Virus record (IMG/VR): IMGVR_UViG_3300042367_000228 | Location: 308,017-372,016 of that record | Reading direction: 5' to 3' (one strand) | Length of the DNA: 64,000 nucleotides | In this document: positions 1 to 64,000 of the stretch, piece by piece | How positions within the stretch are numbered: the stretch's first letter is position 1 | How the letters are laid out: each line of letters starts with the position of its first letter | Made by a program: the position numbers and the translations under genes | The notes under the pieces: generated by a model | Database searches by the model: none | Told to the model about the DNA's origin: nothing | What the model saw: only the letters and a program-made list of their open reading frames with translations

Positions 1-46
1 TGTTTTGCTTCTTTGGTTGATAACCATGCGATTCCGTTAGCTGACA

Positions 47-421
47 TTATTGCCCCCTCATTGCTTTAATCATTACAATATGTTCAGGATGATCGTCTGT
101 TGGTTCAAATTCTGTATCAATTAAATGCGGATACGCACTTGGATCTTTAACTCTTATATCAGCAGGATGTTTTGGACCATTCATTCCGCCACCTGCATGT
201 ATTGTAACTGAATCTACACCTGCATACGCCGGATTAGGTTCATTAATAAATCTGTGTCGTTCTGGACTATCTGCCAAATCAACAATTTGCCTAAATCTGT
301 TAATGTCATCACCTGCTGTTACTTTGTGATCAGGTTTAAGTATAAACTCTGGCTCAATAGGTTGTTGTTCTCCCCCGTCTAAAACGTTTAATATGTTTCT
401 AATAATATCTTGAACTCTCAT
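47..421 (-). CDS. hypothetical phage protein, late-promoter class
   Basis: 124-aa ORF; TAAATA and AGAGG RBS upstream. Confidence 0.7.
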   Translation of the reverse strand: MRVQDIIRNILNVLDGGEQQPIEPEFILKPDHKVTAGDDINRFRQIVDLADSPERHRFINEPNPAYAGVDSVTIHAGGGMNGPKHPADIRVKDPSAYPHLIDTEFEPTDDHPEHIVMIKAMRGQ

Positions 422-650
422 TTTTGTGTCCTCTTAGTATATTTAGCGTAAGAATAAACAATACAGAATGAATTTATAAATATCATGTCGCAGTAAAGTC
501 TACGATTTAGGATGATAAGATATTACATGGATGGTAGACATAGTCAATGCCAATGTAGGTAGGTGTAATGAGACAATAATAGGAGCTTACGCTCCTATTT
601 TATTTTAAGTCAATTTTTAATTAAATACATATAAAACTAAGGAGCATAAT

Positions 651-794
651 ATGGACTTAATTAAAAGTATTATCCACAATGTATTAGTACACCCTATTCT
701 ACCATTCTTACCACGCAGATTAGCAAGAACAATACATGAAAAGAATGCGCTATGGGCGTATGGAAAAGATGGCCCGTTTAACGGCTTAGACTAG
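651..794 (+). CDS. small hypothetical protein, paralog of 41904-42062
   Basis: 47 aa MDLIKSIIHNVLVHPILPFLP; AAGGAG RBS; shared HN.lVHP..F.P...A..lH..NA.W. Confidence 0.65.
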   Translation: MDLIKSIIHNVLVHPILPFLPRRLARTIHEKNALWAYGKDGPFNGLD

Positions 795-803
795 GAGAGT
801 ATT

Positions 804-1541
804 ATGATATCAGATTTGACGTTTGAGCAAAAATCATTAACAATGGCAACATTAAGCAGTCTTGCATATAATGACGATCAAGAATTTAAAGAATTAGGAT
901 ATGACAGTAAATTTATAAGCCATGGTGGGTCAGACTTGTATGTATTATGGGACAACGATGATTTAATAGTAGTGTGTCGTGGAACACAACCAACTCACTT
1001 TAATGATGTTGCACATGACATAGAATTTGCACTAGTACCAAGTAGATCAGGATACGGGTTAGTGCATCATGGATTTAGAACAAGTGTAGATCTTATTTGG
1101 GTTGACTTATTAAAGATGTTACAAAAATACGGTGCTAATCGTAAAGTATGGTGTACAGGTCATAGTTTAGGTGCAGCAATGGCAACCCTTATAACTGCAA
1201 GATGTGCGCGTACAGAAAAATTAACTACGCCGTTTTTATATACATACGGTAGTCCGCGTGTTGGTGATATGACATTTATTAAACACATGAATAGCTTAAA
1301 CATTGAACATCATAGATGGGTAAACAATGCAGATGCAGTTACACGGAATCCAATATTTCCATATAAGCATCATGGTCAGCTACACTACTTTGATCATCAT
1401 GGTAATGTAAGAGTTTTTACAAGATGGCAGACAATCAAAGATAGAGTAAAAGGTTTTTATATTGGACTTAAAAAAGGTAAGATTAATTTCTTTGTTAATC
1501 ACGATATTGGAAATTACATTAAAAATTTAGGAAGGTTATAA
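804..1541 (+). CDS. class 3 lipase (alpha/beta hydrolase)
   Basis: VVCRGT, VHHGF, TGHSLG nucleophile elbow, YGSPRVGD, NNADAV. Confidence 0.9.
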   Translation: MISDLTFEQKSLTMATLSSLAYNDDQEFKELGYDSKFISHGGSDLYVLWDNDDLIVVCRGTQPTHFNDVAHDIEFALVPSRSGYGLVHHGFRTSVDLIWVDLLKMLQKYGANRKVWCTGHSLGAAMATLITARCARTEKLTTPFLYTYGSPRVGDMTFIKHMNSLNIEHHRWVNNADAVTRNPIFPYKHHGQLHYFDHHGNVRVFTRWQTIKDRVKGFYIGLKKGKINFFVNHDIGNYIKNLGRL

Positions 1542-2291
1542 ACCTTTCCATAAGTTACGATTAATAGTTTGTTCAATTGGACTAGTCCCAAGTGCCGGAA
1601 AGAAGTTAATGTTTACTACGTTTTGTAACTGCTCAACAGTTAAAATAAACTTAGGTAACTCTCTAGCAGAAATTCCGTCATTTGGTATTAAGAATGCAAT
1701 TGTTTGATTATTAGTTGCATCATAAATTGCCTTCCATAAGTAATCAGGAATAGCTACACCTTTACCAATTGTTTTAATTTGTTTACTAGGTTGATAATAA
1801 GTTCCAGAAGTTACATAAATGTCACGCCCTTCCCCTGCCCAGTTACGAACAGTTGATTCTAACTTATTCCAAATACCTCTGTTGTTGGCAGGTACTTGTG
1901 GAACCATATTAGTAAGTGCAAAACTTTCACTCATAATTTCTTTAGTTTGAGTACTGTCACCTGCAGGAACTAGGTGTCCTCTGTCATATGGATGACCTGC
2001 ATAGTCGTGTAGTGTTGCTCTAAATTGTTCCGGTACATCTAAGTCTGGATGAAAGTCGTCTTGACGATGAACTACTCCACTCATATCTTCAGGTGATACA
2101 TGTTCAACTACATACTCTGCAGTTTTAGTATCGTAACGATAATGAATAGCATAATTTTGTTTACACAAGTATTGTGAAGCAGTAAGTTGCGACACTGGAG
2201 CACCGTGTATAGAAAACTGTGGACATTTGTCATCAATGGGATTTGCTGCTACCGTTAAAGGTAACAGGAGTAATAATAAAAGTTTTTTCAT
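1536..2291 (-). CDS. secreted DNA/RNA non-specific endonuclease (NucA/EndoG family)
   Basis: signal peptide; DRGHLVP, NMVPQ..NNRG.W motifs. Confidence 0.9.
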   Translation of the reverse strand: MKKLLLLLLLPLTVAANPIDDKCPQFSIHGAPVSQLTASQYLCKQNYAIHYRYDTKTAEYVVEHVSPEDMSGVVHRQDDFHPDLDVPEQFRATLHDYAGHPYDRGHLVPAGDSTQTKEIMSESFALTNMVPQVPANNRGIWNKLESTVRNWAGEGRDIYVTSGTYYQPSKQIKTIGKGVAIPDYLWKAIYDATNNQTIAFLIPNDGISARELPKFILTVEQLQNVVNINFFPALGTSPIEQTINRNLWKGL

Positions 2292-2704
2292 TTAAACCAG
2301 CCTATTCGTTTGTTGTTAGTAATACGGAAGTTGTAGTCTTCTACACTTCCGGGGAATCTCCATGCCCATATTGCAACTAGTATCATAAATCCACCAGAAC
2401 CAATTATAGCATGTAAATTATGTGTTGTGAACCAAATTATAAGTAATGAACTAGACATTACAAGTAACATCATGTATTTCATTTTAGTTGGAAAAACTTG
2501 TTTGTTTACCCAATTAGTTAAAAATGGTCCAAAATGTTTGTGATCATAAATCCATTTATGCATAGTAGGACTGCCTTTGCTAAATGCATAAGCAGCTCCT
2601 ACTAAGAACGGACTAAAAGGAATACCTGGAGTAACAACTCCAATGTATGCTAGTCCTAATAATATAAAACCTAGTATTTTCCAAAGGCCTGCTTTTAATT
2701 TCAT
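2288..2704 (-). CDS. YbaN/DUF454 family membrane protein
   Basis: LGLAYIGVVTPGIPFSPF...A..F.KGSP..H.W....FGP.L.NW. Confidence 0.85.
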   Translation of the reverse strand: MKLKAGLWKILGFILLGLAYIGVVTPGIPFSPFLVGAAYAFSKGSPTMHKWIYDHKHFGPFLTNWVNKQVFPTKMKYMMLLVMSSSLLIIWFTTHNLHAIIGSGGFMILVAIWAWRFPGSVEDYNFRITNNKRIGWFK

Positions 2705-3252
2705 AGCATAAAGTTTTGTGCAAATTCTAAACTACATCTTTCTAATGCAATATCCCAGGTGTCGTCGAGATCAGCATCGAAAATTAGTTCAGGGTCGCAC
2801 GTAGATGTACACCAGTTGATATAACTATTACCAGTAATGTCACCAGTTATTTGTTTTGTAAGTTTTTCAACAGGCCAAACACACATGCCTAAAAACATTC
2901 TCCATTGATTCGGTTCGTCACCTTCTTGGAATCTTTTAAGTACATCGTCATTTGACGTAATAGAAAAGTGTTTTGATATTCTATATGTATTTTTACACTT
3001 CCATTCTGGCGAATGTAAAATTGTAAAACTTGTCTGTCTTTCAGGTCCACCGATGTGTAACATTCCTGAAACATGATCTAAGTCATAACCAAGTCTATCA
3101 CCGAACTCAGAAAGTGACATTCGACTAATTTTATTTGTAATTAGTCCTATTGCGTTGTCCCCTTCGATATCTGTAATTAATATGGTCGAACTACCCCATA
3201 AATTATGTTGTACTGACGGTGGAGCTATTAATAATGTTCCTTGTTTTATCAT
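2701..3252 (-). CDS. YqgE/AlgH (DUF179) family protein
   Basis: LLIAPP, GLITNK, GGP, RMFLG..VW...L, W..AL. Confidence 0.8.
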   Translation of the reverse strand: MIKQGTLLIAPPSVQHNLWGSSTILITDIEGDNAIGLITNKISRMSLSEFGDRLGYDLDHVSGMLHIGGPERQTSFTILHSPEWKCKNTYRISKHFSITSNDDVLKRFQEGDEPNQWRMFLGMCVWPVEKLTKQITGDITGNSYINWCTSTCDPELIFDADLDDTWDIALERCSLEFAQNFML

Positions 3253-3333
3253 TGTTTATTATGTGTTATAATGTTTAAAATAATTGATTACATCACCGTT
3301 AGTGTAATAATCTTGTCATTTGTACCGATTAAG

Positions 3334-4185
3334 TTAGACCGTAGTTACTGTTCCAACTTTAAAACCTTCCAACTTAGCTTGTTTCTTAAGCATGTTCTTT
3401 AATTGCTCATCAGACAAGTCAGATACTTTAGTGTGTATCGAAGCGCCAGCGGCATTGGCCATGTCAATAGTATACTGACTAGTTCCTGTCTTTTTACCCA
3501 CTCCAGTTGCCCACGTTCTACACGCTTGGTTGATAGTTAAATTGTTGTATTTAGGTCGTCTCCACTGCACCATTTGCAATTTCAATCCGTCCTCTAATGT
3601 AGGCATGATAGCAACCGGTTCACCATCAGCTGCACGAATATAACCTAATGCGCCATAACTTTTAGCAATACCGCTGTACGCAATATTACCTGGATTGTTT
3701 GTTCTCCAAGAGATAGACCCGCCGGTGCGTCTTTCGTTGCCAATAATAACTTCTCTGCCTTTTGCAGATGCGGTCGTTGGTGCAGGTCCTGATCTCGACG
3801 GTTCAAGTTCTGCTCCTACATCTACAGACGCTTTAGATTTTACTTCAGGTTTCGATGGAGCTGGCTCGCTCTTAACTATACTTAATGAACTCGGTAATGC
3901 ACCTTTACTCATGTAATCTGACATGCCTGGTACTTGTTTAATCGCACCATTCATTGCGTCAATTGTAGTAGCATCCGGTTTGCCTGTAACAGGCAAACCC
4001 ATTTCTTGTTGGGCTTTTGAAATAGCAGCAGTTGTGAGATCGTCCATTTCACCAGTTGTATTAACATTATAATTAAATGCCGCTAATGCCTTTTGCAAGT
4101 TTGCAATTTCGGATCCACTAGGACTAGCAGGTACTTTTAGTAAAGAGCTAGCTTCTTGTAATGTTTTAAATTCTGAAAATCTCAT
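3334..4185 (-). CDS. peptidoglycan-binding domain + NNPGNI lysozyme-like domain protein
   Basis: G.EI..LQ.AL...G.MD..T..AI...Q...GL..TG..D; SWRTNNPGNI. Confidence 0.7.
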   Translation of the reverse strand: MRFSEFKTLQEASSLLKVPASPSGSEIANLQKALAAFNYNVNTTGEMDDLTTAAISKAQQEMGLPVTGKPDATTIDAMNGAIKQVPGMSDYMSKGALPSSLSIVKSEPAPSKPEVKSKASVDVGAELEPSRSGPAPTTASAKGREVIIGNERRTGGSISWRTNNPGNIAYSGIAKSYGALGYIRAADGEPVAIMPTLEDGLKLQMVQWRRPKYNNLTINQACRTWATGVGKKTGTSQYTIDMANAAGASIHTKVSDLSDEQLKNMLKKQAKLEGFKVGTVTTV

Positions 4186-4196
4186 GTGTTGTCCTA

Positions 4197-4529
4197 TTAT
4201 GAATAGTCAGGTAACGGACCGCCGTATTTAGAACTTTTAATTGATTTACCGTCTAGTTTAACACGTTTTTTACCAATCTTTTGTGTTTTGCCAGTTTTAC
4301 GAGCCATAAATCCTTGTGCTTTACAACTCGATTCGTCACTTGCACCTTTTTTCTTATTACTTAAACATAATTCTTTACTAGCTTTGCCACGTTCGTCTAA
4401 TTGTGCGTCTGCTTTGACTTTGTATCTCGATTCAGTTGCATGCCCGCGTGCAGGACGATCGCTTGTGCGCCCTGGGCGTTTTGAACTAACACCCAATTTT
4501 TCTTCTTTAATAAACTCTTGAGCTCTCAT
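4197..4529 (-). CDS. basic hypothetical protein
   Basis: 110-aa ORF in operon; MRAQEFIKE leader. Confidence 0.7.
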   Translation of the reverse strand: MRAQEFIKEEKLGVSSKRPGRTSDRPARGHATESRYKVKADAQLDERGKASKELCLSNKKKGASDESSCKAQGFMARKTGKTQKIGKKRVKLDGKSIKSSKYGGPLPDYS

Positions 4530-4540
4530 GTTATTTCCTA

Positions 4541-5350
4541 TTATCTGTTAATGTATTCAAATACATTAAGCCATTGACGTTTGCCAATTGTAGATTTTAA
4601 CAATGTTAAATCAGCGCACGTCTTGTAGCGCACATCAATTCCATTTGATTCTACTACTGTTATCACTGCATCTTCTTGATCTGCAACAGCCTCTGCTATA
4701 TCTAAATAGCTGTGTGCTAGACCTGAACCTGCATTCCAAATACCCGAACCATGTATGTTTTTAATAAAATCAATGTGTAATTTACACACATCACCTACCC
4801 ATACCCAATCACGTTTAACTTGATCTGCATTGTTCCAAACTGATATACATCCTGTTTTACGAGCTTCTTCTTGCCACTTGTATATTATGTTAGCTTGATT
4901 ACCTCGCAAGTGCATGTACTTGCCGTAAACATTAAAGTATCTAAATCCTTGTACAGATGCTTTGTGAGCAGGTTGTCTAAATACCCAACGATCAAACAAA
5001 TATTTGCTTATTGCATATGGTGTTAATGGTGTACAATCGGCGGTTTCGCTAAAGTCTTTTCCATCACCATATACAGAACTTGTACTAGCATACTGTAAGT
5101 GTACTTCATTTATTTGGCATTCATTAAACAACCATTGACTAAATTCATAATTTTGAATCATAAACTTGTCAATGTTAGTTTCTGATTTATCAGTTAAAGC
5201 ACCTAAATGTATTACCCATTGATATTTTTTAATATCGGGTAAGTTATTAGGATCATAGTCCCATCCTTCTACATGCCATCCTTCAGCAGATAACCATTCA
5301 ACCATATTACGGCCGATAAAGCCGTTATGGCCAGTTACTAATATATTCAT
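4541..5350 (-). CDS. hldD: NAD-dependent epimerase, ADP-L-glycero-D-manno-heptose 6-epimerase-like
   Basis: TGHNGFIG, YASTSSVYG, YAISK (YxxxK), GFRYFNVYG, RDWVWVGD. Confidence 0.75.
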   Translation of the reverse strand: MNILVTGHNGFIGRNMVEWLSAEGWHVEGWDYDPNNLPDIKKYQWVIHLGALTDKSETNIDKFMIQNYEFSQWLFNECQINEVHLQYASTSSVYGDGKDFSETADCTPLTPYAISKYLFDRWVFRQPAHKASVQGFRYFNVYGKYMHLRGNQANIIYKWQEEARKTGCISVWNNADQVKRDWVWVGDVCKLHIDFIKNIHGSGIWNAGSGLAHSYLDIAEAVADQEDAVITVVESNGIDVRYKTCADLTLLKSTIGKRQWLNVFEYINR

Positions 5351-5358
5351 AGTATTTA

Positions 5359-5559
5359 TTAGTCTTCTTCGTGTATAACTAAAGAATATTCAACACTAGG
5401 GAATGGATAGAGAATGTACTCTTCGGCATCTTCTCTATTCTCAAAAGTTTCCATTTCGCATCGAGTGTCGGTATATTTAAAGACATGGATCAATCCGTCG
5501 TCATCTTGGTTAACCGAAACTGCATGTGTATTAAAAGTTATTGTACAAATTTTAATCAT
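5359..5559 (-). CDS. hypothetical protein, similar to 13376-13582
   Basis: shared FK....RC.ME.F motif. Confidence 0.6.
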   Translation of the reverse strand: MIKICTITFNTHAVSVNQDDDGLIHVFKYTDTRCEMETFENREDAEEYILYPFPSVEYSLVIHEED

Positions 5560-5596
5560 CGAAACACTCCCTTATTGTAATATTTATGTATTACAT

Positions 5597-6091
5597 CTAA
5601 GAGCGCGGTAAAAGGACAGACTCAAGCCATACTTTACAATCTTCCCATGTCTTATACTGGTAACCGACTCCGCCTGCTTCATTCCATTCGGTAATATTGC
5701 TTAATCGATCGTCGATTAATATATCTCCAAAGTTACATCTCTTTACTTTTTCATGGCTGCGAGGACCAATAAACACAGGTATACCCGGAAAGTACTTTTG
5801 ACACCATTCAACTTTATCCATTATTGCATATGGAATATCATTGTTTCTTGGAATAGCTGTTAAAAAGAATAAACCAACATTATGTTTTGCGCAATATACT
5901 CGTAACCAATTGATAAGTTCGTAACTACCATCTCTCACTTTAAGATCGCGATATAATCGTTCGCAACTAGCTAATCGCGTCCACTCTTCAGGAGGTAACC
6001 TTTCTCTATTATCTAAATTTCTTTGAAAGAATTCCTCAGCAAATCCTTTAAAGTCAGCAACGACTTCGTCCATATCTACGTATATATTCAT
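5597..6091 (-). CDS. 5'(3')-deoxyribonucleotidase, HAD family
   Basis: IYVDMDEVVADF, FLTA, K..W, ILIDDR..NI.EW. Confidence 0.85.
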   Translation of the reverse strand: MNIYVDMDEVVADFKGFAEEFFQRNLDNRERLPPEEWTRLASCERLYRDLKVRDGSYELINWLRVYCAKHNVGLFFLTAIPRNNDIPYAIMDKVEWCQKYFPGIPVFIGPRSHEKVKRCNFGDILIDDRLSNITEWNEAGGVGYQYKTWEDCKVWLESVLLPRS

Positions 6092-6435
6092 ACAGCTTCC
6101 TTTACTTGTTGTACTACTACTTCTTTATTTGGAAAACGAGCTTTAACTGCTTCGACTGCTTCGTCTAAACTTTTGCCTTGTCCTGCAAACATTTTAGTTG
6201 ATACATCATACAAAAACCATTGTGTATTAACTTTCTCAAATGATACAATTATAGAATTTGGATCATCGATATCTTCGTCGTCATCTAAATCATCCTGATG
6301 TGCTGCGTGAAATTCTCTAATACCTTCAATTAATTCATTCGGGGAATGTTTCATTGCTTGTCTATACATTGTTATGTTTAACCATAATCCTGCTAAAACA
6401 CCAGTTAAAAATGCTCCAATAATAACACCGATCAT
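6088..6435 (-). CDS. membrane-anchored hypothetical protein
   Basis: N-terminal hydrophobic helix; operon context. Confidence 0.65.
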   Translation of the reverse strand: MIGVIIGAFLTGVLAGLWLNITMYRQAMKHSPNELIEGIREFHAAHQDDLDDDEDIDDPNSIIVSFEKVNTQWFLYDVSTKMFAGQGKSLDEAVEAVKARFPNKEVVVQQVKEAV

Positions 6436-6447
6436 ATATTTCTCCTA

Positions 6448-6789
6448 TTAAACTAAAATTGATTCATCGATATAGATGAACATGTTTGCATACGACTTAT
6501 CTTCTGCTAGCTTAACTATGCAGTAGTGTCCGTCTTTAATTAATCTTTCTTCAATAAACAACAGTGTTTCTTGAAATTCTCCTATCTTCTCATGTCCTAT
6601 TAGTGCAATAGGTGCAGAGTACTGTGAATCAGGTATTACTACTCCAGTATCAGATATTATTAAAATACAGTGTTCGTTTTGACATCGGCGGCTGTCTATT
6701 TCAGCTAATACCTGTTGTAATATCTGCTCTCTCAATGATACAGTAGGTTTACGAAACAGATGTGTTATATGTTTCAAGAATCCAGTCAT
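6448..6789 (-). CDS. hypothetical protein
   Basis: ORF in - strand operon. Confidence 0.55.
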   Translation of the reverse strand: MTGFLKHITHLFRKPTVSLREQILQQVLAEIDSRRCQNEHCILIISDTGVVIPDSQYSAPIALIGHEKIGEFQETLLFIEERLIKDGHYCIVKLAEDKSYANMFIYIDESILV

Positions 6790-6790
6790 G

Positions 6791-7072
6791 TTACTCCTTT
6801 AAGTTATCAAGATGTTGTATGTATTTAAACGTATCTTTCTTATTTCTAGGCTGCCATAGTAACGCTTTTGGACCACATACCGATCTATCAAGGCGTGCTG
6901 TGCTGCATGCTCCTATATAACTCGGCGTAGTTTTACCTAATACAGGATCATATACTTCTTCTATAGTATATTTTGTACATTCGTATCCGTATTTGTTCTT
7001 AGTTAGTTTTGAAAACCAACTGGCTTTTGCATGTATACAATCGCAGCATTTTAGTTTTGATTGTTCTATCAT
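6791..7072 (-). CDS. Cys-rich hypothetical protein
   Basis: CxxCxH...C...C...R...CG pattern. Confidence 0.6.
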   Translation of the reverse strand: MIEQSKLKCCDCIHAKASWFSKLTKNKYGYECTKYTIEEVYDPVLGKTTPSYIGACSTARLDRSVCGPKALLWQPRNKKDTFKYIQHLDNLKE

Positions 7073-7147
7073 AAGTTATCTCATTACGTTAAAGTATGTG
7101 TATATTATACATGTATTGTATTTAAATGTCAAACTGTGTTTTATCAA

Positions 7148-7155
7148 TATAAATA
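7148..7155 (+). promoter_or_regulatory. T4-type late promoter TATAAATA
   Basis: exact TATAAATA ~35 nt upstream of 7189; same at 9073-9080; TAAATA cores precede 421, 651, 5350, 12005, 13376, 13634, 16926 and both HNH leaders. Confidence 0.6.
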
Positions 7156-7188
7156 TAGCATATACTCTGTAAAGAGAAAGGAATACTA

Positions 7189-8508
7189 ATGTTATTAAGA
7201 GAATTGTTTTTATTAAATGAAGGGTACAAAGAAGCCCAATCAGAGTTTTCAAAATATGGAAATCCAGAACGTATAAAAGATATAATTAGCAAGTTTAGAC
7301 AGCTTGTTGATCGCAATCAAGTACAAGGTGAACAACGTAATATTGATGCATGGCGTAAAAAAGGCTGGTTTGAATTTCAAAGATTTGTATTTGATAAATC
7401 ACAAGAACAAAGTAAAACACAGAAAAAGAAATTAGTAAAAAAAGAACAAGATTCAGTAACTGTGTATGATCATAATAACATTACTGGAGTTATGCCATTA
7501 AACAAAAATGCTAGCGTTAACATTGGTAGACATAGTGATTGGTGTACTACTAAAGCAGAACAGCAGCATTGGGAAGAATACACCGGAAAAGGTGTAGTTC
7601 TAATTTATTGTTTCCTTAATTATCAAGGCGACGGTGACGGTGATGATAGGTGGGCAATTGCATTTTACAGAAATCAACCAAATAGTTTTGAATTGTTTAC
7701 TGGCGCTGATGATAAAATGTCCAACGAGCAGTTTTTAGAAGAAACTGGAGTAGCAGCAACTGATATCATTCGTGCTGCGCTTGCTAATCCTAATATTGAT
7801 AATGTTGAATCAGAACCGCCTAAAGAACAAAAACCAACAACATATCTTGATACAATTGCTGATATGTTGACAATTAATCAACATGACTATCGTGGTAAAC
7901 GTAATCCAGAAATTGAATATGCGTTGCTTAATTTCTTTGATAGAAATCATAATGCATATTCTATAAATGATGAATATTCAGGAAGAAGTTTTAAGAGATT
8001 ACTTAGAACGTATACTGCAGATATTAAACCAGCAGATATGAAAGAGATGGATATTCTATTTCAAACAGATTACTTGCAAGTGCATCCTGATTTTATAAAG
8101 CATATTAGTAATCCAACAGATCAACAGATCAAGGCTGCAGTTAGAGGTAACCCAAGACTTATTAAAAAAATACCAAATCCATCGAGAGAGCAAATTGAAA
8201 TGGCAATATGGACATATCCTAAAATATTTTATGATATTAGTGAAAATCCTATTGCACAAGATGTTTATGCTGATATGGTAATATCATCAAAAAATGGAGT
8301 ACAAACTTTATTTAACGCATTAAATCCCCAAACACTTGATCCGAGTGTTGAGATGAAACTTGCAAAAGCATTCCCGTATAACATGCATATGCTAGGGTAC
8401 CTTAGACCAGAAACAATTGAATATATAAAAGCAACTAATCCTAGAGATTTACAATTTGTTAAAGGTCAAAACATAAATGGTGTCTTGCAACCATTTACCC
8501 AAACTTAA
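7189..8508 (+). CDS. large hypothetical protein with WCT motif and C-terminal helical repeats
   Basis: 439 aa; SDWCTT; IKHISNPTDQQ/IKKIPNPSREQ repeats (DUF4116-like). Confidence 0.75.
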   Translation: MLLRELFLLNEGYKEAQSEFSKYGNPERIKDIISKFRQLVDRNQVQGEQRNIDAWRKKGWFEFQRFVFDKSQEQSKTQKKKLVKKEQDSVTVYDHNNITGVMPLNKNASVNIGRHSDWCTTKAEQQHWEEYTGKGVVLIYCFLNYQGDGDGDDRWAIAFYRNQPNSFELFTGADDKMSNEQFLEETGVAATDIIRAALANPNIDNVESEPPKEQKPTTYLDTIADMLTINQHDYRGKRNPEIEYALLNFFDRNHNAYSINDEYSGRSFKRLLRTYTADIKPADMKEMDILFQTDYLQVHPDFIKHISNPTDQQIKAAVRGNPRLIKKIPNPSREQIEMAIWTYPKIFYDISENPIAQDVYADMVISSKNGVQTLFNALNPQTLDPSVEMKLAKAFPYNMHMLGYLRPETIEYIKATNPRDLQFVKGQNINGVLQPFTQT

Positions 8509-8719
8509 GAATTACATACGTAGTCCACTTCCCTTCTTTAAATGAAAATCTAATATAGTCAGTTAGCGGAACATTGAACTCGTCATATTCCGCTACTGCT
8601 ACTAAATCAAAATCAAAATCTACACCAACTTGTAAATTTTTAGATCGCAAATCATCTATAATATCTATAAAGCTAGATAACGGAATTTCTAGATTAGCAA
8701 TGTGTTCAAAATGATTCAT
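8495..8719 (-). CDS. hypothetical protein
   Basis: 74-aa ORF coupled to thioesterase gene. Confidence 0.55.
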   Translation of the reverse strand: MNHFEHIANLEIPLSSFIDIIDDLRSKNLQVGVDFDFDLVAVAEYDEFNVPLTDYIRFSFKEGKWTTYVILKFG

Positions 8720-9065
8720 TTAACTCGCGTTTATTACCGTTCTTATCAATACTAACAAATGTAATGTTAGTACTGAATGCATGTTCTCTTGGATTTGATC
8801 TGTCATCGCAATAAACATCAATTTTAAATGTAACTGATGATTTACCTTTGTGTGTAAGTACTGCATCGAATTCTAAAATAGAACCAGCTGGTACACGTTT
8901 AGTAAACGATACACTGTCTAATCCGCGTGTAACAAACTCGTGTCCCGGAAAGGCATAGTTAGCAGATACATAGCCAACAGAGTCAATCCAATGGAGCATG
9001 GTTCCTCCGAATAAAAATCCGTAATGATTAAGATGACTTGTTAAAACTAATTTGTGATGTTTCAT
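8706..9065 (-). CDS. acyl-CoA thioesterase, hotdog fold (YciA-like)
   Basis: LNHYGFLFGGTMLHWID, V.F...V..G, G.SSV, TFVSID. Confidence 0.85.
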   Translation of the reverse strand: MKHHKLVLTSHLNHYGFLFGGTMLHWIDSVGYVSANYAFPGHEFVTRGLDSVSFTKRVPAGSILEFDAVLTHKGKSSVTFKIDVYCDDRSNPREHAFSTNITFVSIDKNGNKRELNESF

Positions 9066-9098
9066 AAATTCCTATAAATATATTAAATTGGATACAAC

Positions 9099-9821
9099 AT
9101 GAAGATTGAAGAACTATTAAGTGAAATAAAATTTAAACCACGTATAACAAATAAATCTACTAGTGGTGTAATACAGTCACCTAAACTTAAATATATAGCA
9201 AACGGCTGCCAGGCAATCGCTTACTATCATAAAACACATCCTAATACAGTAGTTAAAGTAGCTGCAGTATCAGGTGAAACTGATCCACTATGGCAATTTT
9301 TAAGGATTTGCATTAATCATCCTAACAATCCTTATTTCCCAAAAGTATTTAATCATAAAATCTTTAATTTAAAAACAATTACTCCTGAAGAGGAAGAGTA
9401 TTTAGAAACACTTCCAGAATTTGAATATTTGCCTATATACGATAATATGAAAATGCAAATAGTAATGGTAACTGAACACCTTAAAGAAATCACTCCAGCT
9501 GAGTTTGATTCAGCATTGCATAATATCGGACTAACTCCGTTATTAAATTCAGCTAAAAAAGTGTTACAACCTAAAAGTAGATTTCCGTTATCACCTGAAC
9601 TACTTTGGGGTAAGCTAATGGATAACGAAAACGGTCGTAAGTACCTACGAAAACATTCAAAAGATAAACATTTTAGTGACGCAATACGACTATTAAGTCC
9701 GTTGCTTGCAACAGGTAAAATGTATGCTGATGTCCACTTAGGTAATATAATGTTACGCAATGATGGACATCTAGTGTTTAACGATCCGTTAGCAGTTATA
9801 TCTACTGGTCATAATTCTTAA
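9099..9821 (+). CDS. putative protein kinase-like protein
   Basis: ANGCQA..Y / VVKV; DVHLGNIM...VFNDP resembles the T7 gp0.7-type catalytic loop. Confidence 0.6.
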   Translation: MKIEELLSEIKFKPRITNKSTSGVIQSPKLKYIANGCQAIAYYHKTHPNTVVKVAAVSGETDPLWQFLRICINHPNNPYFPKVFNHKIFNLKTITPEEEEYLETLPEFEYLPIYDNMKMQIVMVTEHLKEITPAEFDSALHNIGLTPLLNSAKKVLQPKSRFPLSPELLWGKLMDNENGRKYLRKHSKDKHFSDAIRLLSPLLATGKMYADVHLGNIMLRNDGHLVFNDPLAVISTGHNS

Positions 9822-10057
9822 GGTACTAGGTAAGTCGAACCGTCTGATGTTTCTTTAGGTAAGCTATCACTCCAGCGTAAGATAAACCAGTCACGTTTCT
9901 TTTCGCTTTTAAAGCTCCAAAGTGTTTCAGTCATGCGTGTTCCACACTTGTTTTCTTTACACCATTCTTCCATTTCGTTACCAAGTTCTTCGCTAACTTG
10001 ATTTTTATCAAAAGTAAGTCCTGGTAATTTGAACATACCTACTTGACAGTGTTTCAT
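9818..10057 (-). CDS. hypothetical protein
   Basis: W.F.SEK.R.WF.LRW C-terminal motif common in small phage ORFs. Confidence 0.6.
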   Translation of the reverse strand: MKHCQVGMFKLPGLTFDKNQVSEELGNEMEEWCKENKCGTRMTETLWSFKSEKKRDWFILRWSDSLPKETSDGSTYLVP

Positions 10058-10066
10058 TATATTCTC

Positions 10067-10330
10067 CTAGTTTGAGTTTGCTAAAATATATGCAGTTACA
10101 TGTGATCCTTCTATAATAACTACATCATCTGGTGGACGTTGATATGCAGTTTGCTTAAACCATCTGTTTGGATCATGTGCAGTAATACGATTTATCTTAA
10201 CACGTCTTGGTGTTAACTTAGTTATCTTACCAACATACTGCGATCCGCTTTCTGCAAACGCAACAATGTCACCTACTGCTATTTTTTTATTAAGTAAGTC
10301 TCTATGTTCTATTGGCTCTTTCTTACTCAT
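10067..10330 (-). CDS. hypothetical protein (KOW/SH3-like)
   Basis: D...K.I.VGD.VAF..G...GKI.K.TP.RV.I. Confidence 0.6.
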   Translation of the reverse strand: MSKKEPIEHRDLLNKKIAVGDIVAFAESGSQYVGKITKLTPRRVKINRITAHDPNRWFKQTAYQRPPDDVVIIEGSHVTAYILANSN

Positions 10331-10613
10331 AATCGTATTCAGTCCATGTGTTATTTTTGTAACTCCAATGTCTACTATCGTACATGTTTATGTTTAATTC
10401 AAAACATAATAATCCAATGCGTAAACATGGACCTGCGTGATCAGAACCCCATAAGTGTGTGCCTAGTTCAAACCCTGCTATAATATCTTTATTAAATATA
10501 CCTTCTATTTCCCAGTGTTTGTGTTTAGTAAACGATCCATGCAAGTTAAACAGATCACGAAATCCATTGTGTGTTACAAATGGATTAGTTACTCCTATAC
10601 TTATTTCAAGCAT
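10323..10613 (-). CDS. hypothetical protein
   Basis: start reassigned to ATG after GGAGC RBS; sigma70 promoter upstream on - strand. Confidence 0.6.
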   Translation of the reverse strand: MLEISIGVTNPFVTHNGFRDLFNLHGSFTKHKHWEIEGIFNKDIIAGFELGTHLWGSDHAGPCLRIGLLCFELNINMYDSRHWSYKNNTWTEYDYE

Positions 10614-11002
10614 TGTTGCTCCTGTAGTTAAAAATGTTTGCATATTATAAACTATTATATACAGTGTGTCAAGCAAATAAATACAGTTGCTATACCACTA
10701 CGAGGACCTATGAAACCAAAACTATATAAAAAACAAAACACCTGGTACTGCAAACTAGGCCAAACTACCGGGCACGGCCCATCTCCTAAACGCGCTTACA
10801 CAAACTTTTATACACTATATAATAAGTGTAAAGTTGTTATTTCAGACGATTTAATACATCATTATAAACAATGATTACGATATTGTAATAGTGTTAGCTT
10901 GATTGTTTACTAAATGTAGATAGTTATTTTACTGTTTAGCCACTTGTTTTTCGTGTTAAAATAGCATAAAATACTATGTAGACATTAACAAAGGAGGCTA
11001 CA

Positions 11003-11158
11003 ATGATTAACACTATTACTGATTACACTTCTTCACGAAGTACAAACGACATCTTAATTGATGTATTGCATGTTGCAAGCGTAGTATGCTTTGCAACACT
11101 AGTATGGGTAATGTTCTGCGGATACATTATAACACCCCCAGTTTGGTGGCATGCGTAA
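11003..11158 (+). CDS. small membrane protein
   Basis: 51 aa; AGGAGG RBS; hydrophobic C-terminus. Confidence 0.55.
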   Translation: MINTITDYTSSRSTNDILIDVLHVASVVCFATLVWVMFCGYIITPPVWWHA

Positions 11159-11170
11159 TCCAATCCAGTA

Positions 11171-11200
11171 GCCTGCGCATACTACAATACTTGCGCAGGC
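11171..11200 (+). terminator. putative stem-loop/terminator
   Basis: GCCTGCGCA/TGCGCAGGC 9-bp stem after small ORF. Confidence 0.45.
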
Positions 11201-11274
11201 ACTTCTTTCGAGTCATTTGACTTGTCCTACACAACTTGTTATACTTTATTAAACTACTTTAATACAGGTGTAAT

Positions 11275-11532
11275 ATGAAATTTGAAACAGCTCCAATCCA
11301 AAATCAAATTCAATGCAGATCCTATGATGAAGCCAAAATGTATCTAATGTTCTTAGAAATAGACGGCAAACGAGGATGGCGCATGCCTACGCGATACGAA
11401 CGCACTAAATATTTTAGAGTAGGTCAACATGTTAATGAACCTGTATGGGATCTTCTAGATGAAGACACAGTTTTATTAAATAATAAAACACGACGATTAA
11501 TACCAGTAAGAGACAGAAACGATGACAATTGA
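11275..11532 (+). CDS. DUF1566/Lcl-like C-type-lectin-fold mini protein
   Basis: YDEA.MY...IDGKRGWRMPT..E...PVRD. Confidence 0.8.
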   Translation: MKFETAPIQNQIQCRSYDEAKMYLMFLEIDGKRGWRMPTRYERTKYFRVGQHVNEPVWDLLDEDTVLLNNKTRRLIPVRDRNDDN

Positions 11533-11755
11533 GATATCACCAAAGGAATACTGGAAAGAAATGTGCCGAGACGAAGCACAGCTGTATTGTTTGTTCTTAG
11601 ATATAGACGGTAAAAGAGGGTGGCGATTTCCTAAGTCTGATGAATTAAGTCACCATATCATGTGGTATAAAGAAGATTTAAACAATCCTGATTTAGGTGA
11701 TCCTGACGATTTGTACCCCATAGTACCAGTACGAGATAGAAAAGATGACGATTGA
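11522..11755 (+). CDS. DUF1566/Lcl-like mini protein
   Basis: EA.LYC...DGKRGWRFP...E...PVRD. Confidence 0.8.
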   Translation: MTIEISPKEYWKEMCRDEAQLYCLFLDIDGKRGWRFPKSDELSHHIMWYKEDLNNPDLGDPDDLYPIVPVRDRKDDD

Positions 11756-11999
11756 AATATCACCAATAGGTACCTGGAAGAAACCACTTCCTAAAGATCA
11801 AGCACAGCTTTATTGTATGTTCTTTGAACATGACGGCAGAGGATGGAGATTCCCAACTGAAGAAGAATGCTTAACCGATATGCGCGGAATCCCAACAATT
11901 ATAGGATGGTGTTGGAACGCAGAACGTATAGAAAGTGCCGACTATGATACTGCAAAATGCGATGTAATTTTAGTTCGCGATGTAAAAAATGATAAATAA
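11745..11999 (+). CDS. DUF1566/Lcl-like mini protein
   Basis: A.LYC...GWRFPT.EE...LVRD. Confidence 0.8.
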   Translation: MTIEISPIGTWKKPLPKDQAQLYCMFFEHDGRGWRFPTEEECLTDMRGIPTIIGWCWNAERIESADYDTAKCDVILVRDVKNDK

Positions 12000-12004
12000 T
12001 TTAT

Positions 12005-12274
12005 ATGACAATAGACGAACTTTTAACTGAATTAACCTTTCACGGTTCACAATGTACTAAAGACTGTAGTGGACATCGCGCAGGCTGGAAATGGGGTAAA
12101 GCCCATCCGAATGTTGCAACAACAAACAGTGCTTCTCATCCAAGTTTTAATAACGGTGTGCGCATTGCTAACGCTAATTCTAAAGTAGTAATGATGCCAG
12201 GTGTGCGTGGTGCAGGTGGTCGTTTTGTTAAGTTTACTCCAGAACCTAAACCATCTAAACGCAATAAACCTTAA
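12005..12274 (+). CDS. hypothetical protein
   Basis: CTKDCSGHRAGWKW motif; TAAATA upstream. Confidence 0.7.
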   Translation: MTIDELLTELTFHGSQCTKDCSGHRAGWKWGKAHPNVATTNSASHPSFNNGVRIANANSKVVMMPGVRGAGGRFVKFTPEPKPSKRNKP

Positions 12275-12293
12275 TAGGCCCCGCTGTACATAT

Positions 12294-13181
12294 ATGAGAG
12301 CATACGAATTTATATTAAAAGAGCTATTAGAACCAAAGAAACCTGGATCAGCTGTTAAAAGTTCAACTGTATCCGTGTCTGGAGCACAAGGGAGTATTTC
12401 TAAAATCTCCCAACAAAAATTTACCACATCTAAAGGAAATGTAGTTAAGGTTTGGTTTAAGCCAACTCAAGCTGATGACGGTAATCCATCAGTTGAAATT
12501 ACGTTTTATGTTAACGACACTGTTTACGATAATTCATCAAGTGAAGGTAAGGATATTGCAAACGATTTTGAAATTTTATCAGGAGTTGGATATCTAGTTA
12601 ATAACACGCTTGACAGAAAGAAGCTTAATCATTGTACATTTTTAGCATACTCGAGCAACCGAGATACTCGAACTAAATTTAATATTCCACTTGAAAAATA
12701 CCTAGTTAAATTAAATCACTCGTTAACAACGTTTTATGATCAAATTGCAAATTTTAATCCTACTCCTGAACAACTATCTGCAGAGTTAGAAAGAAGGAAT
12801 GCATTACTAGCAAGACTTAAAAGACCTTTAGAAACGTCTGTTAATATGGTAGACCCTAACCTAACAAACGCATTATCTCAAATGCATGCGTTTATTAATC
12901 AACCATTTGACGAAACATCTTTAGAACGCTATTCTAAGTTACTTACTGCAATTGAACATTCTTCATCTCACTACGTATATAATAACACCGGTTTTCCTAA
13001 ATTAATTAACGATCTGCATGAATTTAAATTGATAGTAAGAAGTTATTCGAAAGACGGAGCTGAAATTACATCTAATCGTAGAGCGTCAGTATATTCAAAA
13101 TTAATACAAAAGTTCTTTTCAGATAAATGGGATATCAAAACACAAGGTGCTCACTTTACCTTAACCCGCAAACTATCTTAA
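12294..13181 (+). CDS. hypothetical protein
   Basis: start reassigned to MRAYEFILKE leader. Confidence 0.7.
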   Translation: MRAYEFILKELLEPKKPGSAVKSSTVSVSGAQGSISKISQQKFTTSKGNVVKVWFKPTQADDGNPSVEITFYVNDTVYDNSSSEGKDIANDFEILSGVGYLVNNTLDRKKLNHCTFLAYSSNRDTRTKFNIPLEKYLVKLNHSLTTFYDQIANFNPTPEQLSAELERRNALLARLKRPLETSVNMVDPNLTNALSQMHAFINQPFDETSLERYSKLLTAIEHSSSHYVYNNTGFPKLINDLHEFKLIVRSYSKDGAEITSNRRASVYSKLIQKFFSDKWDIKTQGAHFTLTRKLS

Positions 13182-13375
13182 TAGGCCCCGCTGTACACTC
13201 TGCTGTACACATATATTCGCACGAATATACTCACGCATTATATAATATACATATAATGCGCTCATATACATTGACAACACACACTTACACATATATACTA
13301 TAAGCATAACACGTTGTATGCAATAGGCCCCGCTGTACACATACACTAAATAATATTATCAATTAAGGAGTAACC

Positions 13376-13582
13376 ATGGAAACGATTTATACTGATAGAA
13401 GAATAGTAGAAACTGGATGTATGTTGTATATGAGAATAATTTCAATTGGTACTAGCATTACTGTCTATGCTTTTAAACATGACGAGTTCCGTTGTGATAT
13501 GGAAATCTTCACCGGCGACAACTACACAGGTAACTTAGAAGAATGGTTGTTACTTCCTGTTAGTACTGCTGCATCTTACTAA
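13376..13582 (+). CDS. hypothetical protein, similar to 5359-5559
   Basis: AAGGAG RBS; FK....RCDME.F. Confidence 0.65.
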   Translation: METIYTDRRIVETGCMLYMRIISIGTSITVYAFKHDEFRCDMEIFTGDNYTGNLEEWLLLPVSTAASY

Positions 13583-13633
13583 AGGCCCCGCTGTAGCATA
13601 TACACGAATAAATAATACTTGTGGAGATATACA

Positions 13634-14524
13634 ATGAGAGCAAGAGAATTTATTGTTGAAGCGGTTAAGCTATCTATTAAAAGTATAGTACCGCCAACAG
13701 ACATTAGTCAAGAAGACAAACAACAGGCATTTGCTAACCTTAGTCAAACTGAAATTGATCAATTAGATCAGCCTAGATACATTTCAAAAGAAATGTGGCC
13801 TCAGTTCCGCAAATGGCTGGTGCAACGCAGTTTAGCAAGTAACCCTACACTTGATCCAGTTCTTACTGCATATACCCCGGGTGAAACTCTTGCTCTCTTT
13901 AAACATCCTGAGATTGCTAAATGGCATCAAGAGATTGTTCATTACAAAGTTCCTCCTGAATACAAAATGGTAGCATTTGTTCCTTGTGGCAAAACTAAAC
14001 CCTGGGCCAATGCAGCACGCGGCATTTACAAAAGCTACAATCAAATCATAAAAGACAAAAGATATCCGGTATACTTTGTAACGGTATCTGAACCACTAGG
14101 AATTGTTCCAAGTAGTCTTTGGAGTGATTTCCCTCAATACGATAATCCGGGTTTATTTAAAGATGATACTCAGCAATCCGGAGGATTGTTTACAGCTGAT
14201 TGGAAACAGTACTATGGTACAGGTAAACAGAAAATGCCATTTGATCCGGCAGCCTATTCTCAGTGTATCCAATTTTTAGGTAATATCATTAATCAGTTTA
14301 TTGAAAACAATCCGCAAGTTCAATATGTTAGTTTTGTTGAAGATAAGATGTTTAAGGCTAGTTCTAACAATGTTGGAACACATAGTGCAATGCTCTCCCA
14401 TACCAATAAAATAGATCCTGCGCATCGTTACCTGAAACGAGCCGCACCACGTGAAGAACCATATAACTATGTGGATCAATCTCTTTCAACTCATTTCGAT
14501 AAACCGGAATCCGATCAACCATAA
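13634..14524 (+). CDS. DUF5591-like (ArcS archaeosine-synthase core-like) protein
   Basis: FVPCGKTKPW and VTVSEPLGIVP...FPQYDNPG match the PC..KP / SP.G.VP..YD.P pattern. Confidence 0.6.
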   Translation: MRAREFIVEAVKLSIKSIVPPTDISQEDKQQAFANLSQTEIDQLDQPRYISKEMWPQFRKWLVQRSLASNPTLDPVLTAYTPGETLALFKHPEIAKWHQEIVHYKVPPEYKMVAFVPCGKTKPWANAARGIYKSYNQIIKDKRYPVYFVTVSEPLGIVPSSLWSDFPQYDNPGLFKDDTQQSGGLFTADWKQYYGTGKQKMPFDPAAYSQCIQFLGNIINQFIENNPQVQYVSFVEDKMFKASSNNVGTHSAMLSHTNKIDPAHRYLKRAAPREEPYNYVDQSLSTHFDKPESDQP

Positions 14525-14540
14525 TTGGTAAAAATACCAC

Positions 14541-14569
14541 TTGACATTCTGCTGTAAACATTGTATAGT
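14541..14569 (+). promoter_or_regulatory. sigma70 promoter upstream of structured non-coding region
   Basis: TTGACA-17-TATAGT. Confidence 0.65.
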
Positions 14570-14575
14570 GTACGC

Positions 14576-15050
14576 ATAACTACAGCAGGTGTCGCGCAAA
14601 CTGTATTATCTATGCGCCCTATAACTGGACAGATGTATCACAGTGATGGAATTGTTGAACTGTAGCAACGACATAACCACCTACCCATTTGGATGAACAT
14701 GAGATGTACCTTTACAAAACTCATTACAGGTTATGGCCCCGCTGTACACGTAAGGTTAAAAGAAGGAGTAGCACTCCTACGACTGATTATATGGTTAGCA
14801 TTGTATAATCAGTCCGCCGTCATATATCACCAGGACGGAGCTCGAGGTACCGGATGACCGCCTCTGTAATGCTCTAATGCTAAGACAAAAAACGAACTCG
14901 ACAAATGTCTTTTTTGCCACATGGCCTAGTTGGGCCATTGTGACTATTTGAATCTGACAAAATGAAATAAAAGAAAAATAAAATTATAATAATTGATATG
15001 AGTGCCAACGAATATAAAATTATTATAATTTAGGACTATAGTCCTTTATA
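14576..15050 (+). ncRNA. candidate large structured ncRNA or leader
   Basis: ~480 nt without a convincing ORF, at least 5 stems incl. 11-bp (14781-14814) and 14-bp (14981-15031). Confidence 0.45.
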
Positions 15051-15065
15051 CCTATAGGAGAAATT

Positions 15066-15284
15066 ATGATTGAACTAGCACCACTATCTGATTATAAGAT
15101 GTCATACGACAAAGCCTGGTTGTATTGTGCTACCTTGACCTATAAGAACAAATACGATTGGCGTATTCCGACTGATGCCGAGTTTACATATAACGAAGAA
15201 ATTGATGAAGAATCTTTTGATCAATCAGACGAACCACATCATAGCCATTGGCGTGTTCAACCAGTGAGGACTAAAGATGCTTGA
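15066..15284 (+). CDS. DUF1566/Lcl-like mini protein
   Basis: MIELAP..YDKAWLYC..KYDWRIPT..E...PVRT. Confidence 0.85.
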   Translation: MIELAPLSDYKMSYDKAWLYCATLTYKNKYDWRIPTDAEFTYNEEIDEESFDQSDEPHHSHWRVQPVRTKDA

Positions 15285-15501
15285 GTTTGCCCCAATGCCG
15301 GCCGGCCGGTTCTCATTTGATGATGCCTGGTTATATTGTGCTACACTAACATATAATAACAATTATGACTGGCGCATACCAACTGAAGATGAATTTTGCA
15401 ACTACGAAGAAATTGATTGCGATGCGTTTGATCAGAATGATGAAGGTCTTAAGATAGCTAAAGTAACACATAAAATCTGTCCAGTGCGCACTGCTGATTA
15501 A
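15277..15501 (+). CDS. DUF1566/Lcl-like mini protein
   Basis: family motif; close paralog of 15066. Confidence 0.85.
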   Translation: MLEFAPMPAGRFSFDDAWLYCATLTYNNNYDWRIPTEDEFCNYEEIDCDAFDQNDEGLKIAKVTHKICPVRTAD

Positions 15502-15560
15502 AATACCATTTGTAAAGTCCTAAGTTTTGCGCTATAATAATGTTTTATGTAAGGAGCCAT

Positions 15561-15851
15561 ATGCTAGTAGCCACTTGTCAATCAAAATTTATAACGTATG
15601 CCGAAGCTGTTATGTATTGTTTGTTTTTAGATCACCAAGGAAAGAAAGGCTGGCGGTTGCCAACTTTACTTGAATGGGCAGATACTGCAGATGGCAGACT
15701 TACAACTAATACATGGTATCGAGAGAGTACGAATGAAGAACGAGCATTGCTTGCAAAACAATACAAACATACCCAGCAAGCTATAGAAGCTATGATTGAA
15801 CCATATGAAAATCGTAAAACAGGTATAGCAGTTGCAGTGAGGGATGAATGA
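15561..15851 (+). CDS. DUF1566/Lcl-like mini protein
   Basis: EAVMYC..GKKGWRLPT; start after AGGAG. Confidence 0.8.
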   Translation: MLVATCQSKFITYAEAVMYCLFLDHQGKKGWRLPTLLEWADTADGRLTTNTWYRESTNEERALLAKQYKHTQQAIEAMIEPYENRKTGIAVAVRDE

Positions 15852-16075
15852 TAGAAATATTAGCTAACCCACCTGGGATCAGTCGGAAGTTATATAATCG
15901 CGATGCAGCCTTTTTGTATATAATTACTCTAGTCCATAATGGACATGCAGACTGGCGATTTCCTACTCCAGACGAATGGGTTAACAGTCCTTTAGCGTAT
16001 ATGGCATGGCATCAAGGAAGAATTGATGACGATAGATTTTTCAGCTATCACATATACCCAGTGAGAGATATATGA
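15848..16075 (+). CDS. DUF1566/Lcl-like mini protein
   Basis: DWRFPT.DE...PVRD. Confidence 0.8.
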   Translation: MIEILANPPGISRKLYNRDAAFLYIITLVHNGHADWRFPTPDEWVNSPLAYMAWHQGRIDDDRFFSYHIYPVRDI

Positions 16076-16266
16076 TTAGATTTGCTAAACCATCCGGATG
16101 GTTAAACAACACAACTCCGGAAGCTGCTGACATGCACGTATTGTTTTATGAAGAAGACGGTTTAAAATACTGGAGGAGAGCAACTAACGAAGATTTTATT
16201 GACTTTGCAATACACGTTCCTGAATCATTGTTATCTAATACATGTATTCCGGTAAAGGATTTATGA
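16072..16266 (+). CDS. divergent DUF1566/Lcl-like mini protein
   Basis: EDG..YWR.AT.ED...PVKD. Confidence 0.65.
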   Translation: MIRFAKPSGWLNNTTPEAADMHVLFYEEDGLKYWRRATNEDFIDFAIHVPESLLSNTCIPVKDL

Positions 16267-16484
16267 GTATGCTTGAATTAGCCCCGCCATCAGAAAAAAT
16301 GACATATGACGAAGCAATTATGTATTGCTTTTGGTTAGAACACGATGGAAAGAAAGGCTGGAGAATGCCAACACATGAAGAATGGGCAAAGACTAAAGGC
16401 ATCATGGTGTACACTTGGAGACAGAATGATCACCGTACGATGATGGATACGATGCCTGTAGTACCGGTAAGAGGACAATTATGA
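16263..16484 (+). CDS. DUF1566/Lcl-like mini protein
   Basis: YDEAIMYC..GKKGWRMPT. Confidence 0.85.
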   Translation: MSMLELAPPSEKMTYDEAIMYCFWLEHDGKKGWRMPTHEEWAKTKGIMVYTWRQNDHRTMMDTMPVVPVRGQL

Positions 16485-16894
16485 AATGGTTTAACCGAAT
16501 ATTCAATCGCAATGTATATTTAAAATTTGACGTACCTACAAACCCTCCAGACAACAACAGAGTGCGTTATGTTGTAGGAGTCCCGGTTAATCACTATGAG
16601 AAAAAAATCATTGAAATCGTTTATACTGGAATACTATGTTCCAGTGATGATGAAGCAACGATGCATTTGTTTATGATGAGTAAGCATGATGGAAAGAGAG
16701 GATGGCGACTACCTACAATACACGAAGCTATATACTGTTCAGAGCTATCAGTAGTTAAGCATTTCTCTGATTGGAATTCACTTAGAGTTCCATTAGAATT
16801 AGTTTTAGTAAGAGATGTTACAGAAGATGAGTATAACTATTACAATGGACCTATAACACGTTTCTTTAAGCAGTTTGCGCAGTGGACTTATTGA
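16481..16894 (+). CDS. DUF1566/Lcl-like protein with N- and C-terminal extensions
   Basis: DEA.M...DGKRGWRLPT..E...LVRD. Confidence 0.75.
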   Translation: MKWFNRIFNRNVYLKFDVPTNPPDNNRVRYVVGVPVNHYEKKIIEIVYTGILCSSDDEATMHLFMMSKHDGKRGWRLPTIHEAIYCSELSVVKHFSDWNSLRVPLELVLVRDVTEDEYNYYNGPITRFFKQFAQWTY

Positions 16895-16925
16895 TAGCTA
16901 AATAGCAGACAATAAGGAGAGTGTT

Positions 16926-17909
16926 ATGTCAAAAGAAGAAGTAGGTACAGGTGTAAGCCAAGAAGAGTCAGTTACGCTTAATGGCGTAACAGTAACAGAA
17001 GAATCACATGCTGATGTATATGCTGAAGCACACGCAGGTGCAAGTGCAGAAGTAACTGATACAAGTGTATCGGCAGAAGCACACGCAGGTGCAAGTGTTG
17101 GTGCAGAAGCCGGTGCAAGTGTTACTTTAGGTGATGTTACATTAGAAGCTGAAGCACACGCTACTGCTGAAGTTGAAGCCACTGCTAACGCAAATGCAGG
17201 ATGGACAGGTACAGATGTAGTAGCTGAAGCAAGCGCAGGTGTTGAAGCGCGTGCAGAAATTGGTGCAAGTGCATCAGTTGGTAATGAAGATGTTGGCACA
17301 GTTAGTGTTTCGAGTGGTGCATACGCAGAAGCTAATGCAGGTGTTGAAGTAAGTGGTTCAGTTGGATTACACGGCGCACAAGGATATGCCGGAGCATCAG
17401 TTGGTGCAAGTGTTGGTGTAGAAGCTAATGCAGTAGCAGAAAGCCATGGTGTGTCTGCTGAAGCAGGTGCAGGTGTTAGCATTGGATTACAAGCAGGTGC
17501 AGAAGTTGGCGGTAAAGCTGAAGTACATGGCAACACTATTAGCATCGGTGTAGAAGGTGAACTAGAGTTATTAGCAGGTGTAGAACTTAATGCTGAATTA
17601 TCAGTTGATACTACTCCAGTTGTAGAATTAGCAGAACAAGTAGCCGATGACACTGCAAAGCTAGCAGAGCAAGCAGCGTTAGAAGCAGCCCGCATTGCTC
17701 AAGCAAAAGCAGAATACGCTGCTCGCGTTGCCCAAGAAGAAGCAGAACACGCAGCTAGAGAAGCACGAGAAGCATCAGAAAGAGCAGCTAGAGAAACACA
17801 AGCCGCAGCTGAAAGTGCAGCTAGAGAAGCAGATCGTTTAGCTAGAGAAGCAGCCAATCGTGCAGCAAATGAGATGAATAAAGCATTTAAAAAAGTAAAG
17901 TTCTGGTAA
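16926..17909 (+). CDS. Ala/Gly/Val/Glu-rich repeat protein with C-terminal coiled coil
   Basis: AEAHAGAS/GASVG repeats; AAREA heptads; AGGAG RBS; TAAATA upstream. Confidence 0.75.
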   Translation: MSKEEVGTGVSQEESVTLNGVTVTEESHADVYAEAHAGASAEVTDTSVSAEAHAGASVGAEAGASVTLGDVTLEAEAHATAEVEATANANAGWTGTDVVAEASAGVEARAEIGASASVGNEDVGTVSVSSGAYAEANAGVEVSGSVGLHGAQGYAGASVGASVGVEANAVAESHGVSAEAGAGVSIGLQAGAEVGGKAEVHGNTISIGVEGELELLAGVELNAELSVDTTPVVELAEQVADDTAKLAEQAALEAARIAQAKAEYAARVAQEEAEHAAREAREASERAARETQAAAESAAREADRLAREAANRAANEMNKAFKKVKFW

Positions 17910-18016
17910 AAGGCCCCGCTGTAACATGTATAGAGTAAACTTTCAGTTGACAAATTGTAAAGTTTACTTTATACTTTAATTTGTTTTAAGCAATCACACA
18001 GTAAAAAGGAGAAGTT

Positions 18017-18277
18017 ATGCACAAAATTATCTTATCCGCACTCAAATCTGGTGCAAAAACTCCGATAGAGCTTTATGATCTGTGTAGATGTGATCCATAT
18101 GATTTCGCAAGGATGCTAACTGATTTAGCTGATGCTGAAAAGATCGAACGACGCATTATTATTCCTAATCACGATCAAGTATATCGTTCACTAACACTAA
18201 TCCCTAACAACGTAATTGATGGATTGCCATGGGAAGTTATTCGGATAGAATACCGCTTGACAAACAAAACACACTAA
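18017..18277 (+). CDS. hypothetical protein (possible winged HTH)
   Basis: IL.AL..G.KT..EL...C; sigma70 promoter and RBS upstream. Confidence 0.6.
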   Translation: MHKIILSALKSGAKTPIELYDLCRCDPYDFARMLTDLADAEKIERRIIIPNHDQVYRSLTLIPNNVIDGLPWEVIRIEYRLTNKTH

Positions 18278-18313
18278 TTTATAATAAACACTTAACAACC
18301 GCAGGAGCTATAA

Positions 18314-18535
18314 TTGAAAATGCTAGAAGGAACAAATCAACAAGGCGATTTCGTAGTTATGTATGACGAAGAAACTTTATTAAATCAAAACTATTGGGAT
18401 TGTGATTGTTCGCATGAGTATATAAGACCCGTAACTGAACATCATTGCCAAGAATGCGGAGCTGATCGTGACGATAGTGAAATATCACACGAAGTCGAAG
18501 TTCAGCAACTTGTTTATAAAATAATTATTCACTAA
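18314..18535 (+). CDS. Zn-finger-like hypothetical protein, similar to 33169-33393
   Basis: TTG start after AGGAG; YWDCDC...C..C. Confidence 0.6.
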   Translation: MKMLEGTNQQGDFVVMYDEETLLNQNYWDCDCSHEYIRPVTEHHCQECGADRDDSEISHEVEVQQLVYKIIIH

Positions 18536-18549
18536 CAATGGAGGTAACT

Positions 18550-19620
18550 ATGCCGAATACACTTGAAACCACTGCTATTGCTATTTTAGAAGGAGAAGTA
18601 ACTACCACTACTATTTCCGATTCTGATTCACTCGAATTAATTGAACATCTGCAGGCATGGTTACCAAACTATCCTAAAGGCTCAAACAAATTTATTTCTT
18701 TCTTGCAACACAATGTATCGCCATTGTATGCAATATACGGTGTTTACTCTGCAGTTGATAATGGCAGCTTAGAGTTAACTTCACGTAACTTTCAATCTAT
18801 GATGCTATTTGAATCGGAGTTTAAAGACTTAATTAAGCATTTTGAGAATCCAGATAAGAAGACTAACTTCTTTGAATCGATGCGTAATGGTACTGAGATA
18901 TCAAGAGTGGAATTAGAATTAACCAGTCCATTCTGTATCCAACCTGAAGATGAGATCGGTACCGGTACATGGGAATACGTTGAACCCGAGTTACCTGAGA
19001 TTGATGATGACGATACAACAAATCCAGCTACTACGACAACCGCAAGTGCTCCTGGTACTATTCAAATTCCGTTAAAAGATATTCTTGATACTGCTGCTAA
19101 GAAGGTATTTGGTGTAGGAGTTAAAAAGACAGTTGCTGAAAAAGATCAAGAACAAGATGATCATGATGCATACTATGTATATACACAGTATTTGTATCAG
19201 TTCACTAGTGCATGGTTCCCTAACGACGCTCCTACTATCAATGTAGTATCGCAAAAGTTTTGGGATGAACATGAATGTATTGATGATCAACACATTTCAG
19301 AGTACTTAGAATCGATTATTCCAGATTGGTCTAATAACTGGTGTGAAACTACGGACAGTGTATTTGAATACACTGGCGGTTCAACTAAAGCAGAAGCTAT
19401 TGCTTATTTAAAAGCAACAGGGTTCTTTAAAGAAGAAGAACTATTTGATGTTGATGATGAAGAATCTGATAAAACAGATATCTTACTAAGTTATCTTGAA
19501 GGTCAACCTGAAGAAGTAATTTCTAAGTTTCTCAAAGAGGCACTTACACATCTTGATGATAGCCAAATTCAAGACTTAATTCAAAAGTATGAAGACGTTT
19601 GGCACGAAGAGGATGAATAA
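18550..19620 (+). CDS. acidic hypothetical protein
   Basis: long ORF; GGAGG RBS. Confidence 0.75.
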   Translation: MPNTLETTAIAILEGEVTTTTISDSDSLELIEHLQAWLPNYPKGSNKFISFLQHNVSPLYAIYGVYSAVDNGSLELTSRNFQSMMLFESEFKDLIKHFENPDKKTNFFESMRNGTEISRVELELTSPFCIQPEDEIGTGTWEYVEPELPEIDDDDTTNPATTTTASAPGTIQIPLKDILDTAAKKVFGVGVKKTVAEKDQEQDDHDAYYVYTQYLYQFTSAWFPNDAPTINVVSQKFWDEHECIDDQHISEYLESIIPDWSNNWCETTDSVFEYTGGSTKAEAIAYLKATGFFKEEELFDVDDEESDKTDILLSYLEGQPEEVISKFLKEALTHLDDSQIQDLIQKYEDVWHEEDE

Positions 19621-19689
19621 ATAACTGCTTGCACATCCGCGTGTAGTTTGTTATAATATGTTTTTACTTACTAACACGCGGAGCTTACA

Positions 19690-20394
19690 GTGTTTCTTTT
19701 ACTATCAACTAGCAACATCAAAACACAAAAAGGTGTTAAATTAGGATATGCTACTTATGTCTTACACTTATCACCATCTGATCTCAGTGGTGTTATCAAC
19801 ACTTGCCCAAAAGCAACACTAGGTTGCAAAATAGGTTGCCTAAACACTTCAGGTCACGGCGGCATGTACACTGACATTGAAGACAGTGTAGTTCAACAAG
19901 CTCGCATACGCAAAACAAAATGGTTTGCTACAGGACGCGACAGTTTCTTAGAAGCTCTAGTAGTTGACATCAAACGCGCAATTAAACAAGCTACAAAGAA
20001 AGGTCTTATTCCTGTATTTCGCCTCAATGGCACAAGTGATCTCTCATGGGAGAAATACAAAATTAACGGTATGAATATCTTTGAACTATTTCCAACTGTT
20101 CAATTCTACGACTACACTAAGGTGTTGCATCGTAAAGTTGGACACATCCATAACTATCATTTAACATTCTCTAGAGGCGAGTCTAATCAAGCAGAAGTTG
20201 ATTATGCTATTGCTAACGGTATGAATGTTGCTTATGTATTTGATAAAACTCCAGCGACATACGATGGTATGACTGTATTTGATGGCGACGACACTGACTT
20301 ACGATTCCTTGATCCGACAGGTGTAATTGTAGGTCTTAAGGCAAAAGGTCGCGCACGTAAAGACACTAGTGGATTTGTAATTAGAACAAAATAG
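19690..20394 (+). CDS. GP88-family protein (CxxxxxxCxxxC)
   Basis: TCPKATLGCKIGCL, FRLNGTSD, FYDYTK, YHLTFS, DGD.TDLRFLDP, GLKAKG. Confidence 0.75.
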   Translation: MFLLLSTSNIKTQKGVKLGYATYVLHLSPSDLSGVINTCPKATLGCKIGCLNTSGHGGMYTDIEDSVVQQARIRKTKWFATGRDSFLEALVVDIKRAIKQATKKGLIPVFRLNGTSDLSWEKYKINGMNIFELFPTVQFYDYTKVLHRKVGHIHNYHLTFSRGESNQAEVDYAIANGMNVAYVFDKTPATYDGMTVFDGDDTDLRFLDPTGVIVGLKAKGRARKDTSGFVIRTK

Positions 20395-20401
20395 GATTAT
20401 T

Positions 20402-20614
20402 ATGATTGAATCAGGAATGTGTTCTAGTAATTTTCTAACATACGATGAAGCCTGGCTCTTCTGTATCACTTGCACACACTTCAAGAAATATGACTGGCGA
20501 ATGATGACACGACGTGAATTTATAGAGTATAAACCAAGAGAAAAATGGTTCGAAGTCACCGGCGTGTCACATTTAATAGCCCAGGTACTACCTGTGAGAG
20601 ATGTAAATGATTAG
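20402..20614 (+). CDS. DUF1566/Lcl-like mini protein
   Basis: YDEAWLFC..KYDWRM.T. Confidence 0.8.
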   Translation: MIESGMCSSNFLTYDEAWLFCITCTHFKKYDWRMMTRREFIEYKPREKWFEVTGVSHLIAQVLPVRDVND

Positions 20615-20858
20615 AAGAGATTTAGCTTACAATACACACTTAGAATACTTAGATTATTCTAACTATAAAATGGATTGGGACAGCGCATGGTTATACTGTG
20701 CTACCTGTACATATAAAGACATGTATGATTGGCGAATGCTTACTCCATATGAATTTCGTAATGATCTATACATACACAGCTGGCATGCCGCTTCACGAAA
20801 GGACAACTTTCCAGCATTTGTATTACCAGTTCGAGATAGAGGCCCCGCTGTAACATGA
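20607..20858 (+). CDS. DUF1566/Lcl-like mini protein
   Basis: WDSAWLYC..YDWRM.T..E...PVRD. Confidence 0.8.
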   Translation: MIRRDLAYNTHLEYLDYSNYKMDWDSAWLYCATCTYKDMYDWRMLTPYEFRNDLYIHSWHAASRKDNFPAFVLPVRDRGPAVT

Positions 20859-21073
20859 GCATAGAAATATTACCAACAATTGATAAACAATTTACATACG
20901 ATGAAGCAATGATGTACTGCTTTTTTCTTATTATAGACGGCAAAAAAGGATGGAGACTACCTACAAGAGAAGAATATAATTCTTCTGTTAAAATATGGGG
21001 TTGGCATCAAGATGATGGTAGAGCATCAACATCTGATCTTTTCAAAGTAACCCCAGTGCGGGACTCTGACTAA
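20855..21073 (+). CDS. DUF1566/Lcl-like mini protein
   Basis: YDEAMMYC..GKKGWRLPT.EE. Confidence 0.85.
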   Translation: MSIEILPTIDKQFTYDEAMMYCFFLIIDGKKGWRLPTREEYNSSVKIWGWHQDDGRASTSDLFKVTPVRDSD

Positions 21074-21144
21074 ATTACCATTTGCTTACTAATAAATATT
21101 TTGCTATAATATGTTTTTATTTACAAACCTTACGGAGTACGTTT

Positions 21145-21441
21145 ATGTCTACAGAACTTATTGAAAAATTAGCACACGCACCAGGTCCGCATTCAGCTTA
21201 CATTGAGGATTCTGAATTACGTGATATGGCAATTGTATGGGCAGTTGCAATTCGTAATGAAAATCGAGTATCGGGTACTGAATCAGAGTATTTAAAACTA
21301 ATGCGTGACATGATGGAAAATGAGCCATTTTTGTATAGACGATTTGCTGACTATCTAATCAATACTGTTGATGAAGGCACATATAAAGAAGCGTGGAGTC
21401 AAACAGCAGATAGAATTCGTAAAACATTACTACCTAAGTGA
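21145..21441 (+). CDS. hypothetical protein
   Basis: promoter cassette; start after GGAG. Confidence 0.65.
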   Translation: MSTELIEKLAHAPGPHSAYIEDSELRDMAIVWAVAIRNENRVSGTESEYLKLMRDMMENEPFLYRRFADYLINTVDEGTYKEAWSQTADRIRKTLLPK

Positions 21442-21448
21442 GGTAAGC

Positions 21449-21655
21449 ATGACACACGTAGAACATGGACCGAGATCCGAAAACAAAATGACTTATGATG
21501 AAGCAATAATGTATTGCTTCTGGTTTACTTACAATGGTAAGAAAGGATGGCGACTTCCGACCTTTCATGAATTTGTAGATGGGAACTCTTGGTATAAAGA
21601 TGCTGAGATTACTAAACGCAAGTGGTATGTAAAACCTGTGAGGGACATAAAATGA
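21449..21655 (+). CDS. DUF1566/Lcl-like mini protein
   Basis: family motif; start after GAGG. Confidence 0.85.
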   Translation: MTHVEHGPRSENKMTYDEAIMYCFWFTYNGKKGWRLPTFHEFVDGNSWYKDAEITKRKWYVKPVRDIK

Positions 21656-21969
21656 ACTTTGAAATAGCACCACGCGACAAATGGTTAGCAGAAACTCCTT
21701 ACGACCAAGGAGCGATGTATTGCCTATTCCTTGAAATTGATGGAAAGAAAGGATGGCGATTGCCAACTAATGAAGAAGCTGACATGTTAGTAAACACAGT
21801 AGATCCGGGTAATGATTTTGAGAATCCCGAAGTCCTTCCAGAGTTAGAGGAGTTTAATTCCTATTGGTTTGATCCTGATCATTGGGGGTTTTGGACACAC
21901 GAAGATACAGTTGACGACTTTGATCTTGACGAACTGTTTACTGCGATTCCAGTAAGGGACATAACATGA
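21652..21969 (+). CDS. DUF1566/Lcl-like protein with acidic insert
   Basis: MNFEIAP...YC..GKKGWRLPT.EE...PVRD. Confidence 0.8.
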   Translation: MNFEIAPRDKWLAETPYDQGAMYCLFLEIDGKKGWRLPTNEEADMLVNTVDPGNDFENPEVLPELEEFNSYWFDPDHWGFWTHEDTVDDFDLDELFTAIPVRDIT

Positions 21970-22259
21970 ATATTGAAATAGCACCAAAAACAACGGAGAT
22001 ACAAGCCACGTGGGATGAAGCAGTTATGTATTGTTTTTTTCTTGAAATAGATGGAAAGAAAGGATGGAGACTGCCTACTAAAGAGGAATTAGATTATATC
22101 TACCATTCAAAAAATGATTTCATTGATGCCTACTACTGGTCCTCTACTGAGTACAATGGCAGCAGCGCCTGGGGTCAGGTTTTCACCAGTGGCACCCAGT
22201 TCAGCTCCAGTAAGAACGGCGGCAGCTACTACGTTAGAGCAATAAGGGACATAATATGA
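21966..22259 (+). CDS. DUF1566/Lcl-like protein with DGR-type variable region
   Basis: WRLPTKEEL...YWSSTEY....AW.Q.F.SG........YVRAIR. Confidence 0.9.
   Translation: MNIEIAPKTTEIQATWDEAVMYCFFLEIDGKKGWRLPTKEELDYIYHSKNDFIDAYYWSSTEYNGSSAWGQVFTSGTQFSSSKNGGSYYVRAIRDII
22128..22250 (+). other. putative DGR variable region (VR) plus IMH-like 3' end
   Basis: 22 of 35 codons end in C and none in A; variable codons are all derivable from AAY by A-to-N change. Confidence 0.7.
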
Positions 22260-22333
22260 ACTTTGAAGTCGCACCTAACGGTGCTCGAACTGATAATTGC
22301 CATATGCAAAACTTAACTGGAGAACTACGATGA
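22256..22333 (+). pseudogene. truncated DUF1566-family remnant
   Basis: MNFEVAP start, stop after 25 aa. Confidence 0.5.
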
Positions 22334-22806
22334 GAAAATCCCTATCACATAAAGAAATCCTAATACTAAAACTCAATAATCTTTTAGCTACTTCTGAATC
22401 ACTCGAAGACAAACTCGTAACCGAGAATAATCAATGGCAATGCCGTGCAACAGTCCTACGCAGCGATATTCAAAATTTGATTGACTATGTAGGCTGGTCG
22501 GTAGAAGAGAATAATATGAATATTGAAATAGCACCAAAATCTGCCGAGGAGTCATGTAGTTGGGATACTGCACGAACATATTGTTTATTTCTTAACTTTG
22601 ATGGAAAAACTGATTGGCGACTTCCAACAAAAGAAGAACTAAATCAAATCTATGAATCAGATAATGATTTTCGTAGTGGTCGATACTGGGCTTCTAATGA
22701 ACAAAGTGTAGATACTGCTTGGAGTCAAAGTTTTGAAAATGGTAGCAGATACCCTAACTTTAAGTTCCACGGTGGCCTATACGTTAGACCAGTAAGGGAC
22801 TTATGA
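22330..22806 (+). CDS. N-terminal helical domain fused to DUF1566/Lcl-like domain (internal start 22516)
   Basis: MNIEIAPK...DWRLPTKEEL...YWAS.E....AW.Q.F.NG...YVRPVR. Confidence 0.8.
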   Translation: MRKSLSHKEILILKLNNLLATSESLEDKLVTENNQWQCRATVLRSDIQNLIDYVGWSVEENNMNIEIAPKSAEESCSWDTARTYCLFLNFDGKTDWRLPTKEELNQIYESDNDFRSGRYWASNEQSVDTAWSQSFENGSRYPNFKFHGGLYVRPVRDL

Positions 22807-23069
22807 TTATTGATTATAAGATTGATCGTGCTCCGTCACGTATAGTAAACAACTATGAAGAGGCTTGGCTGTATTGCCTTACCTGTAATCATGATGGACA
22901 TAATGATTGGAGGTTACCTACTGTAGACGAATGGCAATATTCGTCTACAAACACAATGCCTTTAGAAGCTTATTATGAAAACAATTATTTCTTTAAAGTT
23001 GAACCGGCTATGCAGAATAAGGCAGTTCCAGTACGTGAAGTAAAATATTCTTTACAAATCAACAAATAA
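22803..23069 (+). CDS. DUF1566/Lcl-like mini protein
   Basis: YEEAWLYC..GHNDWRLPT. Confidence 0.85.
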   Translation: MIIDYKIDRAPSRIVNNYEEAWLYCLTCNHDGHNDWRLPTVDEWQYSSTNTMPLEAYYENNYFFKVEPAMQNKAVPVREVKYSLQINK

Positions 23070-23135
23070 TTGTTATACTATATTTTTTTAAACACTACAG
23101 CAAGCAAGGCCCCGCTGTACAAACAGGAGCATAAC

Positions 23136-23723
23136 ATGGCAACACGTAGCGCAATTGGTTATATGAGAAACGATGGTACTGTTCGAGCAGTGTACGTGCA
23201 TTGGGACGGATACTTATCACATGTTGGTAAAACACTTATTGAGAACTATGACTTAATTGGTGTAGGCGATTTATGTGATTTAGGTGACATAAGCTCATTA
23301 GGCGAAACAATTGAAGATACTGAGTTTTACGGACGCGATCGCAACGAAGATGATATTGAAGCACATGAGTTTGCATCTGAACATGAGTTTGTAGATTGGT
23401 ATAATGATTCTGAGTTTTTCTATTTAATAAAAGATGACACATGGTATGTGTCAGAACATTGCGCAGAGTTCTTGTTACTTGCAGATCGGTTAAAAGCTAC
23501 AAAAGTTGAGTATACCGATTATATTCGCCCAGATGAAACAACAACATCCTACAGTGCAAGAGATGCAGTAGTAGCAATGGTAGCTGATGGTGCAGTTGAA
23601 CCAGTGTACATGATTAAGCTGTTACTTGATCGTATTGATCATGAAACATTAGAAGAGTTGTTGAAAGATGAATTCCATATTGACGATATCAATTCAGAAT
23701 GCTATTTTAAGGAGAACGAATAA
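23136..23723 (+). CDS. conserved phage hypothetical protein
   Basis: MATRSAIG...VYVHWDGY...VG..L. Confidence 0.75.
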   Translation: MATRSAIGYMRNDGTVRAVYVHWDGYLSHVGKTLIENYDLIGVGDLCDLGDISSLGETIEDTEFYGRDRNEDDIEAHEFASEHEFVDWYNDSEFFYLIKDDTWYVSEHCAEFLLLADRLKATKVEYTDYIRPDETTTSYSARDAVVAMVADGAVEPVYMIKLLLDRIDHETLEELLKDEFHIDDINSECYFKENE

Positions 23724-23983
23724 TGACTAACCAAAAAGTTAAAAAGCCAGTTGTAAAGAAACGCATTATACAAGTTGGAACACATAAGTTTCGTATTGCT
23801 GAAACTGATCTACCTCATAACGGAAGAGTTACACTAAGTGATCCTCATATACAAGAACGTGGGCCTGTACAGGAACTCGTAGTATATGCAACAGCAAGTT
23901 CTGATACATACGAACCAGGTCGCAAGTATGCGTGTTTTTACAATCTTCGTAGCAAGCTCGAAGGCTACTTTACGGTTAATTAG
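23723..23983 (+). CDS. hypothetical protein
   Basis: coupled ORF. Confidence 0.55.
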   Translation: MTNQKVKKPVVKKRIIQVGTHKFRIAETDLPHNGRVTLSDPHIQERGPVQELVVYATASSDTYEPGRKYACFYNLRSKLEGYFTVN

Positions 23984-24149
23984 GAGGTACCGTGCTTAAC
24001 CGTGATGTATTTGAAAACAATGTAATCAAGGCACTTGAAGATTACATAAATTACAACAATCAGATAACTCCTCTTAGTGAGGATTTCTTTCATAGAATCG
24101 AAGCACTGAAACAAAAGGCACAGGAGTTACAATCTAAACAGGATAAATC

Positions 24150-24539
24150 ATGAACATTACATTTGCAGGATTAAAGACAACTGGTAAAGTAGAAACCGTT
24201 TGGGCTGTAATTGATTTAGAGAGAATAACTTCACCTAACCGTTGGACTCACTATACTGATTACATTGTAGTATGGGGTAGACGAGGAGGCAAGTTAAGAA
24301 CTATACGGATCAATCAAGATTATCAAATAACCTTAAACGATAAAATATTTATTGACGACTATGAGCCATGGGCCGCTACTTTAATATTAGATCGCGGCTA
24401 TGTAGGCGATGCTGCTAATCGAATATATACAAAGTTTAAAAAAGGTTACAAACCAGTTAAGGCTGAGAATTTAGCAGATGTATATCCAACCTTTGAAAAA
24501 GATTTAGATAAGATCAACTTTTGGGAGCAACTGAAATGA
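24150..24539 (+). CDS. WGR-domain-like protein, paralog 1
   Basis: VVWGRRGGKL...K.KKGY. Confidence 0.55.
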   Translation: MNITFAGLKTTGKVETVWAVIDLERITSPNRWTHYTDYIVVWGRRGGKLRTIRINQDYQITLNDKIFIDDYEPWAATLILDRGYVGDAANRIYTKFKKGYKPVKAENLADVYPTFEKDLDKINFWEQLK

Positions 24540-24880
24540 AAATTACATTTGCAGGTTTGAAGACAACTGGTAAAGTAGAAACCGTTTGGGTTGTACTCGA
24601 GTTAGGTAAACATCAGCCGCAAGACTGGAATTATGATTATGTAATTGCTTGGGGCAGACGAGGCGGAAAGTTGCAATCTATGACTCGATTAGGATGTTGT
24701 CGACCAAACTTGGAATATAACTCTGCTCTTTTCCACAGGTATAGTACCATTGGCAAACTAATCAATAAGAAGATTAACAAAGAGTATGAAAGTATTGATG
24801 AAGCTCGGTTAGATGAAGTATATCCAGAGTTCGAAAAAGATTTAGATAAACTTGCATTTTGGGAAACATTGAAACTATGA
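24536..24880 (+). CDS. WGR-domain-like protein, paralog 2
   Basis: same N- and C-termini as 24150; IAWGRRGGKL. Confidence 0.55.
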   Translation: MKITFAGLKTTGKVETVWVVLELGKHQPQDWNYDYVIAWGRRGGKLQSMTRLGCCRPNLEYNSALFHRYSTIGKLINKKINKEYESIDEARLDEVYPEFEKDLDKLAFWETLKL

Positions 24881-25134
24881 AAATACCAACAACTGACGAG
24901 ATGTTTAATGATGCAATTCGCACTGCCTACAAAGATGCATTTTGTGGTACATATTATGAACGCCATCGTTACTTTCAATACAGTGCAATAGAGCTCGTTA
25001 CTGATTGGGCTAAACAACATGGCATCCGCCCTTATGCTAAATCAAGAGGACGATATGTACAGCTTAGAAAAAGAGACTGGTATATTACCGACCAAAAGAA
25101 GTATATGTGGTTTATTTTGCGATATGGACAGTAA
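24877..25134 (+). CDS. hypothetical protein
   Basis: coupled ORF; WF.LRY C-terminus. Confidence 0.6.
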   Translation: MKIPTTDEMFNDAIRTAYKDAFCGTYYERHRYFQYSAIELVTDWAKQHGIRPYAKSRGRYVQLRKRDWYITDQKKYMWFILRYGQ

Positions 25135-25204
25135 AAATACCATTTGCACACTAGTAAGTAATTTGCTATAATATGTTTTTAGTTAAACAACTGCGGAGCA
25201 CATT

Positions 25205-25378
25205 ATGGACCAAATACAACAATTTGAAGTAGACCAAATCACAGCAAGTCTTGCAGCTCAAGGCGTTACTAATTTCACAATGAAACGTGGTAACAACTGT
25301 GTTTGGGTCTCGTACAACTCAATCGATTGTTATTATATTTTCAAAGATGAAAAACTTGTTAACATACAAGTAGATTAA
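25205..25378 (+). CDS. small hypothetical protein
   Basis: 57 aa; promoter cassette with GGAGC RBS. Confidence 0.6.
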   Translation: MDQIQQFEVDQITASLAAQGVTNFTMKRGNNCVWVSYNSIDCYYIFKDEKLVNIQVD

Positions 25379-26160
25379 ATATGTTTGCAGTTATCAAAAT
25401 GATATCGTTTCATATTTGTAGATCCTTCTTTTCCGCAATGAGGACATATTATTTTTGGTTTATGTTGTTTAGCATAACTCATTTTTGCTTTTGTGTCAGC
25501 CGACATGTTTTGTTTAGAAAGGCGCATTTTTTCTATAGAAGATGCTGAATGAGTTTTGCCTTTGTGTGCGGCACTAATTTTAGCCTTGTGATCGTCTGAT
25601 TTAGGTCTTCCTTTTCCTGCTATACTTAGTTTAGCTTTAGTTTCAGCTGAAAGAGGTTTACCTTTATTAGGTGACGTCCTGCCTTTAGAAGCGACGCTTA
25701 GTTTAGCTTTAGTTTCATCTGAGACAGGTTTACGCGGTTTAGTTGAAACTCTGCCTTTTCCTGCTATACTTAGTTTAGCTTTGGTTTCAGCTGAAAGAGG
25801 AATACCTTTTTTGCGTGACGGCCGGCCTTTACTAGCCTGACTTATCTTTTTTCGGGTTTCAGCTGATGGAGATCGTTCTCTCATTGCAGCTGCATGATTT
25901 CGTTTAAGCCAACTATATAACTTATTATTACGATATTTTCCAGATGACATTCGATGGGCTGCAAATAGCAATTTATGATTATCTGGATAGATTTTTACAA
26001 GCAGTTGATGTGCTACATAATGAGCTTCAGGAGTTAGACGTACTAAGTTACTTGGTTCATTAGAACCGCCCATACATCGCGGAATAATGTGATGCTTTTC
26101 TGTGTAATCTGCAATCATATCTTTTGCAGTGAGTTGTTCGTATATTTTTTGGTAATTCAT
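25375..26160 (-). CDS. HNH homing endonuclease with NUMOD3 repeats
   Basis: EKHHIIPRCMGG...NLV.LT...H..AH; SAETKAKLS repeats; C-terminal CPHC..HF.NC. Confidence 0.9.
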   Translation of the reverse strand: MNYQKIYEQLTAKDMIADYTEKHHIIPRCMGGSNEPSNLVRLTPEAHYVAHQLLVKIYPDNHKLLFAAHRMSSGKYRNNKLYSWLKRNHAAAMRERSPSAETRKKISQASKGRPSRKKGIPLSAETKAKLSIAGKGRVSTKPRKPVSDETKAKLSVASKGRTSPNKGKPLSAETKAKLSIAGKGRPKSDDHKAKISAAHKGKTHSASSIEKMRLSKQNMSADTKAKMSYAKQHKPKIICPHCGKEGSTNMKRYHFDNCKHI

Positions 26161-26210
26161 TGTACTCCCCCAGATAAAAGAGAAGATTTGAATGTGTTAA
26201 ATAAATACAT
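26157..26210 (-). CDS. 17-aa leader peptide coupled to HNH gene
   Basis: MYLFNTFKSSLLSGGVQ*; AGGAG RBS; stop overlaps HNH ATG; conserved in second copy. Confidence 0.55.
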   Translation of the reverse strand: MYLFNTFKSSLLSGGVQ

Positions 26211-26280
26211 GGCTGGTACTCCTATATAGTATTAGAGCCGTTAGATCTGCCAGGATCGTGAACGGCATTTTTATTTATCA
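26211..26280 (-). ncRNA. conserved structured leader (hairpin + pseudoknot) of HNH cassette
   Basis: GCCGTT/AACGGC stem, GATC/GATC inner stem, loop CTGG complementary to CCAG next to RBS. Confidence 0.6.
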
Positions 26281-26371
26281 AAATTCCACTATGTGATTTA
26301 ATTACCATTTGCAATCCAGCTTACACTTTGTTATAATATATTTTTACTTACACAACAACGGAGTAGCAAAA

Positions 26372-26794
26372 ATGGCTTATGTATCAAAAGAAGATAAAGA
26401 CTCAAAAGCACCACGCTTAAGAGCATTAGCTAAACAGTATGGTTTGACTGCTACAGTAGCAGTTCGCCATCACAGCACCTTGCAGTTGAATGTATCAAAA
26501 GGCAAGATTGATTTTATCTCTAATCATGCAGATCGTGTAGCAGAACTTAATCATTGGTCAGCTGACAAAGAAAAAGACTATAATCAAAATAAAGATCGCA
26601 AGTATATGCAAGTGTCGCATCACTGGACTGATCACTTTGATGGCAACGCTAAAGAGTTTTTAGATAAAGCATTTGAGATCATGTTGGAAGGCTACTATAA
26701 TAACAGCGACGCAATGATTGATTATTTTGATACTGCGTTCTATGTTGACATCAATATTGGCAAATGGGATAAACCTTACACCGTTACAGCTTAA
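26372..26794 (+). CDS. conserved phage hypothetical protein
   Basis: IDYFDTAFYVDINIGKWDKPY C-terminal motif. Confidence 0.75.
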   Translation: MAYVSKEDKDSKAPRLRALAKQYGLTATVAVRHHSTLQLNVSKGKIDFISNHADRVAELNHWSADKEKDYNQNKDRKYMQVSHHWTDHFDGNAKEFLDKAFEIMLEGYYNNSDAMIDYFDTAFYVDINIGKWDKPYTVTA

Positions 26795-26808
26795 GAGGAG
26801 ATTAGACA

Positions 26809-27048
26809 ATGGCAATTACAGTAACAACAAATCAAACAGAGTCCATTGAAAAAATTAAGTATCCAATACTCGGAATTTTTCCAAATGGTACTATTGTTTT
26901 GTTTTCTTCTGAAACGTCTAGCACTATCTTGAAAGGAGAATCAAAAGACTATATAGGTCTTGATTGGAATCTCCAAAAAAACCGTTATATGCCCAATACC
27001 TGGGTGCCTTACCAAGGCACTGTAACATTATCTAATGAGACCTTATGA
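26809..27048 (+). CDS. hypothetical protein
   Basis: AGGAG RBS. Confidence 0.6.
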   Translation: MAITVTTNQTESIEKIKYPILGIFPNGTIVLFSSETSSTILKGESKDYIGLDWNLQKNRYMPNTWVPYQGTVTLSNETL

Positions 27049-27260
27049 ACGATTTTAATTTTGATTTAGACAAGATGAAAGCGGCTGTTGAGTCCGGACG
27101 CGCTTCAATTCCTAAAGAAGCCTTAGAGAGTTTTGAGGCATTTGATAAATGGTTAAATGAGGACAACGAACATGTTGTAAAAAAAGTTTGCGATCAAAAA
27201 GTAAATGGCGTTTGTCCATTACATAATCTATTTTGTCAATATCCTGAATGCGAGAACTAA
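27045..27260 (+). CDS. hypothetical protein
   Basis: coupled ORF; CPLHN..C.YP.C. Confidence 0.55.
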   Translation: MNDFNFDLDKMKAAVESGRASIPKEALESFEAFDKWLNEDNEHVVKKVCDQKVNGVCPLHNLFCQYPECEN

Positions 27261-27264
27261 CACG

Positions 27265-27480
27265 ATGTTAGAATTTAAATTAATCGGCTCTGTTCTTACT
27301 GTCATTGAACGACTTCATTCTTTTACCGAAACTCGTACTAGCTTTTGGTACTATAATATTGATACATGGTGTAAAAATCGTAACGGTAAAGAAAACGAAC
27401 CAATGGATTTTCAATGCGACCAAGGCACTATTGACTGGGTGAGAAAATACTACTTCCCAAAAGTTGGATTAACAAGTTAA
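27265..27480 (+). CDS. hypothetical protein
   Basis: ORF; start reassigned. Confidence 0.55.
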   Translation: MLEFKLIGSVLTVIERLHSFTETRTSFWYYNIDTWCKNRNGKENEPMDFQCDQGTIDWVRKYYFPKVGLTS

Positions 27481-27495
27481 CCTGAGGACCAAATA

Positions 27496-27720
27496 ATGAA
27501 CAAACAAATTAGAGATTTTGCAGAGCAAGCTGGTTACATGCCAAATGAACCAACTGCAGAGGCGTTTAACGAATTTAGCATTGAGAAATTCGCTAACTTG
27601 ATTATTAGTGAAGCATTGCGTATTTGCGATGAAGTATCAGAACCAGTTGATGAAGACGACCCTATGGTAAAAGGCGCGATTGTTTGTGCCGAAATGATTA
27701 GAGAAAACTTTGGTATATGA
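27496..27720 (+). CDS. hypothetical protein
   Basis: MN..I...A.QAG...EKFA.LII.E...C phage motif. Confidence 0.65.
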   Translation: MNKQIRDFAEQAGYMPNEPTAEAFNEFSIEKFANLIISEALRICDEVSEPVDEDDPMVKGAIVCAEMIRENFGI

Positions 27721-28094
27721 ACATCTCACGATTTAGCAAACAACGATTAAAAACATTATTTAAGACTGAGCATGTATCGGAAGAGTACTCGCTTCCATTG
27801 TTTAACTATCTGGTACATGGATTTAAACCTGGCAGTTTTTGGGAAAGTGTGTTAGCTAATGATTTTTTAGGCGCAATGATGTCTAGCCATCCAAGTAATC
27901 AAATTGTACATCTCAAGTATGCATCTATTTGGATATCTCATCGTATGCCACCTATAGCAGTTGGTAGTTACGAGAAAGTAGACAATTGGTTAAAGCTATC
28001 GGAAGATGAGCGCAGAACTATTTTAGAAGAGTGTGAGTTAATCTATACATCAAAAGAAGACACTTGGTTAGCACTTACTGAAGTTGAGCAATAA
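27717..28094 (+). CDS. hypothetical protein
   Basis: YL.HG..PGSF...VLAND motif. Confidence 0.7.
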   Translation: MNISRFSKQRLKTLFKTEHVSEEYSLPLFNYLVHGFKPGSFWESVLANDFLGAMMSSHPSNQIVHLKYASIWISHRMPPIAVGSYEKVDNWLKLSEDERRTILEECELIYTSKEDTWLALTEVEQ

Positions 28095-28160
28095 ATATCG
28101 TTACAATCCACTAGCAATTTGCTATAATATGTTTTTAGTTAAACAACTGCGGAGCACATT

Positions 28161-28349
28161 ATGTTATCAAAAGTTATTAGTAAAACTAACTGGGAATTGT
28201 TACGCAACCAAAAAGAATGGTTGTGGAATCAGGAATCCGACGAAGCAATAGGACTTGTTCATTTCTTAGATGCTATCCAAGACGCGGCAGTTGAAGATGG
28301 TATTGCTACTGAGTTAGAAGTGTTTGGAGAGTTAACAGATGATGATTGA
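28161..28349 (+). CDS. hypothetical protein
   Basis: promoter cassette. Confidence 0.65.
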   Translation: MLSKVISKTNWELLRNQKEWLWNQESDEAIGLVHFLDAIQDAAVEDGIATELEVFGELTDDD

Positions 28350-28668
28350 AATTGGCCCACAACTTTTTCAAATAATGCACGAACTGATTATATCAGTATC
28401 GGCATTACTAATTTTGTATGGTTTGTATCGCCTAACTGACAAAGTGTTAGAGCGAATAATGTGAGAGCAGATCGCTATTTAATGTATCGCCAAACAAGCA
28501 TTAAGTTCACTAATGCAGAAAAAGCACGATTGGCGCAACTTAAAAATAAAGATCGTAAGAATAATGGAATGTGGTATGCACCAGCTGGTACACGACGTAA
28601 TTAGTTCTTTACAAATCAACAGCATTTTGCTATAATATGTTTTTACTTACACAACAAAGGAGCACACA

Positions 28669-29067
28669 ATGTCTAAACAAGCACAACTTTCTGATCAACT
28701 TAAAGAGTTACAAGCAAGCGCCTGTAGTCTGTTTGAAGGTGTTGAACTTGCAAAAGGTAAGTTACCATTTGAAATTGCTCCTGAATGTACACAAAATTAT
28801 GGCTCTTGGTATAGTGCAAATGAACTTGCTAAGTTTGTAGGGAACGGTTGGAGATTACCAACCCGTAAAGAAGTACCACTAATAGGTGACTTTTTTGAGT
28901 TTGGAGTAAGATTTAATGAACCAATTTGGACATCGGAAACAATTGATGAAGATATATGGGACGACTTTGACATTTGGTCTGTTGATATTAAGACAGGTAA
29001 AGAAGAACAAAGTTTCATGTTTTCAGATTTTGGAATTGTGTTAGTTCGCGATCGATCAAACGACTAA
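28669..29067 (+). CDS. N-terminal extension + DUF1566/Lcl-like domain
   Basis: FEIAP...GWRLPTRKE...WTSE...LVRD. Confidence 0.75.
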   Translation: MSKQAQLSDQLKELQASACSLFEGVELAKGKLPFEIAPECTQNYGSWYSANELAKFVGNGWRLPTRKEVPLIGDFFEFGVRFNEPIWTSETIDEDIWDDFDIWSVDIKTGKEEQSFMFSDFGIVLVRDRSND

Positions 29068-29151
29068 TTAGAAGTTGATATACAAACTACTTGCAAACCA
29101 GCAAGTAGTTTGCTATAATATATTTTTACTTAAACAACAAAGGAGTACACA

Positions 29152-29370
29152 ATGTCTACTGTCACTGTTACTAATGAAAAGTTAATTGAAATGTTCAGCG
29201 AAGCTAAAATCCTAGTACAAGGTGATGATTCCTATGTAATTGATTTTGCAGATGCTGAAGAGATCCATGTACACCACGAAGACACTGGCGAGGAGTTTGT
29301 ATTGTCATATGACGACATTGACCTTGAACATGATCTTGTATATGGTTTGGTACTCCTAAATAAGAACTAA
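29152..29370 (+). CDS. hypothetical protein
   Basis: promoter cassette. Confidence 0.65.
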   Translation: MSTVTVTNEKLIEMFSEAKILVQGDDSYVIDFADAEEIHVHHEDTGEEFVLSYDDIDLEHDLVYGLVLLNKN

Positions 29371-29371
29371 A

Positions 29372-29632
29372 ATGATTAAGTACGCTAACAACTTGTCTGA
29401 AGATAGGTTTCAATCAGGTCCATTTAAACCTAAACACAAAATGTCAATTGATGAAGCAGTGATGTTTGTTACGTTTTATGAGGAAGACGGCATTAAAGGA
29501 TGGCGTTTTCCAACAGAACAAGAATCCATTGATAACCTAGAACTTACAGGTTGTTGGTATCAAGAAGATTTAAACACTAGCTGGCCACCTGATGAGTGTT
29601 ATTTTGTACGTCCAGTTAAGGACATTGATTAA
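29372..29632 (+). CDS. DUF1566/Lcl-like mini protein
   Basis: IDEA.M...DG.KGWRFPT.QE...PVKD. Confidence 0.8.
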   Translation: MIKYANNLSEDRFQSGPFKPKHKMSIDEAVMFVTFYEEDGIKGWRFPTEQESIDNLELTGCWYQEDLNTSWPPDECYFVRPVKDID

Positions 29633-29704
29633 CACAATTCTTTACAATTCACTAGCAGTTTGCTATAATATGTTTTTACTTACACAACAAATGGAGAGTA
29701 TAAT

Positions 29705-30208
29705 ATGAGCAACAACACTTACTGGAACAGCAATGGAAAACATCAAGCTGCCTATCAAGAACTATCTAAACTAGTTCCGTCAAGTGGTCCTGCAGGTACA
29801 GTTGAAGGCGAGATGTTAAGAGCTGCAACACGATTATATTATGACTATTACAATAACGGATTCTGTAACAACACCTCGGGTGCTGTGAACTATCTTACAC
29901 GTTGCGATGAACTATTTAACTTAGATATTGCTGAAGAGTTAGAGATTGTTGAACCTGAATGCAACACACCATACTACACTAATTTGCCGTTAGCAGGCCC
30001 ATTAGAAACGATTGCTGACGTAGTAATTGAGTATGTGATTAGCAAAGACGGCTTGTACACTGAAAGTGGTGACAACTTGTTTGACTATGCTGATCCAGAT
30101 GCAACTGATGACGATGATACATACGATTTTGACGACGATGACTACTCATGGGAAACAGATGACGTGCTTGCTGATCTTGAGTATGACGAATTAAAATTTG
30201 AAGATTAA
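29705..30208 (+). CDS. conserved phage hypothetical protein
   Basis: YWN.NG..Q..Y..L..LVP..G...T..GE.LRA..RLYYD.YNNG. Confidence 0.75.
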   Translation: MSNNTYWNSNGKHQAAYQELSKLVPSSGPAGTVEGEMLRAATRLYYDYYNNGFCNNTSGAVNYLTRCDELFNLDIAEELEIVEPECNTPYYTNLPLAGPLETIADVVIEYVISKDGLYTESGDNLFDYADPDATDDDDTYDFDDDDYSWETDDVLADLEYDELKFED

Positions 30209-30259
30209 TACACTCAACAGCGCGTAGCAATACGCGCTTTCTCTTTTTAGGAGTATCGC

Positions 30260-30478
30260 ATGAAATTAGATAGAATCGCAGTAATTGAAAACCATATTGC
30301 AACCTTAGACAACTTAGCAAGGAACGCTTCTGTAAAATTCAATAATGAAGAAAATTGGGCATTCATATATGGGTACACACAGTCTGACATTCGTCATATG
30401 CTTGAGTCACTTTCACTTACACAAAAACAATTAAAAACCCTTAACACACGATTAGAAGGATACGAAAAATATGTCTAA
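30260..30478 (+). CDS. hypothetical protein
   Basis: AGGAG RBS. Confidence 0.6.
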   Translation: MKLDRIAVIENHIATLDNLARNASVKFNNEENWAFIYGYTQSDIRHMLESLSLTQKQLKTLNTRLEGYEKYV

Positions 30479-30677
30479 CATCACACACGAACGAGCTATC
30501 GCTAAACACGCCGGCGTACTACCATCACAACTTCGTAAGCTATCAACAGGCAAGTATTTCGTTGATATAAATGTTCCACTTGAACCATTGTGCGATGCAC
30601 GTTATGATTTCACAGTTGAGTTTTCGCAAATACTAATTGGAACTATTGCTGATGTAGGCCCCGCTGTTAATGCGTAG
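30471..30677 (+). CDS. hypothetical protein
   Basis: coupled ORF. Confidence 0.5.
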   Translation: MSNITHERAIAKHAGVLPSQLRKLSTGKYFVDINVPLEPLCDARYDFTVEFSQILIGTIADVGPAVNA

Positions 30678-30811
30678 CATTGCAAGCAATGTTAAAAAGT
30701 TTAAGTTGAAATCCACTTAAAACTTGCGGACTATAGCGCGTTAAATGTTTTTTAATGCTACACTAAGCAAAAACAAAAACGCGCTATTTTAATAATATTT
30801 GGGAGGTTATT

Positions 30812-31207
30812 TTGGGATTAGATATGCATGTATTCGCTGTTTCATCAAATCAAGTACGCGAAGAAGATAAAGATAAAGAAGTAGATTTTGAACCATATTA
30901 CGAGGAAGGCCATACTGAAATTTGGTATTGGAGAAAACACCCAAATTTACACGGTTATTTTGAAAACATGTATCAACGTAAAGGTGGGACCGAGGAGTTT
31001 AATGGTGTTCCAGTAAAGCTCACTGAACGCGATCTAATGCGACTGGAAAAGGAGATTAAGGAACGTACACTTCCAAATACCTCTGGGTTCTTCTTTGGAG
31101 AAAGTAGCGACGATGATGATGCAGTAGAACAGGATTTACGATTTGTTGCTGAAGCAAGAATGCAACTATCACTTGGCAATATGGTATACTACAACTCATC
31201 GTGGTAA
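30812..31207 (+). CDS. conserved phage hypothetical protein
   Basis: TTG start, GGAGG RBS; GLD...YWRKHPNLHG...FN...L...DL. Confidence 0.75.
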   Translation: MGLDMHVFAVSSNQVREEDKDKEVDFEPYYEEGHTEIWYWRKHPNLHGYFENMYQRKGGTEEFNGVPVKLTERDLMRLEKEIKERTLPNTSGFFFGESSDDDDAVEQDLRFVAEARMQLSLGNMVYYNSSW

Positions 31208-31280
31208 TAAAACCATTTGCAATCCAATTAGCAACTTGCTATAATATGTTTTTACTTACAACAACTGCGGAGCAACAACA

Positions 31281-31616
31281 ATGGCAAACTATCTTTTAGT
31301 AGAAGTAGACACTAACGACGGCGACTATGTAACTGCATTTAATCCAATCAGTGACACCGCGTTAGAGAACGTTAAGTTACTAATTGAAAAGATTAAAGAA
31401 AATCCTAATCGTCATAACTTCCCATACGAGCATGATGATACTCAGGTTTACGATTTGTATGCAGATCTAAACGAATATGGATCAGTAGTTGATCAAGATA
31501 TTGCGATTGACACATTTATTGATTATGTACCATCTACTGAATATGGGTTTCATAAAGTAACACGAGTTGAACTGTATGATGTAGGACATGTTGACGGATT
31601 GTTATACAAGAAATGA
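31281..31616 (+). CDS. hypothetical protein
   Basis: promoter cassette; DTNDGDYVT. Confidence 0.65.
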   Translation: MANYLLVEVDTNDGDYVTAFNPISDTALENVKLLIEKIKENPNRHNFPYEHDDTQVYDLYADLNEYGSVVDQDIAIDTFIDYVPSTEYGFHKVTRVELYDVGHVDGLLYKK

Positions 31617-31840
31617 TTGAACTTGGCTATGAATCCAACAGAATGATGTCATATGATGAAGCAGTCATGTACTGCTTCTTCTATTCTCAAGATGGCAAGA
31701 AGGGATGGCGTATGCCAACAGGGGATGAGTACGATGAATATTATGAACTTACCAGCAGCTGGTATCAAGATGACACCTTAAAAGACGATCCTGATGAAAC
31801 ATGGCTAGTAATCCCAGTGAGAGATATAAATGACAATTGA
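31613..31840 (+). CDS. DUF1566/Lcl-like mini protein
   Basis: YDEAVMYC..GKKGWRMPT. Confidence 0.85.
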   Translation: MIELGYESNRMMSYDEAVMYCFFYSQDGKKGWRMPTGDEYDEYYELTSSWYQDDTLKDDPDETWLVIPVRDINDN

Positions 31841-32051
31841 AATCGGACCTCGTGTATCTACTCCTATCCATTATGATGAAGCACTGCTTTATTGTATGAC
31901 TTTATCTTACAACGGATACTACGATTGGCGTTTGCCAGTTGCCAGCGAAGCAATTTTTGAATTTGCAATATGGGTTGATGAGAATGGTATATTATTTGCA
32001 AAATCGCATCCATATGCAAAGTATCCTGCTATTCCGGTACGAGATATATAA
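31830..32051 (+). CDS. DUF1566/Lcl-like mini protein
   Basis: YDEALLYC..YYDWRLP. Confidence 0.85.
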   Translation: MTIEIGPRVSTPIHYDEALLYCMTLSYNGYYDWRLPVASEAIFEFAIWVDENGILFAKSHPYAKYPAIPVRDI

Positions 32052-32117
32052 ACTTCTTTACAACCCAACGACACTTTGCTATAATATGTTTTTACTTAAA
32101 CACACGCGGAGCGCACT

Positions 32118-32555
32118 ATGCCAAACTATGTAAGCAACAGAGCTATTATTAGACACTCTGATCCAGCTAAACTTGCACTACTTGACACTGCATATCAAGA
32201 ACGCAACTTGTTCAATACTATCCTACCATGTCCTGAAGGATTACTTAACACACCATCCGGTCGTTATGCTGATCCAGTAAAGCAAGCTGATATGGAAAAA
32301 CGCCAAGATGAAAATTATAAGCAATTTGGTTACAGCACAGATTATCAATGGCGTGTAGAAAATTGGGGTACAAAATGGGAAGCTATTACACATGAACAAG
32401 GTCCATTGTACAAAGACAGTGACGGCGAGATTGTATTAGAGTTTGAAACTGCATGGGCTCCACCTACTGGCATTTACAAAGCATTACGCGAACAAGGATA
32501 CACAGTAGATTACGATTGGAGTGAGGAATGGGAAACGTTAATTGATGAGGACTAA
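32118..32555 (+). CDS. DUF1281/YubB ferredoxin-like domain protein
   Basis: MPN...N; WR.ENWGTKW; FETAWAPP. Confidence 0.75.
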   Translation: MPNYVSNRAIIRHSDPAKLALLDTAYQERNLFNTILPCPEGLLNTPSGRYADPVKQADMEKRQDENYKQFGYSTDYQWRVENWGTKWEAITHEQGPLYKDSDGEIVLEFETAWAPPTGIYKALREQGYTVDYDWSEEWETLIDED

Positions 32556-32613
32556 TATGAAACATTTAGTATTTGTAATGATCAGTTTACTACAATCCCT
32601 GTGAGATCTATTA

Positions 32614-32826
32614 ATGGCAATTGAGATTGGTAAACAATTTCCAAATCTAGTAACGATTGATGAAGCCGTTATGATTGCCTTTATGACCCCAGGATGGCGG
32701 CTTCCTACAGAACAAGAGTACATTGACCATTACGAGAGCTTAAAGTTTTGTTGGGATCAATCAGATGTAGAACAGTCAAATCCAAACATAAGAAACGGCT
32801 ATCTTAAATTAGTGAGAGATTGCTAA
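32614..32826 (+). CDS. DUF1566/Lcl-like mini protein
   Basis: IDEA.M..GWRLPT.QE...LVRD. Confidence 0.8.
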   Translation: MAIEIGKQFPNLVTIDEAVMIAFMTPGWRLPTEQEYIDHYESLKFCWDQSDVEQSNPNIRNGYLKLVRDC

Positions 32827-32853
32827 GGCCCCGCTGTACGCGTAGGAGGAATT

Positions 32854-33102
32854 ATGATCGAAGTTAATGCGCCATGTACTATTCAACTTGGTATTCCGAG
32901 TGAAAACCCAATGACATATGACGAAGCCGTTTTGTACTGTTTCTTTTATAATCAAGAGGGAAGTACAGGATGGCGAATGCCGACAGATATTGAGTGGCAA
33001 CGCTATGCTCCAGATATTAGTCCGTGGGCGTTAGGTGATAACGACGACTATTTACATATGATAGATACCTTTTATGTTGCACTTCCAGTACGTGATATAT
33101 AA
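32854..33102 (+). CDS. DUF1566/Lcl-like mini protein
   Basis: YDEAVLYC..GWRMPT..E...PVRD. Confidence 0.85.
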   Translation: MIEVNAPCTIQLGIPSENPMTYDEAVLYCFFYNQEGSTGWRMPTDIEWQRYAPDISPWALGDNDDYLHMIDTFYVALPVRDI

Positions 33103-33168
33103 ACTTCTTTACACACCCCGCTGTAAATGCTATAATATGTTTTTACTTAATAAAGTTTGGAGCGCACA

Positions 33169-33393
33169 ATGTCTTTAACTTACAGTTTCAATAACCGTGG
33201 CGAAGTATTAGAACATTTCAGTGACGGTATAACACTAAATTTTAGCTACTGGGAATGTAGTTGCCCTGGCGAATTAACTAACTGGATACATCACGTTGCT
33301 ATACAAGAATGTCCAAGATGTAACGAGTTGAAAGAAGAGCGTCCAAATGCTTACGCAGAAGAAGTTGAGATGATGTTAGAGGAGATAGCATGA
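33169..33393 (+). CDS. Zn-finger-like hypothetical protein
   Basis: YWECSC...C..C; similar to 18314. Confidence 0.6.
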   Translation: MSLTYSFNNRGEVLEHFSDGITLNFSYWECSCPGELTNWIHHVAIQECPRCNELKEERPNAYAEEVEMMLEEIA

Positions 33394-33593
33394 AAGTTTT
33401 TCCAGTTTACTACAATGATGGTTCCGGCGAAGGTGATCGTAGCTGTGGAATATTTGATTCATCTGAAGCTGCTAAGTTGTTTATCAAACAGCAACAATAC
33501 AGTTGGATGTATGATTGGTATTCAGAGGGTGTGCTAACATTAGCTGACTTACCTCCAGATGAAGATGAAGACGACAACGAAGAGGACGAATAG
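33390..33593 (+). CDS. hypothetical protein
   Basis: coupled ORF, acidic tail. Confidence 0.6.
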   Translation: MKVFPVYYNDGSGEGDRSCGIFDSSEAAKLFIKQQQYSWMYDWYSEGVLTLADLPPDEDEDDNEEDE

Positions 33594-33594
33594 T

Positions 33595-33828
33595 ATGCCG
33601 CTTAATATTCACAAAGAACACTTTCAAGGCTTGGTTAACAAGAATAAAGAACTTAGACAACTATTGCAAGCCGCAGCCAAAGCTAAGATAAATGGTGATT
33701 GGTGTATTATTGAAGCAGTACCACTTGATGAAGAAATGGTCTATTGCTTCAATGAAGAAACCTATGCTCAGTACACAATTCCATTTAGAGATATTGACTT
33801 TGATAATCTCAAAACAATTTTGAAATAA
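33595..33828 (+). CDS. hypothetical protein
   Basis: ORF; start reassigned. Confidence 0.55.
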   Translation: MPLNIHKEHFQGLVNKNKELRQLLQAAAKAKINGDWCIIEAVPLDEEMVYCFNEETYAQYTIPFRDIDFDNLKTILK

Positions 33829-33903
33829 GATTTAAAAATCACTTGCAATCCAGCAAGCACTTTACTATAATATGTTTTTAGTTACTACAACGCGGAGCGC
33901 ACT

Positions 33904-34059
33904 ATGCCAAAACTATACAAAGTTTCATTCTTAATTCAAACTGATGAGGATCCTGTAAACTGGATTTGTGAAGCAATTGATGATCAACTTGAAGATGGTG
34001 AAAAACTATTAAAGTACATGAGTTTTGAAACTACACTTGACGAAGAAATTGAGCCATAG
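33904..34059 (+). CDS. small hypothetical protein
   Basis: 51 aa; promoter cassette with GGAGCG RBS. Confidence 0.6.
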   Translation: MPKLYKVSFLIQTDEDPVNWICEAIDDQLEDGEKLLKYMSFETTLDEEIEP

Positions 34060-34068
34060 GAGACTGCT

Positions 34069-34263
34069 ATGAACAGATTTAAAAGATACCATCGTTATTT
34101 TTGTAGAGCTATTGTGGCAGTGGTATTTTTGTTTCTTATGGCATTTGTTATATGGGGAATTTTTGAATATCAGGATGTGCGTTTAGCGTTTGGTCTGATA
34201 ACAGGTTTACTTGTGACTATAGTAATTGTTTGCCATATATGGATAACCGCTTTTATGGAATAG
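34069..34263 (+). CDS. two-helix membrane protein
   Basis: two hydrophobic segments; AGGAG RBS. Confidence 0.6.
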   Translation: MNRFKRYHRYFCRAIVAVVFLFLMAFVIWGIFEYQDVRLAFGLITGLLVTIVIVCHIWITAFME

Positions 34264-34271
34264 GAGATAAC

Positions 34272-34451
34272 ATGAAACTTCAAAATGTAATTGGTTTGTT
34301 AGATAACACAATCACCGGAAAGGAACACTTGCAGGAGATGTTAGAAAATTCCGATGACCCGGGGCATCAGTTTGCAAGAGAATTCCTTAAAATCAACCTT
34401 ACAGAGTTGAATAACATTAAGGACCACTTGCTACAGGTTACAGAGATTTAA
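34272..34451 (+). CDS. hypothetical protein
   Basis: AGGAG RBS; L..NI.EL..I..DL. Confidence 0.6.
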   Translation: MKLQNVIGLLDNTITGKEHLQEMLENSDDPGHQFAREFLKINLTELNNIKDHLLQVTEI

Positions 34452-34458
34452 ATACCAC

Positions 34459-34938
34459 TTGCATACCAGCGCATAGTTTGTTATACTATGCGCTTACTAA
34501 CAAGCAATGCGGAGCGCACTATGCCATATAATACTGTTACTAATCATTTACTTCGTTTAGCTGACTACGTTGAAGCTAAGTTAGTTACTGAATATGAAAG
34601 ACCCAACGGCACAACTACTTACTTCCCAGCTACTGGTTTTGTAATGATAGTTAAAACAGGCAATTACTATGGAATGGATATAGGACGTGTACAAAGCGTT
34701 GACATAGACGTAGACGGTACTGCATCTTGTATCACTATTGATGGCTACTTTCGTAGCTTAGAGGACGATCCGGTTGATGAAGACACATGGGGACTTCATA
34801 TTAAAATGATCACAGCTTCTGAATGGCACAAGGAAGAACGTAGAGAGTTAGTACACGGTTAACAAACCATTTGCATACCAGCGCATAGTTTGTTATACTA
34901 TGCGCTTACTAACAAGCAATGCGGAGCGCACTATGCCA
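34459..34938 (+). repeat. 68-bp identical promoter-leader repeat
   Basis: 34459-34526 = 34871-34938; 57 bp also at 35658-35714. Confidence 0.9.
34521..34862 (+). CDS. hypothetical protein
   Basis: promoter cassette; start after GGAGCG. Confidence 0.65.
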   Translation: MPYNTVTNHLLRLADYVEAKLVTEYERPNGTTTYFPATGFVMIVKTGNYYGMDIGRVQSVDIDVDGTASCITIDGYFRSLEDDPVDEDTWGLHIKMITASEWHKEERRELVHG

Positions 34939-35223
34939 AAGTCAAGAAAAACAGTAAACGTAGAGGAATTAAGACTCTATGCAAATGAAATGCTCAAAGC
35001 AGATCATGGCAACGCACCATGGCGCAATGGCATCATTTTAATGATTGAACGTGTATTACATGACTCAGGTAATTACAGAGGATTCAATTACTTGTTTAGT
35101 GTTGATTGCCCAGACGGTGTACGTCCAGGAATACGCAATATACCAGGCACAACGCATGGTGTTCCGGATGATTACGAAGAACGTTTTAAAGATACAGATT
35201 GCACGAGACGGTTCTATTACTAA
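34933..35223 (+). CDS. hypothetical protein
   Basis: promoter cassette; E.VLH..GNY.GF.YL. Confidence 0.7.
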   Translation: MPKSRKTVNVEELRLYANEMLKADHGNAPWRNGIILMIERVLHDSGNYRGFNYLFSVDCPDGVRPGIRNIPGTTHGVPDDYEERFKDTDCTRRFYY

Positions 35224-35296
35224 TTAAAAACCATTTGCAATTCCAAACTTAGTTTGCTATAATATGTTTTTACTTACACAACACGCGGAGCGCACA

Positions 35297-35650
35297 ATGT
35301 CTACTACTTATAACTTCCCTGAATTTGATCTTAGCGATGGCGATTACTTTGATCCAGAGGATCGTGCAGTCTGGGATGAAATCAACAAGTCAATTGTATA
35401 TGACTTTGAAACTGTTGAAGAAGACATGGCAGTTTACGGCTATGAAGACGTAACAGAAGAAGAGATAGACGCCTTTACAGCCGGTGCAGAGTATGCTTTT
35501 AGCAAGATGAATGAAGCATTAAAAATTGCAGGTATCAACGCTCAAGTATGTTATCTAGACTTAGTTGATGGTACTGGTTACATCTTAACCCGAGTAGACG
35601 AAAGTCCAGAAGACTTTGTGAACAGAGTACTTGGAAACGTTACGGTTTAA
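35297..35650 (+). CDS. acidic hypothetical protein
   Basis: promoter cassette. Confidence 0.65.
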   Translation: MSTTYNFPEFDLSDGDYFDPEDRAVWDEINKSIVYDFETVEEDMAVYGYEDVTEEEIDAFTAGAEYAFSKMNEALKIAGINAQVCYLDLVDGTGYILTRVDESPEDFVNRVLGNVTV

Positions 35651-35719
35651 ATATCATTTGCATACCAGCGCATAGTTTGTTATACTATGCGCTTACTAAC
35701 AAGCAATGCGGAGCACAAA

Positions 35720-36019
35720 ATGTCAAAAGTTATTATTAAACTTGCCCCAACTAAACTACTCGCAGAACTCTACTTTGCGGAAAATAAAGTTAAGTATGCC
35801 AAAGCCTGGTTGCCATTATACACTCAACACTACCCAATCACATTGACTGAAGCTGGCATTGAAGCAGCTGAAGAGGCGTTTGACTTAACTAACAATCCAA
35901 GTCGCGAAGAAGATCGTAATAGATTTTATGGAAGACATCGTTCAGTGTCAGTGGGCGATGTAGTAGAAGTTGATGGTACTGATTACTTATGTGACTCATT
36001 TGGTTGGGTTGCGATGTAA
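35720..36019 (+). CDS. hypothetical protein (YodL-like C-terminus)
   Basis: RSVSVGDVV.VDG..Y.C.S.GW. Confidence 0.65.
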   Translation: MSKVIIKLAPTKLLAELYFAENKVKYAKAWLPLYTQHYPITLTEAGIEAAEEAFDLTNNPSREEDRNRFYGRHRSVSVGDVVEVDGTDYLCDSFGWVAM

Positions 36020-36088
36020 TTACTACTTGCAACACCAAAATAAGTTTGCTATAATATGTTTTTACTTACACAAACTGCGGAGCACGTT

Positions 36089-36427
36089 ATGATAAATGAA
36101 CTTACAGCAAGAGTAGCAGTACAACTTGGACTCGAAGCTCAAGACAGACTTACAAAGACTCTTACAGAGTCTGTAATCAATCAAATCGACACTATAATTA
36201 GAGCCACAGCTGAAACGGGCGACACATATGGTCAGGTTGATGTTGTTCACAACATTGGCAAATGGAATCGCTCTAGAAGTAAGGATGCAGTTTATATAGA
36301 CGCACCAAGTATGTGTGTATTAGATAATGTTGTAGAAAATATCAATCGTCATTATGACGAACTTGAGTTTCAAACAGAATTTGAATTGGTTAACGACCAC
36401 CCAGTAACATCTATCTGTTGGGAATAG
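36089..36427 (+). CDS. hypothetical protein, tandem paralog A
   Basis: high similarity to 36511-36849, each with its own promoter. Confidence 0.7.
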   Translation: MINELTARVAVQLGLEAQDRLTKTLTESVINQIDTIIRATAETGDTYGQVDVVHNIGKWNRSRSKDAVYIDAPSMCVLDNVVENINRHYDELEFQTEFELVNDHPVTSICWE

Positions 36428-36510
36428 TTATGTTGGTTTAAACAGTTCTTTACAAGTCAGTTTTAATTTGCTATAATATGTTTTTACTTACACAAACTGT
36501 GGAGCGTAAT

Positions 36511-36849
36511 ATGTTAAATGAACTTACTGCAATACAAGCAATTGAACTCGGCCGCGAGGTTCAAGCTATTATGATAGAGAAACTAACAGAGTCTGTGATT
36601 GCTCGTATAAACGGAGTAATTAAACTAAAAGCTGAAAACGGTCACACATCCGGTGAAGTTGATGTTGTTCACCATGTTGGTGTATGGCGGCACACTAAAG
36701 GTAAAGACACAGTGTACTGCGAAGCACAGACACAAGAAATATTAGACTATGTTATAGAAAACATCGATCGTCATTATGAAGAACTTGGGTTTGACACAGA
36801 GTTTGAATTTGTTAGCGATGACCCTGTAACAACTATTTGTTGGGGGTAG
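36511..36849 (+). CDS. hypothetical protein, tandem paralog B
   Basis: high similarity to 36089-36427. Confidence 0.7.
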   Translation: MLNELTAIQAIELGREVQAIMIEKLTESVIARINGVIKLKAENGHTSGEVDVVHHVGVWRHTKGKDTVYCEAQTQEILDYVIENIDRHYEELGFDTEFEFVSDDPVTTICWG

Positions 36850-36945
36850 CTGATGTAAATAGTTCTTTACAAGTCAGTTTTAATTTGTTATAATATGTTT
36901 TTTTAAATTGCTTTACTTTTTTAATTTTATTTAGGAGTGTACAAA

Positions 36946-37455
36946 ATGACTACAACTATTGAATCTACAGTTCCTGCTACTACAACTGCGGAAAAAACAT
37001 TTACTGTCGCAGGGGTATCTTGCTTAAAAGGTGAGTACAAAGTTAGACACGCTAACAATTTAGATCGTGTGAAAGTGCTACAAGCAAACGAACACACTGA
37101 CATACGTTTAATTGAGTTGCCTAACGCAATGACTAAAATGGAAGCAGTACAATACTTAATTAGCTTACCAACTAATGATGAAATTGAAGACGAATCATTA
37201 AAAACCTTCTTTGAGGACATTGATGCACAACGAGCGTTTGATGACTTCTTATCAGCTAAAGCTCCTAAGCCACCAAAACCAGCTAAAGCTCCTAAAGAGC
37301 CCAAAGTTAAAAAAGCAGTAGCTGAGGTAGTTGAGGATCTTGTAGAGACTCCAGTTGACTTAACTGACTTGTATGAGTCAGTAGGGCTTGTTCCTCCGAC
37401 TGTATATGAAGATGCAGTTGCTGAAGAATTTGATACAGAAGATCAACCTTTCTAA
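36946..37455 (+). CDS. hypothetical protein, paralog of 56352-56759
   Basis: EKTFTVAGVS...HTDIRLIELPNAMTK.EA. Confidence 0.75.
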   Translation: MTTTIESTVPATTTAEKTFTVAGVSCLKGEYKVRHANNLDRVKVLQANEHTDIRLIELPNAMTKMEAVQYLISLPTNDEIEDESLKTFFEDIDAQRAFDDFLSAKAPKPPKPAKAPKEPKVKKAVAEVVEDLVETPVDLTDLYESVGLVPPTVYEDAVAEEFDTEDQPF

Positions 37456-37466
37456 AAAGTAGTACA

Positions 37467-37549
37467 AATGCCGTAAGGGTGCAGTGCAGGTGATACCTGA
37501 TTGAATTGAACTGCATCTTTTAAACTACTCTAATCAAGTAGGCGGCATT
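37467..37549 (+). ncRNA. candidate structured RNA at start of tRNA cluster
   Basis: 8-bp closing stem plus three internal stems; strand uncertain. Confidence 0.35.
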
Positions 37550-37595
37550 AGTTTTAAAACTAAATAGATTACAAGATTGTAACAGAATATTTAAT

Positions 37596-37667
37596 CCGTT
37601 CTTAGCATAAAGGTAATGCCAGGTCCTCATAAGACCCACTATCTCAGTTCGACCCTGAGGGAACGGA
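37596..37667 (+). tRNA. tRNA-CAT (Met or Ile2)
   Basis: cloverleaf: CCGTTCT/GGAACGG, loop CT-CAT-AA, CTCAG-TTCGACC-CTGAG; no encoded CCA. Confidence 0.85.
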
Positions 37668-37707
37668 TTAAATGTTTTGTAATAATACAGTTAACAACCA
37701 TTTTTAT

Positions 37708-37857
37708 ACTTGAGTAACTCAGTTGGCCAGAGTTGGGGCTATTTGCATGCCCCCAGTAACAGTTGTGCCGTTAACACTATAATCGCGATATAGTTAGGAA
37801 CAATCAAACTGCCCTGCATGCCCGGGGAGACGCGCGGTTCGAATCCCGCCTCAAGTA
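37708..37857 (+). ncRNA. tRNA-like RNA with ~71-nt insertion in anticodon arm
   Basis: ACTTGAG/CTCAAGT acceptor, canonical D arm, GGTTCGAATCC T loop; TGCATGCCC direct repeat at 37744 and 37815. Confidence 0.6.
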
Positions 37858-37867
37858 CCTTCTTTAT

Positions 37868-37942
37868 GGAACTATAGTATAACAGTAGTATGCAGGTCTG
37901 CAAAACCTTGCGGTGCCGATGCAAATTTGGCTAGTTCCTCCA
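37868..37942 (+). tRNA. tRNA-Cys(GCA)
   Basis: GGAACTA/TAGTTCC, CT-GCA-AA loop, U discriminator, CCA; atypical TGCAAAT T loop. Confidence 0.85.
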
Positions 37943-37955
37943 AAATTTAAGCATA

Positions 37956-38675
37956 TTAGGGTTTGCGTTTACAGTTATCAAAATGGTATCGTTTCATATT
38001 TCCACCTCTTCCTATTTTATTACAGTAAGGGCAGGTTAATTCAATTTTTTGTTTTCCCTTCATTGCGGCACTTATGTTAGCTTTATGATTAGCTGATTTA
38101 AGTATACCAGTTTTAGCAGAACTTATGTTAGATTTATGATTATCTGAAAGTTGTTTACCATTATGCGCAGACCGCATCTTAGATTTAGTTTCCTCTGAAT
38201 GTCTTTTTCCTGTATTAGTAACACTTAATTTAGCTCGTGTTTTGGATGAAACAACTCTTCCTGTATTTGTAGAACTTAGCTTAGTCCGCATACTATCTGG
38301 CATACTTTTACCTTTGTTAGGCGACGGCCTTCCTGTAAGAGATGCACTTATTTTAGCCTTATGTTCATCTGATATAGTTTTTCCTTTATTAGCAATACTG
38401 GCTGCTATAGAAAACTTTCGTCTAAGCCATCCATACAATTTATTTGTAATTCTACAATTACCCATCATATTAGCCGCATACACTAATTTATGATTATGTG
38501 GGTAGATTTTTACAAGTAGCTGATGTGCTACATAATGAGCCTCGGGAGTTAATAATACTAAGTTACTTGGATTGTTAGAACCGCCCATACAACGAGGAAT
38601 TATGTGATGCTTTTCTGTATAGTCTGCAATCATATCTTTTGCAGTTAATTGTTCATATATCTTTTGATAGTTCAT
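37956..38675 (-). CDS. HNH homing endonuclease with NUMOD3 repeats
   Basis: N-terminal ~60 aa nearly identical to 25375-26160; S.E.K.K.S repeats; CPYC..HFDNC. Confidence 0.9.
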   Translation of the reverse strand: MNYQKIYEQLTAKDMIADYTEKHHIIPRCMGGSNNPSNLVLLTPEAHYVAHQLLVKIYPHNHKLVYAANMMGNCRITNKLYGWLRRKFSIAASIANKGKTISDEHKAKISASLTGRPSPNKGKSMPDSMRTKLSSTNTGRVVSSKTRAKLSVTNTGKRHSEETKSKMRSAHNGKQLSDNHKSNISSAKTGILKSANHKANISAAMKGKQKIELTCPYCNKIGRGGNMKRYHFDNCKRKP

Positions 38676-38725
38676 TGTACTTCTCCATTTATAAAAGAAG
38701 AGGTGAAAGTGTTGAATAAATACAT
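38672..38725 (-). CDS. 17-aa leader peptide coupled to HNH gene
   Basis: MYLFNTFTSSFINGEVQ*; same length and overlap as 26157-26210. Confidence 0.55.
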   Translation of the reverse strand: MYLFNTFTSSFINGEVQ

Positions 38726-38795
38726 TGCTGGTACTCCTATATAGTATTAGAGCCGTTAGATATTCCAGTATCGTGAACGGCTTTTTTATTTATCA
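38726..38795 (-). ncRNA. conserved structured leader of HNH cassette, copy 2
   Basis: GATA/TATC compensates GATC/GATC of copy 1; CTGG loop conserved. Confidence 0.6.
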
Positions 38796-39028
38796 AAAAT
38801 CAAATCAGGTTCCAACAACTGTTGCTAAATTACGCAACAAACAACAAAAAAACTCCAAAAAAAAGCATAGGATACCTGCGTTTTAACGCGGGTATTTTTG
38901 TGTTTAATGCTACACTATACACAACACAACACGCGCTAAATACGCAACGAAAAGAGCGTATTAACTCTTTACAATCCAACACAACTTTGTTATAATATAT
39001 TTTTACTTACAACACAGGAGCAAGTAGC

Positions 39029-39244
39029 ATGGCCTTAAAAGAAACTAACAAAAACAAAACAAAACCTGCAGAGCCGGTATGTTGCGGACAAGGGTGTAAC
39101 AATCATGAGAACATGAAGCCTGGCATTAAACCAGTGTCAGTAGATAAAACGTGTAAACTAGATAACCAAATTGTATTTGGATTTATCTTAATTGTAGGCG
39201 GTGTATTCTTACTGCTCAACGCGTTTATATTCCCATTACTATAA
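39029..39244 (+). CDS. small membrane protein
   Basis: promoter cassette; C-terminal TM helix. Confidence 0.6.
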   Translation: MALKETNKNKTKPAEPVCCGQGCNNHENMKPGIKPVSVDKTCKLDNQIVFGFILIVGGVFLLLNAFIFPLL

Positions 39245-39254
39245 CGGAGACACT

Positions 39255-39839
39255 ATGAAACAAACTACATTGGCATTAGCTATTATAACAGCGTTGGCAT
39301 TAACGGCTTGTGGCGAGAGTGCTGAAGAAAAGCAAGCCAGGCTGATGAAAGAGCAACAAGCACAGATCCAACAGCTCCAGGCCCAACAAGTACAACAGGC
39401 CCAGATCCAACAGCAACAACAATTCCAACAACCCCAACAGTATGCACCGCAGCCTCAAGTTATTCAACAGCCTGCAGCTCCTGTTGTAGTACAAGCCCCA
39501 CATCAAGATAACACCTTAACTAACTTGGCTACAGGTGCGTTGATTGGGCACGCATTGTCAGGTGGGTTTAATGGCGGCAGTAATAGCGCACCGGCTGAAC
39601 GTATTGTAGAGCATAAGACAGTTATTGTAAATAACCATCCAGCCCCTGCAGCACCTACTACATCGTTTGCCCCACCCCCTTCTCCAGTAGTACAAGCTCC
39701 GGCTCCTGCGGCGCCAAGAGCAAGTGGAATGGATATGAACAAGCTATCGCAGTCCTCTAGTTATGCACCACGTCCAAGTACCCCTGCTCCTAGAACATCT
39801 AGCAGTATGAATATGAGTCGTTTATCAAGTAAACGATAA
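39255..39839 (+). CDS. Gln/Pro-rich lipoprotein
   Basis: signal peptide with LTAC lipobox; Gly-zipper-like LATGALIGHALSGG. Confidence 0.75.
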   Translation: MKQTTLALAIITALALTACGESAEEKQARLMKEQQAQIQQLQAQQVQQAQIQQQQQFQQPQQYAPQPQVIQQPAAPVVVQAPHQDNTLTNLATGALIGHALSGGFNGGSNSAPAERIVEHKTVIVNNHPAPAAPTTSFAPPPSPVVQAPAPAAPRASGMDMNKLSQSSSYAPRPSTPAPRTSSSMNMSRLSSKR

Positions 39840-39916
39840 CTGCCTATAGCTCAAATGGACAGAGCGTTCCCCTCCTAAGGGAAAGGCTATGGGTTCAAGT
39901 CCCGTTAGGCAGGCCA
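39840..39916 (+). tRNA. tRNA-Arg(CCT)
   Basis: CTGCCTA/TAGGCAG, CT-CCT-AA loop, GGTTCAAGTCC, CCA. Confidence 0.92.
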
Positions 39917-39997
39917 ACTTTGATATAAAAACTACTTGTATACCAGTGCATAGTTTGTTATACTATGCACTTACTAACACACAACTAGGAGTACACA

Positions 39998-40441
39998 ATG
40001 GGATATCGTTCAGACGTTGCAATTAAGATCTATGGTAACAAAGAAAAAGTACAAAAGGTAAAAGACTTTGCTGATGCTGAGTTGATTAAGTTAGACGATG
40101 AGCAACAAGGCTTCATTAAAGATTTAATAAACCAGTCCGAAGAGTATTTAGATCGTAGCCTTTGGGAAGATGACGAAGATGAAGATGAAGCATCGTTTTT
40201 CTTCTTTGCACAATGGGTTAAATGGTACGAAGGGTATCCGGATGTAGACTACTTTGACGCTATCTTTAAGAAAGCTAAAGAGATTGGTAAAAAAGAGGAT
40301 ACTGAAACTACAGACGATGACGATTCTATACTGTATGGCGAGTATGTTAGAATAGGTGAAGACATGGATGACAACGAAGAAGACCGCTTCAATACTGGCA
40401 TGGACGATCAAGTAACCATTAGACGTTCAATTGAGTATTGA
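39998..40441 (+). CDS. conserved phage hypothetical protein
   Basis: MGYRSDVAI...KWY..YPDV...RIGE..DD.EE. Confidence 0.75.
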   Translation: MGYRSDVAIKIYGNKEKVQKVKDFADAELIKLDDEQQGFIKDLINQSEEYLDRSLWEDDEDEDEASFFFFAQWVKWYEGYPDVDYFDAIFKKAKEIGKKEDTETTDDDDSILYGEYVRIGEDMDDNEEDRFNTGMDDQVTIRRSIEY

Positions 40442-40514
40442 TTTAAATACCATTTGCAAACCAACAAACAATTTGCTATAATATGTTTTTACTTAAACAC
40501 CTGTGGAGCTTACT

Positions 40515-40862
40515 ATGCCATCAATACAAGAAAAAATCACTACTGACATCCACAACACATTTGCGAAGTATGGGTTTGAACCAGTAACTGTTAAATCAGT
40601 TAGCAACATGGGTTATTGGAGCATTCAACGTCCAGATGACTTAACAGAGTACGGACGTGTAGGATTTAACTTCCAAGGTAGCTACAACATCTTTAGCATT
40701 AAGATTGGTGATCGTAAAATTGAAAGCCAACCCGGCCGTGCAGATTACTTTGACTTTCACATTAACACAAGTGAAAATGACAAGTATCAAAACTTTAAGG
40801 AAGTTTTAGCTAAAGAGTTGTTTGAATTGAACTACGAATTAGATAGTGAGGTTGCAGCATGA
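40515..40862 (+). CDS. hypothetical protein
   Basis: promoter cassette. Confidence 0.65.
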   Translation: MPSIQEKITTDIHNTFAKYGFEPVTVKSVSNMGYWSIQRPDDLTEYGRVGFNFQGSYNIFSIKIGDRKIESQPGRADYFDFHINTSENDKYQNFKEVLAKELFELNYELDSEVAA

Positions 40863-41047
40863 TTCCAGTAGACGCAGAAGTTATTAGACACTCAACATCT
40901 GGGTACACAGTTAAACTGTATGTACCTGTGCCCAACCAAGTTAGTATGGATAAGTTCTACTTTACAGGTGATTCTAAGACCCAAGCTATATCTAAAGCCA
41001 GGGCTAAAGCAAGAGCATGTGGTTACAAATTAAATATGGTGATGTAA
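40859..41047 (+). CDS. hypothetical protein
   Basis: coupled ORF. Confidence 0.55.
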   Translation: MIPVDAEVIRHSTSGYTVKLYVPVPNQVSMDKFYFTGDSKTQAISKARAKARACGYKLNMVM

Positions 41048-41194
41048 TGAAAGCATTAACGGTTCTCGTGTATATCGCATGGCTTGGTGTATTAGCTATG
41101 TTAGTATGGAGAGTAATTGATTTAAATACTACTTGCGTTATCAATAGCAGTTTGCTATAATATGTTTTTACTTACACAATAACTGGAGCACACT

Positions 41195-41473
41195 ATGTCA
41201 AAATTTAGTAACACACTTGATCAGTACATTGAACAAGAAGACATTTGGCACTTTGAAGGCGAAACAGGTGTTCGCAACTTGAAGGAAATTATTTCAACAA
41301 TTGGGTATAGCGGCTACGGTGGCGTATTAGAAAACTTCCTAGCTGACAACAGTGGTTGCATTGAAGCAATGATTGAATGGATCAAAGCTAATGACTACTC
41401 AGGTGATTGGGATATGTTAGTATCAGCAGAGCTTGCTCCAGTTAAAGAAGACGAAGAAGAGGATGCAGAATGA
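41195..41473 (+). CDS. hypothetical protein
   Basis: promoter cassette; FL.DN.GCIEAM.EWI. Confidence 0.7.
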   Translation: MSKFSNTLDQYIEQEDIWHFEGETGVRNLKEIISTIGYSGYGGVLENFLADNSGCIEAMIEWIKANDYSGDWDMLVSAELAPVKEDEEEDAE

Positions 41474-41609
41474 ATCAAGAACTAGTTGATAAAGTGTTAG
41501 CACAGATTGTAAGTGATGTTAGGTTCCAAGACTACACAGCTATTGAAGAACTGTTAACAGCTATTCCTGAACACCTATTAGTAGGGTTCCTTGTAGAAGG
41601 TGATGTGTA

Positions 41610-41891
41610 ATGGCTAATAAGTTTGTAAACGATTTGCGTAAAGGTGATGCAGTTATTGTTGAAACTGGAGTCCTGCAAGTAATTAGAGAGCTTCATCCAG
41701 CCGGCGGCAAGAATGTAGCCATTGAGTTTAACAATGGCAAAACAATGATTGTGGGCCTAACTACATTAGTACCAGTGGTATCAAGTAAAGTTGACACTAG
41801 CCTGTCAGTTGAAGAAGTGTATAACATGGTGTTAGATGATAATATGTCGCTAACTGAATTTACTGTATGGGTTGCGGCCCGTGGCAAATAA
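41610..41891 (+). CDS. hypothetical protein
   Basis: ORF, SH3-like N-terminus. Confidence 0.55.
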   Translation: MANKFVNDLRKGDAVIVETGVLQVIRELHPAGGKNVAIEFNNGKTMIVGLTTLVPVVSSKVDTSLSVEEVYNMVLDDNMSLTEFTVWVAARGK

Positions 41892-41903
41892 GAGGACTAC
41901 AAT

Positions 41904-42062
41904 ATGAAACAATGGTTTAAAGAATTTGTTCACAATGCTATCGTTCACCCATTAATGATGTTCATGCCTGCAAAGTATGCTAACTGGTTACATGATCGTA
42001 ATGCTACATGGACATTTAACTTAGGACGTTACGACGAGCTACAGCTCGAAGGTAAGGAGTAG
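41904..42062 (+). CDS. small hypothetical protein, paralog of 651-794
   Basis: 52 aa; GAGG RBS. Confidence 0.65.
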   Translation: MKQWFKEFVHNAIVHPLMMFMPAKYANWLHDRNATWTFNLGRYDELQLEGKE

Positions 42063-42064
42063 GT

Positions 42065-42358
42065 ATGTATTTGATTCCAATAGCAAAGCAGTATCCAAAA
42101 AATGTATTGCCATTGCAGTTTAAGTTACGGTTGTTTCACAAATTGCCTCAACGTACTATGCGCACCTCGAGTGGCAGAACAATGCCAGCACCACGTACAA
42201 ACGGTCCTGTGACATATTTGCAAGTAGCATGGGTAGAGGACCAACGAGTTAAGAAGACTATTCGTATGACGCGAATAATGTTCCGCATGGGAATGAGAGA
42301 ATGGAGTGCATCTATTAAGCCTAACATTCACCCTGAGCACGTTATAGCAGACAACTGA
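42065..42358 (+). CDS. hypothetical protein
   Basis: ORF with GGAG/AGG RBS. Confidence 0.5.
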   Translation: MYLIPIAKQYPKNVLPLQFKLRLFHKLPQRTMRTSSGRTMPAPRTNGPVTYLQVAWVEDQRVKKTIRMTRIMFRMGMREWSASIKPNIHPEHVIADN

Positions 42359-42549
42359 TGTAAAAACCATTTGCAAACCAGCGCATAGTTTGTTATACTA
42401 TGCGCTTACTAACAAACAATTAGGAGCACAATATGCAATCGTTACGCAACAAGTTATTTCCATCAGGCGACTACACATTAGGGTTTGCTATTGTGGATGC
42501 AATTTTAGTAGTATTAGTAATCACTTTAATAGTAATTTAGGAGCGCGTT

Positions 42550-42879
42550 ATGTTACATGAAACAAGACTTGGCAAAACTATGCACGGCGTGTGGAAAGCA
42601 GAATCAAATGTAATGCTTGATGACACATTATGCTTCACTTTAACAACAATGAAACGCGCATCAGGTTCAGTAGTTACTTCAGCATCCGTTGCTAAACGTG
42701 AAGGTAACTTCTATACACACAGAATGTATGAAGACTATAGCCGTCAACTTGAGAGTCACAAGTATTCAAGGGTCACTGCTAAAGTAATTGAAACTCAGCA
42801 CATTGGCGTGTTAAGTGGTATCGATGAATACATTAACGAAGCCCGTGCAAAATACGGCATTGAACTAATTTACGCTTAG
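42550..42879 (+). CDS. conserved phage hypothetical protein
   Basis: W.AES...L.L.T.K...G...T.A. Confidence 0.7.
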   Translation: MLHETRLGKTMHGVWKAESNVMLDDTLCFTLTTMKRASGSVVTSASVAKREGNFYTHRMYEDYSRQLESHKYSRVTAKVIETQHIGVLSGIDEYINEARAKYGIELIYA

Positions 42880-42888
42880 GAGATTACT

Positions 42889-43299
42889 ATGGGTTACTGT
42901 GTAACGATTAAACATTCAACTGCAACTATTCCAAATAAGAATCGTGACGAGGTATTACAGATCTGGAAAGATCTTAACAAGCCTGAAAATGATCATCTCA
43001 AACGCGGCGGTGCATATCGCGATGGCGAAAAGCATACTGCGTGGTATTCATGGATGCCTGCAAACTATCACGAGACTGTTGAATCAGTAGAGGACGTACT
43101 CACTGAGTTAGGGTTCGAGACTGAGCTTGGACCATTTGGCGAAGTGCTAATTTGCAATTACGATAGTAAACGAGGCCAAGAGGAGTTATTCTTTAAACGG
43201 GTAGCTCACTTAATGACAGGGCAGATCCAATGGGAAGGTGAAGACGGCGGTACATGGGTCTGGGACTTAGGTAACAAAGATACGGTAACACTTGAGTAA
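42889..43299 (+). CDS. conserved phage hypothetical protein
   Basis: MGY...K.G.E..FF..A....G.I.W.GEDG..W. Confidence 0.7.
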   Translation: MGYCVTIKHSTATIPNKNRDEVLQIWKDLNKPENDHLKRGGAYRDGEKHTAWYSWMPANYHETVESVEDVLTELGFETELGPFGEVLICNYDSKRGQEELFFKRVAHLMTGQIQWEGEDGGTWVWDLGNKDTVTLE

Positions 43300-43367
43300 T
43301 AAACCATTTGCAATCCAGCGCATAGTTTGTTATACTATGCGCTTACTTACTTAGTTTAGGAGCAGTT

Positions 43368-43571
43368 ATGCACTATCATTACAACCAATTCAAAAACAAA
43401 CTAGCCGCTATGAGTTGGGAACAACTTGAAGCCATGTTTGAGCAGTACAGTGAAATGCAATCAAGATCAGTTGGCGATGAACTTAAACTGGAAATGATTG
43501 CAATTGAACTTGACACACGCGAAGCTGATGATGACTTTGAGAGAGTGAGATATGATGTCTACGAATACTAG
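43368..43571 (+). CDS. hypothetical protein
   Basis: promoter cassette. Confidence 0.6.
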   Translation: MHYHYNQFKNKLAAMSWEQLEAMFEQYSEMQSRSVGDELKLEMIAIELDTREADDDFERVRYDVYEY

Positions 43572-43887
43572 TCCTATGAGCAATGACGACATTGCAAGCA
43601 AACTACACGATGTATTAGAGATACTTGACACTGTATATGATACACTAGTTAGTGGCACTAATGACGAGCTTATTACTTCAATTGATGAAGCAACTGAGTC
43701 TGTAGCAAGCGCGTTATGGTTAATACACAAAGAAGTCCAATCGCGTGTAATACGCGAGTCGTATGAAGGCAGTGTATGTCCAGATTGCGGAGAAGAGATT
43801 CCAACTGATGTAGTAAACGGAAAAGCGTGTGAGAATTGCGGACACGTATTTGTTGATCCTAGACTTAATGACGATATAGGTGCATAA
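43552..43887 (+). CDS. Zn-ribbon-containing hypothetical protein
   Basis: CPDCG...C.NCGH. Confidence 0.65.
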   Translation: MMSTNTSPMSNDDIASKLHDVLEILDTVYDTLVSGTNDELITSIDEATESVASALWLIHKEVQSRVIRESYEGSVCPDCGEEIPTDVVNGKACENCGHVFVDPRLNDDIGA

Positions 43888-44180
43888 TGATAAACACTGC
43901 AATGACTGTGAAAAAAGACGAGTACAATGTATTCACTTCTAAGTTAGCCGATAAGTGTAGAGAACAAGGTAGTGTATTAGTTCAGTTACGTAACAACACC
44001 ATTGTAAGTGTTAAGCTGTACGAAGACCTTGAAGACGATACTGAAACAGTACACTTTACATCAGTTGATCATGACTATACGTGGCACTTAGATGGCTCTA
44101 GTTTTAAGAGCTTTAACTATGATATTATGATGATGGGCAGTAACAACTTGTTATCCAATCGTTGGGGAGATTATTTATAA
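43887..44180 (+). CDS. hypothetical protein
   Basis: coupled ORF. Confidence 0.55.
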   Translation: MINTAMTVKKDEYNVFTSKLADKCREQGSVLVQLRNNTIVSVKLYEDLEDDTETVHFTSVDHDYTWHLDGSSFKSFNYDIMMMGSNNLLSNRWGDYL

Positions 44181-44455
44181 TGGCTAGAGCAAAAAAAATG
44201 TTTAGAGTAGTATCAACTCGTCACCGTAGCGGCACTACGTCTGCGATAACAGCAGAATTAGATGTGCTAATCCACGCACACGCTTACACATTGGAATGCG
44301 GCGCAAGCTGGCAACATGAAAAGGGTAACAAAAAGATCAATCAAAAACCTAAGAGCATCGCGTCTCTTATCACTAACTTAAACAATGCTGTAAACAACAC
44401 TGCGGCTAATGGCTATGCAAGTATAAGTTATCATTGGGAAGAGGCAGAAGCTTAA
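44180..44455 (+). CDS. hypothetical protein
   Basis: start after GGAG; YTLECG.SW..EKGN.KIN..PK. Confidence 0.65.
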   Translation: MARAKKMFRVVSTRHRSGTTSAITAELDVLIHAHAYTLECGASWQHEKGNKKINQKPKSIASLITNLNNAVNNTAANGYASISYHWEEAEA

Positions 44456-44727
44456 TGGCTACAATGGTTACACAAAAGTGCCAACGATGTAAGAATCCGT
44501 TTGAAGCAAGGCTTGCAGATGTAAAGCGAGGGTGGGGTAAGTTTTGTTCTAAATCCTGCAAAGCTATTAAGCAAGAAGCTCGCACTGGCCAGTACAAAAA
44601 GATCCTTAAGGATCGTCACTATCATACCGAGTACGGTGGTATACCATCTTATGATAAGAACGGCGAGTATGAAGGGTTTACTGCAATATGGACTGATGAA
44701 GATTTTGATAGTCCAACTTTTAGGTAA
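44455..44727 (+). CDS. Zn-finger hypothetical protein
   Basis: C..C...F.AR.AD.KRGWG.FCSKSCKA. Confidence 0.7.
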   Translation: MATMVTQKCQRCKNPFEARLADVKRGWGKFCSKSCKAIKQEARTGQYKKILKDRHYHTEYGGIPSYDKNGEYEGFTAIWTDEDFDSPTFR

Positions 44728-45008
44728 TTACGGATATGCCAAGTAAAAGAACAATAATTGAAATACTTTTTTTGGTAGCGTGGTTTCTCTACGCTACCAT
44801 TTCTTATGAGTATGAACTCATACCTGCTCCGGGTGTAGTGGATATGGGCAACGGCGTTTATCTTTACACCATTTAACTGCGTTAATTTTGCTGTAAAGTT
44901 TAATATTTTACAGCAAAAAATCATGTGTTAAAGCTGGTATCCAGCGCGTAAATTATAAAGTAATACAATGTATTAGCAAAAACAAAACAAAACAAAAAAG
45001 GAGATTAT

Positions 45009-45272
45009 ATGTTAAACTCAATATCAAGCGTATCAGCAATACTATCAGATGCCAAATATGTTATGGAAGTATTCGCTAAACAAAAAGAAGCTCAACAACC
45101 TATTGTTACTCCAGAGAAAGCATTGCATTCTACACAAGTGATGAACAAGGTGCATAACGATCAATTAGCAAAAGATCCAACGTGGATTAATGGAGTTCAC
45201 TGCCATGGCTCACTTAGCCGACATAACTACACATACTCTTATACGGGTCAAACACCAGTTGCAATCCAGTAA
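45009..45272 (+). CDS. hypothetical protein
   Basis: AGGAG RBS. Confidence 0.55.
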   Translation: MLNSISSVSAILSDAKYVMEVFAKQKEAQQPIVTPEKALHSTQVMNKVHNDQLAKDPTWINGVHCHGSLSRHNYTYSYTGQTPVAIQ

Positions 45273-45317
45273 GTAATTTGCTATAATATATTTTTAGTTA
45301 AACAACAAAGGAGCATT

Positions 45318-45746
45318 ATGTCAAAGGCACACACTAAAGAAATTAGTATCTATTTAGAAGATGTCCAATGGATCGATCTACGTTATTTTAGATCGTGGTT
45401 AGAGAAACATGATGCATCTGAAGCAGCAACAATGCATCAAATCGTTGATAAGTTATGGCATGGAGATACTGACATCAATTGGAGATCCATGCCTGCAATC
45501 AAACAATGGCTTATGACTATTGAACATGATGTTGCAACAAAATTGTATGATTTAATTGAACACTTGCAAGATAGGGTGTTAGATACAGATGTACTAACAC
45601 CTAAAGAAATCTATGGTTGGGAAATTAATGATACAGCTATAGAACACACCCCTAAACACCTTAAGTTGGTTGTTAGCAATTACTTTAGGCCTCTCGAAAG
45701 AATTGATCAGCCTGCAAAGCCTGACCCAGTATTAACTTTGGTATAA
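45318..45746 (+). CDS. hypothetical protein
   Basis: promoter cassette. Confidence 0.65.
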   Translation: MSKAHTKEISIYLEDVQWIDLRYFRSWLEKHDASEAATMHQIVDKLWHGDTDINWRSMPAIKQWLMTIEHDVATKLYDLIEHLQDRVLDTDVLTPKEIYGWEINDTAIEHTPKHLKLVVSNYFRPLERIDQPAKPDPVLTLV

Positions 45747-45815
45747 TTACCACTTGCTTACCAGTGCATAGTATGTTATACTATGCACTTACTAACAACA
45801 ACTGCGGAGCGCACT

Positions 45816-45974
45816 ATGCAATACACACGTGAATATCTAATTAGATTAATCGATCGTAGCTACTCTTTGATTCAAGAGCCTGGGTTGTATTCAGATGCTG
45901 AACAAATAGAATTGCTTGATGATTTGCAAGATGCAATTGATGCCGAAGTTGAAATTGCAGATACCTGGGAGTAA
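45816..45974 (+). CDS. small acidic protein
   Basis: promoter cassette; start after GGAGCG. Confidence 0.6.
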   Translation: MQYTREYLIRLIDRSYSLIQEPGLYSDAEQIELLDDLQDAIDAEVEIADTWE

Positions 45975-45976
45975 TC

Positions 45977-46252
45977 ATGAAACGAGTATTGTTAGCATTA
46001 GCTTTATCATCTAATGTAATGGCTGAGCCATTAGTTACTATTCCAGCATACAAAGACCCTACTGGGTTTTATGCACACGTTCGCTGTTCAGGCCAGAACC
46101 TATACGAAGTATGCCCGACTAAACTTGAAGTGAACTGTTGTGTAGAGGCACAAGCCCCCAAACAGATTCACTTGCCGCGCACAGATACACGAGCGCAACT
46201 GCGTAAGATTGACCCAACCGCGGACTACCGCTATAACTATCGAATTCAATAA
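45977..46252 (+). CDS. exported hypothetical protein
   Basis: signal peptide MKRVLLALALSSNVMA. Confidence 0.6.
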   Translation: MKRVLLALALSSNVMAEPLVTIPAYKDPTGFYAHVRCSGQNLYEVCPTKLEVNCCVEAQAPKQIHLPRTDTRAQLRKIDPTADYRYNYRIQ

Positions 46253-46265
46253 CTAAAAGGAACAC

Positions 46266-46511
46266 ATGAAACAACACGTAATTACCGCTATCAACATCTT
46301 CTGTTACTTTACTACGGCTGCCATATTATCAGCGTTTATATGGGTGTTTACAGGCCCGGCTGATACTAGCCCAGAGGGTGAACAATTTCATCAATGTATG
46401 GACACAGCTAAGACATTAGCACCAGACGCTGATACTAAGCTAATGATCCAACGTGGATGCTTTGGTAACTACTTAATTGGTGTAGGCCAACAGATTGGCA
46501 AATCCGAATAG
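46266..46511 (+). CDS. membrane-anchored hypothetical protein
   Basis: N-terminal TM helix. Confidence 0.6.
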   Translation: MKQHVITAINIFCYFTTAAILSAFIWVFTGPADTSPEGEQFHQCMDTAKTLAPDADTKLMIQRGCFGNYLIGVGQQIGKSE

Positions 46512-46567
46512 CAAATATACGGCGTAGTAGTGATTTCTACTACGCCATCCCTCTTTAAGGAACTATC

Positions 46568-46765
46568 ATGCACTTTATAACATTAAAAAGAGTAGTCAAT
46601 AAATCAACAGTACAAGTAGACACATTTGAAATAGACATTAGAGTAAAAGACATTGTAGCATTTCATGATGGCCTGATTGTAGTAGGCGCCCATCAGTTCC
46701 ATGTAATTGAATCAAGAAGAGACATCCACGATAAAATTCGTAAAGCAGATACAACATGGGAATAA
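46568..46765 (+). CDS. hypothetical protein
   Basis: AAGGA RBS; V.ES..DI..KI. Confidence 0.6.
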   Translation: MHFITLKRVVNKSTVQVDTFEIDIRVKDIVAFHDGLIVVGAHQFHVIESRRDIHDKIRKADTTWE

Positions 46766-46917
46766 TTCCGACTAACCCGCCACCGAGCATGCCACTGCAG
46801 ACATTGCAAAGTTCATATTTTTCAAGTCCTGTGATTAGCAACAGCCATATGCAAGAGTTAAGGACAGGACTTAGCGAACAAATTATTAAGCCAGTACTTA
46901 AATGGGCAGGTAGAACG

Positions 46918-47145
46918 ATGTTAAACTTAGACCTAGCTCCTAGGTCACAAAACAAAATGTCATTTGACGAAGCTCAAATGTATATTCTCTTTTGTAAACA
47001 CAATGGATACAAGAACTGGAGACTTCCAACGCGTGAAGAATGGGAAACTATTAACGGTTGGGAGACACCTGTATGGTTAGTTGAAAAGGACAACGTAGTA
47101 ACGGATAAAGACTGGTATGCACAACCAGTACGGGACAAGAAATGA
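46918..47145 (+). CDS. DUF1566/Lcl-like mini protein, array 1
   Basis: FDEA.MY..GYKNWRLPT.EE...PVRD; longer in-frame ORF from 46756. Confidence 0.8.
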   Translation: MLNLDLAPRSQNKMSFDEAQMYILFCKHNGYKNWRLPTREEWETINGWETPVWLVEKDNVVTDKDWYAQPVRDKK

Positions 47146-47384
47146 TAGAGCTAGCGCCACATGAGCTATGGAAGTATGACGTAAACAAACATGAAGCTAG
47201 GCTGTACATATTCATGCTTAAAGGCTATAGAATGGGTACATTAGGAGAGATGCAATCATTAATCGACGCTATACGAGAAGTTGATCATGAAATGTGGGAC
47301 GCATGGACACTAGATGCAATAGATAGCGACGCTATACCAGACGACGAAACCGGAACAGCTATACCACTGAGAGATATAACATGA
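47142..47384 (+). CDS. divergent DUF1566/Lcl-like mini protein, array 2
   Basis: MIELAP..EA.LY..GYRM.T..E...PLRD. Confidence 0.75.
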   Translation: MIELAPHELWKYDVNKHEARLYIFMLKGYRMGTLGEMQSLIDAIREVDHEMWDAWTLDAIDSDAIPDDETGTAIPLRDIT

Positions 47385-47623
47385 TAGAATATGGAAAGAA
47401 ATCAGAAAACGATTTAAACTACGATGCGGCATTTATGTATTGCTTTTGGCATGAGCCAGTGGGCACTTGGAGGCTTCCGACTGAGCAGGAATACTTCCAA
47501 AAGATGCGACTAAAACACCCAAGTAGTATAATTCCCACTTGGTATGAAGATAGAGATCAGCTTGCAGAGAAAGTACATCAACAACCTGCTAAAATGCGAG
47601 TAGTGCCTGTACGATCGCTATGA
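47381..47623 (+). CDS. DUF1566/Lcl-like mini protein, array 3
   Basis: family motif. Confidence 0.8.
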   Translation: MIEYGKKSENDLNYDAAFMYCFWHEPVGTWRLPTEQEYFQKMRLKHPSSIIPTWYEDRDQLAEKVHQQPAKMRVVPVRSL

Positions 47624-47877
47624 CCCAGGTTAGTTACTATGCTAATAATATAAGGTTTCACCATTTGATTGAAGTAGCTCCAACGTCTAATGAAATGATG
47701 ACGTACGACCATGCTAAGATGTATATCATGTTCTATGAACACAATGGACATAGAGATTGGAGGTTGCCTACGTTACAAGAATGGCTAAGCCATAATCCGC
47801 CATTGATAGGGTGGGATGATCACGGAGAACATATTAGTGATATAGTTCGTTATGTAACCCCAGTAAGAGACCTATGA
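47620..47877 (+). CDS. DUF1566/Lcl-like mini protein, array 4
   Basis: family motif. Confidence 0.8.
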   Translation: MTQVSYYANNIRFHHLIEVAPTSNEMMTYDHAKMYIMFYEHNGHRDWRLPTLQEWLSHNPPLIGWDDHGEHISDIVRYVTPVRDL

Positions 47878-48101
47878 AACTTGAACTAGCTCCTCCATCT
47901 ATTCAACTACACAGAGATGAAGCATTCCTATATGTTTGGACGTGTACACACAACAACAAGTATGACTGGCGTCTGCCTACCCTACATGAATCAAGCAAAA
48001 ATAGTCTTACTGGCTGGAATGAATATGACTTATATGTATTTGCACATGAGATATCATACGACCCAATCTATTGGACAATTACCCCAGTGAGAGACTTATG
48101 A
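47874..48101 (+). CDS. DUF1566/Lcl-like mini protein, array 5
   Basis: family motif. Confidence 0.85.
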   Translation: MKLELAPPSIQLHRDEAFLYVWTCTHNNKYDWRLPTLHESSKNSLTGWNEYDLYVFAHEISYDPIYWTITPVRDL

Positions 48102-48313
48102 TTGAATTAGCTCCAGTATCTACAGAAAGGATGACCTATGACAATGCTAAATTGTACATCCTGTTCTATGAATATAATGGCTATAGAGATTGGCGTCTGC
48201 CTACATTCACTGAATGGATCACCCGCGACGATGTATATGGGTGGGATGATACAGAACCATCAATTGATTATGGTCCAAAACTTCGTGTTGTAACCCCAGT
48301 GAGAGACTTATGA
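48098..48313 (+). CDS. DUF1566/Lcl-like mini protein, array 6
   Basis: family motif. Confidence 0.85.
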   Translation: MIELAPVSTERMTYDNAKLYILFYEYNGYRDWRLPTFTEWITRDDVYGWDDTEPSIDYGPKLRVVTPVRDL

Positions 48314-48591
48314 TTGAAATAGCCCCAAGATTCGCACAACGTATGACATACGACGAAGCCATATTAAACTTATTCATGTTTGTACATAATGGAAAGAAAG
48401 ACTGGCGCATGCCTACCGAATACGAATACTACTACGGTACCGCCCGAGCTATAGAGAAGTCGTGGCATCGCGAAAAAGTAGATGAGTTTACTAACTGGTA
48501 CTTAACCCCTGTGAGAGATGTCAAATTTGTTTACATACCCAGCATAACGTGTTATAATAAAGACATACTGTTTAATAAGAGATACAGATGA
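48310..48591 (+). CDS. DUF1566/Lcl-like mini protein, array 7
   Basis: family motif with C-terminal tail. Confidence 0.8.
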   Translation: MIEIAPRFAQRMTYDEAILNLFMFVHNGKKDWRMPTEYEYYYGTARAIEKSWHREKVDEFTNWYLTPVRDVKFVYIPSITCYNKDILFNKRYR

Positions 48592-48848
48592 TAGAACTAG
48601 CACCTAAAGAACTATGGCTTGAACAATCTACACAAAACGAAGCATTGATGCACATATTCTTCCAAAAGGGTTATCGCTTGCCTACATTTGAAGAACTACC
48701 TCAAATGAGACAAATACTAAACCGAGAAGTAATATTAGTGTGGACTGAAAACACAGTACGTGACCCATTGTTTGAAATGTTTGATCTAGATAACAGGTCA
48801 TTGCTTCCGTTTAAAGCTAAAGTTATTCCAGTGAGGGATGTATGTTAG
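48588..48848 (+). CDS. divergent DUF1566/Lcl-like mini protein, array 8
   Basis: MIELAP..GYRLPT.EE...PVRD. Confidence 0.75.
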   Translation: MIELAPKELWLEQSTQNEALMHIFFQKGYRLPTFEELPQMRQILNREVILVWTENTVRDPLFEMFDLDNRSLLPFKAKVIPVRDVC

Positions 48849-49087
48849 AGTTTGGACCGAGATTAGAAAGAGGTATCAACTCGTATGAGTTAATATCTCA
48901 AGGCATTAACTCATATGATGATGCGTTTTTGGCCTGTTTAACATGTGACCATAGGGGATATTATGATTGGCGTTTACCAACCAGAAAAGAGTATTTTGAC
49001 GAGGATTTAATGTCTGGAGCGTGGTATGAAAGCAAGCCATCATGGCGCAGAGCATGGTATGTAGTACCAGTGAGGGATAAATGTTAG
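48842..49087 (+). CDS. DUF1566/Lcl-like mini protein, array 9
   Basis: family motif; internal duplicated GINSY. Confidence 0.8.
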   Translation: MLEFGPRLERGINSYELISQGINSYDDAFLACLTCDHRGYYDWRLPTRKEYFDEDLMSGAWYESKPSWRRAWYVVPVRDKC

Positions 49088-49299
49088 AAATAGGCCCATG
49101 CTCATCTCACACACTAATATTAGATGAAGCCTGGCTATACTGTATTACACTAGAACATAACGGACATAGAGATTGGAGATTGCCTACTTGGCAGGAAATG
49201 AATAGCCATCAAATGCGAAACTGTAGAGGCTGGACGAACCCGTACTATCTTAGTTCTAGTCTTAGCCAAATGCTTGTTTACCCAGTGAGAGATTTATGA
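49081..49299 (+). CDS. DUF1566/Lcl-like mini protein, array 10
   Basis: family motif. Confidence 0.85.
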   Translation: MLEIGPCSSHTLILDEAWLYCITLEHNGHRDWRLPTWQEMNSHQMRNCRGWTNPYYLSSSLSQMLVYPVRDL

Positions 49300-49514
49300 T
49301 TGAAACAGGATACCAATCAGCACAACAATTAGAGTATGACGAAGCACTGCTGTATTGTTATACCTGTACCGATAGACAAAAATATGACTGGCGTATGCCT
49401 ACATCAAAAGAACACAACCACTTCCCAGCTACTACTTGGCATATTGATAGAATACCCGATATGGTCCTATGGATGGAACTTTATGTAATTCCAGTGAGAG
49501 ATAAAGATGTTTGA
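49296..49514 (+). CDS. DUF1566/Lcl-like mini protein, array 11
   Basis: family motif. Confidence 0.85.
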   Translation: MIETGYQSAQQLEYDEALLYCYTCTDRQKYDWRMPTSKEHNHFPATTWHIDRIPDMVLWMELYVIPVRDKDV

Positions 49515-49734
49515 ACAAGCACCTATGATCAAGTATGTTACTATAGACGAAGCTGAACTGTACACGATGACGCTAACCTATAACAATCACTACGATTGGA
49601 GGCTCCCTACTATAATAGAACTACGTCACGCTACGCCTGATATATCCAAACGCCCAGTATGTTGGCATCAGCATGATCTTATGGGTCAGTTGGATGATAT
49701 GAAATGCGCATTGATCCCAGTGAGAACTATATGA
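49507..49734 (+). CDS. DUF1566/Lcl-like mini protein, array 12
   Basis: family motif. Confidence 0.85.
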   Translation: MFEQAPMIKYVTIDEAELYTMTLTYNNHYDWRLPTIIELRHATPDISKRPVCWHQHDLMGQLDDMKCALIPVRTI

Positions 49735-49967
49735 TTGAATTAGGACCACATGACGACTGCTTTGTAACGATAGACGAAGCAATGTTATACATCTATACCC
49801 TAACCCACAACAACAAATATGACTGGCGTTTTCCGACAGCAGCAGAATATGATGACACTGATGAGATGCCTCCTATGACCTGGCATAGCACCTGGTATGA
49901 CTATACCGTACATTACGCTAATGATTCAGAACGAGCAGTTTACCCAGTGAGAGATATAGATGATTGA
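49731..49967 (+). CDS. DUF1566/Lcl-like mini protein, array 13
   Basis: family motif. Confidence 0.85.
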   Translation: MIELGPHDDCFVTIDEAMLYIYTLTHNNKYDWRFPTAAEYDDTDEMPPMTWHSTWYDYTVHYANDSERAVYPVRDIDD

Positions 49968-50184
49968 CATACACACAAACAGTAAACTGGTCTCATACAC
50001 AGAAGCCGAACTATATGCTTGGACTTGTACCAATCAAGGCTATTATGATTGGCGATTACCTAACTTTGATGACCCTATACCATTCTTTATGCAAACCGAA
50101 TGCTGGATTTCCTATACGTTGCCATATACTGATTACTTCGCAGAAGGCAGAACAATAGTAGTAGTGAGAGATAAAGATGATTGA
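49960..50184 (+). CDS. DUF1566/Lcl-like mini protein, array 14
   Basis: family motif. Confidence 0.8.
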   Translation: MIDIHTNSKLVSYTEAELYAWTCTNQGYYDWRLPNFDDPIPFFMQTECWISYTLPYTDYFAEGRTIVVVRDKDD

Positions 50185-50401
50185 AGCTAAACTTGTATCA
50201 CACTCAAAATCGTGTGAAGAAGCTGAACTTTACATTTGGACACTAACACACGAAAACAAGTACGATTGGCGTTTTCCAACACGCGATGAATGCGTAAAAC
50301 TTACAGGTGGTCCAATATGGTGTGATTCACTAATCAAAAGTCCATATATAGAGCCACTCGACCGCTTTTATTTAATAGCAGTGAGAGATACAGATGCTTG
50401 A
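50177..50401 (+). CDS. DUF1566/Lcl-like mini protein, array 15
   Basis: family motif. Confidence 0.8.
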   Translation: MIEAKLVSHSKSCEEAELYIWTLTHENKYDWRFPTRDECVKLTGGPIWCDSLIKSPYIEPLDRFYLIAVRDTDA

Positions 50402-50597
50402 GTTTGCTAGTCAATCCCATTTACTCCCTTATTACGAAGCTTGGCTTTACTGCGTTACTTGTACTCACAACAACAAGTATGACTGGCGATATCCTACTAT
50501 TGGAGATGTATGGGAGCATCCGCAGATTCTCAAGAATAATTTTACACCACCATACGACTTGTTCTACATAACCCCAGTGAGAACTCAAGATGATTGA
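50394..50597 (+). CDS. DUF1566/Lcl-like mini protein, array 16
   Basis: family motif. Confidence 0.85.
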   Translation: MLEFASQSHLLPYYEAWLYCVTCTHNNKYDWRYPTIGDVWEHPQILKNNFTPPYDLFYITPVRTQDD

Positions 50598-50811
50598 ACA
50601 AGCTACTACTAAACGGCGTGACTTCTCATATGACGAAGCTTGGCTATACGTAGCCACTTGCACCCATAAAAAGAAATACGATTGGCGCATGCCTACTATG
50701 CTAGAACACTTTGGAAGAAAGTATCGACCTCTGATACTTGGACAATGGTATGAGCGAGACTATTTTGAACACCGAACATACGTAACCCCTGTGAGAACAA
50801 ACGATGATTGA
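50590..50811 (+). CDS. DUF1566/Lcl-like mini protein, array 17
   Basis: family motif. Confidence 0.85.
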   Translation: MIEQATTKRRDFSYDEAWLYVATCTHKKKYDWRMPTMLEHFGRKYRPLILGQWYERDYFEHRTYVTPVRTNDD

Positions 50812-51001
50812 AGCAGCCCCTATGTCACATTTAATGCCATACAACGATGCATTCTTATATGCGATAACTTGCACCCATAACGACAAGTATGACTGGCGAA
50901 TGCCAACTGCTGGCGACTTCTCCAATAATGTTAAACTAAGAACAACTGATCAACGCCGCAACATACAATTTTGTCCTATCAGAGGATCAAGAGATGATTG
51001 A
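50804..51001 (+). CDS. DUF1566/Lcl-like mini protein, array 18
   Basis: family motif, short variable segment. Confidence 0.8.
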   Translation: MIEAAPMSHLMPYNDAFLYAITCTHNDKYDWRMPTAGDFSNNVKLRTTDQRRNIQFCPIRGSRDD

Positions 51002-51209
51002 ACTAGCCCCACGAACACCGGAACTTATGGACTATGACCTAGCTTGGCTATACTGTATTACACTTGGCCACAATGACTGTTATGACTGGCGTATACCAAC
51101 AGCCGACGAATATAAGAGTTCTCGGTGTAGTTTGTCTTGGCATGAAACTAGATATATGTTCCTAGATCCATTATATCATGTAACCCCAGTGAGAACTAAC
51201 AATGATTGA
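50994..51209 (+). CDS. DUF1566/Lcl-like mini protein, array 19
   Basis: family motif. Confidence 0.85.
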   Translation: MIELAPRTPELMDYDLAWLYCITLGHNDCYDWRIPTADEYKSSRCSLSWHETRYMFLDPLYHVTPVRTNND

Positions 51210-51426
51210 ACAAGCCCCTAAGACTACTGACAAATTTGATGCCTATAGTGCCGAAATTTACATATACACTTGCACACACGACAACAAGTATGACTGGCGA
51301 ATGCCTACTATAAGAGAATGTGCAGACTTGATTATAACCGGTAGTTGGAATGCTAGTGATTTTAACCATATGACAATGTCCCCACATAGGTGGAAGGTAA
51401 CCCCTGTGAGAACTAACAATGATTGA
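51202..51426 (+). CDS. DUF1566/Lcl-like mini protein, array 20
   Basis: family motif. Confidence 0.85.
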   Translation: MIEQAPKTTDKFDAYSAEIYIYTCTHDNKYDWRMPTIRECADLIITGSWNASDFNHMTMSPHRWKVTPVRTNND

Positions 51427-51652
51427 ATATGGCCTTAAATTAGAAAAAGTCGTAGCCTATGACACAGCTTGGTTATACTGCGCTACACTAACACACGACA
51501 ACAAGTACGACTGGAGATTACCAACCAACACAGAATGGCATAAGTTCTTTAGACAAGACCCAGTTGCACCAAACTATTCACGGGTTTGGTATAAAGATAG
51601 ACTCACACCATATCAGTGGTATTGCTTACCGGTGAGAACTAACAATGATTGA
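51419..51652 (+). CDS. DUF1566/Lcl-like mini protein, array 21
   Basis: family motif. Confidence 0.85.
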   Translation: MIEYGLKLEKVVAYDTAWLYCATLTHDNKYDWRLPTNTEWHKFFRQDPVAPNYSRVWYKDRLTPYQWYCLPVRTNND

Positions 51653-51857
51653 ACTTGCTATACGACCTCAAGAAGAAATGGATTACGATACTGCATGGCT
51701 GTATTGTCTAACACTTGACTATAACGGACATAAAGATTGGCGATTGCCTACAGGAACTGAATATACTACTACGGATGCGCTATCATTTAGTTGGTTTGAA
51801 GAAAGAAAAACCGGCGAAAGATGGGTATGCCAACCAGTAAGGACTATAAATGATTGA
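51645..51857 (+). CDS. DUF1566/Lcl-like mini protein, array 22
   Basis: family motif. Confidence 0.85.
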   Translation: MIELAIRPQEEMDYDTAWLYCLTLDYNGHKDWRLPTGTEYTTTDALSFSWFEERKTGERWVCQPVRTIND

Positions 51858-52077
51858 ACTAGCCCCAGAAGCAAAAGAATATATGAACTATGACACCGCC
51901 TGGCTATACTGCGCTACGCTAACCCGCAACAACAAGTATAACTGGCGATTACCGACTCATAGAGAATACAACAGATCCCTACTTATAATGAATTGGTTTG
52001 AAGATAGATATCGTATCTTGGGATTGGGCGATGCGCGTGACCTTCATGTAACCCCAGTAAGGACTATAAATGATTGA
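51850..52077 (+). CDS. DUF1566/Lcl-like mini protein, array 23
   Basis: family motif. Confidence 0.85.
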   Translation: MIELAPEAKEYMNYDTAWLYCATLTRNNKYNWRLPTHREYNRSLLIMNWFEDRYRILGLGDARDLHVTPVRTIND

Positions 52078-52285
52078 ACTAGCACTACAAACACAACAAG
52101 AAATAACTTATGATCTAGCTTGGCTATACTGTATTACACTTGACTACAATGGCCATAAGGACTGGCGACTACCAACAGCTAACGAATATAAAAGTTTTCA
52201 GTTTACATCAGCTTGGCATGAAGGTAGATTTCAAGTTCTACAAGAATATTATGTACTCTATGTAATCCCAGTGAGAACCTTATGA
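52070..52285 (+). CDS. DUF1566/Lcl-like mini protein, array 24
   Basis: family motif. Confidence 0.85.
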   Translation: MIELALQTQQEITYDLAWLYCITLDYNGHKDWRLPTANEYKSFQFTSAWHEGRFQVLQEYYVLYVIPVRTL

Positions 52286-52554
52286 TCGAACTTGCTCCCT
52301 ACTTATACCAAACGAAACAAGACGATGCGTTCTTATTCATTATTACTTGCACACACAAAGACAAATACGACTGGCGTTTCCCTACTATGTTTGAAATCTT
52401 ATATAGTGGTATGTTTGAGAATTTAGATCCATGGAGATCTGATAATGTATATCCTAAACTTATTCACTTGATTGACTTGACATACACAGCTGTTCCGGTA
52501 AGAGATTATCCTTTTCCAACTAGACCTCCCGGACTTTATGTACAAAAGCAATGA
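52282..52554 (+). CDS. DUF1566/Lcl-like mini protein, array 25
   Basis: family motif with C-terminal tail. Confidence 0.8.
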   Translation: MIELAPYLYQTKQDDAFLFIITCTHKDKYDWRFPTMFEILYSGMFENLDPWRSDNVYPKLIHLIDLTYTAVPVRDYPFPTRPPGLYVQKQ

Positions 52555-52617
52555 ATAAGTAGCTTATCCATAAAAAAGCAACATAATTGTAGCAAAACAA
52601 AAAGAAAACAACTTATC

Positions 52618-52820
52618 CATTGCTTACTTATAGTAAGCAATGACTATAGTGATAATATAAACTCTTTACACACCATAACACACTATAGTATAATAACAAA
52701 CAGTAACAACAGTCCAAACTATAGTAGCAATACACGCTATACTATAGACTATAGTGATAAACGCTATAGTAAGAGTACAAGAGATCTCTCGTATAGCGTG
52801 ACTATAGTGAACTATAGTAA
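52618..52820. repeat. cluster of ACTATAGT palindromes with 10-bp inverted repeat
   Basis: ACTATAGT at 52643, 52682, 52718, 52748, 52801, 52811; CATTGCTTAC/GTAAGCAATG IR at 52618-52642. Confidence 0.7.
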
Positions 52821-53136
52821 TAAGACAAATAGGCCCCGCTGTACATATATAGAGATTGATGCTGTACGATGAGAGGCTTTGAATTTTCTTTTGAGATTTG
52901 GTAAACAATGAGAAGATTGATGGGAGGCCTATGGGATTTGTGGGGACAAATGGTAAACAATGTGAAAAATACGGTTTTGAGTGGGGTATTCATTGTAGCT
53001 ACCCCTGCCTCCACCCAGCCAATCAAAACTTCATTAAGTATATAGACAATGGTAAAATAGTGCCAAAATAGTGCTTTACTTTGCCAAAACAGTGTGTTAT
53101 ACTGTGCGCATACTTTAATTTAATAGGAGCGCAACA

Positions 53137-53325
53137 ATGTTCATGTTCATATTCTCCACCGCTGTTACTATAGTAGTAATTGGTATAGTAGTTTGGCTCG
53201 GTTGGTTAGTACTCAGTGTGGGATTAATCTGCGGAGGAATATTTGCCTGGGAAGACACGCAGAATATAGCGTGGTTAGGACTATCGGCATTAGGATTGTG
53301 CTTTGCAAGCGCGGGATTGCGGTAA
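53137..53325 (+). CDS. small membrane protein
   Basis: promoter and AGGAGCG RBS; hydrophobic. Confidence 0.6.
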   Translation: MFMFIFSTAVTIVVIGIVVWLGWLVLSVGLICGGIFAWEDTQNIAWLGLSALGLCFASAGLR

Positions 53326-53393
53326 ACAAACCATTTGACAGTCATACTATACTATAGTATAATATGCACTTACTATAAAACAACGGAGCAACT

Positions 53394-54266
53394 ATGTCTA
53401 CAGCAACACTACAACCGCGTATTATATCAACAGACATGCCGCGTGCTACTATAGCGCAAAGAGCAGTAGAACCTGCAGTACACGAAACAGATGACCAGAT
53501 CGTAGATAGGTTACGCACTCGCTTTACTATACTAGAAGACATGACCAAAGCAGTAAAGAAAGGTGATGTACGAGCAATGATAGTAAGTGGACCACCTGGA
53601 GTTGGTAAGTCATTTGGTGTAGAAGCAGTGTTATCAAAGAACGACATGTTCGCTGCTATAGCGCAAGATCCGAGTCTAAAGAAGTATGAAATCGCAAAAG
53701 GCAATATATCAGCATTAGGACTATATCAATTACTATGGCAATACCGCGATAAGAAGTCTATAGTAGTGTTCGATGACTGTGATAGTGTACTGTTCGACGA
53801 TATCGCGTTAAACCTGTTAAAGGCTGCGTTAGATAGCGGTCGAAACAGATGGATCAGTTGGCACACAGAATCGCGAATACTGAAAGAAGCAGGTATTCCA
53901 AACACATTCAACTTTGAGGGCGGATGTATATTCATTACTAATGTTAAGTTCGATCATGTTCGTAGTAAGAAGTTAAAGGACCATTTGGAAGCTCTTGAGT
54001 CACGTTGCCACTACTTGGATCTTACTATAGACACAGATAGGGAAAAGATGTTGCGCATCAAGCAAATCATAAGCGACGGTATGCTTGACAAGTATGAGTT
54101 CGAGAACAACGAGCAGCAAGAGATCTTAGACTATATAGACACACATAAGCACAAGATGCGCGAACTAAGTTTGCGTATGGTACTCAAAGTCGCAGATTTG
54201 CGTAAGAGTATGCCAAACACATGGGAGTCAGTAGCTTCCGTGACGTGTATGCGACCAAAACGATAA
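53394..54266 (+). CDS. AAA+ family ATPase
   Basis: Walker A GPPGVGKS, Walker B IVVFDDCD, FITN, ALESRC arginine finger. Confidence 0.88.
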   Translation: MSTATLQPRIISTDMPRATIAQRAVEPAVHETDDQIVDRLRTRFTILEDMTKAVKKGDVRAMIVSGPPGVGKSFGVEAVLSKNDMFAAIAQDPSLKKYEIAKGNISALGLYQLLWQYRDKKSIVVFDDCDSVLFDDIALNLLKAALDSGRNRWISWHTESRILKEAGIPNTFNFEGGCIFITNVKFDHVRSKKLKDHLEALESRCHYLDLTIDTDREKMLRIKQIISDGMLDKYEFENNEQQEILDYIDTHKHKMRELSLRMVLKVADLRKSMPNTWESVASVTCMRPKR

Positions 54267-54283
54267 TTATCAGTTGCATACTA

Positions 54284-54410
54284 TAGTATAGTATGATTCG
54301 CTCCCATACTATACTAACCTCTTACTATAGTGTAAACTCGCTCCTTATACTATAGTTACTTCAAAGACTCAAAATGAATTCGCTCCTCGTTTTGGGTCTT
54401 TTTCTTTATA
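54284..54410 (+). ncRNA. three-hairpin RNA with A(U/C)UCGCUCC loops; last hairpin doubles as terminator
   Basis: 12-, 12- and 15-bp stems, 9-nt conserved loops, G-U pairs on + strand, U-tract. Confidence 0.75.
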
Positions 54411-54699
54411 TTAAAAACCGGACCCTGTACTCTGGTACTAGGTCGGTCTATAAATGCAAAAAACGGCAAAAACATGGGGCTACAGACCGCTAACGACGCG
54501 GGCCAAAAACCAAAGATGAGTCTTAATTATAGGTGCCTGGATACTAAAAAGGCCCCGCTGTACATATCGGACTATGCGCATTATATATGAATATAGTATA
54601 ACACATATACGCGTGGAAGTAAAGAGTTAATTAGTTCTTTACAAACCATTACTATAGTGTTATACTATACACATATTAACAACTAACGGGGTAAGCAGT

Positions 54700-54996
54700 A
54701 TGAAGCTATGTAATGTACCGCAGGACTTATTAGCAAAGCAAGTTATAATAGACACCATTCCAGACATTGCCTCTATAGTAGTAATATCTGGAGTATTAGT
54801 TGGATCGTATTATCTGTTTAGGTTATTAAAAGATGAGTTCAATGGATCGGATGTGTTTACCTATGTATGTGTAATGATTGTAGCATGGTTAGGTGGGATT
54901 GCGATGATCTCTCACTTGCTCACACATATAGTAACAGCATTCGCCAATCCAGAGTATGCCGCAATGGTTAAGTTTGCCGCAGAGTGCGCCAAATGA
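54700..54996 (+). CDS. membrane protein
   Basis: two TM helices; promoter cassette. Confidence 0.65.
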   Translation: MKLCNVPQDLLAKQVIIDTIPDIASIVVISGVLVGSYYLFRLLKDEFNGSDVFTYVCVMIVAWLGGIAMISHLLTHIVTAFANPEYAAMVKFAAECAK

Positions 54997-55568
54997 TCCG
55001 CGCTGCCATTCTCGCTACTATAGTAGTAATGCCGGTGAATGCGGATGTATATAGATATACCGGACCGGATGGACGAGTTTGGTTAACTGATCATCCTCCG
55101 GTAGTTGTTAAACCAGAAGTCCAAACAGCTGCCAAACCAGTTCGCCAAGACCCTGCTACTATAGTAAAGACTGTGACTAAACCATTAACTCGATGGGAAG
55201 TCAATCATTATGTCCATAAAGCCGCAGTTAAGTATGGAGTAGATGAGAAGTTAGTACATGCAGTGATAAAGACTGAGAGTACATATAGGAAAGCGGCAGT
55301 GAGTAAGAAGGGCGCAGTTGGATTGATGCAGTTGATGCCAGCTACTGCTAGTAGGTTTGGAGTAAGTGATCGATTAGATGAAAAGCAGAATATAGATGGA
55401 GGGGTTAAGTTCCTTAAGTTCTTATTAGATACATTCAAAGACCCAAAGTTAGCGGTTGCGGGTTACAATGCGGGCGAGCATGCAGTGATGCGACATAAGA
55501 ATAAGATACCTCCATATCCCGAGACAGTGAATTATGTGGGATTGGTGATGGCGGCATACAACGAATAA
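54993..55568 (+). CDS. lytic transglycosylase (SLT) with DUF4124-like N-terminus
   Basis: signal peptide; YRYTGPDG; VIKTES, GA.GLMQLMP, AGYNAGE. Confidence 0.9.
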   Translation: MIRAAILATIVVMPVNADVYRYTGPDGRVWLTDHPPVVVKPEVQTAAKPVRQDPATIVKTVTKPLTRWEVNHYVHKAAVKYGVDEKLVHAVIKTESTYRKAAVSKKGAVGLMQLMPATASRFGVSDRLDEKQNIDGGVKFLKFLLDTFKDPKLAVAGYNAGEHAVMRHKNKIPPYPETVNYVGLVMAAYNE

Positions 55569-56025
55569 AAAGTTCTTTACAAACCATATAGCATTTGCTA
55601 TACTATATACACTTTAATATATACGGAGTTACACAAAATGTCGTTTTTATATAGTTTCACAGTGTTTACTACTATAGTATTGTTAAGCGCAATCGCATTG
55701 TTGAACTGGTATGAGATTGTGATATAATTAGTTCTTTACAAACCAAAACTAGTTTGCTATACTATATACAAGTTAAACAACAATGCGGAGCGTGTTATGC
55801 AAGCTAAGATAAAACAATTAGTTGAAAAAGCAAACAAGTATGCCATTTGGGAAAACGTGGAAACGGCGTACTATGCTAGTCCGGAGATAGTTGGCTACAA
55901 TGCAAAGGGCAAACGGGTTCTGAGAAGAGTTGAAAGATTATTGAAAGCGGTTTAAAAACTTCTTTACAAACCAAAATTGTTTTGCTATACTATATGCAAG
56001 TTAAACAACAATGCGGAGCGTAAAA

Positions 56026-56241
56026 ATGTACAAGTTACAAATTACTACCACTAGCAACAACATCGTTACTATCTACTTTAACACTAACATCACAGTGTCG
56101 GAGTATAAAAATAGAAACACAGGAATTATGGAAACTTCAGTACAAGATGGACGTCACAACAACGGCGGCTGGACAACACTTGAGAGCGCAGAGAGCATTG
56201 TGGCGCGTATTGATGCGTTGATTGCTGAAGGCAAGCGGTAA
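56026..56241 (+). CDS. hypothetical protein
   Basis: promoter cassette. Confidence 0.6.
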   Translation: MYKLQITTTSNNIVTIYFNTNITVSEYKNRNTGIMETSVQDGRHNNGGWTTLESAESIVARIDALIAEGKR

Positions 56242-56351
56242 ACAAAGTGCTTGCTAATTTGTTTTGTTGCTGTATAATATGCAACAAGTTAGCAAGCAAG
56301 CTAATTTAACTAAGCAGTACAATTTAACTTTACTATTTCGGAGCGTACAAC

Positions 56352-56759
56352 ATGGCTAAAATTATTACTAACACTATCGCAGAAAAAACATTCACAGTTG
56401 CCGGCGTAAGCAACTTAAAAGGTGTGTACAAATTGCGTGTAGCGAACAGCACGGGGCGCGGCAAAGTGTTACAAGCAAACGGGCACACAGACATTAGATT
56501 AATTGAGTTGCCAAACGCAATGACAAAATTGGAAGCTGCGGATTACTTGTACAGCTTGGAGTTTGATACAAAGTTAATTGAGGACAACGATCCATTGGCA
56601 ATATACTTTACGGATATTGATGCGCAACAGGCGTTTGCGGACTTTTACGCTAAAGCTAAAGTGGTAGCACCAACTGTTGCTACAGTAACAGAGGCAGCTG
56701 AGGATGTAGACTTTGCTGAAGCAGCTGAGTTACTGGAAGCTGACTTAGCAGTAGCATAA
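56352..56759 (+). CDS. hypothetical protein, paralog of 36946-37455
   Basis: EKTFTVAGVS...HTDIRLIELPNAMTK.EA. Confidence 0.75.
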   Translation: MAKIITNTIAEKTFTVAGVSNLKGVYKLRVANSTGRGKVLQANGHTDIRLIELPNAMTKLEAADYLYSLEFDTKLIEDNDPLAIYFTDIDAQQAFADFYAKAKVVAPTVATVTEAAEDVDFAEAAELLEADLAVA

Positions 56760-56826
56760 GGCAAAAGGCCCCGCTGTACTATATGTGTATGGCGGGGCGG
56801 TTACTTACTTTATTAGGAGCAATAAG

Positions 56827-56985
56827 ATGAGAGACTTCAAAGATCCATTTGACACTGATGACTTGTTGGAAGACAACAAGGTAAAGCTAACTGATCTGCC
56901 TGTATTGGAATCAGAAGACTGGGATGCCGATGTAGATGACTTCCTAGGTGAGATTGACGATCACAATTGGGACGATTGGGACTAG
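56827..56985 (+). CDS. small acidic protein
   Basis: AGGAG RBS; Asp/Glu-rich. Confidence 0.55.
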   Translation: MRDFKDPFDTDDLLEDNKVKLTDLPVLESEDWDADVDDFLGEIDDHNWDDWD

Positions 56986-57087
56986 ACACTCCAAAAAAGT
57001 ATGGCAAACGGTAAACAAAGTTCTTTACAAGCCGTTTGCTATACTATATAATATACACTTACTTAACAACAACAAGCGTGTACTACT

Positions 57088-57360
57088 ATGCCAAAAACTA
57101 TTAATCCTGTTGTAATCGCTACCCTCAAACAATGTGTTACTAACTTTAATGCCCAAGCAAAAGAGTATGCTGAAGCAGATGAATGGGACTTTATGGACTT
57201 AGCAATTGAAGATGGCAAGTACAACCAAAAGTGTTTACTTAGTTATATGAAGAGTGGCGACTACGATCAGTTAATCAACTCGCTGGTATATCAAGATACG
57301 CTACCAAGAGAACGAGTTATATATGCAATGATGGAAGCTGGCTGCTATCCAGAGGGGTGA
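57088..57360 (+). CDS. hypothetical protein
   Basis: promoter cassette with SD-less AGCGTG leader. Confidence 0.65.
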   Translation: MPKTINPVVIATLKQCVTNFNAQAKEYAEADEWDFMDLAIEDGKYNQKCLLSYMKSGDYDQLINSLVYQDTLPRERVIYAMMEAGCYPEG

Positions 57361-57443
57361 TAAACGAGTAACAAAGTTCTTTACAACCAGCGCATACTAT
57401 AGTATAATATGCGCTTACTTAACTTAATAGCGTGTATAAAACT

Positions 57444-57722
57444 ATGTCAAATTCTCGTATAGCAACATTAAACTCATTCGTAGCAGCCACTAAAGCAACT
57501 GCTATTACCGTCCCATACACTATGTCAACATTCTATCGTCCATGTCCGGGATATGAACTAATCCTAACTGATGGATGGTATAGCTACTTTGCAGACGATA
57601 TTGAAGTAACGAGTGCAGGTGTTATATTTTACCACGACCTCGAAGGCAACTTACACGAAGCAGAGTGGGGCGATGGCGAGGAGTATAGCATACACTGTGA
57701 ACTTGAAGTAGCAACCGCATAA
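57444..57722 (+). CDS. hypothetical protein
   Basis: promoter cassette; terminator follows. Confidence 0.65.
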   Translation: MSNSRIATLNSFVAATKATAITVPYTMSTFYRPCPGYELILTDGWYSYFADDIEVTSAGVIFYHDLEGNLHEAEWGDGEEYSIHCELEVATA

Positions 57723-57734
57723 CTCATAACACGG

Positions 57735-57760
57735 CGAGCACCTAGCGTGCTCGTTTTTTT
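57735..57760 (+). terminator. intrinsic terminator
   Basis: CGAGCAC/GTGCTCG stem + T7. Confidence 0.8.
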
Positions 57761-57761
57761 G

Positions 57762-57870
57762 GTCGTCCCTGAACCGGAATGCCGGTCCTATGAGCTACCA
57801 CCATTTTGGTTTTATTTATCATCGATATATCGGTCCTAGGATATAATCGGCATTCCGGTTCAGGGACGAC
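57762..57870. repeat. 23-bp perfect inverted repeat element containing CGGCATTCCGG
   Basis: 57762-57784 and 57848-57870 are exact reverse complements. Confidence 0.85.
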
Positions 57871-57978
57871 ACGGGGCGCGGAACTGCGATAAAATTACCA
57901 CTTTACAACCAATACGCAGTTTGCTATAATATGTGCAAGTTAGCAATAGTGCTAACTTATAACTATAGCGTGTATATT

Positions 57979-58173
57979 ATGCAAAAACAACTATATATCC
58001 CAAGTGCCGCACGTATTGCTTACATTAACACGCTTACACGCCGTTTGCGTACACAAGCCAAAAACTCTAAATCGTTTCTCGAAACAAACAATGCAATCAA
58101 CAAGTTCTATGTAGAGGAACTTGAAGCTGCGGACGCAGTAGCGCGTGGCGAATATGTAGAACACGCAGGATAA
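57979..58173 (+). CDS. hypothetical protein
   Basis: promoter + hairpin leader. Confidence 0.6.
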   Translation: MQKQLYIPSAARIAYINTLTRRLRTQAKNSKSFLETNNAINKFYVEELEAADAVARGEYVEHAG

Positions 58174-58272
58174 AAACTGCTTGCTAACTTGTACATAGTT
58201 TGCTATAATATGTGCAAGTTAGCAATGTTGCTAACTGTTACAAAACTTTATATAACTTTCGGAGCGTATCGT

Positions 58273-58677
58273 ATGTCAAAATTACTAAAAAACACTGTTA
58301 ACGCAATTAACGCAATAGTAAACAGCAAAACCGAGGAGTTCAAGCTTCCAGCTTATGTGGTGCTTGCTGATGTTAAACGACGCAACGCGGAAAACGAATG
58401 CTTGTACAACGAACAGCAGTTACTTGCTGGGGAAGCGTTGTTAGCAGGTATTGAGGATGTGTACTTATGCAGTAGAGTTTTTTTGAACTACAGACAACGC
58501 TTTATTGCAGTTAAAGTCAACGCACCGAGCTTTAAGGACAAAGTAAGTTTACGCGCTGCGAAACTAGATGCGTGGTGCGATGCAAACGGCATTGTTAAGG
58601 AGTATACGAGACACGGACACATTGTATACAGAGCTAACACGGACGCACTGGATAACATAAGCACAGTGGCTGCATAG
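58273..58677 (+). CDS. hypothetical protein
   Basis: promoter + hairpin leader; GGAGCG RBS. Confidence 0.65.
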   Translation: MSKLLKNTVNAINAIVNSKTEEFKLPAYVVLADVKRRNAENECLYNEQQLLAGEALLAGIEDVYLCSRVFLNYRQRFIAVKVNAPSFKDKVSLRAAKLDAWCDANGIVKEYTRHGHIVYRANTDALDNISTVAA

Positions 58678-58942
58678 GCCCCGCTGTACATATACACACG
58701 CGCAGGCTACACGGTAAACAAAGTGCTTGCAATGCGCGTGTGTATAGCGTATAATATGTTTTTACATTAAAGCAAAACGGAGCGCAAATGCAATACAATA
58801 ACACTTACCCACAACGCCCATATTGCACTACGTGCGGGGACTTAGAGGTACTATACAACATGGAAACAGATGAGCTTGAACCATGTTGGGATTGTGAGCA
58901 AACTGAATCAAATGACTTTAACGATAAAGCGGAGCGTGTATA

Positions 58943-59209
58943 ATGGCAACAGGTATCATGAACAACGAAGTTAAACAAAAACAAGCAGCCGAACTAGCTC
59001 AACGCGTAGCAATGTTCTTAGCAACCGGCGGCGCAATTAAAACGACTAAAACGGGACGCAGAGGACGCACAACTGTTTCACAAGTCCACACTCCCCGAGT
59101 TGTGGTAGTAGAGAAACAACGATACACATGGGACGAGGCTACACAGGATTTGGCATCAATGGGCTTGTTGGACAAACAGGTAAAAGCTGCTATCAAAGCA
59201 CGCCGATAG
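58943..59209 (+). CDS. hypothetical protein
   Basis: GGAGCG RBS; A.FLA.GG.I motif. Confidence 0.65.
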   Translation: MATGIMNNEVKQKQAAELAQRVAMFLATGGAIKTTKTGRRGRTTVSQVHTPRVVVVEKQRYTWDEATQDLASMGLLDKQVKAAIKARR

Positions 59210-59218
59210 GAGAGCAAC

Positions 59219-59584
59219 ATGACTATACAGACGCAGTTGAGAAACCATATTAAGTTTCTAAGTACCTTAAATGAGAACTTAGATGCAATCCACAACTCCA
59301 TACAAGAGAACAATGAAGTGTTCCGGTTAGTATCGAGTGGCTTCCAAAGACTCCCTGCTAAGGATCGCAAGACAGCTTCGAAAGTAATGTTAGATCAAAT
59401 ATCAATACACACTAACTGCCAGCAAATGGATGTAGTCACAATAGTCGAGCAACTCCATTATACAAGTTTAATCGGTACAGTGAGTACAACGGAAAGTGAT
59501 GTGTATGACTTAGTGTACTGCATTGATATTCCAACAATGATCAATCGTATGAAACATCAACACGCCAGTTTAATGACAATGTAG
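59219..59584 (+). CDS. hypothetical protein
   Basis: GGAG RBS; terminator follows. Confidence 0.6.
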   Translation: MTIQTQLRNHIKFLSTLNENLDAIHNSIQENNEVFRLVSSGFQRLPAKDRKTASKVMLDQISIHTNCQQMDVVTIVEQLHYTSLIGTVSTTESDVYDLVYCIDIPTMINRMKHQHASLMTM

Positions 59585-59595
59585 AAACTCCGTTG

Positions 59596-59624
59596 AACGG
59601 GCGCAGTGATGCGCTCGTTTTTTT
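59596..59624 (+). terminator. intrinsic terminator
   Basis: AACGGGCGCA/TGCGCTCGTT stem + T-tract. Confidence 0.8.
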
Positions 59625-59676
59625 GAACAGTATTATAACCGGCATTCCGGATAGACCCCGCTGTATATGTGTGTAC

Positions 59677-59755
59677 CGGCATTCCGGTCCGTGGTTGAAT
59701 CAGTTAATCGGCATTCCGGTCCGTGGTTGAATCAGTTAATCGGCATTCCGGTCCA
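59677..59755 (+). repeat. 32-bp tandem repeat (2 copies + partial)
   Basis: CGGCATTCCGGTCCGTGGTTGAATCAGTTAAT at 59677 and 59709, partial at 59741. Confidence 0.9.
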
Positions 59756-59897
59756 GGGACAATTCCATATGCATCACCGGCATATCGCATACGTGATCAC
59801 ACGGATATAAACTTGTAAAATAAATTTGCATTGTTTGTTGTTTACTGTATAATAAGCATTGTAGCAATATTGCTACGTTAACTTAAAAGTGTATATT

Positions 59898-60248
59898 ATG
59901 CAAACATTAAACACAGCAACAAAAAACGCAATTAACACAACAACAGCTAACACAAGCAAAGTGCCCGGAATGTATCCGAGCAACACGAGTATACTGGCAC
60001 TATTGGCGGACGCTGGGTTTGCCGAAGAGTGGAGCACAACGACACATCCGACGCACGTGGTATTAAAGATAGCAGCGATATACAACGAGCATAAGGCAGC
60101 AGTTGAGGACATTTGGAATAACGATGCTGCAATGGATGCGTGTATAGCGGAAGTTGAGGAGCATGCGGACTTAGTGGACTACATAAACTACACGGCACTG
60201 CAGGACGCAGTGTTTGTGTACGATTGCTTATGCTGCAGCGGACTATAG
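59898..60248 (+). CDS. hypothetical protein
   Basis: promoter + hairpin; SD-less leader. Confidence 0.65.
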   Translation: MQTLNTATKNAINTTTANTSKVPGMYPSNTSILALLADAGFAEEWSTTTHPTHVVLKIAAIYNEHKAAVEDIWNNDAAMDACIAEVEEHADLVDYINYTALQDAVFVYDCLCCSGL

Positions 60249-60309
60249 AGTAACACGAAGCACACGGACGTGCAAACAAACTAACTTAATGATAATTTGG
60301 AGCGTAAAG

Positions 60310-60483
60310 ATGAAAACGGTACAAGAATATACAGCAGTATTGAGCGCAAGACTAATTGATACACGAAGCCGTAGACAAGCCGAACGCACACGGGATGCCA
60401 TACTACGCGAACGCCGCGAGAATAAAGAAACAATGAAGTATGCGGACTTTGTGGCGCTTAGAGCTAGCGCGTTAGTAGACTAA
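60310..60483 (+). CDS. small basic protein
   Basis: GGAGCG RBS. Confidence 0.55.
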   Translation: MKTVQEYTAVLSARLIDTRSRRQAERTRDAILRERRENKETMKYADFVALRASALVD

Positions 60484-60497
60484 TTGGAGAGCGAACA

Positions 60498-60704
60498 ATG
60501 ACTACGCTATTTGTTTTGAAAGTTATGATGTTTATTGGCGCACAGGAAATTGAGAACACATTCATATATCCAACTGAAGCGGAGTGCCAACAACACCGGG
60601 CGATGGAAGTACAGCTACTAGACAGACTGAACGAAACGGTACTAACAGGGTACGCGACACGATGCGATGTGGCAAAGGACAGTGATATGGTTAACACGAA
60701 GTAG
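60498..60704 (+). CDS. hypothetical protein
   Basis: GGAG RBS; Y.T.AEC....C motif. Confidence 0.6.
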   Translation: MTTLFVLKVMMFIGAQEIENTFIYPTEAECQQHRAMEVQLLDRLNETVLTGYATRCDVAKDSDMVNTK

Positions 60705-60717
60705 TGATTTGTGAACT

Positions 60718-60743
60718 AACGGGCACTTCGGTGCTCGTTTTTT
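60718..60743 (+). terminator. intrinsic terminator
   Basis: AACGGGCAC-TTCG-GTGCTCGTT + T-tract. Confidence 0.85.
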
Positions 60744-60962
60744 ATGGCATGTCATTATTCGACATATCGGTCTCGGGACACAATCGATATATCGGTACAG
60801 ACATAGCATCGGCATTCCGGTTTCTCGATATATCGGTCCTTCGGCGGCTGCGGATCCATGGATATAAACTTGTAAAATAAATTTGCATTTTGTTTTTACT
60901 ATGCTATACTATGTGCAAGTTAGCAATAACGCTAACTGTTAACTTAACTATAGTACACTACA

Positions 60963-61148
60963 ATGCAAAATACTAAACAACAACAAGTTACACGTTTTTT
61001 AAACAAACAAGCGCAAGCACACAAACAACAATACAGCACTGCGGCACAAACGGGCTTTATGGATCACGTAGTAACAGCTTTGGAGTTTATGATTGTTGCG
61101 GTTCCGTTTGCTATTGCAATAGTTGGATTTTGCGGTGCATTTAATTAA
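60963..61148 (+). CDS. small membrane protein
   Basis: promoter + hairpin; C-terminal TM helix. Confidence 0.6.
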   Translation: MQNTKQQQVTRFLNKQAQAHKQQYSTAAQTGFMDHVVTALEFMIVAVPFAIAIVGFCGAFN

Positions 61149-61667
61149 TAAAAAACGCTTGCAATTTAAAATAACAAGCGTATAATATAAAGCGTGTTAA
61201 GCAATAACGTTTAACACGCGCTTTTTAACAATTTAACTATAGTGTGTATATTATGCAAACAATAACAGCTACGTGCAAACAAGCACAAAAAAACAGTAAT
61301 AACGCAATGCAACAAGCAATGCTGCAAGTGCTTAATGCTTATGTTGCAACAAACAAAGTAACAGCAACAAAGCAAAAACACGCTAAAAAAGTAACTTACA
61401 CAGCAAATAAAAACTATGTTTTATGCTATGTAACACGCGCTTTTGTTGCAAATATTTGTTTTGCAAGTGCTAACAGTGTAAGTTATACGCTAACACTTGC
61501 GCAAAATGCTAACTTAACGCAAGCAAATATTAACAATGCTTACATTAAGTGTGTAACTAAAAAAACGTTTAACAAGTATGTTAACAAAGTTAAAAACACT
61601 GTAATTAACTAAGCAATAAATAATGCAAGCACTTTTTACAGTGCTTGCATTTTAACACTACAAATAG
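61136..61667. other. GR-free island (no GA, GG, TC, CC)
   Basis: line-by-line inspection of ~530 bp. Confidence 0.9.
61253..61612 (+). CDS. 119-aa protein lacking D, E, G, P and W, inside GR-free island
   Basis: promoter 61159-61186, hairpin leader, stem-loop after stop. Confidence 0.6.
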   Translation: MQTITATCKQAQKNSNNAMQQAMLQVLNAYVATNKVTATKQKHAKKVTYTANKNYVLCYVTRAFVANICFASANSVSYTLTLAQNANLTQANINNAYIKCVTKKTFNKYVNKVKNTVIN

Positions 61668-62789
61668 GAGTAACGACAATGGCAAGACGATCAGACCGAG
61701 CAACTACAGCAAACAAAAAAGCAGTTCGTCGAGTACTAAGACGTAACAAGAAGTAGTAAATAGGCCCCGCTGTAGCATTACATGATATTGAAACGTATGG
61801 CACACATTGACCCCGCTGTACGGATACCTTAACTAACATTTCTATCTACCATACCTAATACACACGCTCCACTTAACCCTGTATGTGCCGCATAACACAT
61901 ATGGGGTTTCCTTTTGATCGATCCATCAAACATAACGGCATTCCGGTCATTGGAGACTCTTGGAGGTTTGGTATTCGATAAACTAACTATACTTGACTAT
62001 TCGAAATGCCATATGCTATAATACCCCGCTGTAACATAGCACGTTTTAGTATATGCGTGTAACACTTACACAATATTAAAACAATATATGTAAAATTTAC
62101 GTTTTAACGCATGTACACAGCACGTTTATACACTAAGCAATACAGCTATAGCACTATACACAATAAAACAGCTTACACGCAAATTTTGCGCTAGTTAGTA
62201 TGGATTGTATGATATTCCATATAGAGGAATCACCATGCTATATCAATACCCCGCTGTAAGGTTACACGGTTAAACACATACTTGCATTTTATACGTTTAC
62301 TTGCTATAATATATTTTTTTAACTTACTTACTATAACAACAATGCTAACACAAAAATTATATATGTATAACATGTCCAGCGCAACCAAATTGCGTGTAAT
62401 GATGACACACGGTGATGCAGCCGCTAGACTAATCACAAAGGTTAAACGAGTTAAAGGATATCAGGCCCCGCTGTAGGATCGTGTGGGCAGGCTAGGATTG
62501 AACAGGCATCTGGTTAGGTGCCTGATACACACAAACTATGCAACCGGAATGCCGATAGCTTTTATTATATCTAAACCGATATGTCGATGAAGGTACAGTG
62601 GAACGGATTGGTAGGTGCATGGATGGTATTAGAATGGAACGATTTGACATCGAATGGTTGACATCGGTACCGGCCGTTATGGTGTATACGATTACGGTAC
62701 GAATTAAGTGTGTGTTTTATTATGCACTGTTTTGGTGCTATAAAACAAAATAAAAAAGTGCAACCCTTTCGAGTTGCACTCATTTGGTG

Positions 62790-62975
62790 CTATCTGTAAA
62801 TTAAAGGCATTGATAACACGCTAATACGTTCGCCATTACGCATTAAAAGAATGCGCCCACCTGTTTTGTCATTGTCTAACACTCGCACAATATTACGCGC
62901 GTCAATGTCTACAATCTCTTGGCACTCATTTGGTGCAATGGTGTCAAATAACCCGTTATTTAATAATACTTTCAT
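62790..62975 (-). CDS. hypothetical protein
   Basis: AAGGA RBS on - strand. Confidence 0.55.
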   Translation of the reverse strand: MKVLLNNGLFDTIAPNECQEIVDIDARNIVRVLDNDKTGGRILLMRNGERISVLSMPLIYR

Positions 62976-63041
62976 GTTTTAAATTCCTTAAATGAGTTAA
63001 AAAAGTGCATCATCTTATTGATGATGCACTATTGTGAAGCG

Positions 63042-63473
63042 TTAGCCGAAAATACCGTCTTTTTCTACAATATCCAAGTCTACCAATTCGCCTTCACTTT
63101 GTGCAATCGCTGATTGACTATGTGAGTTAATGAATGTATTTAGTGCATTCAAGTGATTTTCAGTAAACCCGTTGATTCTTTTTTGTGCATCGCAAATATC
63201 TTTGTATTCGTCATAGTTATTGCGTAAAAATAGTGCCGCTGTCAATTCAGATACAGCACGGTTTAATTGCACCATGAACACTTCAGAATGTGCATGAACA
63301 CCACTTTCTTTCACCTTATTTAAGTGCAACCAACGTGCTTTACAAGTTAAACCGTCGCCCGAAAAACGTGCTTTGTAGCCTAGACGATGATGCAAGCTAA
63401 CACCCACACCTTGCACTACTTTTGCGCCATTGCCGAAAGTGTTTGTTGTTGTTTGTTGTGCAAAATTTGACAT
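63042..63473 (-). CDS. hypothetical protein
   Basis: 143 aa; AGGTG RBS; divergent from GR-free region. Confidence 0.65.
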   Translation of the reverse strand: MSNFAQQTTTNTFGNGAKVVQGVGVSLHHRLGYKARFSGDGLTCKARWLHLNKVKESGVHAHSEVFMVQLNRAVSELTAALFLRNNYDEYKDICDAQKRINGFTENHLNALNTFINSHSQSAIAQSEGELVDLDIVEKDGIFG

Positions 63474-63481
63474 AATATCAC

Positions 63482-64000
63482 CTATTTAAAGTATGTTATG
63501 CGCTTTTTTTGTGCATACTTAATGCACAATAAATGCGCGTTAAAAGTAAAGTAAAAATAAATTGTTAAAAAGCTAACTTAAAAATGCGTTTTTTTATGCG
63601 CTTGTTTTTTTAAGTTGTGCATAGTTTACAGCATATAAAAAAAAAGTAAAATTTAATTGCAATTTATTTTTACAATTTAGCACTAAAAATGCGCATTTTT
63701 AAAAAAAGTGTATAAAAAACAATAACTTATAATTTAAAAATAATTTTATTTAATGCGCATTTTTTGCGCATAATGCGCATTTATAGCGTTTTTAATGCGC
63801 ATTTTTAGTGCTATATATTGCAAGCGCATAGCAAGCGCATAGCAAGCGCATAGCACAGGCCCCGCTGTTAGCGCATAGCAAGCGCATAGCATAGCAAGCG
63901 CATAGCATAGCAAGCGCATAGCATAGCAAGCGCATAGCATAGCAAGCGCATAGCATAGCAAGCGCATAGCATAGCAAGCGCATAGCATAGCAAGCGCATA
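63482..64000. other. GR-free non-coding island broken only by the GGCCCC motif
   Basis: no GA/GG/TC/CC in 63482-63857 and 63864-64000. Confidence 0.9.
63820..64000. repeat. GCAAGCGCATA / 16-bp tandem repeat running off the window end
   Basis: 3 x 11-bp units, then 8 copies at 16-bp period (GCAAGCGCATA-GCATA). Confidence 0.95.

What the first reader, a model, noticed from the sequence alone, without database searches (positions are those of the whole stretch)
46918..52554. 25-gene coupled array with conserved nucleotide junctions acting as RBS and likely crossover site
Seen: each gene ends in CC(A/T)GT(G/A)AG(A/G) (PVR) followed within a few bases by the next ATG overlapping the stop; junctions recur nearly exactly (CCAGTAAGGACTATAAATGATTGAACTAGC at 51834 and 52054; ACCCCAGTGAGAGACTTATGA ending at 48101 and 48313). 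I found no sigma70 promoter between ~45.8 kb and the array end. Neighbours are most alike, and alternate similarity (51645~52070, 51419~51850) suggests two-gene duplications. Inference: an accordion expanding by unequal crossover at the junction, which corresponds to the IMH-equivalent 3' end of the DGR-type member, so retro-insertion is an alternative.
Basis: partly seen in the sequence, partly recalled or inferred. Interest (0 to 1): 0.8.

Follow-up and report, generated by a model that had tools for sequence, protein, structure and literature searches.

The report
Phage array of mini-lectin genes
A 372-kb uncultured lake-water phage carries 25 back-to-back, overlapping small genes for tiny lectin-like binding proteins. 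The short conserved seam between the genes serves both as the start signal for the next gene and as the place where whole genes are gained, lost or swapped between related phages.

Summary
The array is real. Window 46756-52554 (+) holds 25 intact genes of 65-129 aa, and all 24 internal junctions have the start codon overlapping the previous stop. They belong to a 48-gene family in this window: a trimmed C-type-lectin-like Lcl_C/DUF1566 domain with a conserved N-terminal half and a hypervariable C-terminal half.

Codon use at the closing Pro-Val-Arg motif goes beyond protein constraint. Arg is AGA/AGG in 23/25 units, against 7/25 at the WRLPT motif. The bias drops in family members with no gene directly downstream (p=0.009), which fits a weak ribosome-binding site for coupled translation.

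Three related metagenomic haplotypes carry 25, 26 and 31 units. All nine mapped whole-gene indels and one single-gene replacement have their switch points inside the seam, sharing only 0-18 nt of identity there. So the crossover-site idea is supported.

The array is not a currently amplifying accordion. Paralogs are old (at most 58% identical), orthologs are under purifying selection, and the same haplotype recurs unchanged in other samples. I found no reverse transcriptase and no adenine-biased repeat, so a DGR or retro-insertion origin is unsupported. What the proteins bind is unknown.

The parts
45742..45834 (+). Last full copy of the phage's repeated early-promoter cassette (TTGC..N17..TATACT, leader, GGAG) before the array. 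Probable start of the transcript that enters the array.
   Evidence: Repeat families D1, D9, D10; alignment with the other cassettes.
46756..52554 (+). The array: 25 tandem mini-Lcl_C (DUF1566-like) genes. Every start overlaps the previous stop.
   Evidence: All units intact. HMM scores are 47-106 bits against the family profile.
46756..47145 (+). Unit 1 (129 aa), with a 54-aa N-terminal extension. The domain begins near 46918. Its start overlaps the stop of the upstream gene 46568-46765.
   Evidence: The extension is conserved in L001 and L004, with pN well below pS.
47142..48591 (+). Units 2-7 (47142-47384, 47381-47623, 47620-47877, 47874-48101, 48098-48313, 48310-48591), all joined by 4-nt ATGA overlaps.
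48530..48558 (+). Promoter-like element inside the C-terminal tail of unit 7 (TTTACA, 17 nt, TG-TATAAT), about 30 nt upstream of the unit 8 start.
   Evidence: 11/12 match. Aligns with the phage promoter cassettes. 99/101 nt identical in L001 and L004.
48588..49967 (+). Units 8-13 (48588-48848, 48842-49087, 49081-49299, 49296-49514, 49507-49734, 49731-49967).
49960..50184 (+). Unit 14. In L001 and L004 this slot holds a different paralog (a one-gene replacement). The dense differences span 49968-50162, bounded by the seam on both sides.
   Evidence: 48-49% differences against 1-5% in the flanking units.
50177..51426 (+). Units 15-20 (50177-50401, 50394-50597, 50590-50811, 50804-51001, 50994-51209, 51202-51426), joined by 8-nt ATG(A/C)TTGA overlaps.
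51419..51857 (+). Units 21-22, present only in the window's haplotype. Contig depth drops over this stretch in two other lake metagenomes.
   Evidence: Depth is 15.5 against about 30-90 (X8) and 1.6-3 against about 4-19 (X12).
51850..52554 (+). Units 23-25 (51850-52077, 52070-52285, 52282-52554). Unit 24 is absent from L004. Unit 25 has a 17-aa tail after the PVRD motif.
51180..51221 (+). Example of the seam: ..CC(A/T)GT(G/A)AG(A/G)..N..ATG(A)TTGAA... It encodes the last strand (Pro-Val-Arg) of one protein, a weak Shine-Dalgarno-like GTGAGR, the stop, and Met-Ile-Glu of the next protein.
   Evidence: Repeat family D20; codon statistics; duplex energies; switch points.
11275..11999 (+). Satellite cluster of 3 family genes.
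15066..16894 (+). Satellite cluster of 7 family genes.
20402..23069 (+). Satellite cluster of 8 family genes (9 HMM matches; two fall in the gene 21652-21969). It includes two full-length Lcl_C domains, 21966-22259 and 22516-22806.
   Evidence: Pfam Lcl_C scores 49.9 and 60.1 bits against a cut-off of 34.9.
29393..29632 (+). Solitary family gene.
31613..33102 (+). Satellite cluster of 4 family genes.

Best explanation
The locus is a lineage-specific multigene family in the host-RNA-polymerase-transcribed (early-type) region of a 372-kb uncultured freshwater jumbo phage.

Each unit encodes a roughly 70-75 aa cytoplasmic protein that is a trimmed C-type-lectin-like Lcl_C/DUF1566 domain. The N-terminal half is a conserved scaffold (MIE.AP...YDEA.LY...DWRLPT). 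A hypervariable stretch of 25-45 residues follows, and a Pro-Val-Arg strand closes the fold by pairing with the N-terminal strand.

The 25 genes are read from one or two transcripts: from promoters at about 45.3/45.75 kb, plus a probable internal promoter at 48530-48558. They are translated as a coupled chain. Every start overlaps the preceding stop, and the Val-Arg codons are held as GTG-AGR, a weak Shine-Dalgarno-like element 7-12 nt upstream of the next ATG.

The same seam of about 27 nt is the only stretch at which short-homology recombination has been seen to add, remove or replace whole genes without making chimeras. This is the kind of recombination documented in T4, at 6-10 bp microhomologies. 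Related phages therefore carry different subsets of an old repertoire: 25, 26 and 31 units.

Shown: the anatomy, the fold, the codon bias, the copy-number differences, the switch points and the purifying selection.

Inferred: that GTGAGR acts in translation initiation; that recombination, rather than selection alone, focuses events on the seam; and that the proteins are a panel of binders for host factors (host takeover or counter-defence).
For: - Anatomy and overlaps.
- Family size: 49 HMM matches in 48 genes in the window.
- Fold: AlphaFold2 model with pLDDT 90.9, N-terminal strand 2-4 and C-terminal strand 70-72. The best matches are Lcl_C/DUF1566/FGE models at TM 0.65-0.83 and minimal poxvirus C-type lectin-like domains at TM 0.62-0.66. 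Two long paralogs pass Pfam's Lcl_C cut-off.
- Real genes: ortholog dN/dS is 0.22-0.23 in the scaffold half and 0.40-0.59 in the variable half.
- Nucleotide-level constraint: the Arg of PVR is AGR in 23/25 units, against 7/25 at WRLPT (Fisher p=6e-6) and 31% in background genes. Val is GTG in 17/24, against 16% in background.
- Internal control: AGR in 30/35 units followed by a start within 30 nt, against 6/13 terminal units (p=0.009).
- Anti-SD duplex: mean -4.7 kcal/mol, against -2.6 at random positions (p=1e-7) and -5.5 for promoter-led genes.
- Copy number: 25, 31 and 26 units in syntenic arrays between the same flanking genes.
- Switch points: nine indels switch within -16..+10 of the ATG (one at +24..+36), with 0-18 nt shared. 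The unit 14 replacement is bounded at 49968 and 50162.
- T4 precedent for 6-10 bp microhomology amplifications and deletions: bioRxiv 10.1101/2022.04.14.488369.
- The same seam occurs in an unrelated lake-phage contig that has 47 HMM matches (46 distinct genes) in 20 kb.
- Early-type promoters with sigma70 consensus flank and precede the array.
Against: - The Shine-Dalgarno complementarity is weak. It is mostly GUGA pairing with UCAC of the extended 16S tail, and the host 16S is unknown.
- The coupled-versus-terminal codon contrast could also arise if recombination homogenises seams only where two units abut.
- The WRLPT block is as conserved in DNA as the seam (mean pairwise identity 0.62-0.68 against about 0.6), yet none of the nine mapped indels switches there. 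The one apparent exception is the 118-aa fused double unit downstream of the L004/L009 array. Selection against chimeric proteins, rather than a mechanistic hot spot, may explain the focus on the seam.
- No expression data exist: no RNA run was listed.
- No ligand or partner is known. The homo-oligomer prediction gave no answer.
- Only three distinct haplotypes were compared.
Confidence: 0.65

Rival explanations
1. Pure protein and overlap constraint. The seam is conserved only because it encodes the two terminal beta-strands of the fold (Met-Ile-Glu and Pro-Val-Arg) in two overlapping frames. Whole-gene indels end there only because any other event gives a misfolded chimera that is purged. 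On this view there is no special RBS or recombination role.
For: In the model the first and last strands are residues 2-4 and 70-72. The 8-nt overlap makes ATGATTGA dual-coding. The WRLPT block is equally conserved in DNA but carries no observed crossover.
Against: Synonymous choices are strongly skewed at PVR (AGR 92%, GTG 71%) but not at the equally invariant Arg of WRLPT (28% AGR). The skew weakens in units with no downstream start. The PVR codons lie upstream of the overlap, so dual coding does not explain them.
Confidence: 0.2
2. An active gene accordion. The array is currently expanding and contracting by unequal crossing-over under selection for dosage, as in poxvirus K3L or the T4 dmd-tifA amplifications.
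For: Copy number differs among relatives. Two contig joints with sides of 79-112 nt lie exactly at seams in other lake metagenomes: 50585>51202 and 51414>50800. L001 units 9 and 10 are the most similar neighbouring pair.
Against: There are no near-identical copies: mean paralog identity is 37% and the maximum 58%. Median terminal branch length is 1.05 substitutions per site. The 25-unit haplotype is identical in L011, L012 and in contigs of runs X5 and X9. Each unit is under purifying selection as a distinct gene. The joints come from contigs about 88-90% identical, so they may be from other lineages.
Confidence: 0.1
3. DGR-type retro-insertion. The units, or their variable halves, are written by a reverse transcriptase from a template, with the seam playing the part of the IMH.
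For: The fold is the one that DGRs diversify, and DUF1566 variable proteins are known DGR targets (papers listed). Variability is concentrated in the C-terminal half.
Against: No RT domain was found in the five ORFs of 300 aa or more that were scanned. None of 697 repeat pairs has at least 75% of mismatches at one base. Differences seen in populations are ordinary transitions of all kinds. Identical haplotypes across samples show no hypervariation. The variable halves differ in length, which DGR mutagenesis does not produce.
Confidence: 0.03
4. Assembly artefact: a mis-assembled or collapsed repeat in a metagenomic contig.
For: Short-read contigs break inside the array in several runs.
Against: The units are far too diverged to collapse. 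The same 10.9 kb is 100% identical in two independent IMG/VR contigs from different samples. Three haplotypes each recur in two or more assemblies.
Confidence: 0.02

Closest known systems
Lcl C-terminal domain / DUF1566 (Pfam PF07603), C-type-lectin-like / FGE-like fold
   Same: The WR(L/M)PT motif, the closing V-R-x-V-R-type strand and the predicted fold. Two paralogs in the window pass the Pfam cut-off. The ESM Atlas holds clusters of roughly 97-124 aa Lcl_C proteins whose members with a taxon record are viral (Uroviricota).
   Different: The array units are 65-93 aa after unit 1, against a 117-position domain model. The middle of the domain is cut down to a short variable stretch, and none of the nine array units scanned reaches the cut-off (best 22.7 bits against 34.9). 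They are stand-alone proteins in tandem arrays, not domains of large surface proteins.
DGR variable proteins with a C-type lectin fold (including DUF1566-type targets)
   Same: The same scaffold, with diversity concentrated in the C-terminal part that ends at the stop codon.
   Different: Here the diversity is stored as dozens of germline paralogs of different lengths. There is no RT, no template repeat and no adenine bias.
T4 segmental amplifications and deletions at short homologies (dmd-tifA; Srikant et al., bioRxiv 10.1101/2022.04.14.488369)
   Same: Tandem gene gain and loss bounded by microhomologies of about 6-10 bp in a large lytic phage, involving small early accessory genes. The switch intervals here are 0-18 nt.
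   Different: In T4 the copies are identical, recent, dosage-driven and have unique boundaries in each lineage. Here the copies are ancient and distinct, and the events reuse one conserved seam.
Poxvirus K3L gene accordion (my own knowledge; also discussed in the paper read) and giant-virus multigene families
   Same: Viral tandem paralog arrays whose copy number changes between lineages and which are linked to host interaction.
   Different: Those are eukaryotic viruses with separately expressed genes. There is no shared translational-coupling seam, and in the K3L case the accordion was observed as recent amplification.
Translationally coupled operons with ATGA-type overlaps (general bacterial and phage genetics; my own knowledge)
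   Same: Overlapping stop and start, with a Shine-Dalgarno-like element inside the end of the upstream gene.
   Different: A chain of 24 consecutive coupled junctions between paralogs, in which the coupling element is part of the conserved protein motif.

Membership tests
Pfam Lcl_C / DUF1566 (PF07603) | Score at or above the curated gathering cut-off (34.9 bits) | tested here: not met
   The nine array units scanned score 13-23 bits or nothing. The feature is met by two longer paralogs elsewhere in the window, at 49.9 and 60.1 bits. These paralogs link the array to the family through the shared profile.
Pfam Lcl_C / DUF1566 (PF07603) | C-type-lectin-like / FGE-like fold | tested here: met
   Model pLDDT 90.9. 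The AFDB cluster hits with a name are almost all Lcl_C/DUF1566/FGE, and most of the top 30 have TM 0.55-0.75. Atlas structure hits have TM 0.72-0.83. PDB hits are C-type lectin-like domains, but with E of about 1 or more.
Pfam Lcl_C / DUF1566 (PF07603) | Conserved W-R-(L/M)-P-T motif and terminal V-R strand | tested here: met
   R33 is invariant; W32, P35, T36, V70 and R71 are at least 90% conserved across 57 sequences.
Diversity-generating retroelement (DGR) target | A reverse transcriptase nearby | tested here: not met
   No RVT domain in the window's five ORFs of 300 aa or more that were scanned. The remaining 308 kb of the genome was not available.
Diversity-generating retroelement (DGR) target | A template repeat / variable repeat pair with adenine-specific mismatches | tested here: not met
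   0 of 697 intra-window HSPs have at least 75% of mismatches at one base.
Diversity-generating retroelement (DGR) target | Hypervariation of the variable region within populations | tested here: not met
   Contigs of runs X5 and X9 are identical to the window, and the changes in X8 and X12 are of all kinds. Contigs drop rare variants, so this test is weak.
Gene accordion (recent tandem amplification) | Near-identical tandem copies | tested here: not met
   Maximum paralog identity is 58% in protein.
Gene accordion (recent tandem amplification) | Copy number differs between close relatives | tested here: met
   25, 26 and 31 units between the same flanking genes.
Gene accordion (recent tandem amplification) | Events bounded by short homologies | tested here: met
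   Switch intervals of 0-18 nt at the seam.
Translationally coupled operon | Stop and start overlap at every junction | tested here: met
   24 of 24 junctions overlap by 4, 7 or 8 nt.
Translationally coupled operon | Shine-Dalgarno-like element in the upstream gene's end | tested here: inconclusive
   The complementarity is weak but significant, and there is a codon bias conditional on a downstream start. The host 16S is unknown.
Translationally coupled operon | Downstream translation depends on upstream translation | not testable with these tools
   This needs reporter or Ribo-seq experiments. No RNA run was listed.
Integron-like cassette array | attC-type imperfect inverted repeats at cassette borders, and an integrase | tested here: not met
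   Only two inverted repeats were found in the array, neither at a junction. No integrase was found among the ORFs scanned.

The most novel reading that the evidence does not exclude
The seam is a dedicated, triple-duty cassette joint: the structural strand codons, the coupling RBS with stop/start, and the recombination site. It lets freshwater phages shuffle a germline repertoire of minimal lectin-fold binders between genomes. This would be a combinatorial alternative to DGR mutagenesis on the very scaffold that DGRs diversify. The repertoire would work as a broad panel of inhibitors or sensors of host proteins, for example defence systems.
Probability: 0.25. Interest if true: 0.8.

Novelty: new variant of a known kind. 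Interest (0 to 1): 0.6.

Why it matters
About one sixth of this 64-kb early-type region is spent on 48 versions of one tiny binding fold. An unrelated lake phage packs 47 HMM matches (46 genes) into 20 kb, and the profile recovers 3,878 clusters at 50% identity across metagenomes.

If these are host-factor binders, they are a large, untapped set of small natural protein binders and candidate counter-defence proteins. The array also shows how a phage can keep a big paralog repertoire both expressed, through chain coupling, and evolvable, through whole-gene exchange at one short seam. That puts multigene families beside DGRs as a second route to diversity on the C-type lectin scaffold.

The evolutionary dynamics can be tested directly with long-read lake metagenomes.

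Tried and rejected
- DNA and protein searches of the INPHARED phage collection found no relative of the array. PHROGs has no family for a unit.
- The search for related loci with the 25-unit alignment failed because it had no conserved 7-10 column stretch. I used exact-protein look-ups and the flanking ATPase instead.
- Thirty-two more distant loci of 7 kb or more (ATPase 44-68% identical) have no family member in the DNA held, up to 10 kb on each side of the ATPase. The array at this site is therefore lineage-specific, and those loci gave no extra haplotypes.
- I tested whether the mosaic of SNP density between haplotypes is phased with unit boundaries. The test was inconclusive: the heterogeneity statistic has no clear peak at zero offset.
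- The paralog tree is poorly resolved (74 columns, 3 of 54 branches starred). It shows only that array units cluster more than chance, with 9 label changes against 17.7 in shuffles.
- The homotrimer prediction gave no answer, which is evidence neither for nor against.
- No RNA run was listed.
- An integron-like reading was rejected, as was a DGR reading.
- One DNA search pattern was malformed and was replaced.

Full report
**What is there**

Window 46756-52554 (+) holds 25 consecutive intact ORFs. Unit 1 is 129 aa and the others are 65-93 aa. At each of the 24 internal junctions the start codon overlaps the previous stop: 11 by ATGA (4 nt), 2 by 7 nt and 11 by ATG(A/C)TTGA (8 nt). For units 6 and 13 the family-conserved Met-Ile-Glu start (48098, 49731) is used rather than the longer ORF listed.

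The proteins align to a consensus MIE.AP..(7)..YDEA.LY..T.THN.KYDWRLPT..E..(variable, 25-45 aa)..V.PVRD. In that alignment A17, R33 and R71 are invariant, and W32, P35, T36, W49, P69 and V70 are nearly so.

The 9-mer CCWGTRAGR occurs 29 times in the window against 1.9 expected, and 17 of those close array units. Eight units carry variants of it, so "each gene" is an overstatement.

**It is one family, much larger than the array**

A profile of the 25 units gives 49 matches in the window. All are on the + strand. Besides the array there are 3 matches at 11.3-12.0 kb, 7 at 15.1-16.9 kb, 9 at 20.4-23.1 kb, 1 at 29.4 kb and 4 at 31.6-33.1 kb. These 24 further matches fall in 23 genes, because two lie in the gene 21652-21969.

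The array units give only sub-threshold Pfam hits to Lcl_C (DUF1566) and FGE-sulfatase. Two longer paralogs, 21966-22256 and 22516-22803, pass the Lcl_C cut-off at 49.9 and 60.1 bits against 34.9.

An AlphaFold2 model of unit 23, built from a 57-sequence family alignment, is confident (pLDDT 90.9, pTM 0.77). The first strand (residues 2-4) and the last (70-72, the Val-Arg strand) lie at the two ends of the chain. Structural matches are:
- Lcl_C/DUF1566/FGE models, TM 0.65-0.75 in AFDB clusters and 0.72-0.83 in the ESM Atlas;
- compact C-type lectin-like domains of poxvirus A33/A35, TM 0.62-0.66, at non-significant E-values.

The units are therefore trimmed, stand-alone C-type-lectin-like domains.

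**Genomic setting**

The window is the last 64 kb of IMG/VR contig IMGVR_UViG_3300042367_000228 (372,016 nt). L011 and L012 are 100% identical to it over 43401-54300. The runs that hold the sequence are lake-water and freshwater metagenomes. There is no DNA match in the INPHARED phage collection.

The AAA ATPase just downstream (53394-54266) is 48% identical to proteins of PA5oct-like Pseudomonas jumbo phages, and also matches T4-like phages.

The region is studded with about 25 copies of a conserved promoter cassette: TTGCAA or TTTACA, 17 nt, TATAAT with an upstream TG, a leader, then GGAG. This is the signature of genes transcribed by the host polymerase, that is, early-type genes.

The last full cassette before the array is at 45742-45834, and the next strong promoter is at 53335-53363. 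It matches 11 of 12 positions with a TG extension, aligns with the phage's own cassettes, and is 99/101 nt identical in two relatives whose genes otherwise differ by several per cent.

**Is the seam more than amino-acid constraint?**

The answer is yes.

- The Arg of Pro-Val-Arg is AGA/AGG in 23 of 25 units. The equally invariant Arg of WRLPT is AGR in 7 of 25 (Fisher p=6e-6), and background genes use AGR for 31% of Arg.
- The Val is GTG in 17 of 24 units, against 16% in background genes.
- Across all 48 family genes, units whose Arg codon is followed by a start within 30 nt use AGR in 30 of 35 cases. Terminal units use it in 6 of 13 (p=0.009). GTG follows the same trend.
- Predicted pairing of the 18 nt upstream of each start with the 16S tail averages -4.7 kcal/mol. 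Random positions in the array average -2.6 (p=1e-7) and promoter-led genes -5.5.

The element is weak, mostly GUGA pairing with UCAC. That fits reinitiation by terminating ribosomes at overlapping stop/start codons. The inference that it works as a coupling RBS is reasonable but untested. Homogenisation of seams by recombination could give a similar codon pattern.

**Does the array vary among relatives, and where?**

Exact-protein look-ups retrieved syntenic arrays between the same flanking genes, with the ATPase and a lytic transglycosylase downstream. L001 (also L002 and L003) has 31 units, two of them frameshifted. L004 (also L005, L009 and L010, the last two from a 358-kb contig) has 26 units plus a fused double unit further on.

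Unit-by-unit comparison gives ten presence/absence differences and one replacement among the three haplotypes.

For the nine indels analysed, the shorter haplotype follows the left neighbour up to the seam and the right neighbour from the seam on. The switch interval lies between -16 and +10 of the downstream ATG in eight cases and at +24..+36 in one. Only 0-18 nt are shared, for example CCCAGTGAGAGA, AGTGAGAGA and ATGATTGAA.

Unit 14 is replaced by a different paralog of the same length. The differences are 48-49% there, against 1-5% in the flanking units. The dense differences start at 49968 and stop at 50162, again at the two seams.

The WRLPT block is as conserved in DNA as the seam, yet none of the nine mapped indels switches there. 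One fused double unit downstream of the L004/L009 array looks like the exception. Either the seam is mechanistically preferred or chimeras are purged.

Two units in different lineages (L001 unit 9 and L006 10001-10255) have a duplicated ..VIPVR.. tail, which looks like a scar of imprecise seam recombination.

Short homologies of 6-10 bp bounding amplifications and deletions are documented for T4 (bioRxiv 10.1101/2022.04.14.488369).

**Not a currently breathing accordion**

- Paralogs average 37% protein identity, with a maximum of 58%. Terminal branches have a median of 1.05 substitutions per site.
- Similarity falls with distance only weakly (Spearman -0.29, p=2e-4). Supported sister pairs include 4/6, 12/13, 16/18 and 22/24.
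- Orthologs between haplotypes differ by 1-9% in most units and are under purifying selection. dN/dS is 0.22-0.23 in the scaffold half and 0.40-0.59 in the variable half.
- The 25-unit haplotype is identical in two further assemblies and in contigs of runs dated 2016 and 2024.
- In two other lake runs the contig depth drops over units 21-23. Two joints with sides of 79-112 nt fall exactly at seams, but they come from contigs only about 88-90% identical and are weak evidence.
- More distant loci of 7 kb or more (ATPase 44-68% identical) have no family member in the DNA held, up to 10 kb on each side of the ATPase. The array at this site therefore arose within this lineage.
- Array units cluster together on the family tree more than chance would give: 9 label changes against 17.7 in shuffles, 0 of 500 shuffles as low.

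**DGR or retro-insertion**

There is no reverse-transcriptase domain in the window's five ORFs of 300 aa or more that were scanned. None of 697 internal repeat pairs has mismatches concentrated at one base. Population differences are of all substitution types. The variable halves differ in length. This alternative is not supported, although 308 kb of the genome could not be scanned.

**How widespread**

The 57-sequence profile finds 3,878 clusters (at 50% identity) with E of 1e-3 or better and 661 with E of 1e-10 or better. Many are stand-alone proteins of 67-90 aa matched end to end. Some are two-unit fusions. Others are large proteins of up to about 6,300 aa in which the domain recurs several to 17 times.

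A contig from another lake (L006, 99.8 kb) gives 47 matches (46 distinct genes) in 20 kb. It has the same seam, CC(G/A)GTGAG(A/G)GAT(A/G)T followed by ATGATAGAA, and ATGA overlaps. I found no paper describing such arrays. DUF1566 appears in the phage literature only as a DGR target.

**Function**

Function is inferred only. The proteins are small and carry no hydrophobic leader. They are transcribed from early-type promoters. They are built on a ligand-binding fold, with the variation confined to one stretch, and each paralog is conserved across haplotypes. This is most simply read as a panel of binders for host molecules, serving host takeover or counter-defence. No partner was identified, and the oligomer prediction gave no answer.

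**Verdict**

The RBS and crossover-site readings are supported by codon statistics and by comparative breakpoints. The ideas of an expanding accordion and of retro-insertion are not supported.

The array is a new variant of known kinds: a viral multigene family, translational coupling and short-homology recombination, on a scaffold known from DGR targets.

Noticed in passing
window 19609-62318 (e.g. 28587-28676, 35215-35315, 45250-45337): About 25 copies of a conserved promoter-plus-leader cassette of roughly 90 nt: TTGCAA or TTTACA, 17 nt, TG-TATAAT(ATGTTTTTACTTAC), GGAG, ATG. There are two sub-types, TATAATATGTTTTT and TATACTATGCGCTT. They look like a regulon of early-type promoters.
   Followed up: partly
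window 63857-64000: A perfect 16-nt tandem repeat (unit GCATAGCAAGCGCATA) runs to the end of the window. That is also the end of the 372,016-nt IMG/VR contig, so it may be a genome terminus or the point where assembly broke.
   Followed up: no
window 25375-26160 (-) and 37956-38675 (-): Two HNH + NUMOD3 homing-endonuclease-like genes on the opposite strand, inside the otherwise + strand early region.
   Followed up: no
window 16926-17909 (+): A 327-aa ORF made of degenerate Ala/Glu/Gly/Val-rich repeats (copies 12-123 nt apart, mostly multiples of 12), with local GC of 45% and no Pfam hit. An ORF also lies on the opposite strand (16898-17695).
   Followed up: no
window 37595-37668 and 39840-39916: tRNA-Met (CAT) and tRNA-Arg (CCT, which reads AGG). 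AGR is the Arg codon class enforced at the array seams.
   Followed up: no
L004 11792-12148 and L009 17057-17413: A 118-aa gene that fuses the N-terminal half of one unit to a complete second unit (..DWRLPTHKEIAIQSKHKHTQDEAFLY..DWRFPT..). This is an apparent product of recombination inside units. It lies in a 2.5-kb stretch that is reduced to 0.84 kb in the window (52555-53393).
   Followed up: partly
L001 9204-9520: Two array units in this relative are frameshifted or truncated (53 and about 52 aa), so units can decay as well as be deleted.
   Followed up: partly
window 46519-46548: A 12-bp-stem hairpin between two small genes, about 200 nt upstream of the array. The scan called it a terminator on the - strand only. 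On the + strand it is followed by CCCTCTTTAAGG, not a T run.
   Followed up: no
window 46756-51200 compared with L001 and L004: Divergence between haplotypes is strongly mosaic from gene to gene. Against L001, units 2 and 4 differ by 0.8% and units 1 and 3 by 14.5% and 7.1%. Unit 24 has no synonymous or nonsynonymous differences from its L001 ortholog. This implies frequent recombination between lineages.
   Followed up: partly

Follow-up and report, generated by a model that had tools for sequence, protein, structure and literature searches.

Three consecutive hairpins lie directly downstream of an AAA+ ATPase gene in an uncultivated giant phage, and their loops share a core that is the exact complement of the ribosome-binding site (RBS) of a block of the phage's small genes. 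The hairpins recur in 112 of 163 viral and metagenome loci with a homologous AAA+ gene, and the complementary RBS, GGAGCG, is common in the hairpin-bearing loci and rare in loci without them. On present evidence, which is comparative only, we consider it about as likely as not that this is an undescribed 3'UTR RNA that controls translation of that gene class. A first-pass annotation made from the sequence alone had described the triple hairpin and its match to the RBS, and this observation is confirmed. Its reading, that one phage small RNA silences a whole early regulon in the manner of Staphylococcus aureus RNAIII, is only partly supported.

Three hairpins follow an AAA+ gene

The window analyzed here comprises the last 64 kb (64,000 nt) of a 372-kb IMG/VR contig, IMGVR_UViG_3300042367_000228, and an identical stretch lies on a second contig. 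The genome is AT-rich (about 38% GC), is packed with small + strand ORFs, and has no nucleotide-level relative among deposited phages. The ORF at 53394-54266 (+) encodes a 290-aa AAA+ protein of phrog_1250, the family of T4 NrdC.10, which has no known function. The best cultured match, in the Pseudomonas jumbo phage PA5oct, is 48% identical, and searches of the PDB and NCBIfam returned no assignment for the protein. A scan of ten neighboring ORFs against PHROG found only unknowns and one homing endonuclease. The AAA+ gene is preceded by a consensus sigma70-type promoter (TTGACA, 17 nt, TATAAT) at 53335-53363 (+), a 12/12 match in a promoter scan, which by inference also drives the hairpins. 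Its RBS at 53385-53390 (+) is GGAGCA, with one mismatch to the loop complement.

The first hairpin starts 18 nt after the AAA+ stop codon. Hairpin 1 (54284-54316, +) has a 12-bp stem (54284-54295/54305-54316) and the 9-nt loop ATTCGCTCC at 54296-54304. Hairpin 2 (54324-54356, +) has a 12-bp stem with one G.U pair (54324-54335/54345-54356) and the loop ACTCGCTCC at 54336-54344. Hairpin 3 (54363-54401, +) has a 15-bp stem with two U.G pairs (54363-54377/54387-54401), the loop ATTCGCTCC at 54378-54386, and a T-tract (TTTTTCTTTAT) at and after its 3' arm (54397-54410, +). It therefore has the features of an intrinsic terminator, a stable hairpin immediately followed by a U-run, although the terminator scan, whose loop limit is 8 nt, did not list it. 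The + strand fold is -40.8 kcal/mol (z -7.7, 0 of 200 shuffles as good), whereas the - strand fold is -36.8 kcal/mol (z -4.2). The loop word AYTCGCTCC occurs 3 times in the 64 kb against 0.40 expected, only at these sites. A covariance model of the hairpin unit found only these three in the window (38.9, 39.3, and 38.1 bits, respectively, E about 1e-9), with the next hit at 14.6 bits (E 0.27). The stems had been annotated as unrelated, but those of hairpins 1 and 2 are not really so, as both are built from the locally abundant TACTATAG/TATAGTA words.

GGAGCG is the RBS of 17 genes in the window

All 17 GGAGCG positions listed in the first-pass annotation are real, and each lies 5-9 nt upstream of an ATG that opens an ORF of at least 51 aa. 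Twelve of these candidate targets, all on the + strand, sit in a repeated promoter-leader cassette: 32108-32113, 33159-33164, 33894-33899, 34511-34516, 34923-34928, 35287-35292, 36501-36506, 45806-45811, 53126-53131 (the gene just upstream of the AAA+ gene), 55787-55792, 56015-56020, and 58779-58784. The other five are at 42540-42545, 56340-56345, 58261-58266, 58931-58936, and 60299-60304. GGAGCG occurs 25 times in the window against 8.4 expected, and 17 of the 19 + strand copies outside the hairpins are RBSs. It is the commonest GGAG-type RBS on the + strand (17 of 72), and its use is confined to 32-61 kb, with 0 of 42 GGAG-type RBSs before 32 kb (both strands) against 17 of 42 after. However, only 10 of 33 genes directly behind a sigma70-type promoter carry it, so that it marks a subset of genes rather than "the early regulon". 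In this phage the bases after GGAGCG are C or T, and the complementarity to the loop is only 6 nt.

The hairpins are a conserved family

Conservation of the loop among homologs had been proposed beforehand as a check on the annotation. In order to find relatives, we scanned viral contigs for the triple-loop pattern. The scans returned mostly coding tandem repeats, and only the window's own contig and three relatives (L074, L180, and L202) were true hits. The AAA+ proteins of the three relatives are 66-79% identical to that of the window, and each has the same layout after the AAA+ stop, with three hairpins in L180 and L202 and five in L074, with different stems and identical loops. Two further loci, L166 and L199, contain 57-nt repeats that each carry an ACTCGCTCC hairpin, but these show no covariation and no enrichment of GGAGCG RBSs and were set aside as probably unrelated. 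Across the 14 hairpins of the window and the three relatives, 88% of cells pair, all 12 pairs show changes on both sides, and the covariation score is 0.977 against 0.25 for shuffled alignments (0 of 500). Slid controls pair at 31-42%.

A search with an AAA+ alignment brought in 80 viral and 80 metagenome loci with 55-91% identity. A covariance model built on the AT-rich, continuous stems of the window's clade missed most GC-rich, bulged relatives, and the family census was therefore made by motif plus stem checks. Of 163 loci, 112 carry at least one UCGCUCC loop on the gene strand, with 1-5 hairpins each; a slightly different count gives one hairpin in 47 loci, two in 56, three in 6, and five in 1. 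Most lie 1-230 nt after the AAA+ stop, while one subclade has a single hairpin about 600-930 nt downstream. A run of at least five T follows the last hairpin in 83 of 110 loci. The loop core never varies, with 147 perfect copies within about 1 kb downstream of the AAA+ stop against about 11 one-mismatch hits that look like chance. In two counts, 62 of 77 loops and 106 of 116 loops read exactly AUUCGCUCC.

In most relatives the hairpin is more elaborate, with a covarying lower stem, a conserved 5' internal-loop UAA, an R-Y pair that switches between A-U (13) and G-C (11), a bulged pyrimidine, and CCG/CGG closing the loop. In the terminal hairpin of this wider family (26 sequences), 81% of cells pair against 65% when shuffled. 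Relatives without the motif have either a plain terminator or the next gene at that place, as do the cultured phages PA5oct and Cronobacter phage S13, which have no such hairpins. Rfam 15 contains no matching family in either search mode, the best scores being 11-18 bits against thresholds of 38-100, all at E of 1 or more. Literature searches for GGAGCG or anti-SD phage RNAs found nothing equivalent.

Loop and RBS occur in the same clades

In order to compare RBS use, the motif was searched on the gene strand only, since a search of both strands also picks up the RBS itself and is partly circular. GGAGCG makes up 405 of 736 GGAG-type RBSs (55%) in the 112 hairpin-bearing loci, against 10 of 192 (5%) in 34 loci in which at least 1 kb downstream of the AAA+ gene is visible and holds no hairpin. 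Per locus, the split is 91 of 97 against 2 of 26. The RBS consensus in relatives is A-GGAGCG-A (77%)-A (66%), which is complementary to the UUCGCUCC of the loop over 8 nt. An unbiased word count ranks AGGAGCGA and TCGCTCCC/TTCGCTCC just behind the -35 box among all 8-mers in these loci, whereas in loci without the motif GGAGCGA ranks about 1000th and TCGCTCC is absent. The AAA+ gene's own RBS is GGAGCG in 87 of about 100 hairpin-bearing loci, although not in the window.

This association is limited by phylogeny. Loop and RBS follow clades of the AAA+ tree, and only 2-3 phylogenetically independent contrasts agree, too few for significance. In addition, two hairpin-bearing relatives use mostly GGAGCA nearby, with GGAGCG at 0 of 15 GGAG-type RBSs in L214 and 1 of 9 in L074. 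A search for variant loops with matching variant RBSs found none, as the loop never varies, which leaves no compensatory change between the two to support pairing.

From established knowledge of the 3' end of 16S rRNA, the CG(AA) extension of this RBS cannot pair with the 16S anti-SD. Computed duplexes are -7.6 kcal/mol for the anti-SD on AAGGAGCGC, against -9.5 kcal/mol for the loop with GGAGCG and -12.4 kcal/mol for UUCGCUCC with GGAGCGAA. Something other than the ribosome therefore appears to select for the extension. Predicted duplex energies nonetheless separate GGAGCG from GGAGCA leaders by only about 1.7 kcal/mol, and cofolding of the RNA with leaders was uninformative, because kissing loops are pseudoknots that the method cannot represent.

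Context places the element on the + strand

The first-pass annotation had assigned the RNA to the + strand in part from G-U pairs in the stems. This argument holds in the close clade (9 G.U against 3 A.C) but not across the family, where fold energies slightly favor the - strand (mean -15.7 against -14.8 kcal/mol), probably because its G-rich loops can form extra pairs. The strand assignment therefore rests on context. In all 112 loci the element is co-oriented with the AAA+ gene and follows it inside a one-directional gene array, and the T-run lies on its 3' side. It is thus at the least the 3'UTR of the AAA+ mRNA, and not a demonstrated stand-alone small RNA as had been proposed. The covarying stems argue against a double-stranded DNA site.

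A possible role in occlusion of a phage-specific Shine-Dalgarno sequence

In the explanation we favor, at about even confidence, the AAA+ gene would be transcribed from its consensus sigma70 promoter into an mRNA that ends in a conserved 3'UTR module of 1-5 hairpins (three here), the last of which would also be the intrinsic terminator. Each hairpin would hold out the heptamer UCGCUCC in a 9-nt loop, where a U-turn-type UCG (YUNR) would stack CGCUCC ready for pairing with the clade-specific SD variant GGAGCG (GGAGCGAA in most relatives) in unstructured A/C-rich leaders. Pairing would cover the SD and compete with the 30S subunit, which can pair only with GGAG, and the expected result is lower translation, and possibly faster decay, of the genes that carry this RBS. 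The RNA may act as the intact 3'UTR or as a processed fragment, in trans on the many GGAGCG leaders and, in most relatives, also in cis on the AAA+ mRNA's own RBS. The structure, its covariation, the invariant loop, the synteny and orientation, the complementarity, and the shared distribution of loop and RBS are established by the analysis, whereas transcription, processing and accumulation of the RNA, termination at the last hairpin, the U-turn fold, pairing in vivo, action in trans or in cis, the timing, and the sign of the effect, which could be repression or protection from a nuclease, are inferred.

The main alternative, which we consider unlikely but cannot exclude, is that the hairpins are an array of sites for a phage or host RNA-binding protein, perhaps the AAA+ protein made from the same mRNA, which recognizes the loop together with the closing helix and bulge for autoregulation, mRNA stabilization, titration of the protein, or control of termination, in which case the complementarity to the RBS is incidental. 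Eight or nine loop positions are invariant, and the CCG/CGG helix, bulged pyrimidine, and UAA internal loop conserved in most relatives are more than antisense pairing needs and are typical of protein-bound hairpins. The element is also strictly linked to one gene, and its copy number varies from 1 to 5, as in sponge or operator arrays. However, a decoy for an RBS-binding protein should copy the RBS and not its complement, a 7-nt loop would contain the complement of the commonest RBS hexamer by chance only about 5e-4 of the time, and the match extends to 8 nt in the family. Loop and RBS also share the same clade distribution, the window's own clade lacks the bulge and the CCG/CGG helix yet keeps the loop, and no RNA-binding domain was found in the AAA+ protein. 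Less likely still is an element that acts only in cis, as an icaR-type autoregulator, with the loops folding back on the RBS of the same AAA+ mRNA to limit synthesis of the AAA+ protein, while the other GGAGCG genes are not regulated. The frequency of GGAGCG at the AAA+ gene in relatives is above the 55% background, in L074 it is the only GGAGCG RBS among nine, and the element is always on that mRNA, so that autoregulation remains a live alternative to a trans switch. Against this, three loops are maintained in the window although the AAA+ RBS there is GGAGCA, one loop would be enough for cis control where 1-5 are kept, and it does not explain why half of the neighboring genes share an unusual RBS extension that the 16S rRNA cannot read.

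The remaining readings are improbable. The loops could pair with a conserved host RNA containing GGAGCG(AA), such as an rRNA or tRNA segment or host mRNAs, and interfere with host translation or ribosome assembly, with the similarity to the phage RBS being secondary. An unchanging partner would fit a loop that is invariant across phages whose AAA+ proteins have diverged to about 55-60% identity, but in an analysis without host sequence nothing supports this directly, and it does not explain the clade-specific GGAGCG RBS in the phages themselves. We regard as very doubtful that the functional RNA is the - strand, whose loops display GGAGCGAAU, as the CsrA/RsmA-type sponge that the first-pass annotation had offered as an alternative or as an SD mimic that decoys ribosomes. 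GGA-containing loops would form on this strand and a 10/12 sigma70-like site exists on it at 54336-54308, but it is disfavored by orientation, synteny, and the T-runs. The - strand would have no terminator, the + strand folds better in the window, only (A)NGGA and not GGAGCGAAU needs to be conserved for CsrA, and no CsrB/RsmY/RsmZ hit was found in Rfam. Equally doubtful is that these are ordinary tandem terminators or 3' stabilizing hairpins whose loop sequence has no function of its own. The last hairpin with its T-run looks like an intrinsic terminator, and relatives without the motif carry plain terminators at the same place, but terminator loops are not conserved, whereas here the stems change freely while the loop is invariant in 147 copies, and the upstream hairpins have no T-run.

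More tentatively, and less likely than not, a large group of uncultivated big and giant phages may mark a class of its genes with a private SD extension, GGAGCG(AA), which the ribosome cannot read beyond GGAG, and encode in the 3'UTR of a conserved AAA+ gene a multi-loop RNA that reads this code. This would be an RNA-based, genome-wide translational switch in which one RNA acts on dozens of leaders, the RNA counterpart of T4 RegB. Known phage regulatory RNAs act on one or a few targets, and class-wide silencing of phage mRNAs through their SD is known only for a protein, RegB. If the pairing is real, it would show that phages can partition their own translation with an RBS code read by an RNA, would provide a simple, portable pair of repressor hairpin and orthogonal RBS for synthetic biology, directly testable with reporters in E. 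coli, and would add a new RNA family with clear covariation to a part of the virosphere that has no cultured members.

Comparison to known regulators

The resemblance to RNAIII is in mechanism only. As in hairpins 7, 13, and 14 of RNAIII, where one RNA acts on many RBSs, several hairpins present the same C-rich loop complementary to the SD of a set of mRNAs (PMC2837412), here with CGCUCC in three loops and 17 RBSs in the window that read GGAGCG. However, there was no hit to RNAIII (RF00503) at the gathering threshold over the window, nor at E up to 10 over 54200-54720. The element is a phage mRNA 3'UTR of about 120 nt and not a 514-nt quorum-sensing RNA that also encodes a peptide, and its loop is UCGCUCC, matching a private SD extension, in place of UCCC aimed at generic G-rich SDs. 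In the icaR mRNA of S. aureus, an anti-SD motif in the 3'UTR pairs with an SD, in cis or in trans, to block initiation (PMC3868564). The present motif likewise lies in a 3'UTR on the same strand, and in most relatives the AAA+ mRNA carries both the GGAGCG RBS and the complementary loops, while in the window the AAA+ RBS matches at 5 of 6 positions. It differs in having 1-5 copies displayed in hairpin loops, conserved across more than 100 phage genomes, and in that many other genes share the target RBS.

The c4 antisense RNA of phages P1 and P7 is a phage-encoded structured RNA whose loop sequences pair with complementary sites around an RBS and block translation (PMC12197685). It targets one operon (icd/ant) next to its own gene in temperate phages and controls immunity, whereas here the target would be a multi-gene RBS class in large phages presumed to be lytic, and there was no hit to its Rfam family (RF01695). 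The RegB endoribonuclease is a functional analog in phages that carry the same AAA+ gene family, as in T4 a class of early mRNAs is switched off through its SD sequence, GGAG (PMC3014915). RegB is a protein nuclease that needs ribosomal protein S1 and prefers GGAG followed by purine-rich sequence, while here the proposed reader is an RNA and the signature is GGAGCG(AA). The CsrB/RsmY/RsmZ sponge RNAs are also arrays of hairpins with a repeated short loop motif and variable copy number, but their loops carry GGA on the transcribed strand and bind a protein, and here GGA would appear only on the strand that is not supported.

The loops also contain the YUNR tetranucleotide of antisense RNA recognition loops, 5' of the pairing bases, which in such RNAs forms a U-turn that presents the following bases for fast RNA-RNA pairing (PMC4485353). 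The loops AUUCGCUCC and ACUCGCUCC read A-UUCG-CUCC and A-CUCG-CUCC, and the bases that would be presented are exactly CGCUCC. The L074 loops read A-AUCG, keeping UNR only.

Additional possible regulatory and non-coding elements

The word (A/T)AGGCCCCGCTGTACA(T/C)AT occurred 17 times in the window, at positions 12278, 13185, 13327, 13585, 14736, 17913, 20842, 23109, 30658, 32828, 52833, 54552, 56768, 58678, 61764, 62465, and 63859. All copies were on the + strand and all were intergenic, often 15-40 nt before an RBS. The word was also present in L180 and L202, two relatives with the same hairpin layout downstream of the AAA+ gene, and in the loci L287, L296, and L344. It may be a phage-specific (non-sigma70) promoter or another regulatory site. 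One copy lies 150 nt downstream of hairpin 3. The roughly 130-nt block between hairpin 3 and the GCCCCGCTGT word (54418-54550, + strand) is almost 100% identical in the window, L180, and L202, although their AAA+ proteins are only 78-79% identical. This block had no Rfam hit and contained no convincing ORF, and is an unexplained conserved non-coding element, possibly a second RNA.

Two other features were located next to copies of this word. A full-length match to the Polynucleobacter-1 RNA motif (RF01718, 59.6 bits against a threshold of 37) was identified at 14589-14733 on the + strand and is followed directly by a GCCCCGCTGT word at 14736. In addition, a short-period tandem repeat (agcaagcgcatagc...) is found at the very end of the contig (63859-64000, + strand), after the last GCCCCGCTGT word.

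The sequence TACTATAG, with the core palindrome ACTATAGT, occurred 31 times against 3.7 expected on both strands of 52680-55680, clustered around the AAA+ locus. It forms part of the -10 regions (cTATAGTATAAT) and of the stems of hairpins 1 and 2, and may be an operator, or simply the local promoter dialect. In the leaders of genes in the wider family (loci L205-L364), GGTTGACA, an extended -35 box, was the most enriched 8-mer; these phages therefore rely heavily on host sigma70-type promoters around the AAA+ locus.

Tandem repeats with a hairpin were also found in two unrelated phage contigs, L166 (about 80-600, - strand) and L199 (11600-12000), which carry 8 or more tandem copies of a 57-nt repeat. 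Each repeat has a 7-bp hairpin with loop ACUCGCUCC, and one copy reads ACUACCUCC, but there was no GGAGCG RBS enrichment nearby, and any relation to the hairpin family is uncertain and the resemblance probably coincidental. Elsewhere in the window, a small tRNA cluster at 37595-39916 comprises tRNA-Met, a third tRNA found only by Rfam at 37868-37939, and tRNA-Arg(CCU), and is interrupted by a homing-endonuclease gene on the - strand (37956-38675, phrog_655).

What the first reader, a model, noticed from the sequence alone, without database searches (positions are those of the whole stretch)
56240..61260. Far-right promoters use GCAA-loop leader hairpins and drop the SD sequence
Seen: hairpins just after the TSS at 56286-56307, 57937-57958, 58217-58236, 59861-59876, 60918-60937, 61192-61219, mostly (A)GTTAGCAA..GCTAAC; starts at 57088, 57444, 57979, 59898, 61253 have AGCGTG/AGTGT(G)TATATTATG instead of GGAG. 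Inference: because GGAG needs GG and GA, SD loss is a cost of GR avoidance; these genes would also escape the CGCUCC RNA. The hairpin may be an antitermination, stability or S1-type initiation signal.
Basis: partly seen in the sequence, partly recalled or inferred. Interest (0 to 1): 0.6.

Follow-up and report, generated by a model that had tools for sequence, protein, structure and literature searches.

The report
Phage early promoter cassettes with 5' hairpins
A giant T4-like phage from lake water drives a block of small unknown early genes from copy-and-paste promoter cassettes, many of which start the mRNA with a conserved hairpin and replace the usual ribosome-binding (Shine-Dalgarno, SD) site with a different conserved leader. 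This is a new variant of the known 'promoter plus stem-loop' cassettes of T4-type phages, not a new kind of system.

Summary
All six hairpins sit where stated, 5-7 nt after near-consensus sigma70 -10 boxes, and these are the only hits of a hairpin covariance model in the 64-kb window. About 60 copies occur in eight related lake-phage genomes. Stems covary (9 of 11 pairs change on both sides; 0/500 shuffles reach this) and show G.U intermediates on the sense strand, so an RNA hairpin starting at about +1 is under selection.

Six promoter-proximal genes (57088, 57444, 57979, 59898, 60963, 61253) truly lack an SD. Their anti-SD pairing is -2.1 kcal/mol, the same as shuffled sequence, against -6.6 for SD leaders. 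They carry AGCGTG/AGTGTG at -12..-7, A at -3 and AUG-CAA-A. Five of the six evolve as proteins (dN/dS 0.12-0.33); 61253 has only a 99% identical relative.

Hairpin and SD loss are separable modules that orthologues swap between phages. The genome is T4-like (Gp23 capsid) and the genes are ORFans, so the closest known thing is the PeSL cassette, with the stem-loop moved into the transcript.

The most likely hairpin role is 5'-end protection of the mRNA; this is inferred, not shown. 'SD loss as a cost of GR avoidance' is only partly supported. Escape from the CGCUCC RNA is supported by complementarity alone.

The parts
56251..56278 (+). sigma70-type promoter (TTGCTA N16 TATAAT). The -35 context TTGCTAATTTG resembles the hairpin's 3' arm.
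56286..56307 (+). 5' hairpin AAGTTAGC[AAGCAA]GCTAATTT (8 pairs, one G.U). This leader keeps an SD (GGAGCG 56340-56345) and starts at 56352.
57024..57087 (+). Promoter (57024-57052) with no hairpin and an SD-less leader. AGCGTG at 57075-57080; ATG at 57088.
57380..57443 (+). Promoter (57380-57408) with no hairpin and an SD-less leader. AGCGTG at 57429-57434; ATG at 57444.
57902..57930 (+). sigma70-type promoter (TTTACA N17 TATAAT, 11 of 12 consensus positions).
57937..57958 (+). 5' hairpin AAGTTAGC[AATAGT]GCTAACTT, followed by an SD-less leader. AGCGTG at 57967-57972; ATG at 57979.
58181..58209 (+). Promoter whose -35 context TTGCTAACTTG is the reverse complement of CAAGTTAGCAA at the transcript start.
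58217..58236 (+). 5' hairpin AGTTAGC[AATGTT]GCTAACT. This leader keeps an SD (GGAGCG 58261-58266) and starts at 58273.
58727..58787 (+). Promoter of the ordinary type (start region ATGTTTTTAC, no hairpin) with an SD at 58779-58784 and ATG at 58788. Orthologues in three other phages carry the SD-less leader instead.
59826..59853 (+). Promoter (TTGCAT N16 TATAAT).
59860..59877 (+). 5' hairpin with a different stem, TGTAGC[AATATT]GCTACG, followed by an SD-less leader. AGTGTA at 59888-59893; ATG at 59898.
60883..60910 (+). Promoter (TTGCAT N16 TATACT).
60918..60937 (+). 5' hairpin AGTTAGC[AATAAC]GCTAACT, followed by an SD-less leader. AGTACAC at 60952-60958; ATG at 60963.
61159..61186 (+). Promoter (TTGCAA N16 TATAAT).
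61192..61225 (+). Long hairpin GCGTGTTAAGC[AATAAC]GTTTAACACGC followed by GCTTTTT. It has the same loop as the family but also scores as an intrinsic terminator. An SD-less leader follows (AGTGTG at 61241-61246; ATG at 61253).
61135..61667 (.). Longest tract in the genome free of GA, GG, TC and CC (533 nt). It covers the promoter, the hairpin and the whole 119-aa gene 61253-61612. Shorter tracts lie at 56238-56338, 57910-57998, 58170-58259, 59805-59964 and 60862-61043.
57733..57762 (+). Ordinary intrinsic terminator (GC-rich stem plus T-run). Others lie at 60718-60745 and, by eye, at about 59596-59624. They show that real terminators here look unlike the promoter hairpins.
54284..54405 (+). 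Context: the 'CGCUCC RNA'. It has three 12-15 bp hairpins with 9-nt loops (A/U)UCGCUCC; the last hairpin is followed by a T-run. It is conserved in relative G001.

Best explanation
These are modular early-expression cassettes of a giant T4-like lake phage, read by the host sigma70 RNA polymerase.

Each cassette has an A-rich upstream stretch, a near-consensus -35/-10 pair, a stereotyped start region and one of two interchangeable translation leaders. In the last ~6 kb of the rightward early block, the start region is an inverted repeat. As RNA it folds into a 7-11 bp stem-loop beginning at about +1 or +2 of the transcript.

The most likely role of this hairpin is to leave no free 5' tail, which would shield these short ORFan mRNAs from 5'-end-dependent decay (pyrophosphate removal by RppH, then RNase E entry).

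The second module, the SD-less leader, is a genuine alternative ribosome-loading region. It is an unstructured, G-poor, A/U/C-rich stretch with AGCGTG at -12..-7, A at -3, U at -1 and AUG-CAA-A. It is used only by the first gene after a promoter. Initiation probably relies on openness and S1-type binding rather than on 16S pairing.

Shown: the anatomy, the recurrence, the covariation, the absence of an SD, protein-level selection and the modular swapping. Inferred: the start site, the stabilising role and the initiation route.
For: - Promoters: 37 sigma70-like sites against 19.2 +/- 4.6 in shuffles. The cassette promoters match 10-11 of 12 consensus positions.
- Position: the first paired base lies 6-8 nt after the -10 box in 49 of 56 family members. 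This coincides with the expected start at the C6-A7 step.
- Structure: in 22 distinct hairpins from 9 genomes, 82.5% of cells are paired and 9 of 11 pairs change on both sides. The covariation score is 0.347 against 0.131 in shuffles (0/500 reach it), and slid controls give 20-40% pairing. An inserted base pair is compensated (AGTTAGC/GCTAACT to AGTTAAGC/GCTTAACT). There is a G-C to U.G to U-A series at one position.
- Strand: core pairs are 146 Watson-Crick, 5 G.U on the sense strand and 1 A.C. The loop is asymmetric with an invariant AA. The model scores ~38 bits on the sense strand against ~17 on the mirror strand.
- Not terminators: five of the six hairpins have no U-tract, and the true terminators nearby are GC-rich with T-runs.
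- SD-less: duplex energy to the anti-SD is -2.1 kcal/mol, against -6.6 for SD leaders, -2.4 shuffled and -3.2 random. The region -20..+40 folds weakly (-4.6 against -8.4 kcal/mol for random 60-mers, p 8e-16).
- Translated: dN/dS is 0.12-0.33.
- Modular: homologous genes carry either leader, with or without the hairpin, in different phages. In related strains, 11 of 30 contig break points fall inside cassettes that make up 16.7% of the stretch (p 0.007).
- Context: a Gp23 capsid hit (E 2e-80) and no Pfam or PHROG hit for ten local proteins.
- Literature: 5'-terminal stem-loops protect E. coli mRNAs, and the Bacillus RppH needs at least two unpaired 5' nucleotides (PMC3997798). Non-SD genes rely on low structure around the start codon (PMC5397173).
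Against: - No transcript data exist. All 24 public runs that hold the locus are DNA, so the start site, and hence '5'-terminal', rests on promoter geometry alone.
- A pure stabiliser should not need a fixed sequence. Yet AGC-AA at the 5' side of the loop is nearly invariant and AGTTAGC dominates. Part of this may be recent copying.
- A third copy of the arm sits at the -35 box (TTGCTARYYTG) in 16 of 55 hairpin promoters against 1 of 100 others. The stabiliser idea does not explain this; it hints at DNA-level recognition or at alternative pairing in read-through RNA.
- The 61192 hairpin looks like a terminator.
- Orthologous genes do without the hairpin in some phages, so it is not essential.
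- The conserved AGCGTG has no assigned partner.
Confidence: 0.5

Rival explanations
1. DNA operator. The palindrome at +1..+25 and the related 11-mer at -35 are binding sites for a dimeric regulator, phage or host, that switches this promoter subclass off or on. The RNA hairpin would be a by-product.
For: The arm sequence is largely conserved (AGTTAGC in most copies). The position over the start site is fixed. A third half-site-like copy, TTGCTARYYTG, lies at -35 in 16 of 55 hairpin promoters against 1 of 100 others (odds ratio 40).
Against: Both arms change together to other sequences, including an inserted base pair that alters half-site spacing. G.T intermediates occur on the sense strand, 5 against 1. 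The central 6 nt are asymmetric, with an invariant AA on one strand only. The -35 copy is absent from 39 of 55 hairpin promoters. No DNA-binding protein family was found among ten local proteins.
Confidence: 0.15
2. Processive antitermination or anti-Rho signal. The nascent hairpin, perhaps with the following UUAAC-rich stretch, loads a factor onto RNA polymerase, as nut/boxB or put RNAs do. The short units would then read through terminators or resist Rho.
For: The element lies directly after early promoters, as nut and put sites do. The first loop bases are conserved. One version (61192) is a terminator-like hairpin that transcripts from its own promoter must pass. Hairpin-led units are strongly depleted of sense-strand YC, the dinucleotide bound by Rho's primary site (PMC6144790).
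Against: Loop positions 3-6 vary freely, and some variants shrink the loop to 4 nt, unlike boxB. No conserved boxA-like partner is shared by all copies. Most units are single genes that end at good terminators. Orthologues work without the hairpin. No Rfam family matches.
Confidence: 0.12
3. Classical PeSL reading. The stem-loop is a terminator or attenuator for transcription arriving from upstream and merely overlaps the next promoter.
For: PeSL stem-loops of RB49/phi1 terminate strongly in reporter tests (PMC2839356). The 61192-61225 element has 11 pairs plus GCTTTTT and lies 44 nt after the stop codon of the upstream gene.
Against: Five of the six hairpins are AT-rich, about -7 to -10 kcal/mol, and have no U-tract. 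Separate canonical terminators already precede three of the hairpin promoters (57733, ~59596, 60718).
Confidence: 0.08
4. No RNA or regulatory role. The repeat is kept only as homology for recombination that shuffles ORFan cassettes, or it is a recently amplified sequence.
For: Cassettes are near-identical within genomes. Mosaic break points cluster in them. Orthologues swap cassette types.
Against: Homology alone does not demand an inverted repeat or compensatory changes. The family persists across genomes whose coding sequences have dS of 0.4-2.3.
Confidence: 0.08

Closest known systems
PeSL (promoter-early stem-loop) cassettes of T4-type phages: RB49/phi1, PST, nt-1 (PMC2839356, PMC4122927)
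   Same: An AT-rich upstream stretch, a strong sigma70-like early promoter, an associated stem-loop, then the translation start of a small ORFan. The cassettes are repeated many times in a variable region of a T4-like genome, and mosaic boundaries between related phages lie in them. Some left-block promoters of this phage even carry the stem-loop across the -35 box and spacer, as in RB49 (29083-29112).
   Different: In PeSLs the stem-loop lies upstream of the promoter, between -35 and -10, or across -10, and is read as a terminator. Here it lies downstream of -10, at the transcript start, is AT-rich and has no U-tract. PeSLs end in an SD; two thirds of these cassettes do not.
5'-terminal stem-loop mRNA stabilisers (ompA and papA leaders of E. 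coli; works of Emory, Bouvet, Bricker and Belasco as listed in PMC3997798)
   Same: A hairpin with few or no unpaired nucleotides at the predicted 5' end. The sequence is partly free to vary as long as pairing is kept.
   Different: Function here is inferred only. The loop start (AA) and the closing pairs are more conserved than a pure steric block needs. The element is a multi-copy phage cassette, not a single-gene leader.
Lambda-type nut sites (boxA + boxB) and HK022 put RNAs (recalled from general knowledge)
   Same: An RNA hairpin shortly after early promoters; covarying stem; partly conserved loop.
   Different: The loop is variable at four of its six positions. No common linear box was found, no N-like protein was identified, and the units are short and terminated. 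The hairpin is at +1 rather than tens of nucleotides downstream.
Non-SD initiation on open, A/U-rich leaders (PMC5397173; A/U-rich enhancers, PMC2176067; ACA motifs, PMC3879156)
   Same: No anti-SD pairing. Weak structure around the start codon. A- and CA-rich sequence on both sides of AUG.
   Different: A conserved G-containing hexamer (AGCGTG) sits exactly where the SD would be and has no known reader. The leader is restricted to promoter-proximal genes of one phage region, in a genome that otherwise uses GGAG.

Membership tests
PeSL cassette (T4-type phages) | Host genome is a T4-type phage, and the cassettes lie in an ORFan-rich variable region | tested here: met
   Gp23 (PF07068) hit, E 2.3e-80. 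Ten local proteins have no Pfam or PHROG family. Gene content differs between relatives.
PeSL cassette (T4-type phages) | AT-rich stretch plus a strong sigma70-like early promoter | tested here: met
   10-11 of 12 consensus positions, 16-17 nt spacers, A-rich upstream flanks
PeSL cassette (T4-type phages) | Stem-loop placed upstream of, or within, the core promoter and acting as a terminator | tested here: not met
   The stem starts 5-8 nt after the -10 box. Five of the six have no U-tract or GC-rich stem. Terminator activity itself was not testable.
PeSL cassette (T4-type phages) | Cassette ends in an SD and the start codon of the next gene | tested here: inconclusive
   True for 3 of the 9 far-right cassettes in the window. 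The other 6 have the AGCGTG leader instead.
PeSL cassette (T4-type phages) | Cassettes mark the sites of modular exchange between related phages | tested here: met
   Orthologues carry different cassette types. 11 of 30 contig joint ends fall in cassettes, p 0.007.
5'-terminal stabilising stem-loop | No more than about 2 unpaired nucleotides between the 5' end and the stem | tested here: inconclusive
   Predicted from the -10 geometry (first pair 6-8 nt after -10 in 49 of 56). No RNA data are available.
5'-terminal stabilising stem-loop | Pairing, not sequence, is what is selected | tested here: met
   Compensatory changes in 9 of 11 pairs; 0/500 shuffles reach the observed score. However, AGC-AA is nearly invariant.
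5'-terminal stabilising stem-loop | Lengthens mRNA half-life in an RppH/RNase E-dependent way | not testable with these tools
   Needs half-life measurements.
Shine-Dalgarno-led initiation | Complementarity to the 16S 3' tail 4-12 nt before the start codon | tested here: not met
   -2.1 kcal/mol against -2.4 shuffled and -6.6 for GGAG leaders. The host's 16S rRNA is unknown; a canonical tail was assumed.
Intrinsic terminator | GC-rich stem followed by a U-run | tested here: not met
   Of the six hairpins, only 61192-61219 passes the scan on the transcribed strand.
nut/boxB-type antiterminator | Conserved loop read by an N-type protein, plus a linear boxA | tested here: inconclusive
   Only the first two loop bases are invariant. 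No shared linear box was found in the alignment. No protein partner was sought.
Palindromic repressor operator | Both half-sites keep one recognition sequence at fixed spacing | tested here: not met
   Arms covary to other sequences and gain a base pair. The extra -35 copy keeps this option alive.

The most novel reading that the evidence does not exclude
The hairpin-led units may be a deliberately 'armoured' class of early mRNA with three protective features:
- a 5'-terminal hairpin that blocks 5'-end-dependent decay;
- synonymous removal of sense-strand YC dinucleotides, which leaves Rho no primary-site ligands, so weakly coupled SD-less messages are not terminated;
- loss of GGAG(CG), which makes them invisible to the phage's own three-loop CGCUCC RNA. 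That RNA would then shut off the ordinary GGAGCG early genes.

This would be a sequence-composition route to Rho evasion combined with an anti-SD small RNA switch. To my knowledge neither has been described in phages.
Probability: 0.2. Interest if true: 0.8.

Novelty: new variant of a known kind. Interest (0 to 1): 0.55.

Why it matters
This extends the PeSL idea (mobile promoter cassettes that shuffle ORFans) from coliphages and vibriophages to giant uncultured freshwater T4-like phages. It also shows a version in which the stem-loop has moved into the mRNA.

The SD-less AGCGTG leader works as a portable, interchangeable alternative to an SD within one genome. That gives a clean natural test bed for SD-independent initiation.

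Three layers of phage early-gene control now yield concrete, testable predictions: mRNA decay (the hairpin), Rho (sense-strand YC depletion) and a possible anti-SD small RNA (the neighbouring CGCUCC RNA).

Tried and rejected
- Megablast of 56-62 kb against phage records: no match. A 439-aa window protein hit only Salicola phage SCTP-2 weakly.
- Locus L018, found through the 290-aa neighbour protein, is an unrelated 53% GC phage with no such promoters.
- Pfam and PHROGs: nothing for ten local proteins. Rfam at E <= 1 over 54-64 kb: only chance-level hits.
- No RNA run holds the locus, so start sites could not be mapped. Read laying was given 5401 letters of DNA contigs only.
- AGCGTG as a bulged SD: rejected, because pairing energy equals that of shuffled sequence.
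- TAGCGT as a -10 box for a leaderless mRNA: rejected, because the first base varies between T and C.
- Long-range pairing of the 5' end with AGCGTG: suggestive by eye, but not recovered by the consensus fold. That fold gave only a weak, non-covarying GCGUG/UAUGC helix over the start codon.
- Tight coupling of hairpin and SD loss: rejected (38/21 against 22/25, p 0.08).
- RegB, RegA, AsiA and MotA Pfam models: no hit in the genome, but the control genomes were also silent, so this is inconclusive.
- The -35 copy as a MotA box: rejected, because it lies at the -35 spacing and not at -30 (my reading against general knowledge of T4 middle promoters).
The large representative protein search, structure prediction and complex prediction were not needed.

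Full report
**What the window is**

The window is the last 64 kb of a 372,016-bp single-contig virus record.
- A second public contig of the same phage runs across the record's end into its start, with a 128-nt overlap.
- The genome encodes a T4-type major capsid protein (Gp23, E 2.3e-80).
- It is therefore a giant T4-like phage, and 'far right' is an assembly coordinate, not a demonstrated DNA end.
- All 24 public runs that hold the locus are lake or freshwater DNA metagenomes, and none is RNA.

From about 26 to 62.5 kb the plus strand carries roughly 45 stereotyped sigma70-type promoters: TTTACA/TTGCAA, 16-17 nt, TATAAT/TATACT, with A-rich upstream flanks. In the left part, the sequence after the -10 box is ATGTTTTTACTTAC... 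and the leader carries GGAGC(G/A).

**The hairpins**

From 56.2 kb rightwards, six of nine promoters replace that start region with an inverted repeat.

Each stem begins 5-7 nt after the -10 box. With the usual start 7 nt downstream at a pyrimidine-purine step (C6-A7 in ATGTGCA-AGTTAGC), this places it at +1 or +2.

Single-sequence folding statistics are unimpressive (z +0.19 to -1.79). The evidence is comparative:
- I found a related phage (G001, ~75% nucleotide identity, syntenic).
- Through homologues of the 59898 protein I found seven further relatives from lake metagenomes.
- All carry the same cassettes, about 60 hairpins in total.
- In 49 of 56, the first paired base is 6-8 nt after the -10 box.

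An alignment of 22 distinct versions gives the following:
- 82.5% of cells are paired.
- 9 of 11 pairs show changes on both sides.
- The covariation score is 0.347 against 0.131 in shuffles (0/500 reach it); slid controls give 20-40% pairing.
- Variants include an inserted, compensated base pair (AGTTAAGC/GCTTAACT), extended stems (ACACGTTAGC/GCTAACGTGT) and different stems (TGTAGC/GCTACG, GTATTAAGC/GCTTAATGC). There is also a C-G, U.G, U-A series at the closing pair.
- Core pairs are 146 Watson-Crick, 5 G.U on the sense strand and 1 A.C.
- The loop is asymmetric, with an invariant AA at its 5' side.
- A covariance model scores the sense strand at about twice the bits of the mirror strand and hits only the six sites in the window.

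This favours a sense-strand RNA hairpin over a protein-bound DNA palindrome. 'GCAA loop' is a slight misreading: G-C and C-G close the stem, and AA opens a mostly 6-nt loop.

**What the hairpin is not**

Five of the six have no U-tract and are AT-rich. The region's real terminators (57733, ~59596, 60718) are GC-rich with T-runs.

The exception is 61192-61225. It keeps the family loop AATAAC but has 11 pairs plus GCTTTTT and scores as a terminator. It may serve both the upstream gene and the transcript from its own promoter.

No Rfam family matches.

**The leaders**

Six promoter-proximal genes (57088, 57444, 57979, 59898, 60963, 61253) have no GGAG. Across genomes, 53 distinct such leaders share these features:
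- AGCGTG, AGTGTG or AGCGTA at -12..-7, the place GGAGCG occupies in SD leaders;
- A at -3 (94%) and T at -1 (89%);
- ATG followed by CAAA, TCAAA or CCAAA.

Further tests:
- Pairing with a canonical 16S tail is -2.1 kcal/mol, against -6.6 for SD leaders, -2.4 for shuffled and -3.2 for random sequence. They are truly SD-less.
- Both leader classes are weakly folded around the start codon (-4.5 against -8.4 kcal/mol for random 60-mers).
- The genes are real. Orthologues are 55-84% identical in protein, and dN/dS is 0.12-0.33, as for the SD-bearing neighbours. Gene 61253 has only a 99% identical relative, so it is uninformative.
- All five internal operon genes keep GGAG, so the SD-less leader belongs to the promoter cassette.

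**Modularity**

Hairpin and SD loss are only loosely linked (38/21 against 22/25, p 0.08). Protein families carry different combinations in different phages:
- The 51-aa Cys-rich protein of 58788 has an SD in four genomes and the AGCGTG leader in three.
- The 57088 family has the hairpin only in G001.
- The 60963 family has the hairpin in three of six genomes.

Contigs of related strains break or rejoin preferentially inside cassettes: 11 of 30 joint ends fall in 16.7% of the sequence, p 0.007. Ends lie at the hairpins (56301/56304, 58240, 60937 twice) and at the -10 box of 60883.

This is the behaviour described for PeSL cassettes of T4-type phages (PMC2839356, PMC4122927). There, however, the stem-loop lies upstream of or within the promoter and is read as a terminator, and the cassette ends in an SD. 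I therefore file this as a variant of that kind, not as a standard member.

**Mechanism**

The best-supported reading is a 5'-terminal protective stem-loop. It would leave no single-stranded 5' tail for RppH or the RNase E 5' sensor (principle: PMC3997798). It is combined with a leader built for SD-independent loading on open A/U/C-rich RNA (PMC5397173). This is inference.

Four points weigh against it:
- AGC-AA is conserved more than a steric block needs.
- An 11-mer at -35 (TTGCTARYYTG), the reverse complement of CAAGTTAGCAA at the start, occurs in 16 of 55 hairpin promoters against 1 of 100 others. This keeps a DNA-level or read-through-RNA explanation open.
- The hairpin is dispensable in some orthologues.
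- AGCGTG has no known reader.

GR/YC-free tracts are real and extreme: 533, 182, 160, 101, 90 and 89 nt around the hairpin cassettes, against a genome mean of 6.4 nt.
- In hairpin+SD-less cassettes they run from ~13 nt upstream of -35 to a median of +65.
- With an SD they stop at GGAG.

This fits 'SD loss keeps the tract unbroken'. But 57088, 57444 and 59898 have ordinary GR density, non-hairpin SD-less leaders lie in short tracts, and orthologues swap leader type. GR avoidance therefore cannot be the general cause.

The larger signal is strand-specific:
- Of 477 ORFs in the genome, the lowest sense-strand YC ratios are all in 56-61.6 kb (0.00-0.38 against a median of 0.80), with near-normal GR.
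- This is achieved at synonymous sites. Ser TCN/AGY is 1/22, against 22/24 and 34/26 in controls. Y|C codon junctions are 1.6%, against 6-7%.
- In relatives the depletion is regional and only moderately tied to the hairpin (p 0.009).
- Rho's primary sites bind 5'-YC, and %YC is a leading descriptor of Rho-dependent termination (PMC6144790). Rho evasion is therefore a testable idea, not a finding.

The CGCUCC RNA:
- The RNA at 54284-54405 folds into three long hairpins with (A/U)UCGCUCC loops (z -7.2) and is conserved in G001.
- Its loops pair with early GGAGCG leaders at a median of -11.4 kcal/mol.
- They pair with other GGAG genes at -7.8, and with the SD-less leaders at -5.65, which is the random level.
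- 'Escape' is therefore consistent on paper.

**Verdict**

- Novelty: a new variant of a known kind (PeSL-like cassettes with a transcribed 5' hairpin and an SD-less leader module).
- Interest is moderate. It would be higher if the combined hairpin, YC-free and anti-SD-RNA scheme proves real.

Noticed in passing
window 56011-61612 (+), coding sequences: Sense-strand TC+CC depletion at synonymous sites. The lowest YC observed/expected ratios of all 477 ORFs in the genome lie here (0.00-0.38 against a median of 0.80), while GA+GG is near normal. Ser TCN/AGY is 1/22, against about 1:1 elsewhere. A possible reading is Rho evasion, because Rho's primary site binds 5'-YC.
   Followed up: partly
window 54284-54405 (+); L014 ~9926-10010: A three-hairpin RNA with 9-nt loops (A/U)UCGCUCC and a terminal T-run (z -7.2), conserved in a relative. 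The loops are complementary to the GGAGCG sites of early genes (median -11.4 kcal/mol) but not to the SD-less leaders.
   Followed up: partly
window 12279-63860 (+): The 9-mer CCCCGCTGT occurs 22 times in the 372-kb genome. All copies are on the plus strand and all lie inside the early block; none is on the minus strand. They are mostly intergenic. Function unknown.
   Followed up: no
window 57774-57860, 59641-59754, 60811, 61937, 62544: (C)GGCATTCCGG repeats. These include a perfect 32-nt tandem (2.4 copies, 59677-59754) and inverted copies, all in the gaps between terminators and the next hairpin promoter.
   Followed up: no
window 63482-64000, continuing into genome 1-311: An AT-rich stretch free of GA/GG/TC/CC, with a perfect 16-nt tandem repeat (8 copies, 63873-64000) and 11/20-nt repeats. 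It lies where rightward and leftward genes meet and could be an origin-like or packaging-related region.
   Followed up: no
window 61253-61612 (+): A 119-aa ORF encoded without a single GA, GG, TC or CC. It therefore has no Asp, Glu, Gly, Pro or Trp and is a basic, Lys/Asn/Thr/Ala-rich protein. It is present at 99% identity in L019, and its start is also present in L021, whose copy is cut at 65 aa by the end of the contig.
   Followed up: partly
-35 regions of 56251 and 58181 in the window, and 14 promoters in relatives: The 11-mer TTGCTARYYTG at -35 is the reverse complement of the transcript's first 11 nt. Most variants keep G.U pairing with it. It is found almost only in hairpin promoters (16 of 55 against 1 of 100).
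   Followed up: partly
window 14589-14733 (+): Match to Rfam Polynucleobacter-1 RNA (59.6 bits, gathering threshold 37). This could be a hint about the host or about a phage-borne small RNA.
   Followed up: no
window 29083-29112 (+): A left-block promoter with a 12-bp stem-loop spanning the -35 box and spacer, the classical PeSL arrangement.
   Followed up: no
window 52643-55671 (+): A dense cluster of ACTATAGT motifs (21 of the genome's 28 copies are in the window). Many lie around the CGCUCC RNA and in promoter spacers. This could be a second promoter class or a binding motif.
   Followed up: no
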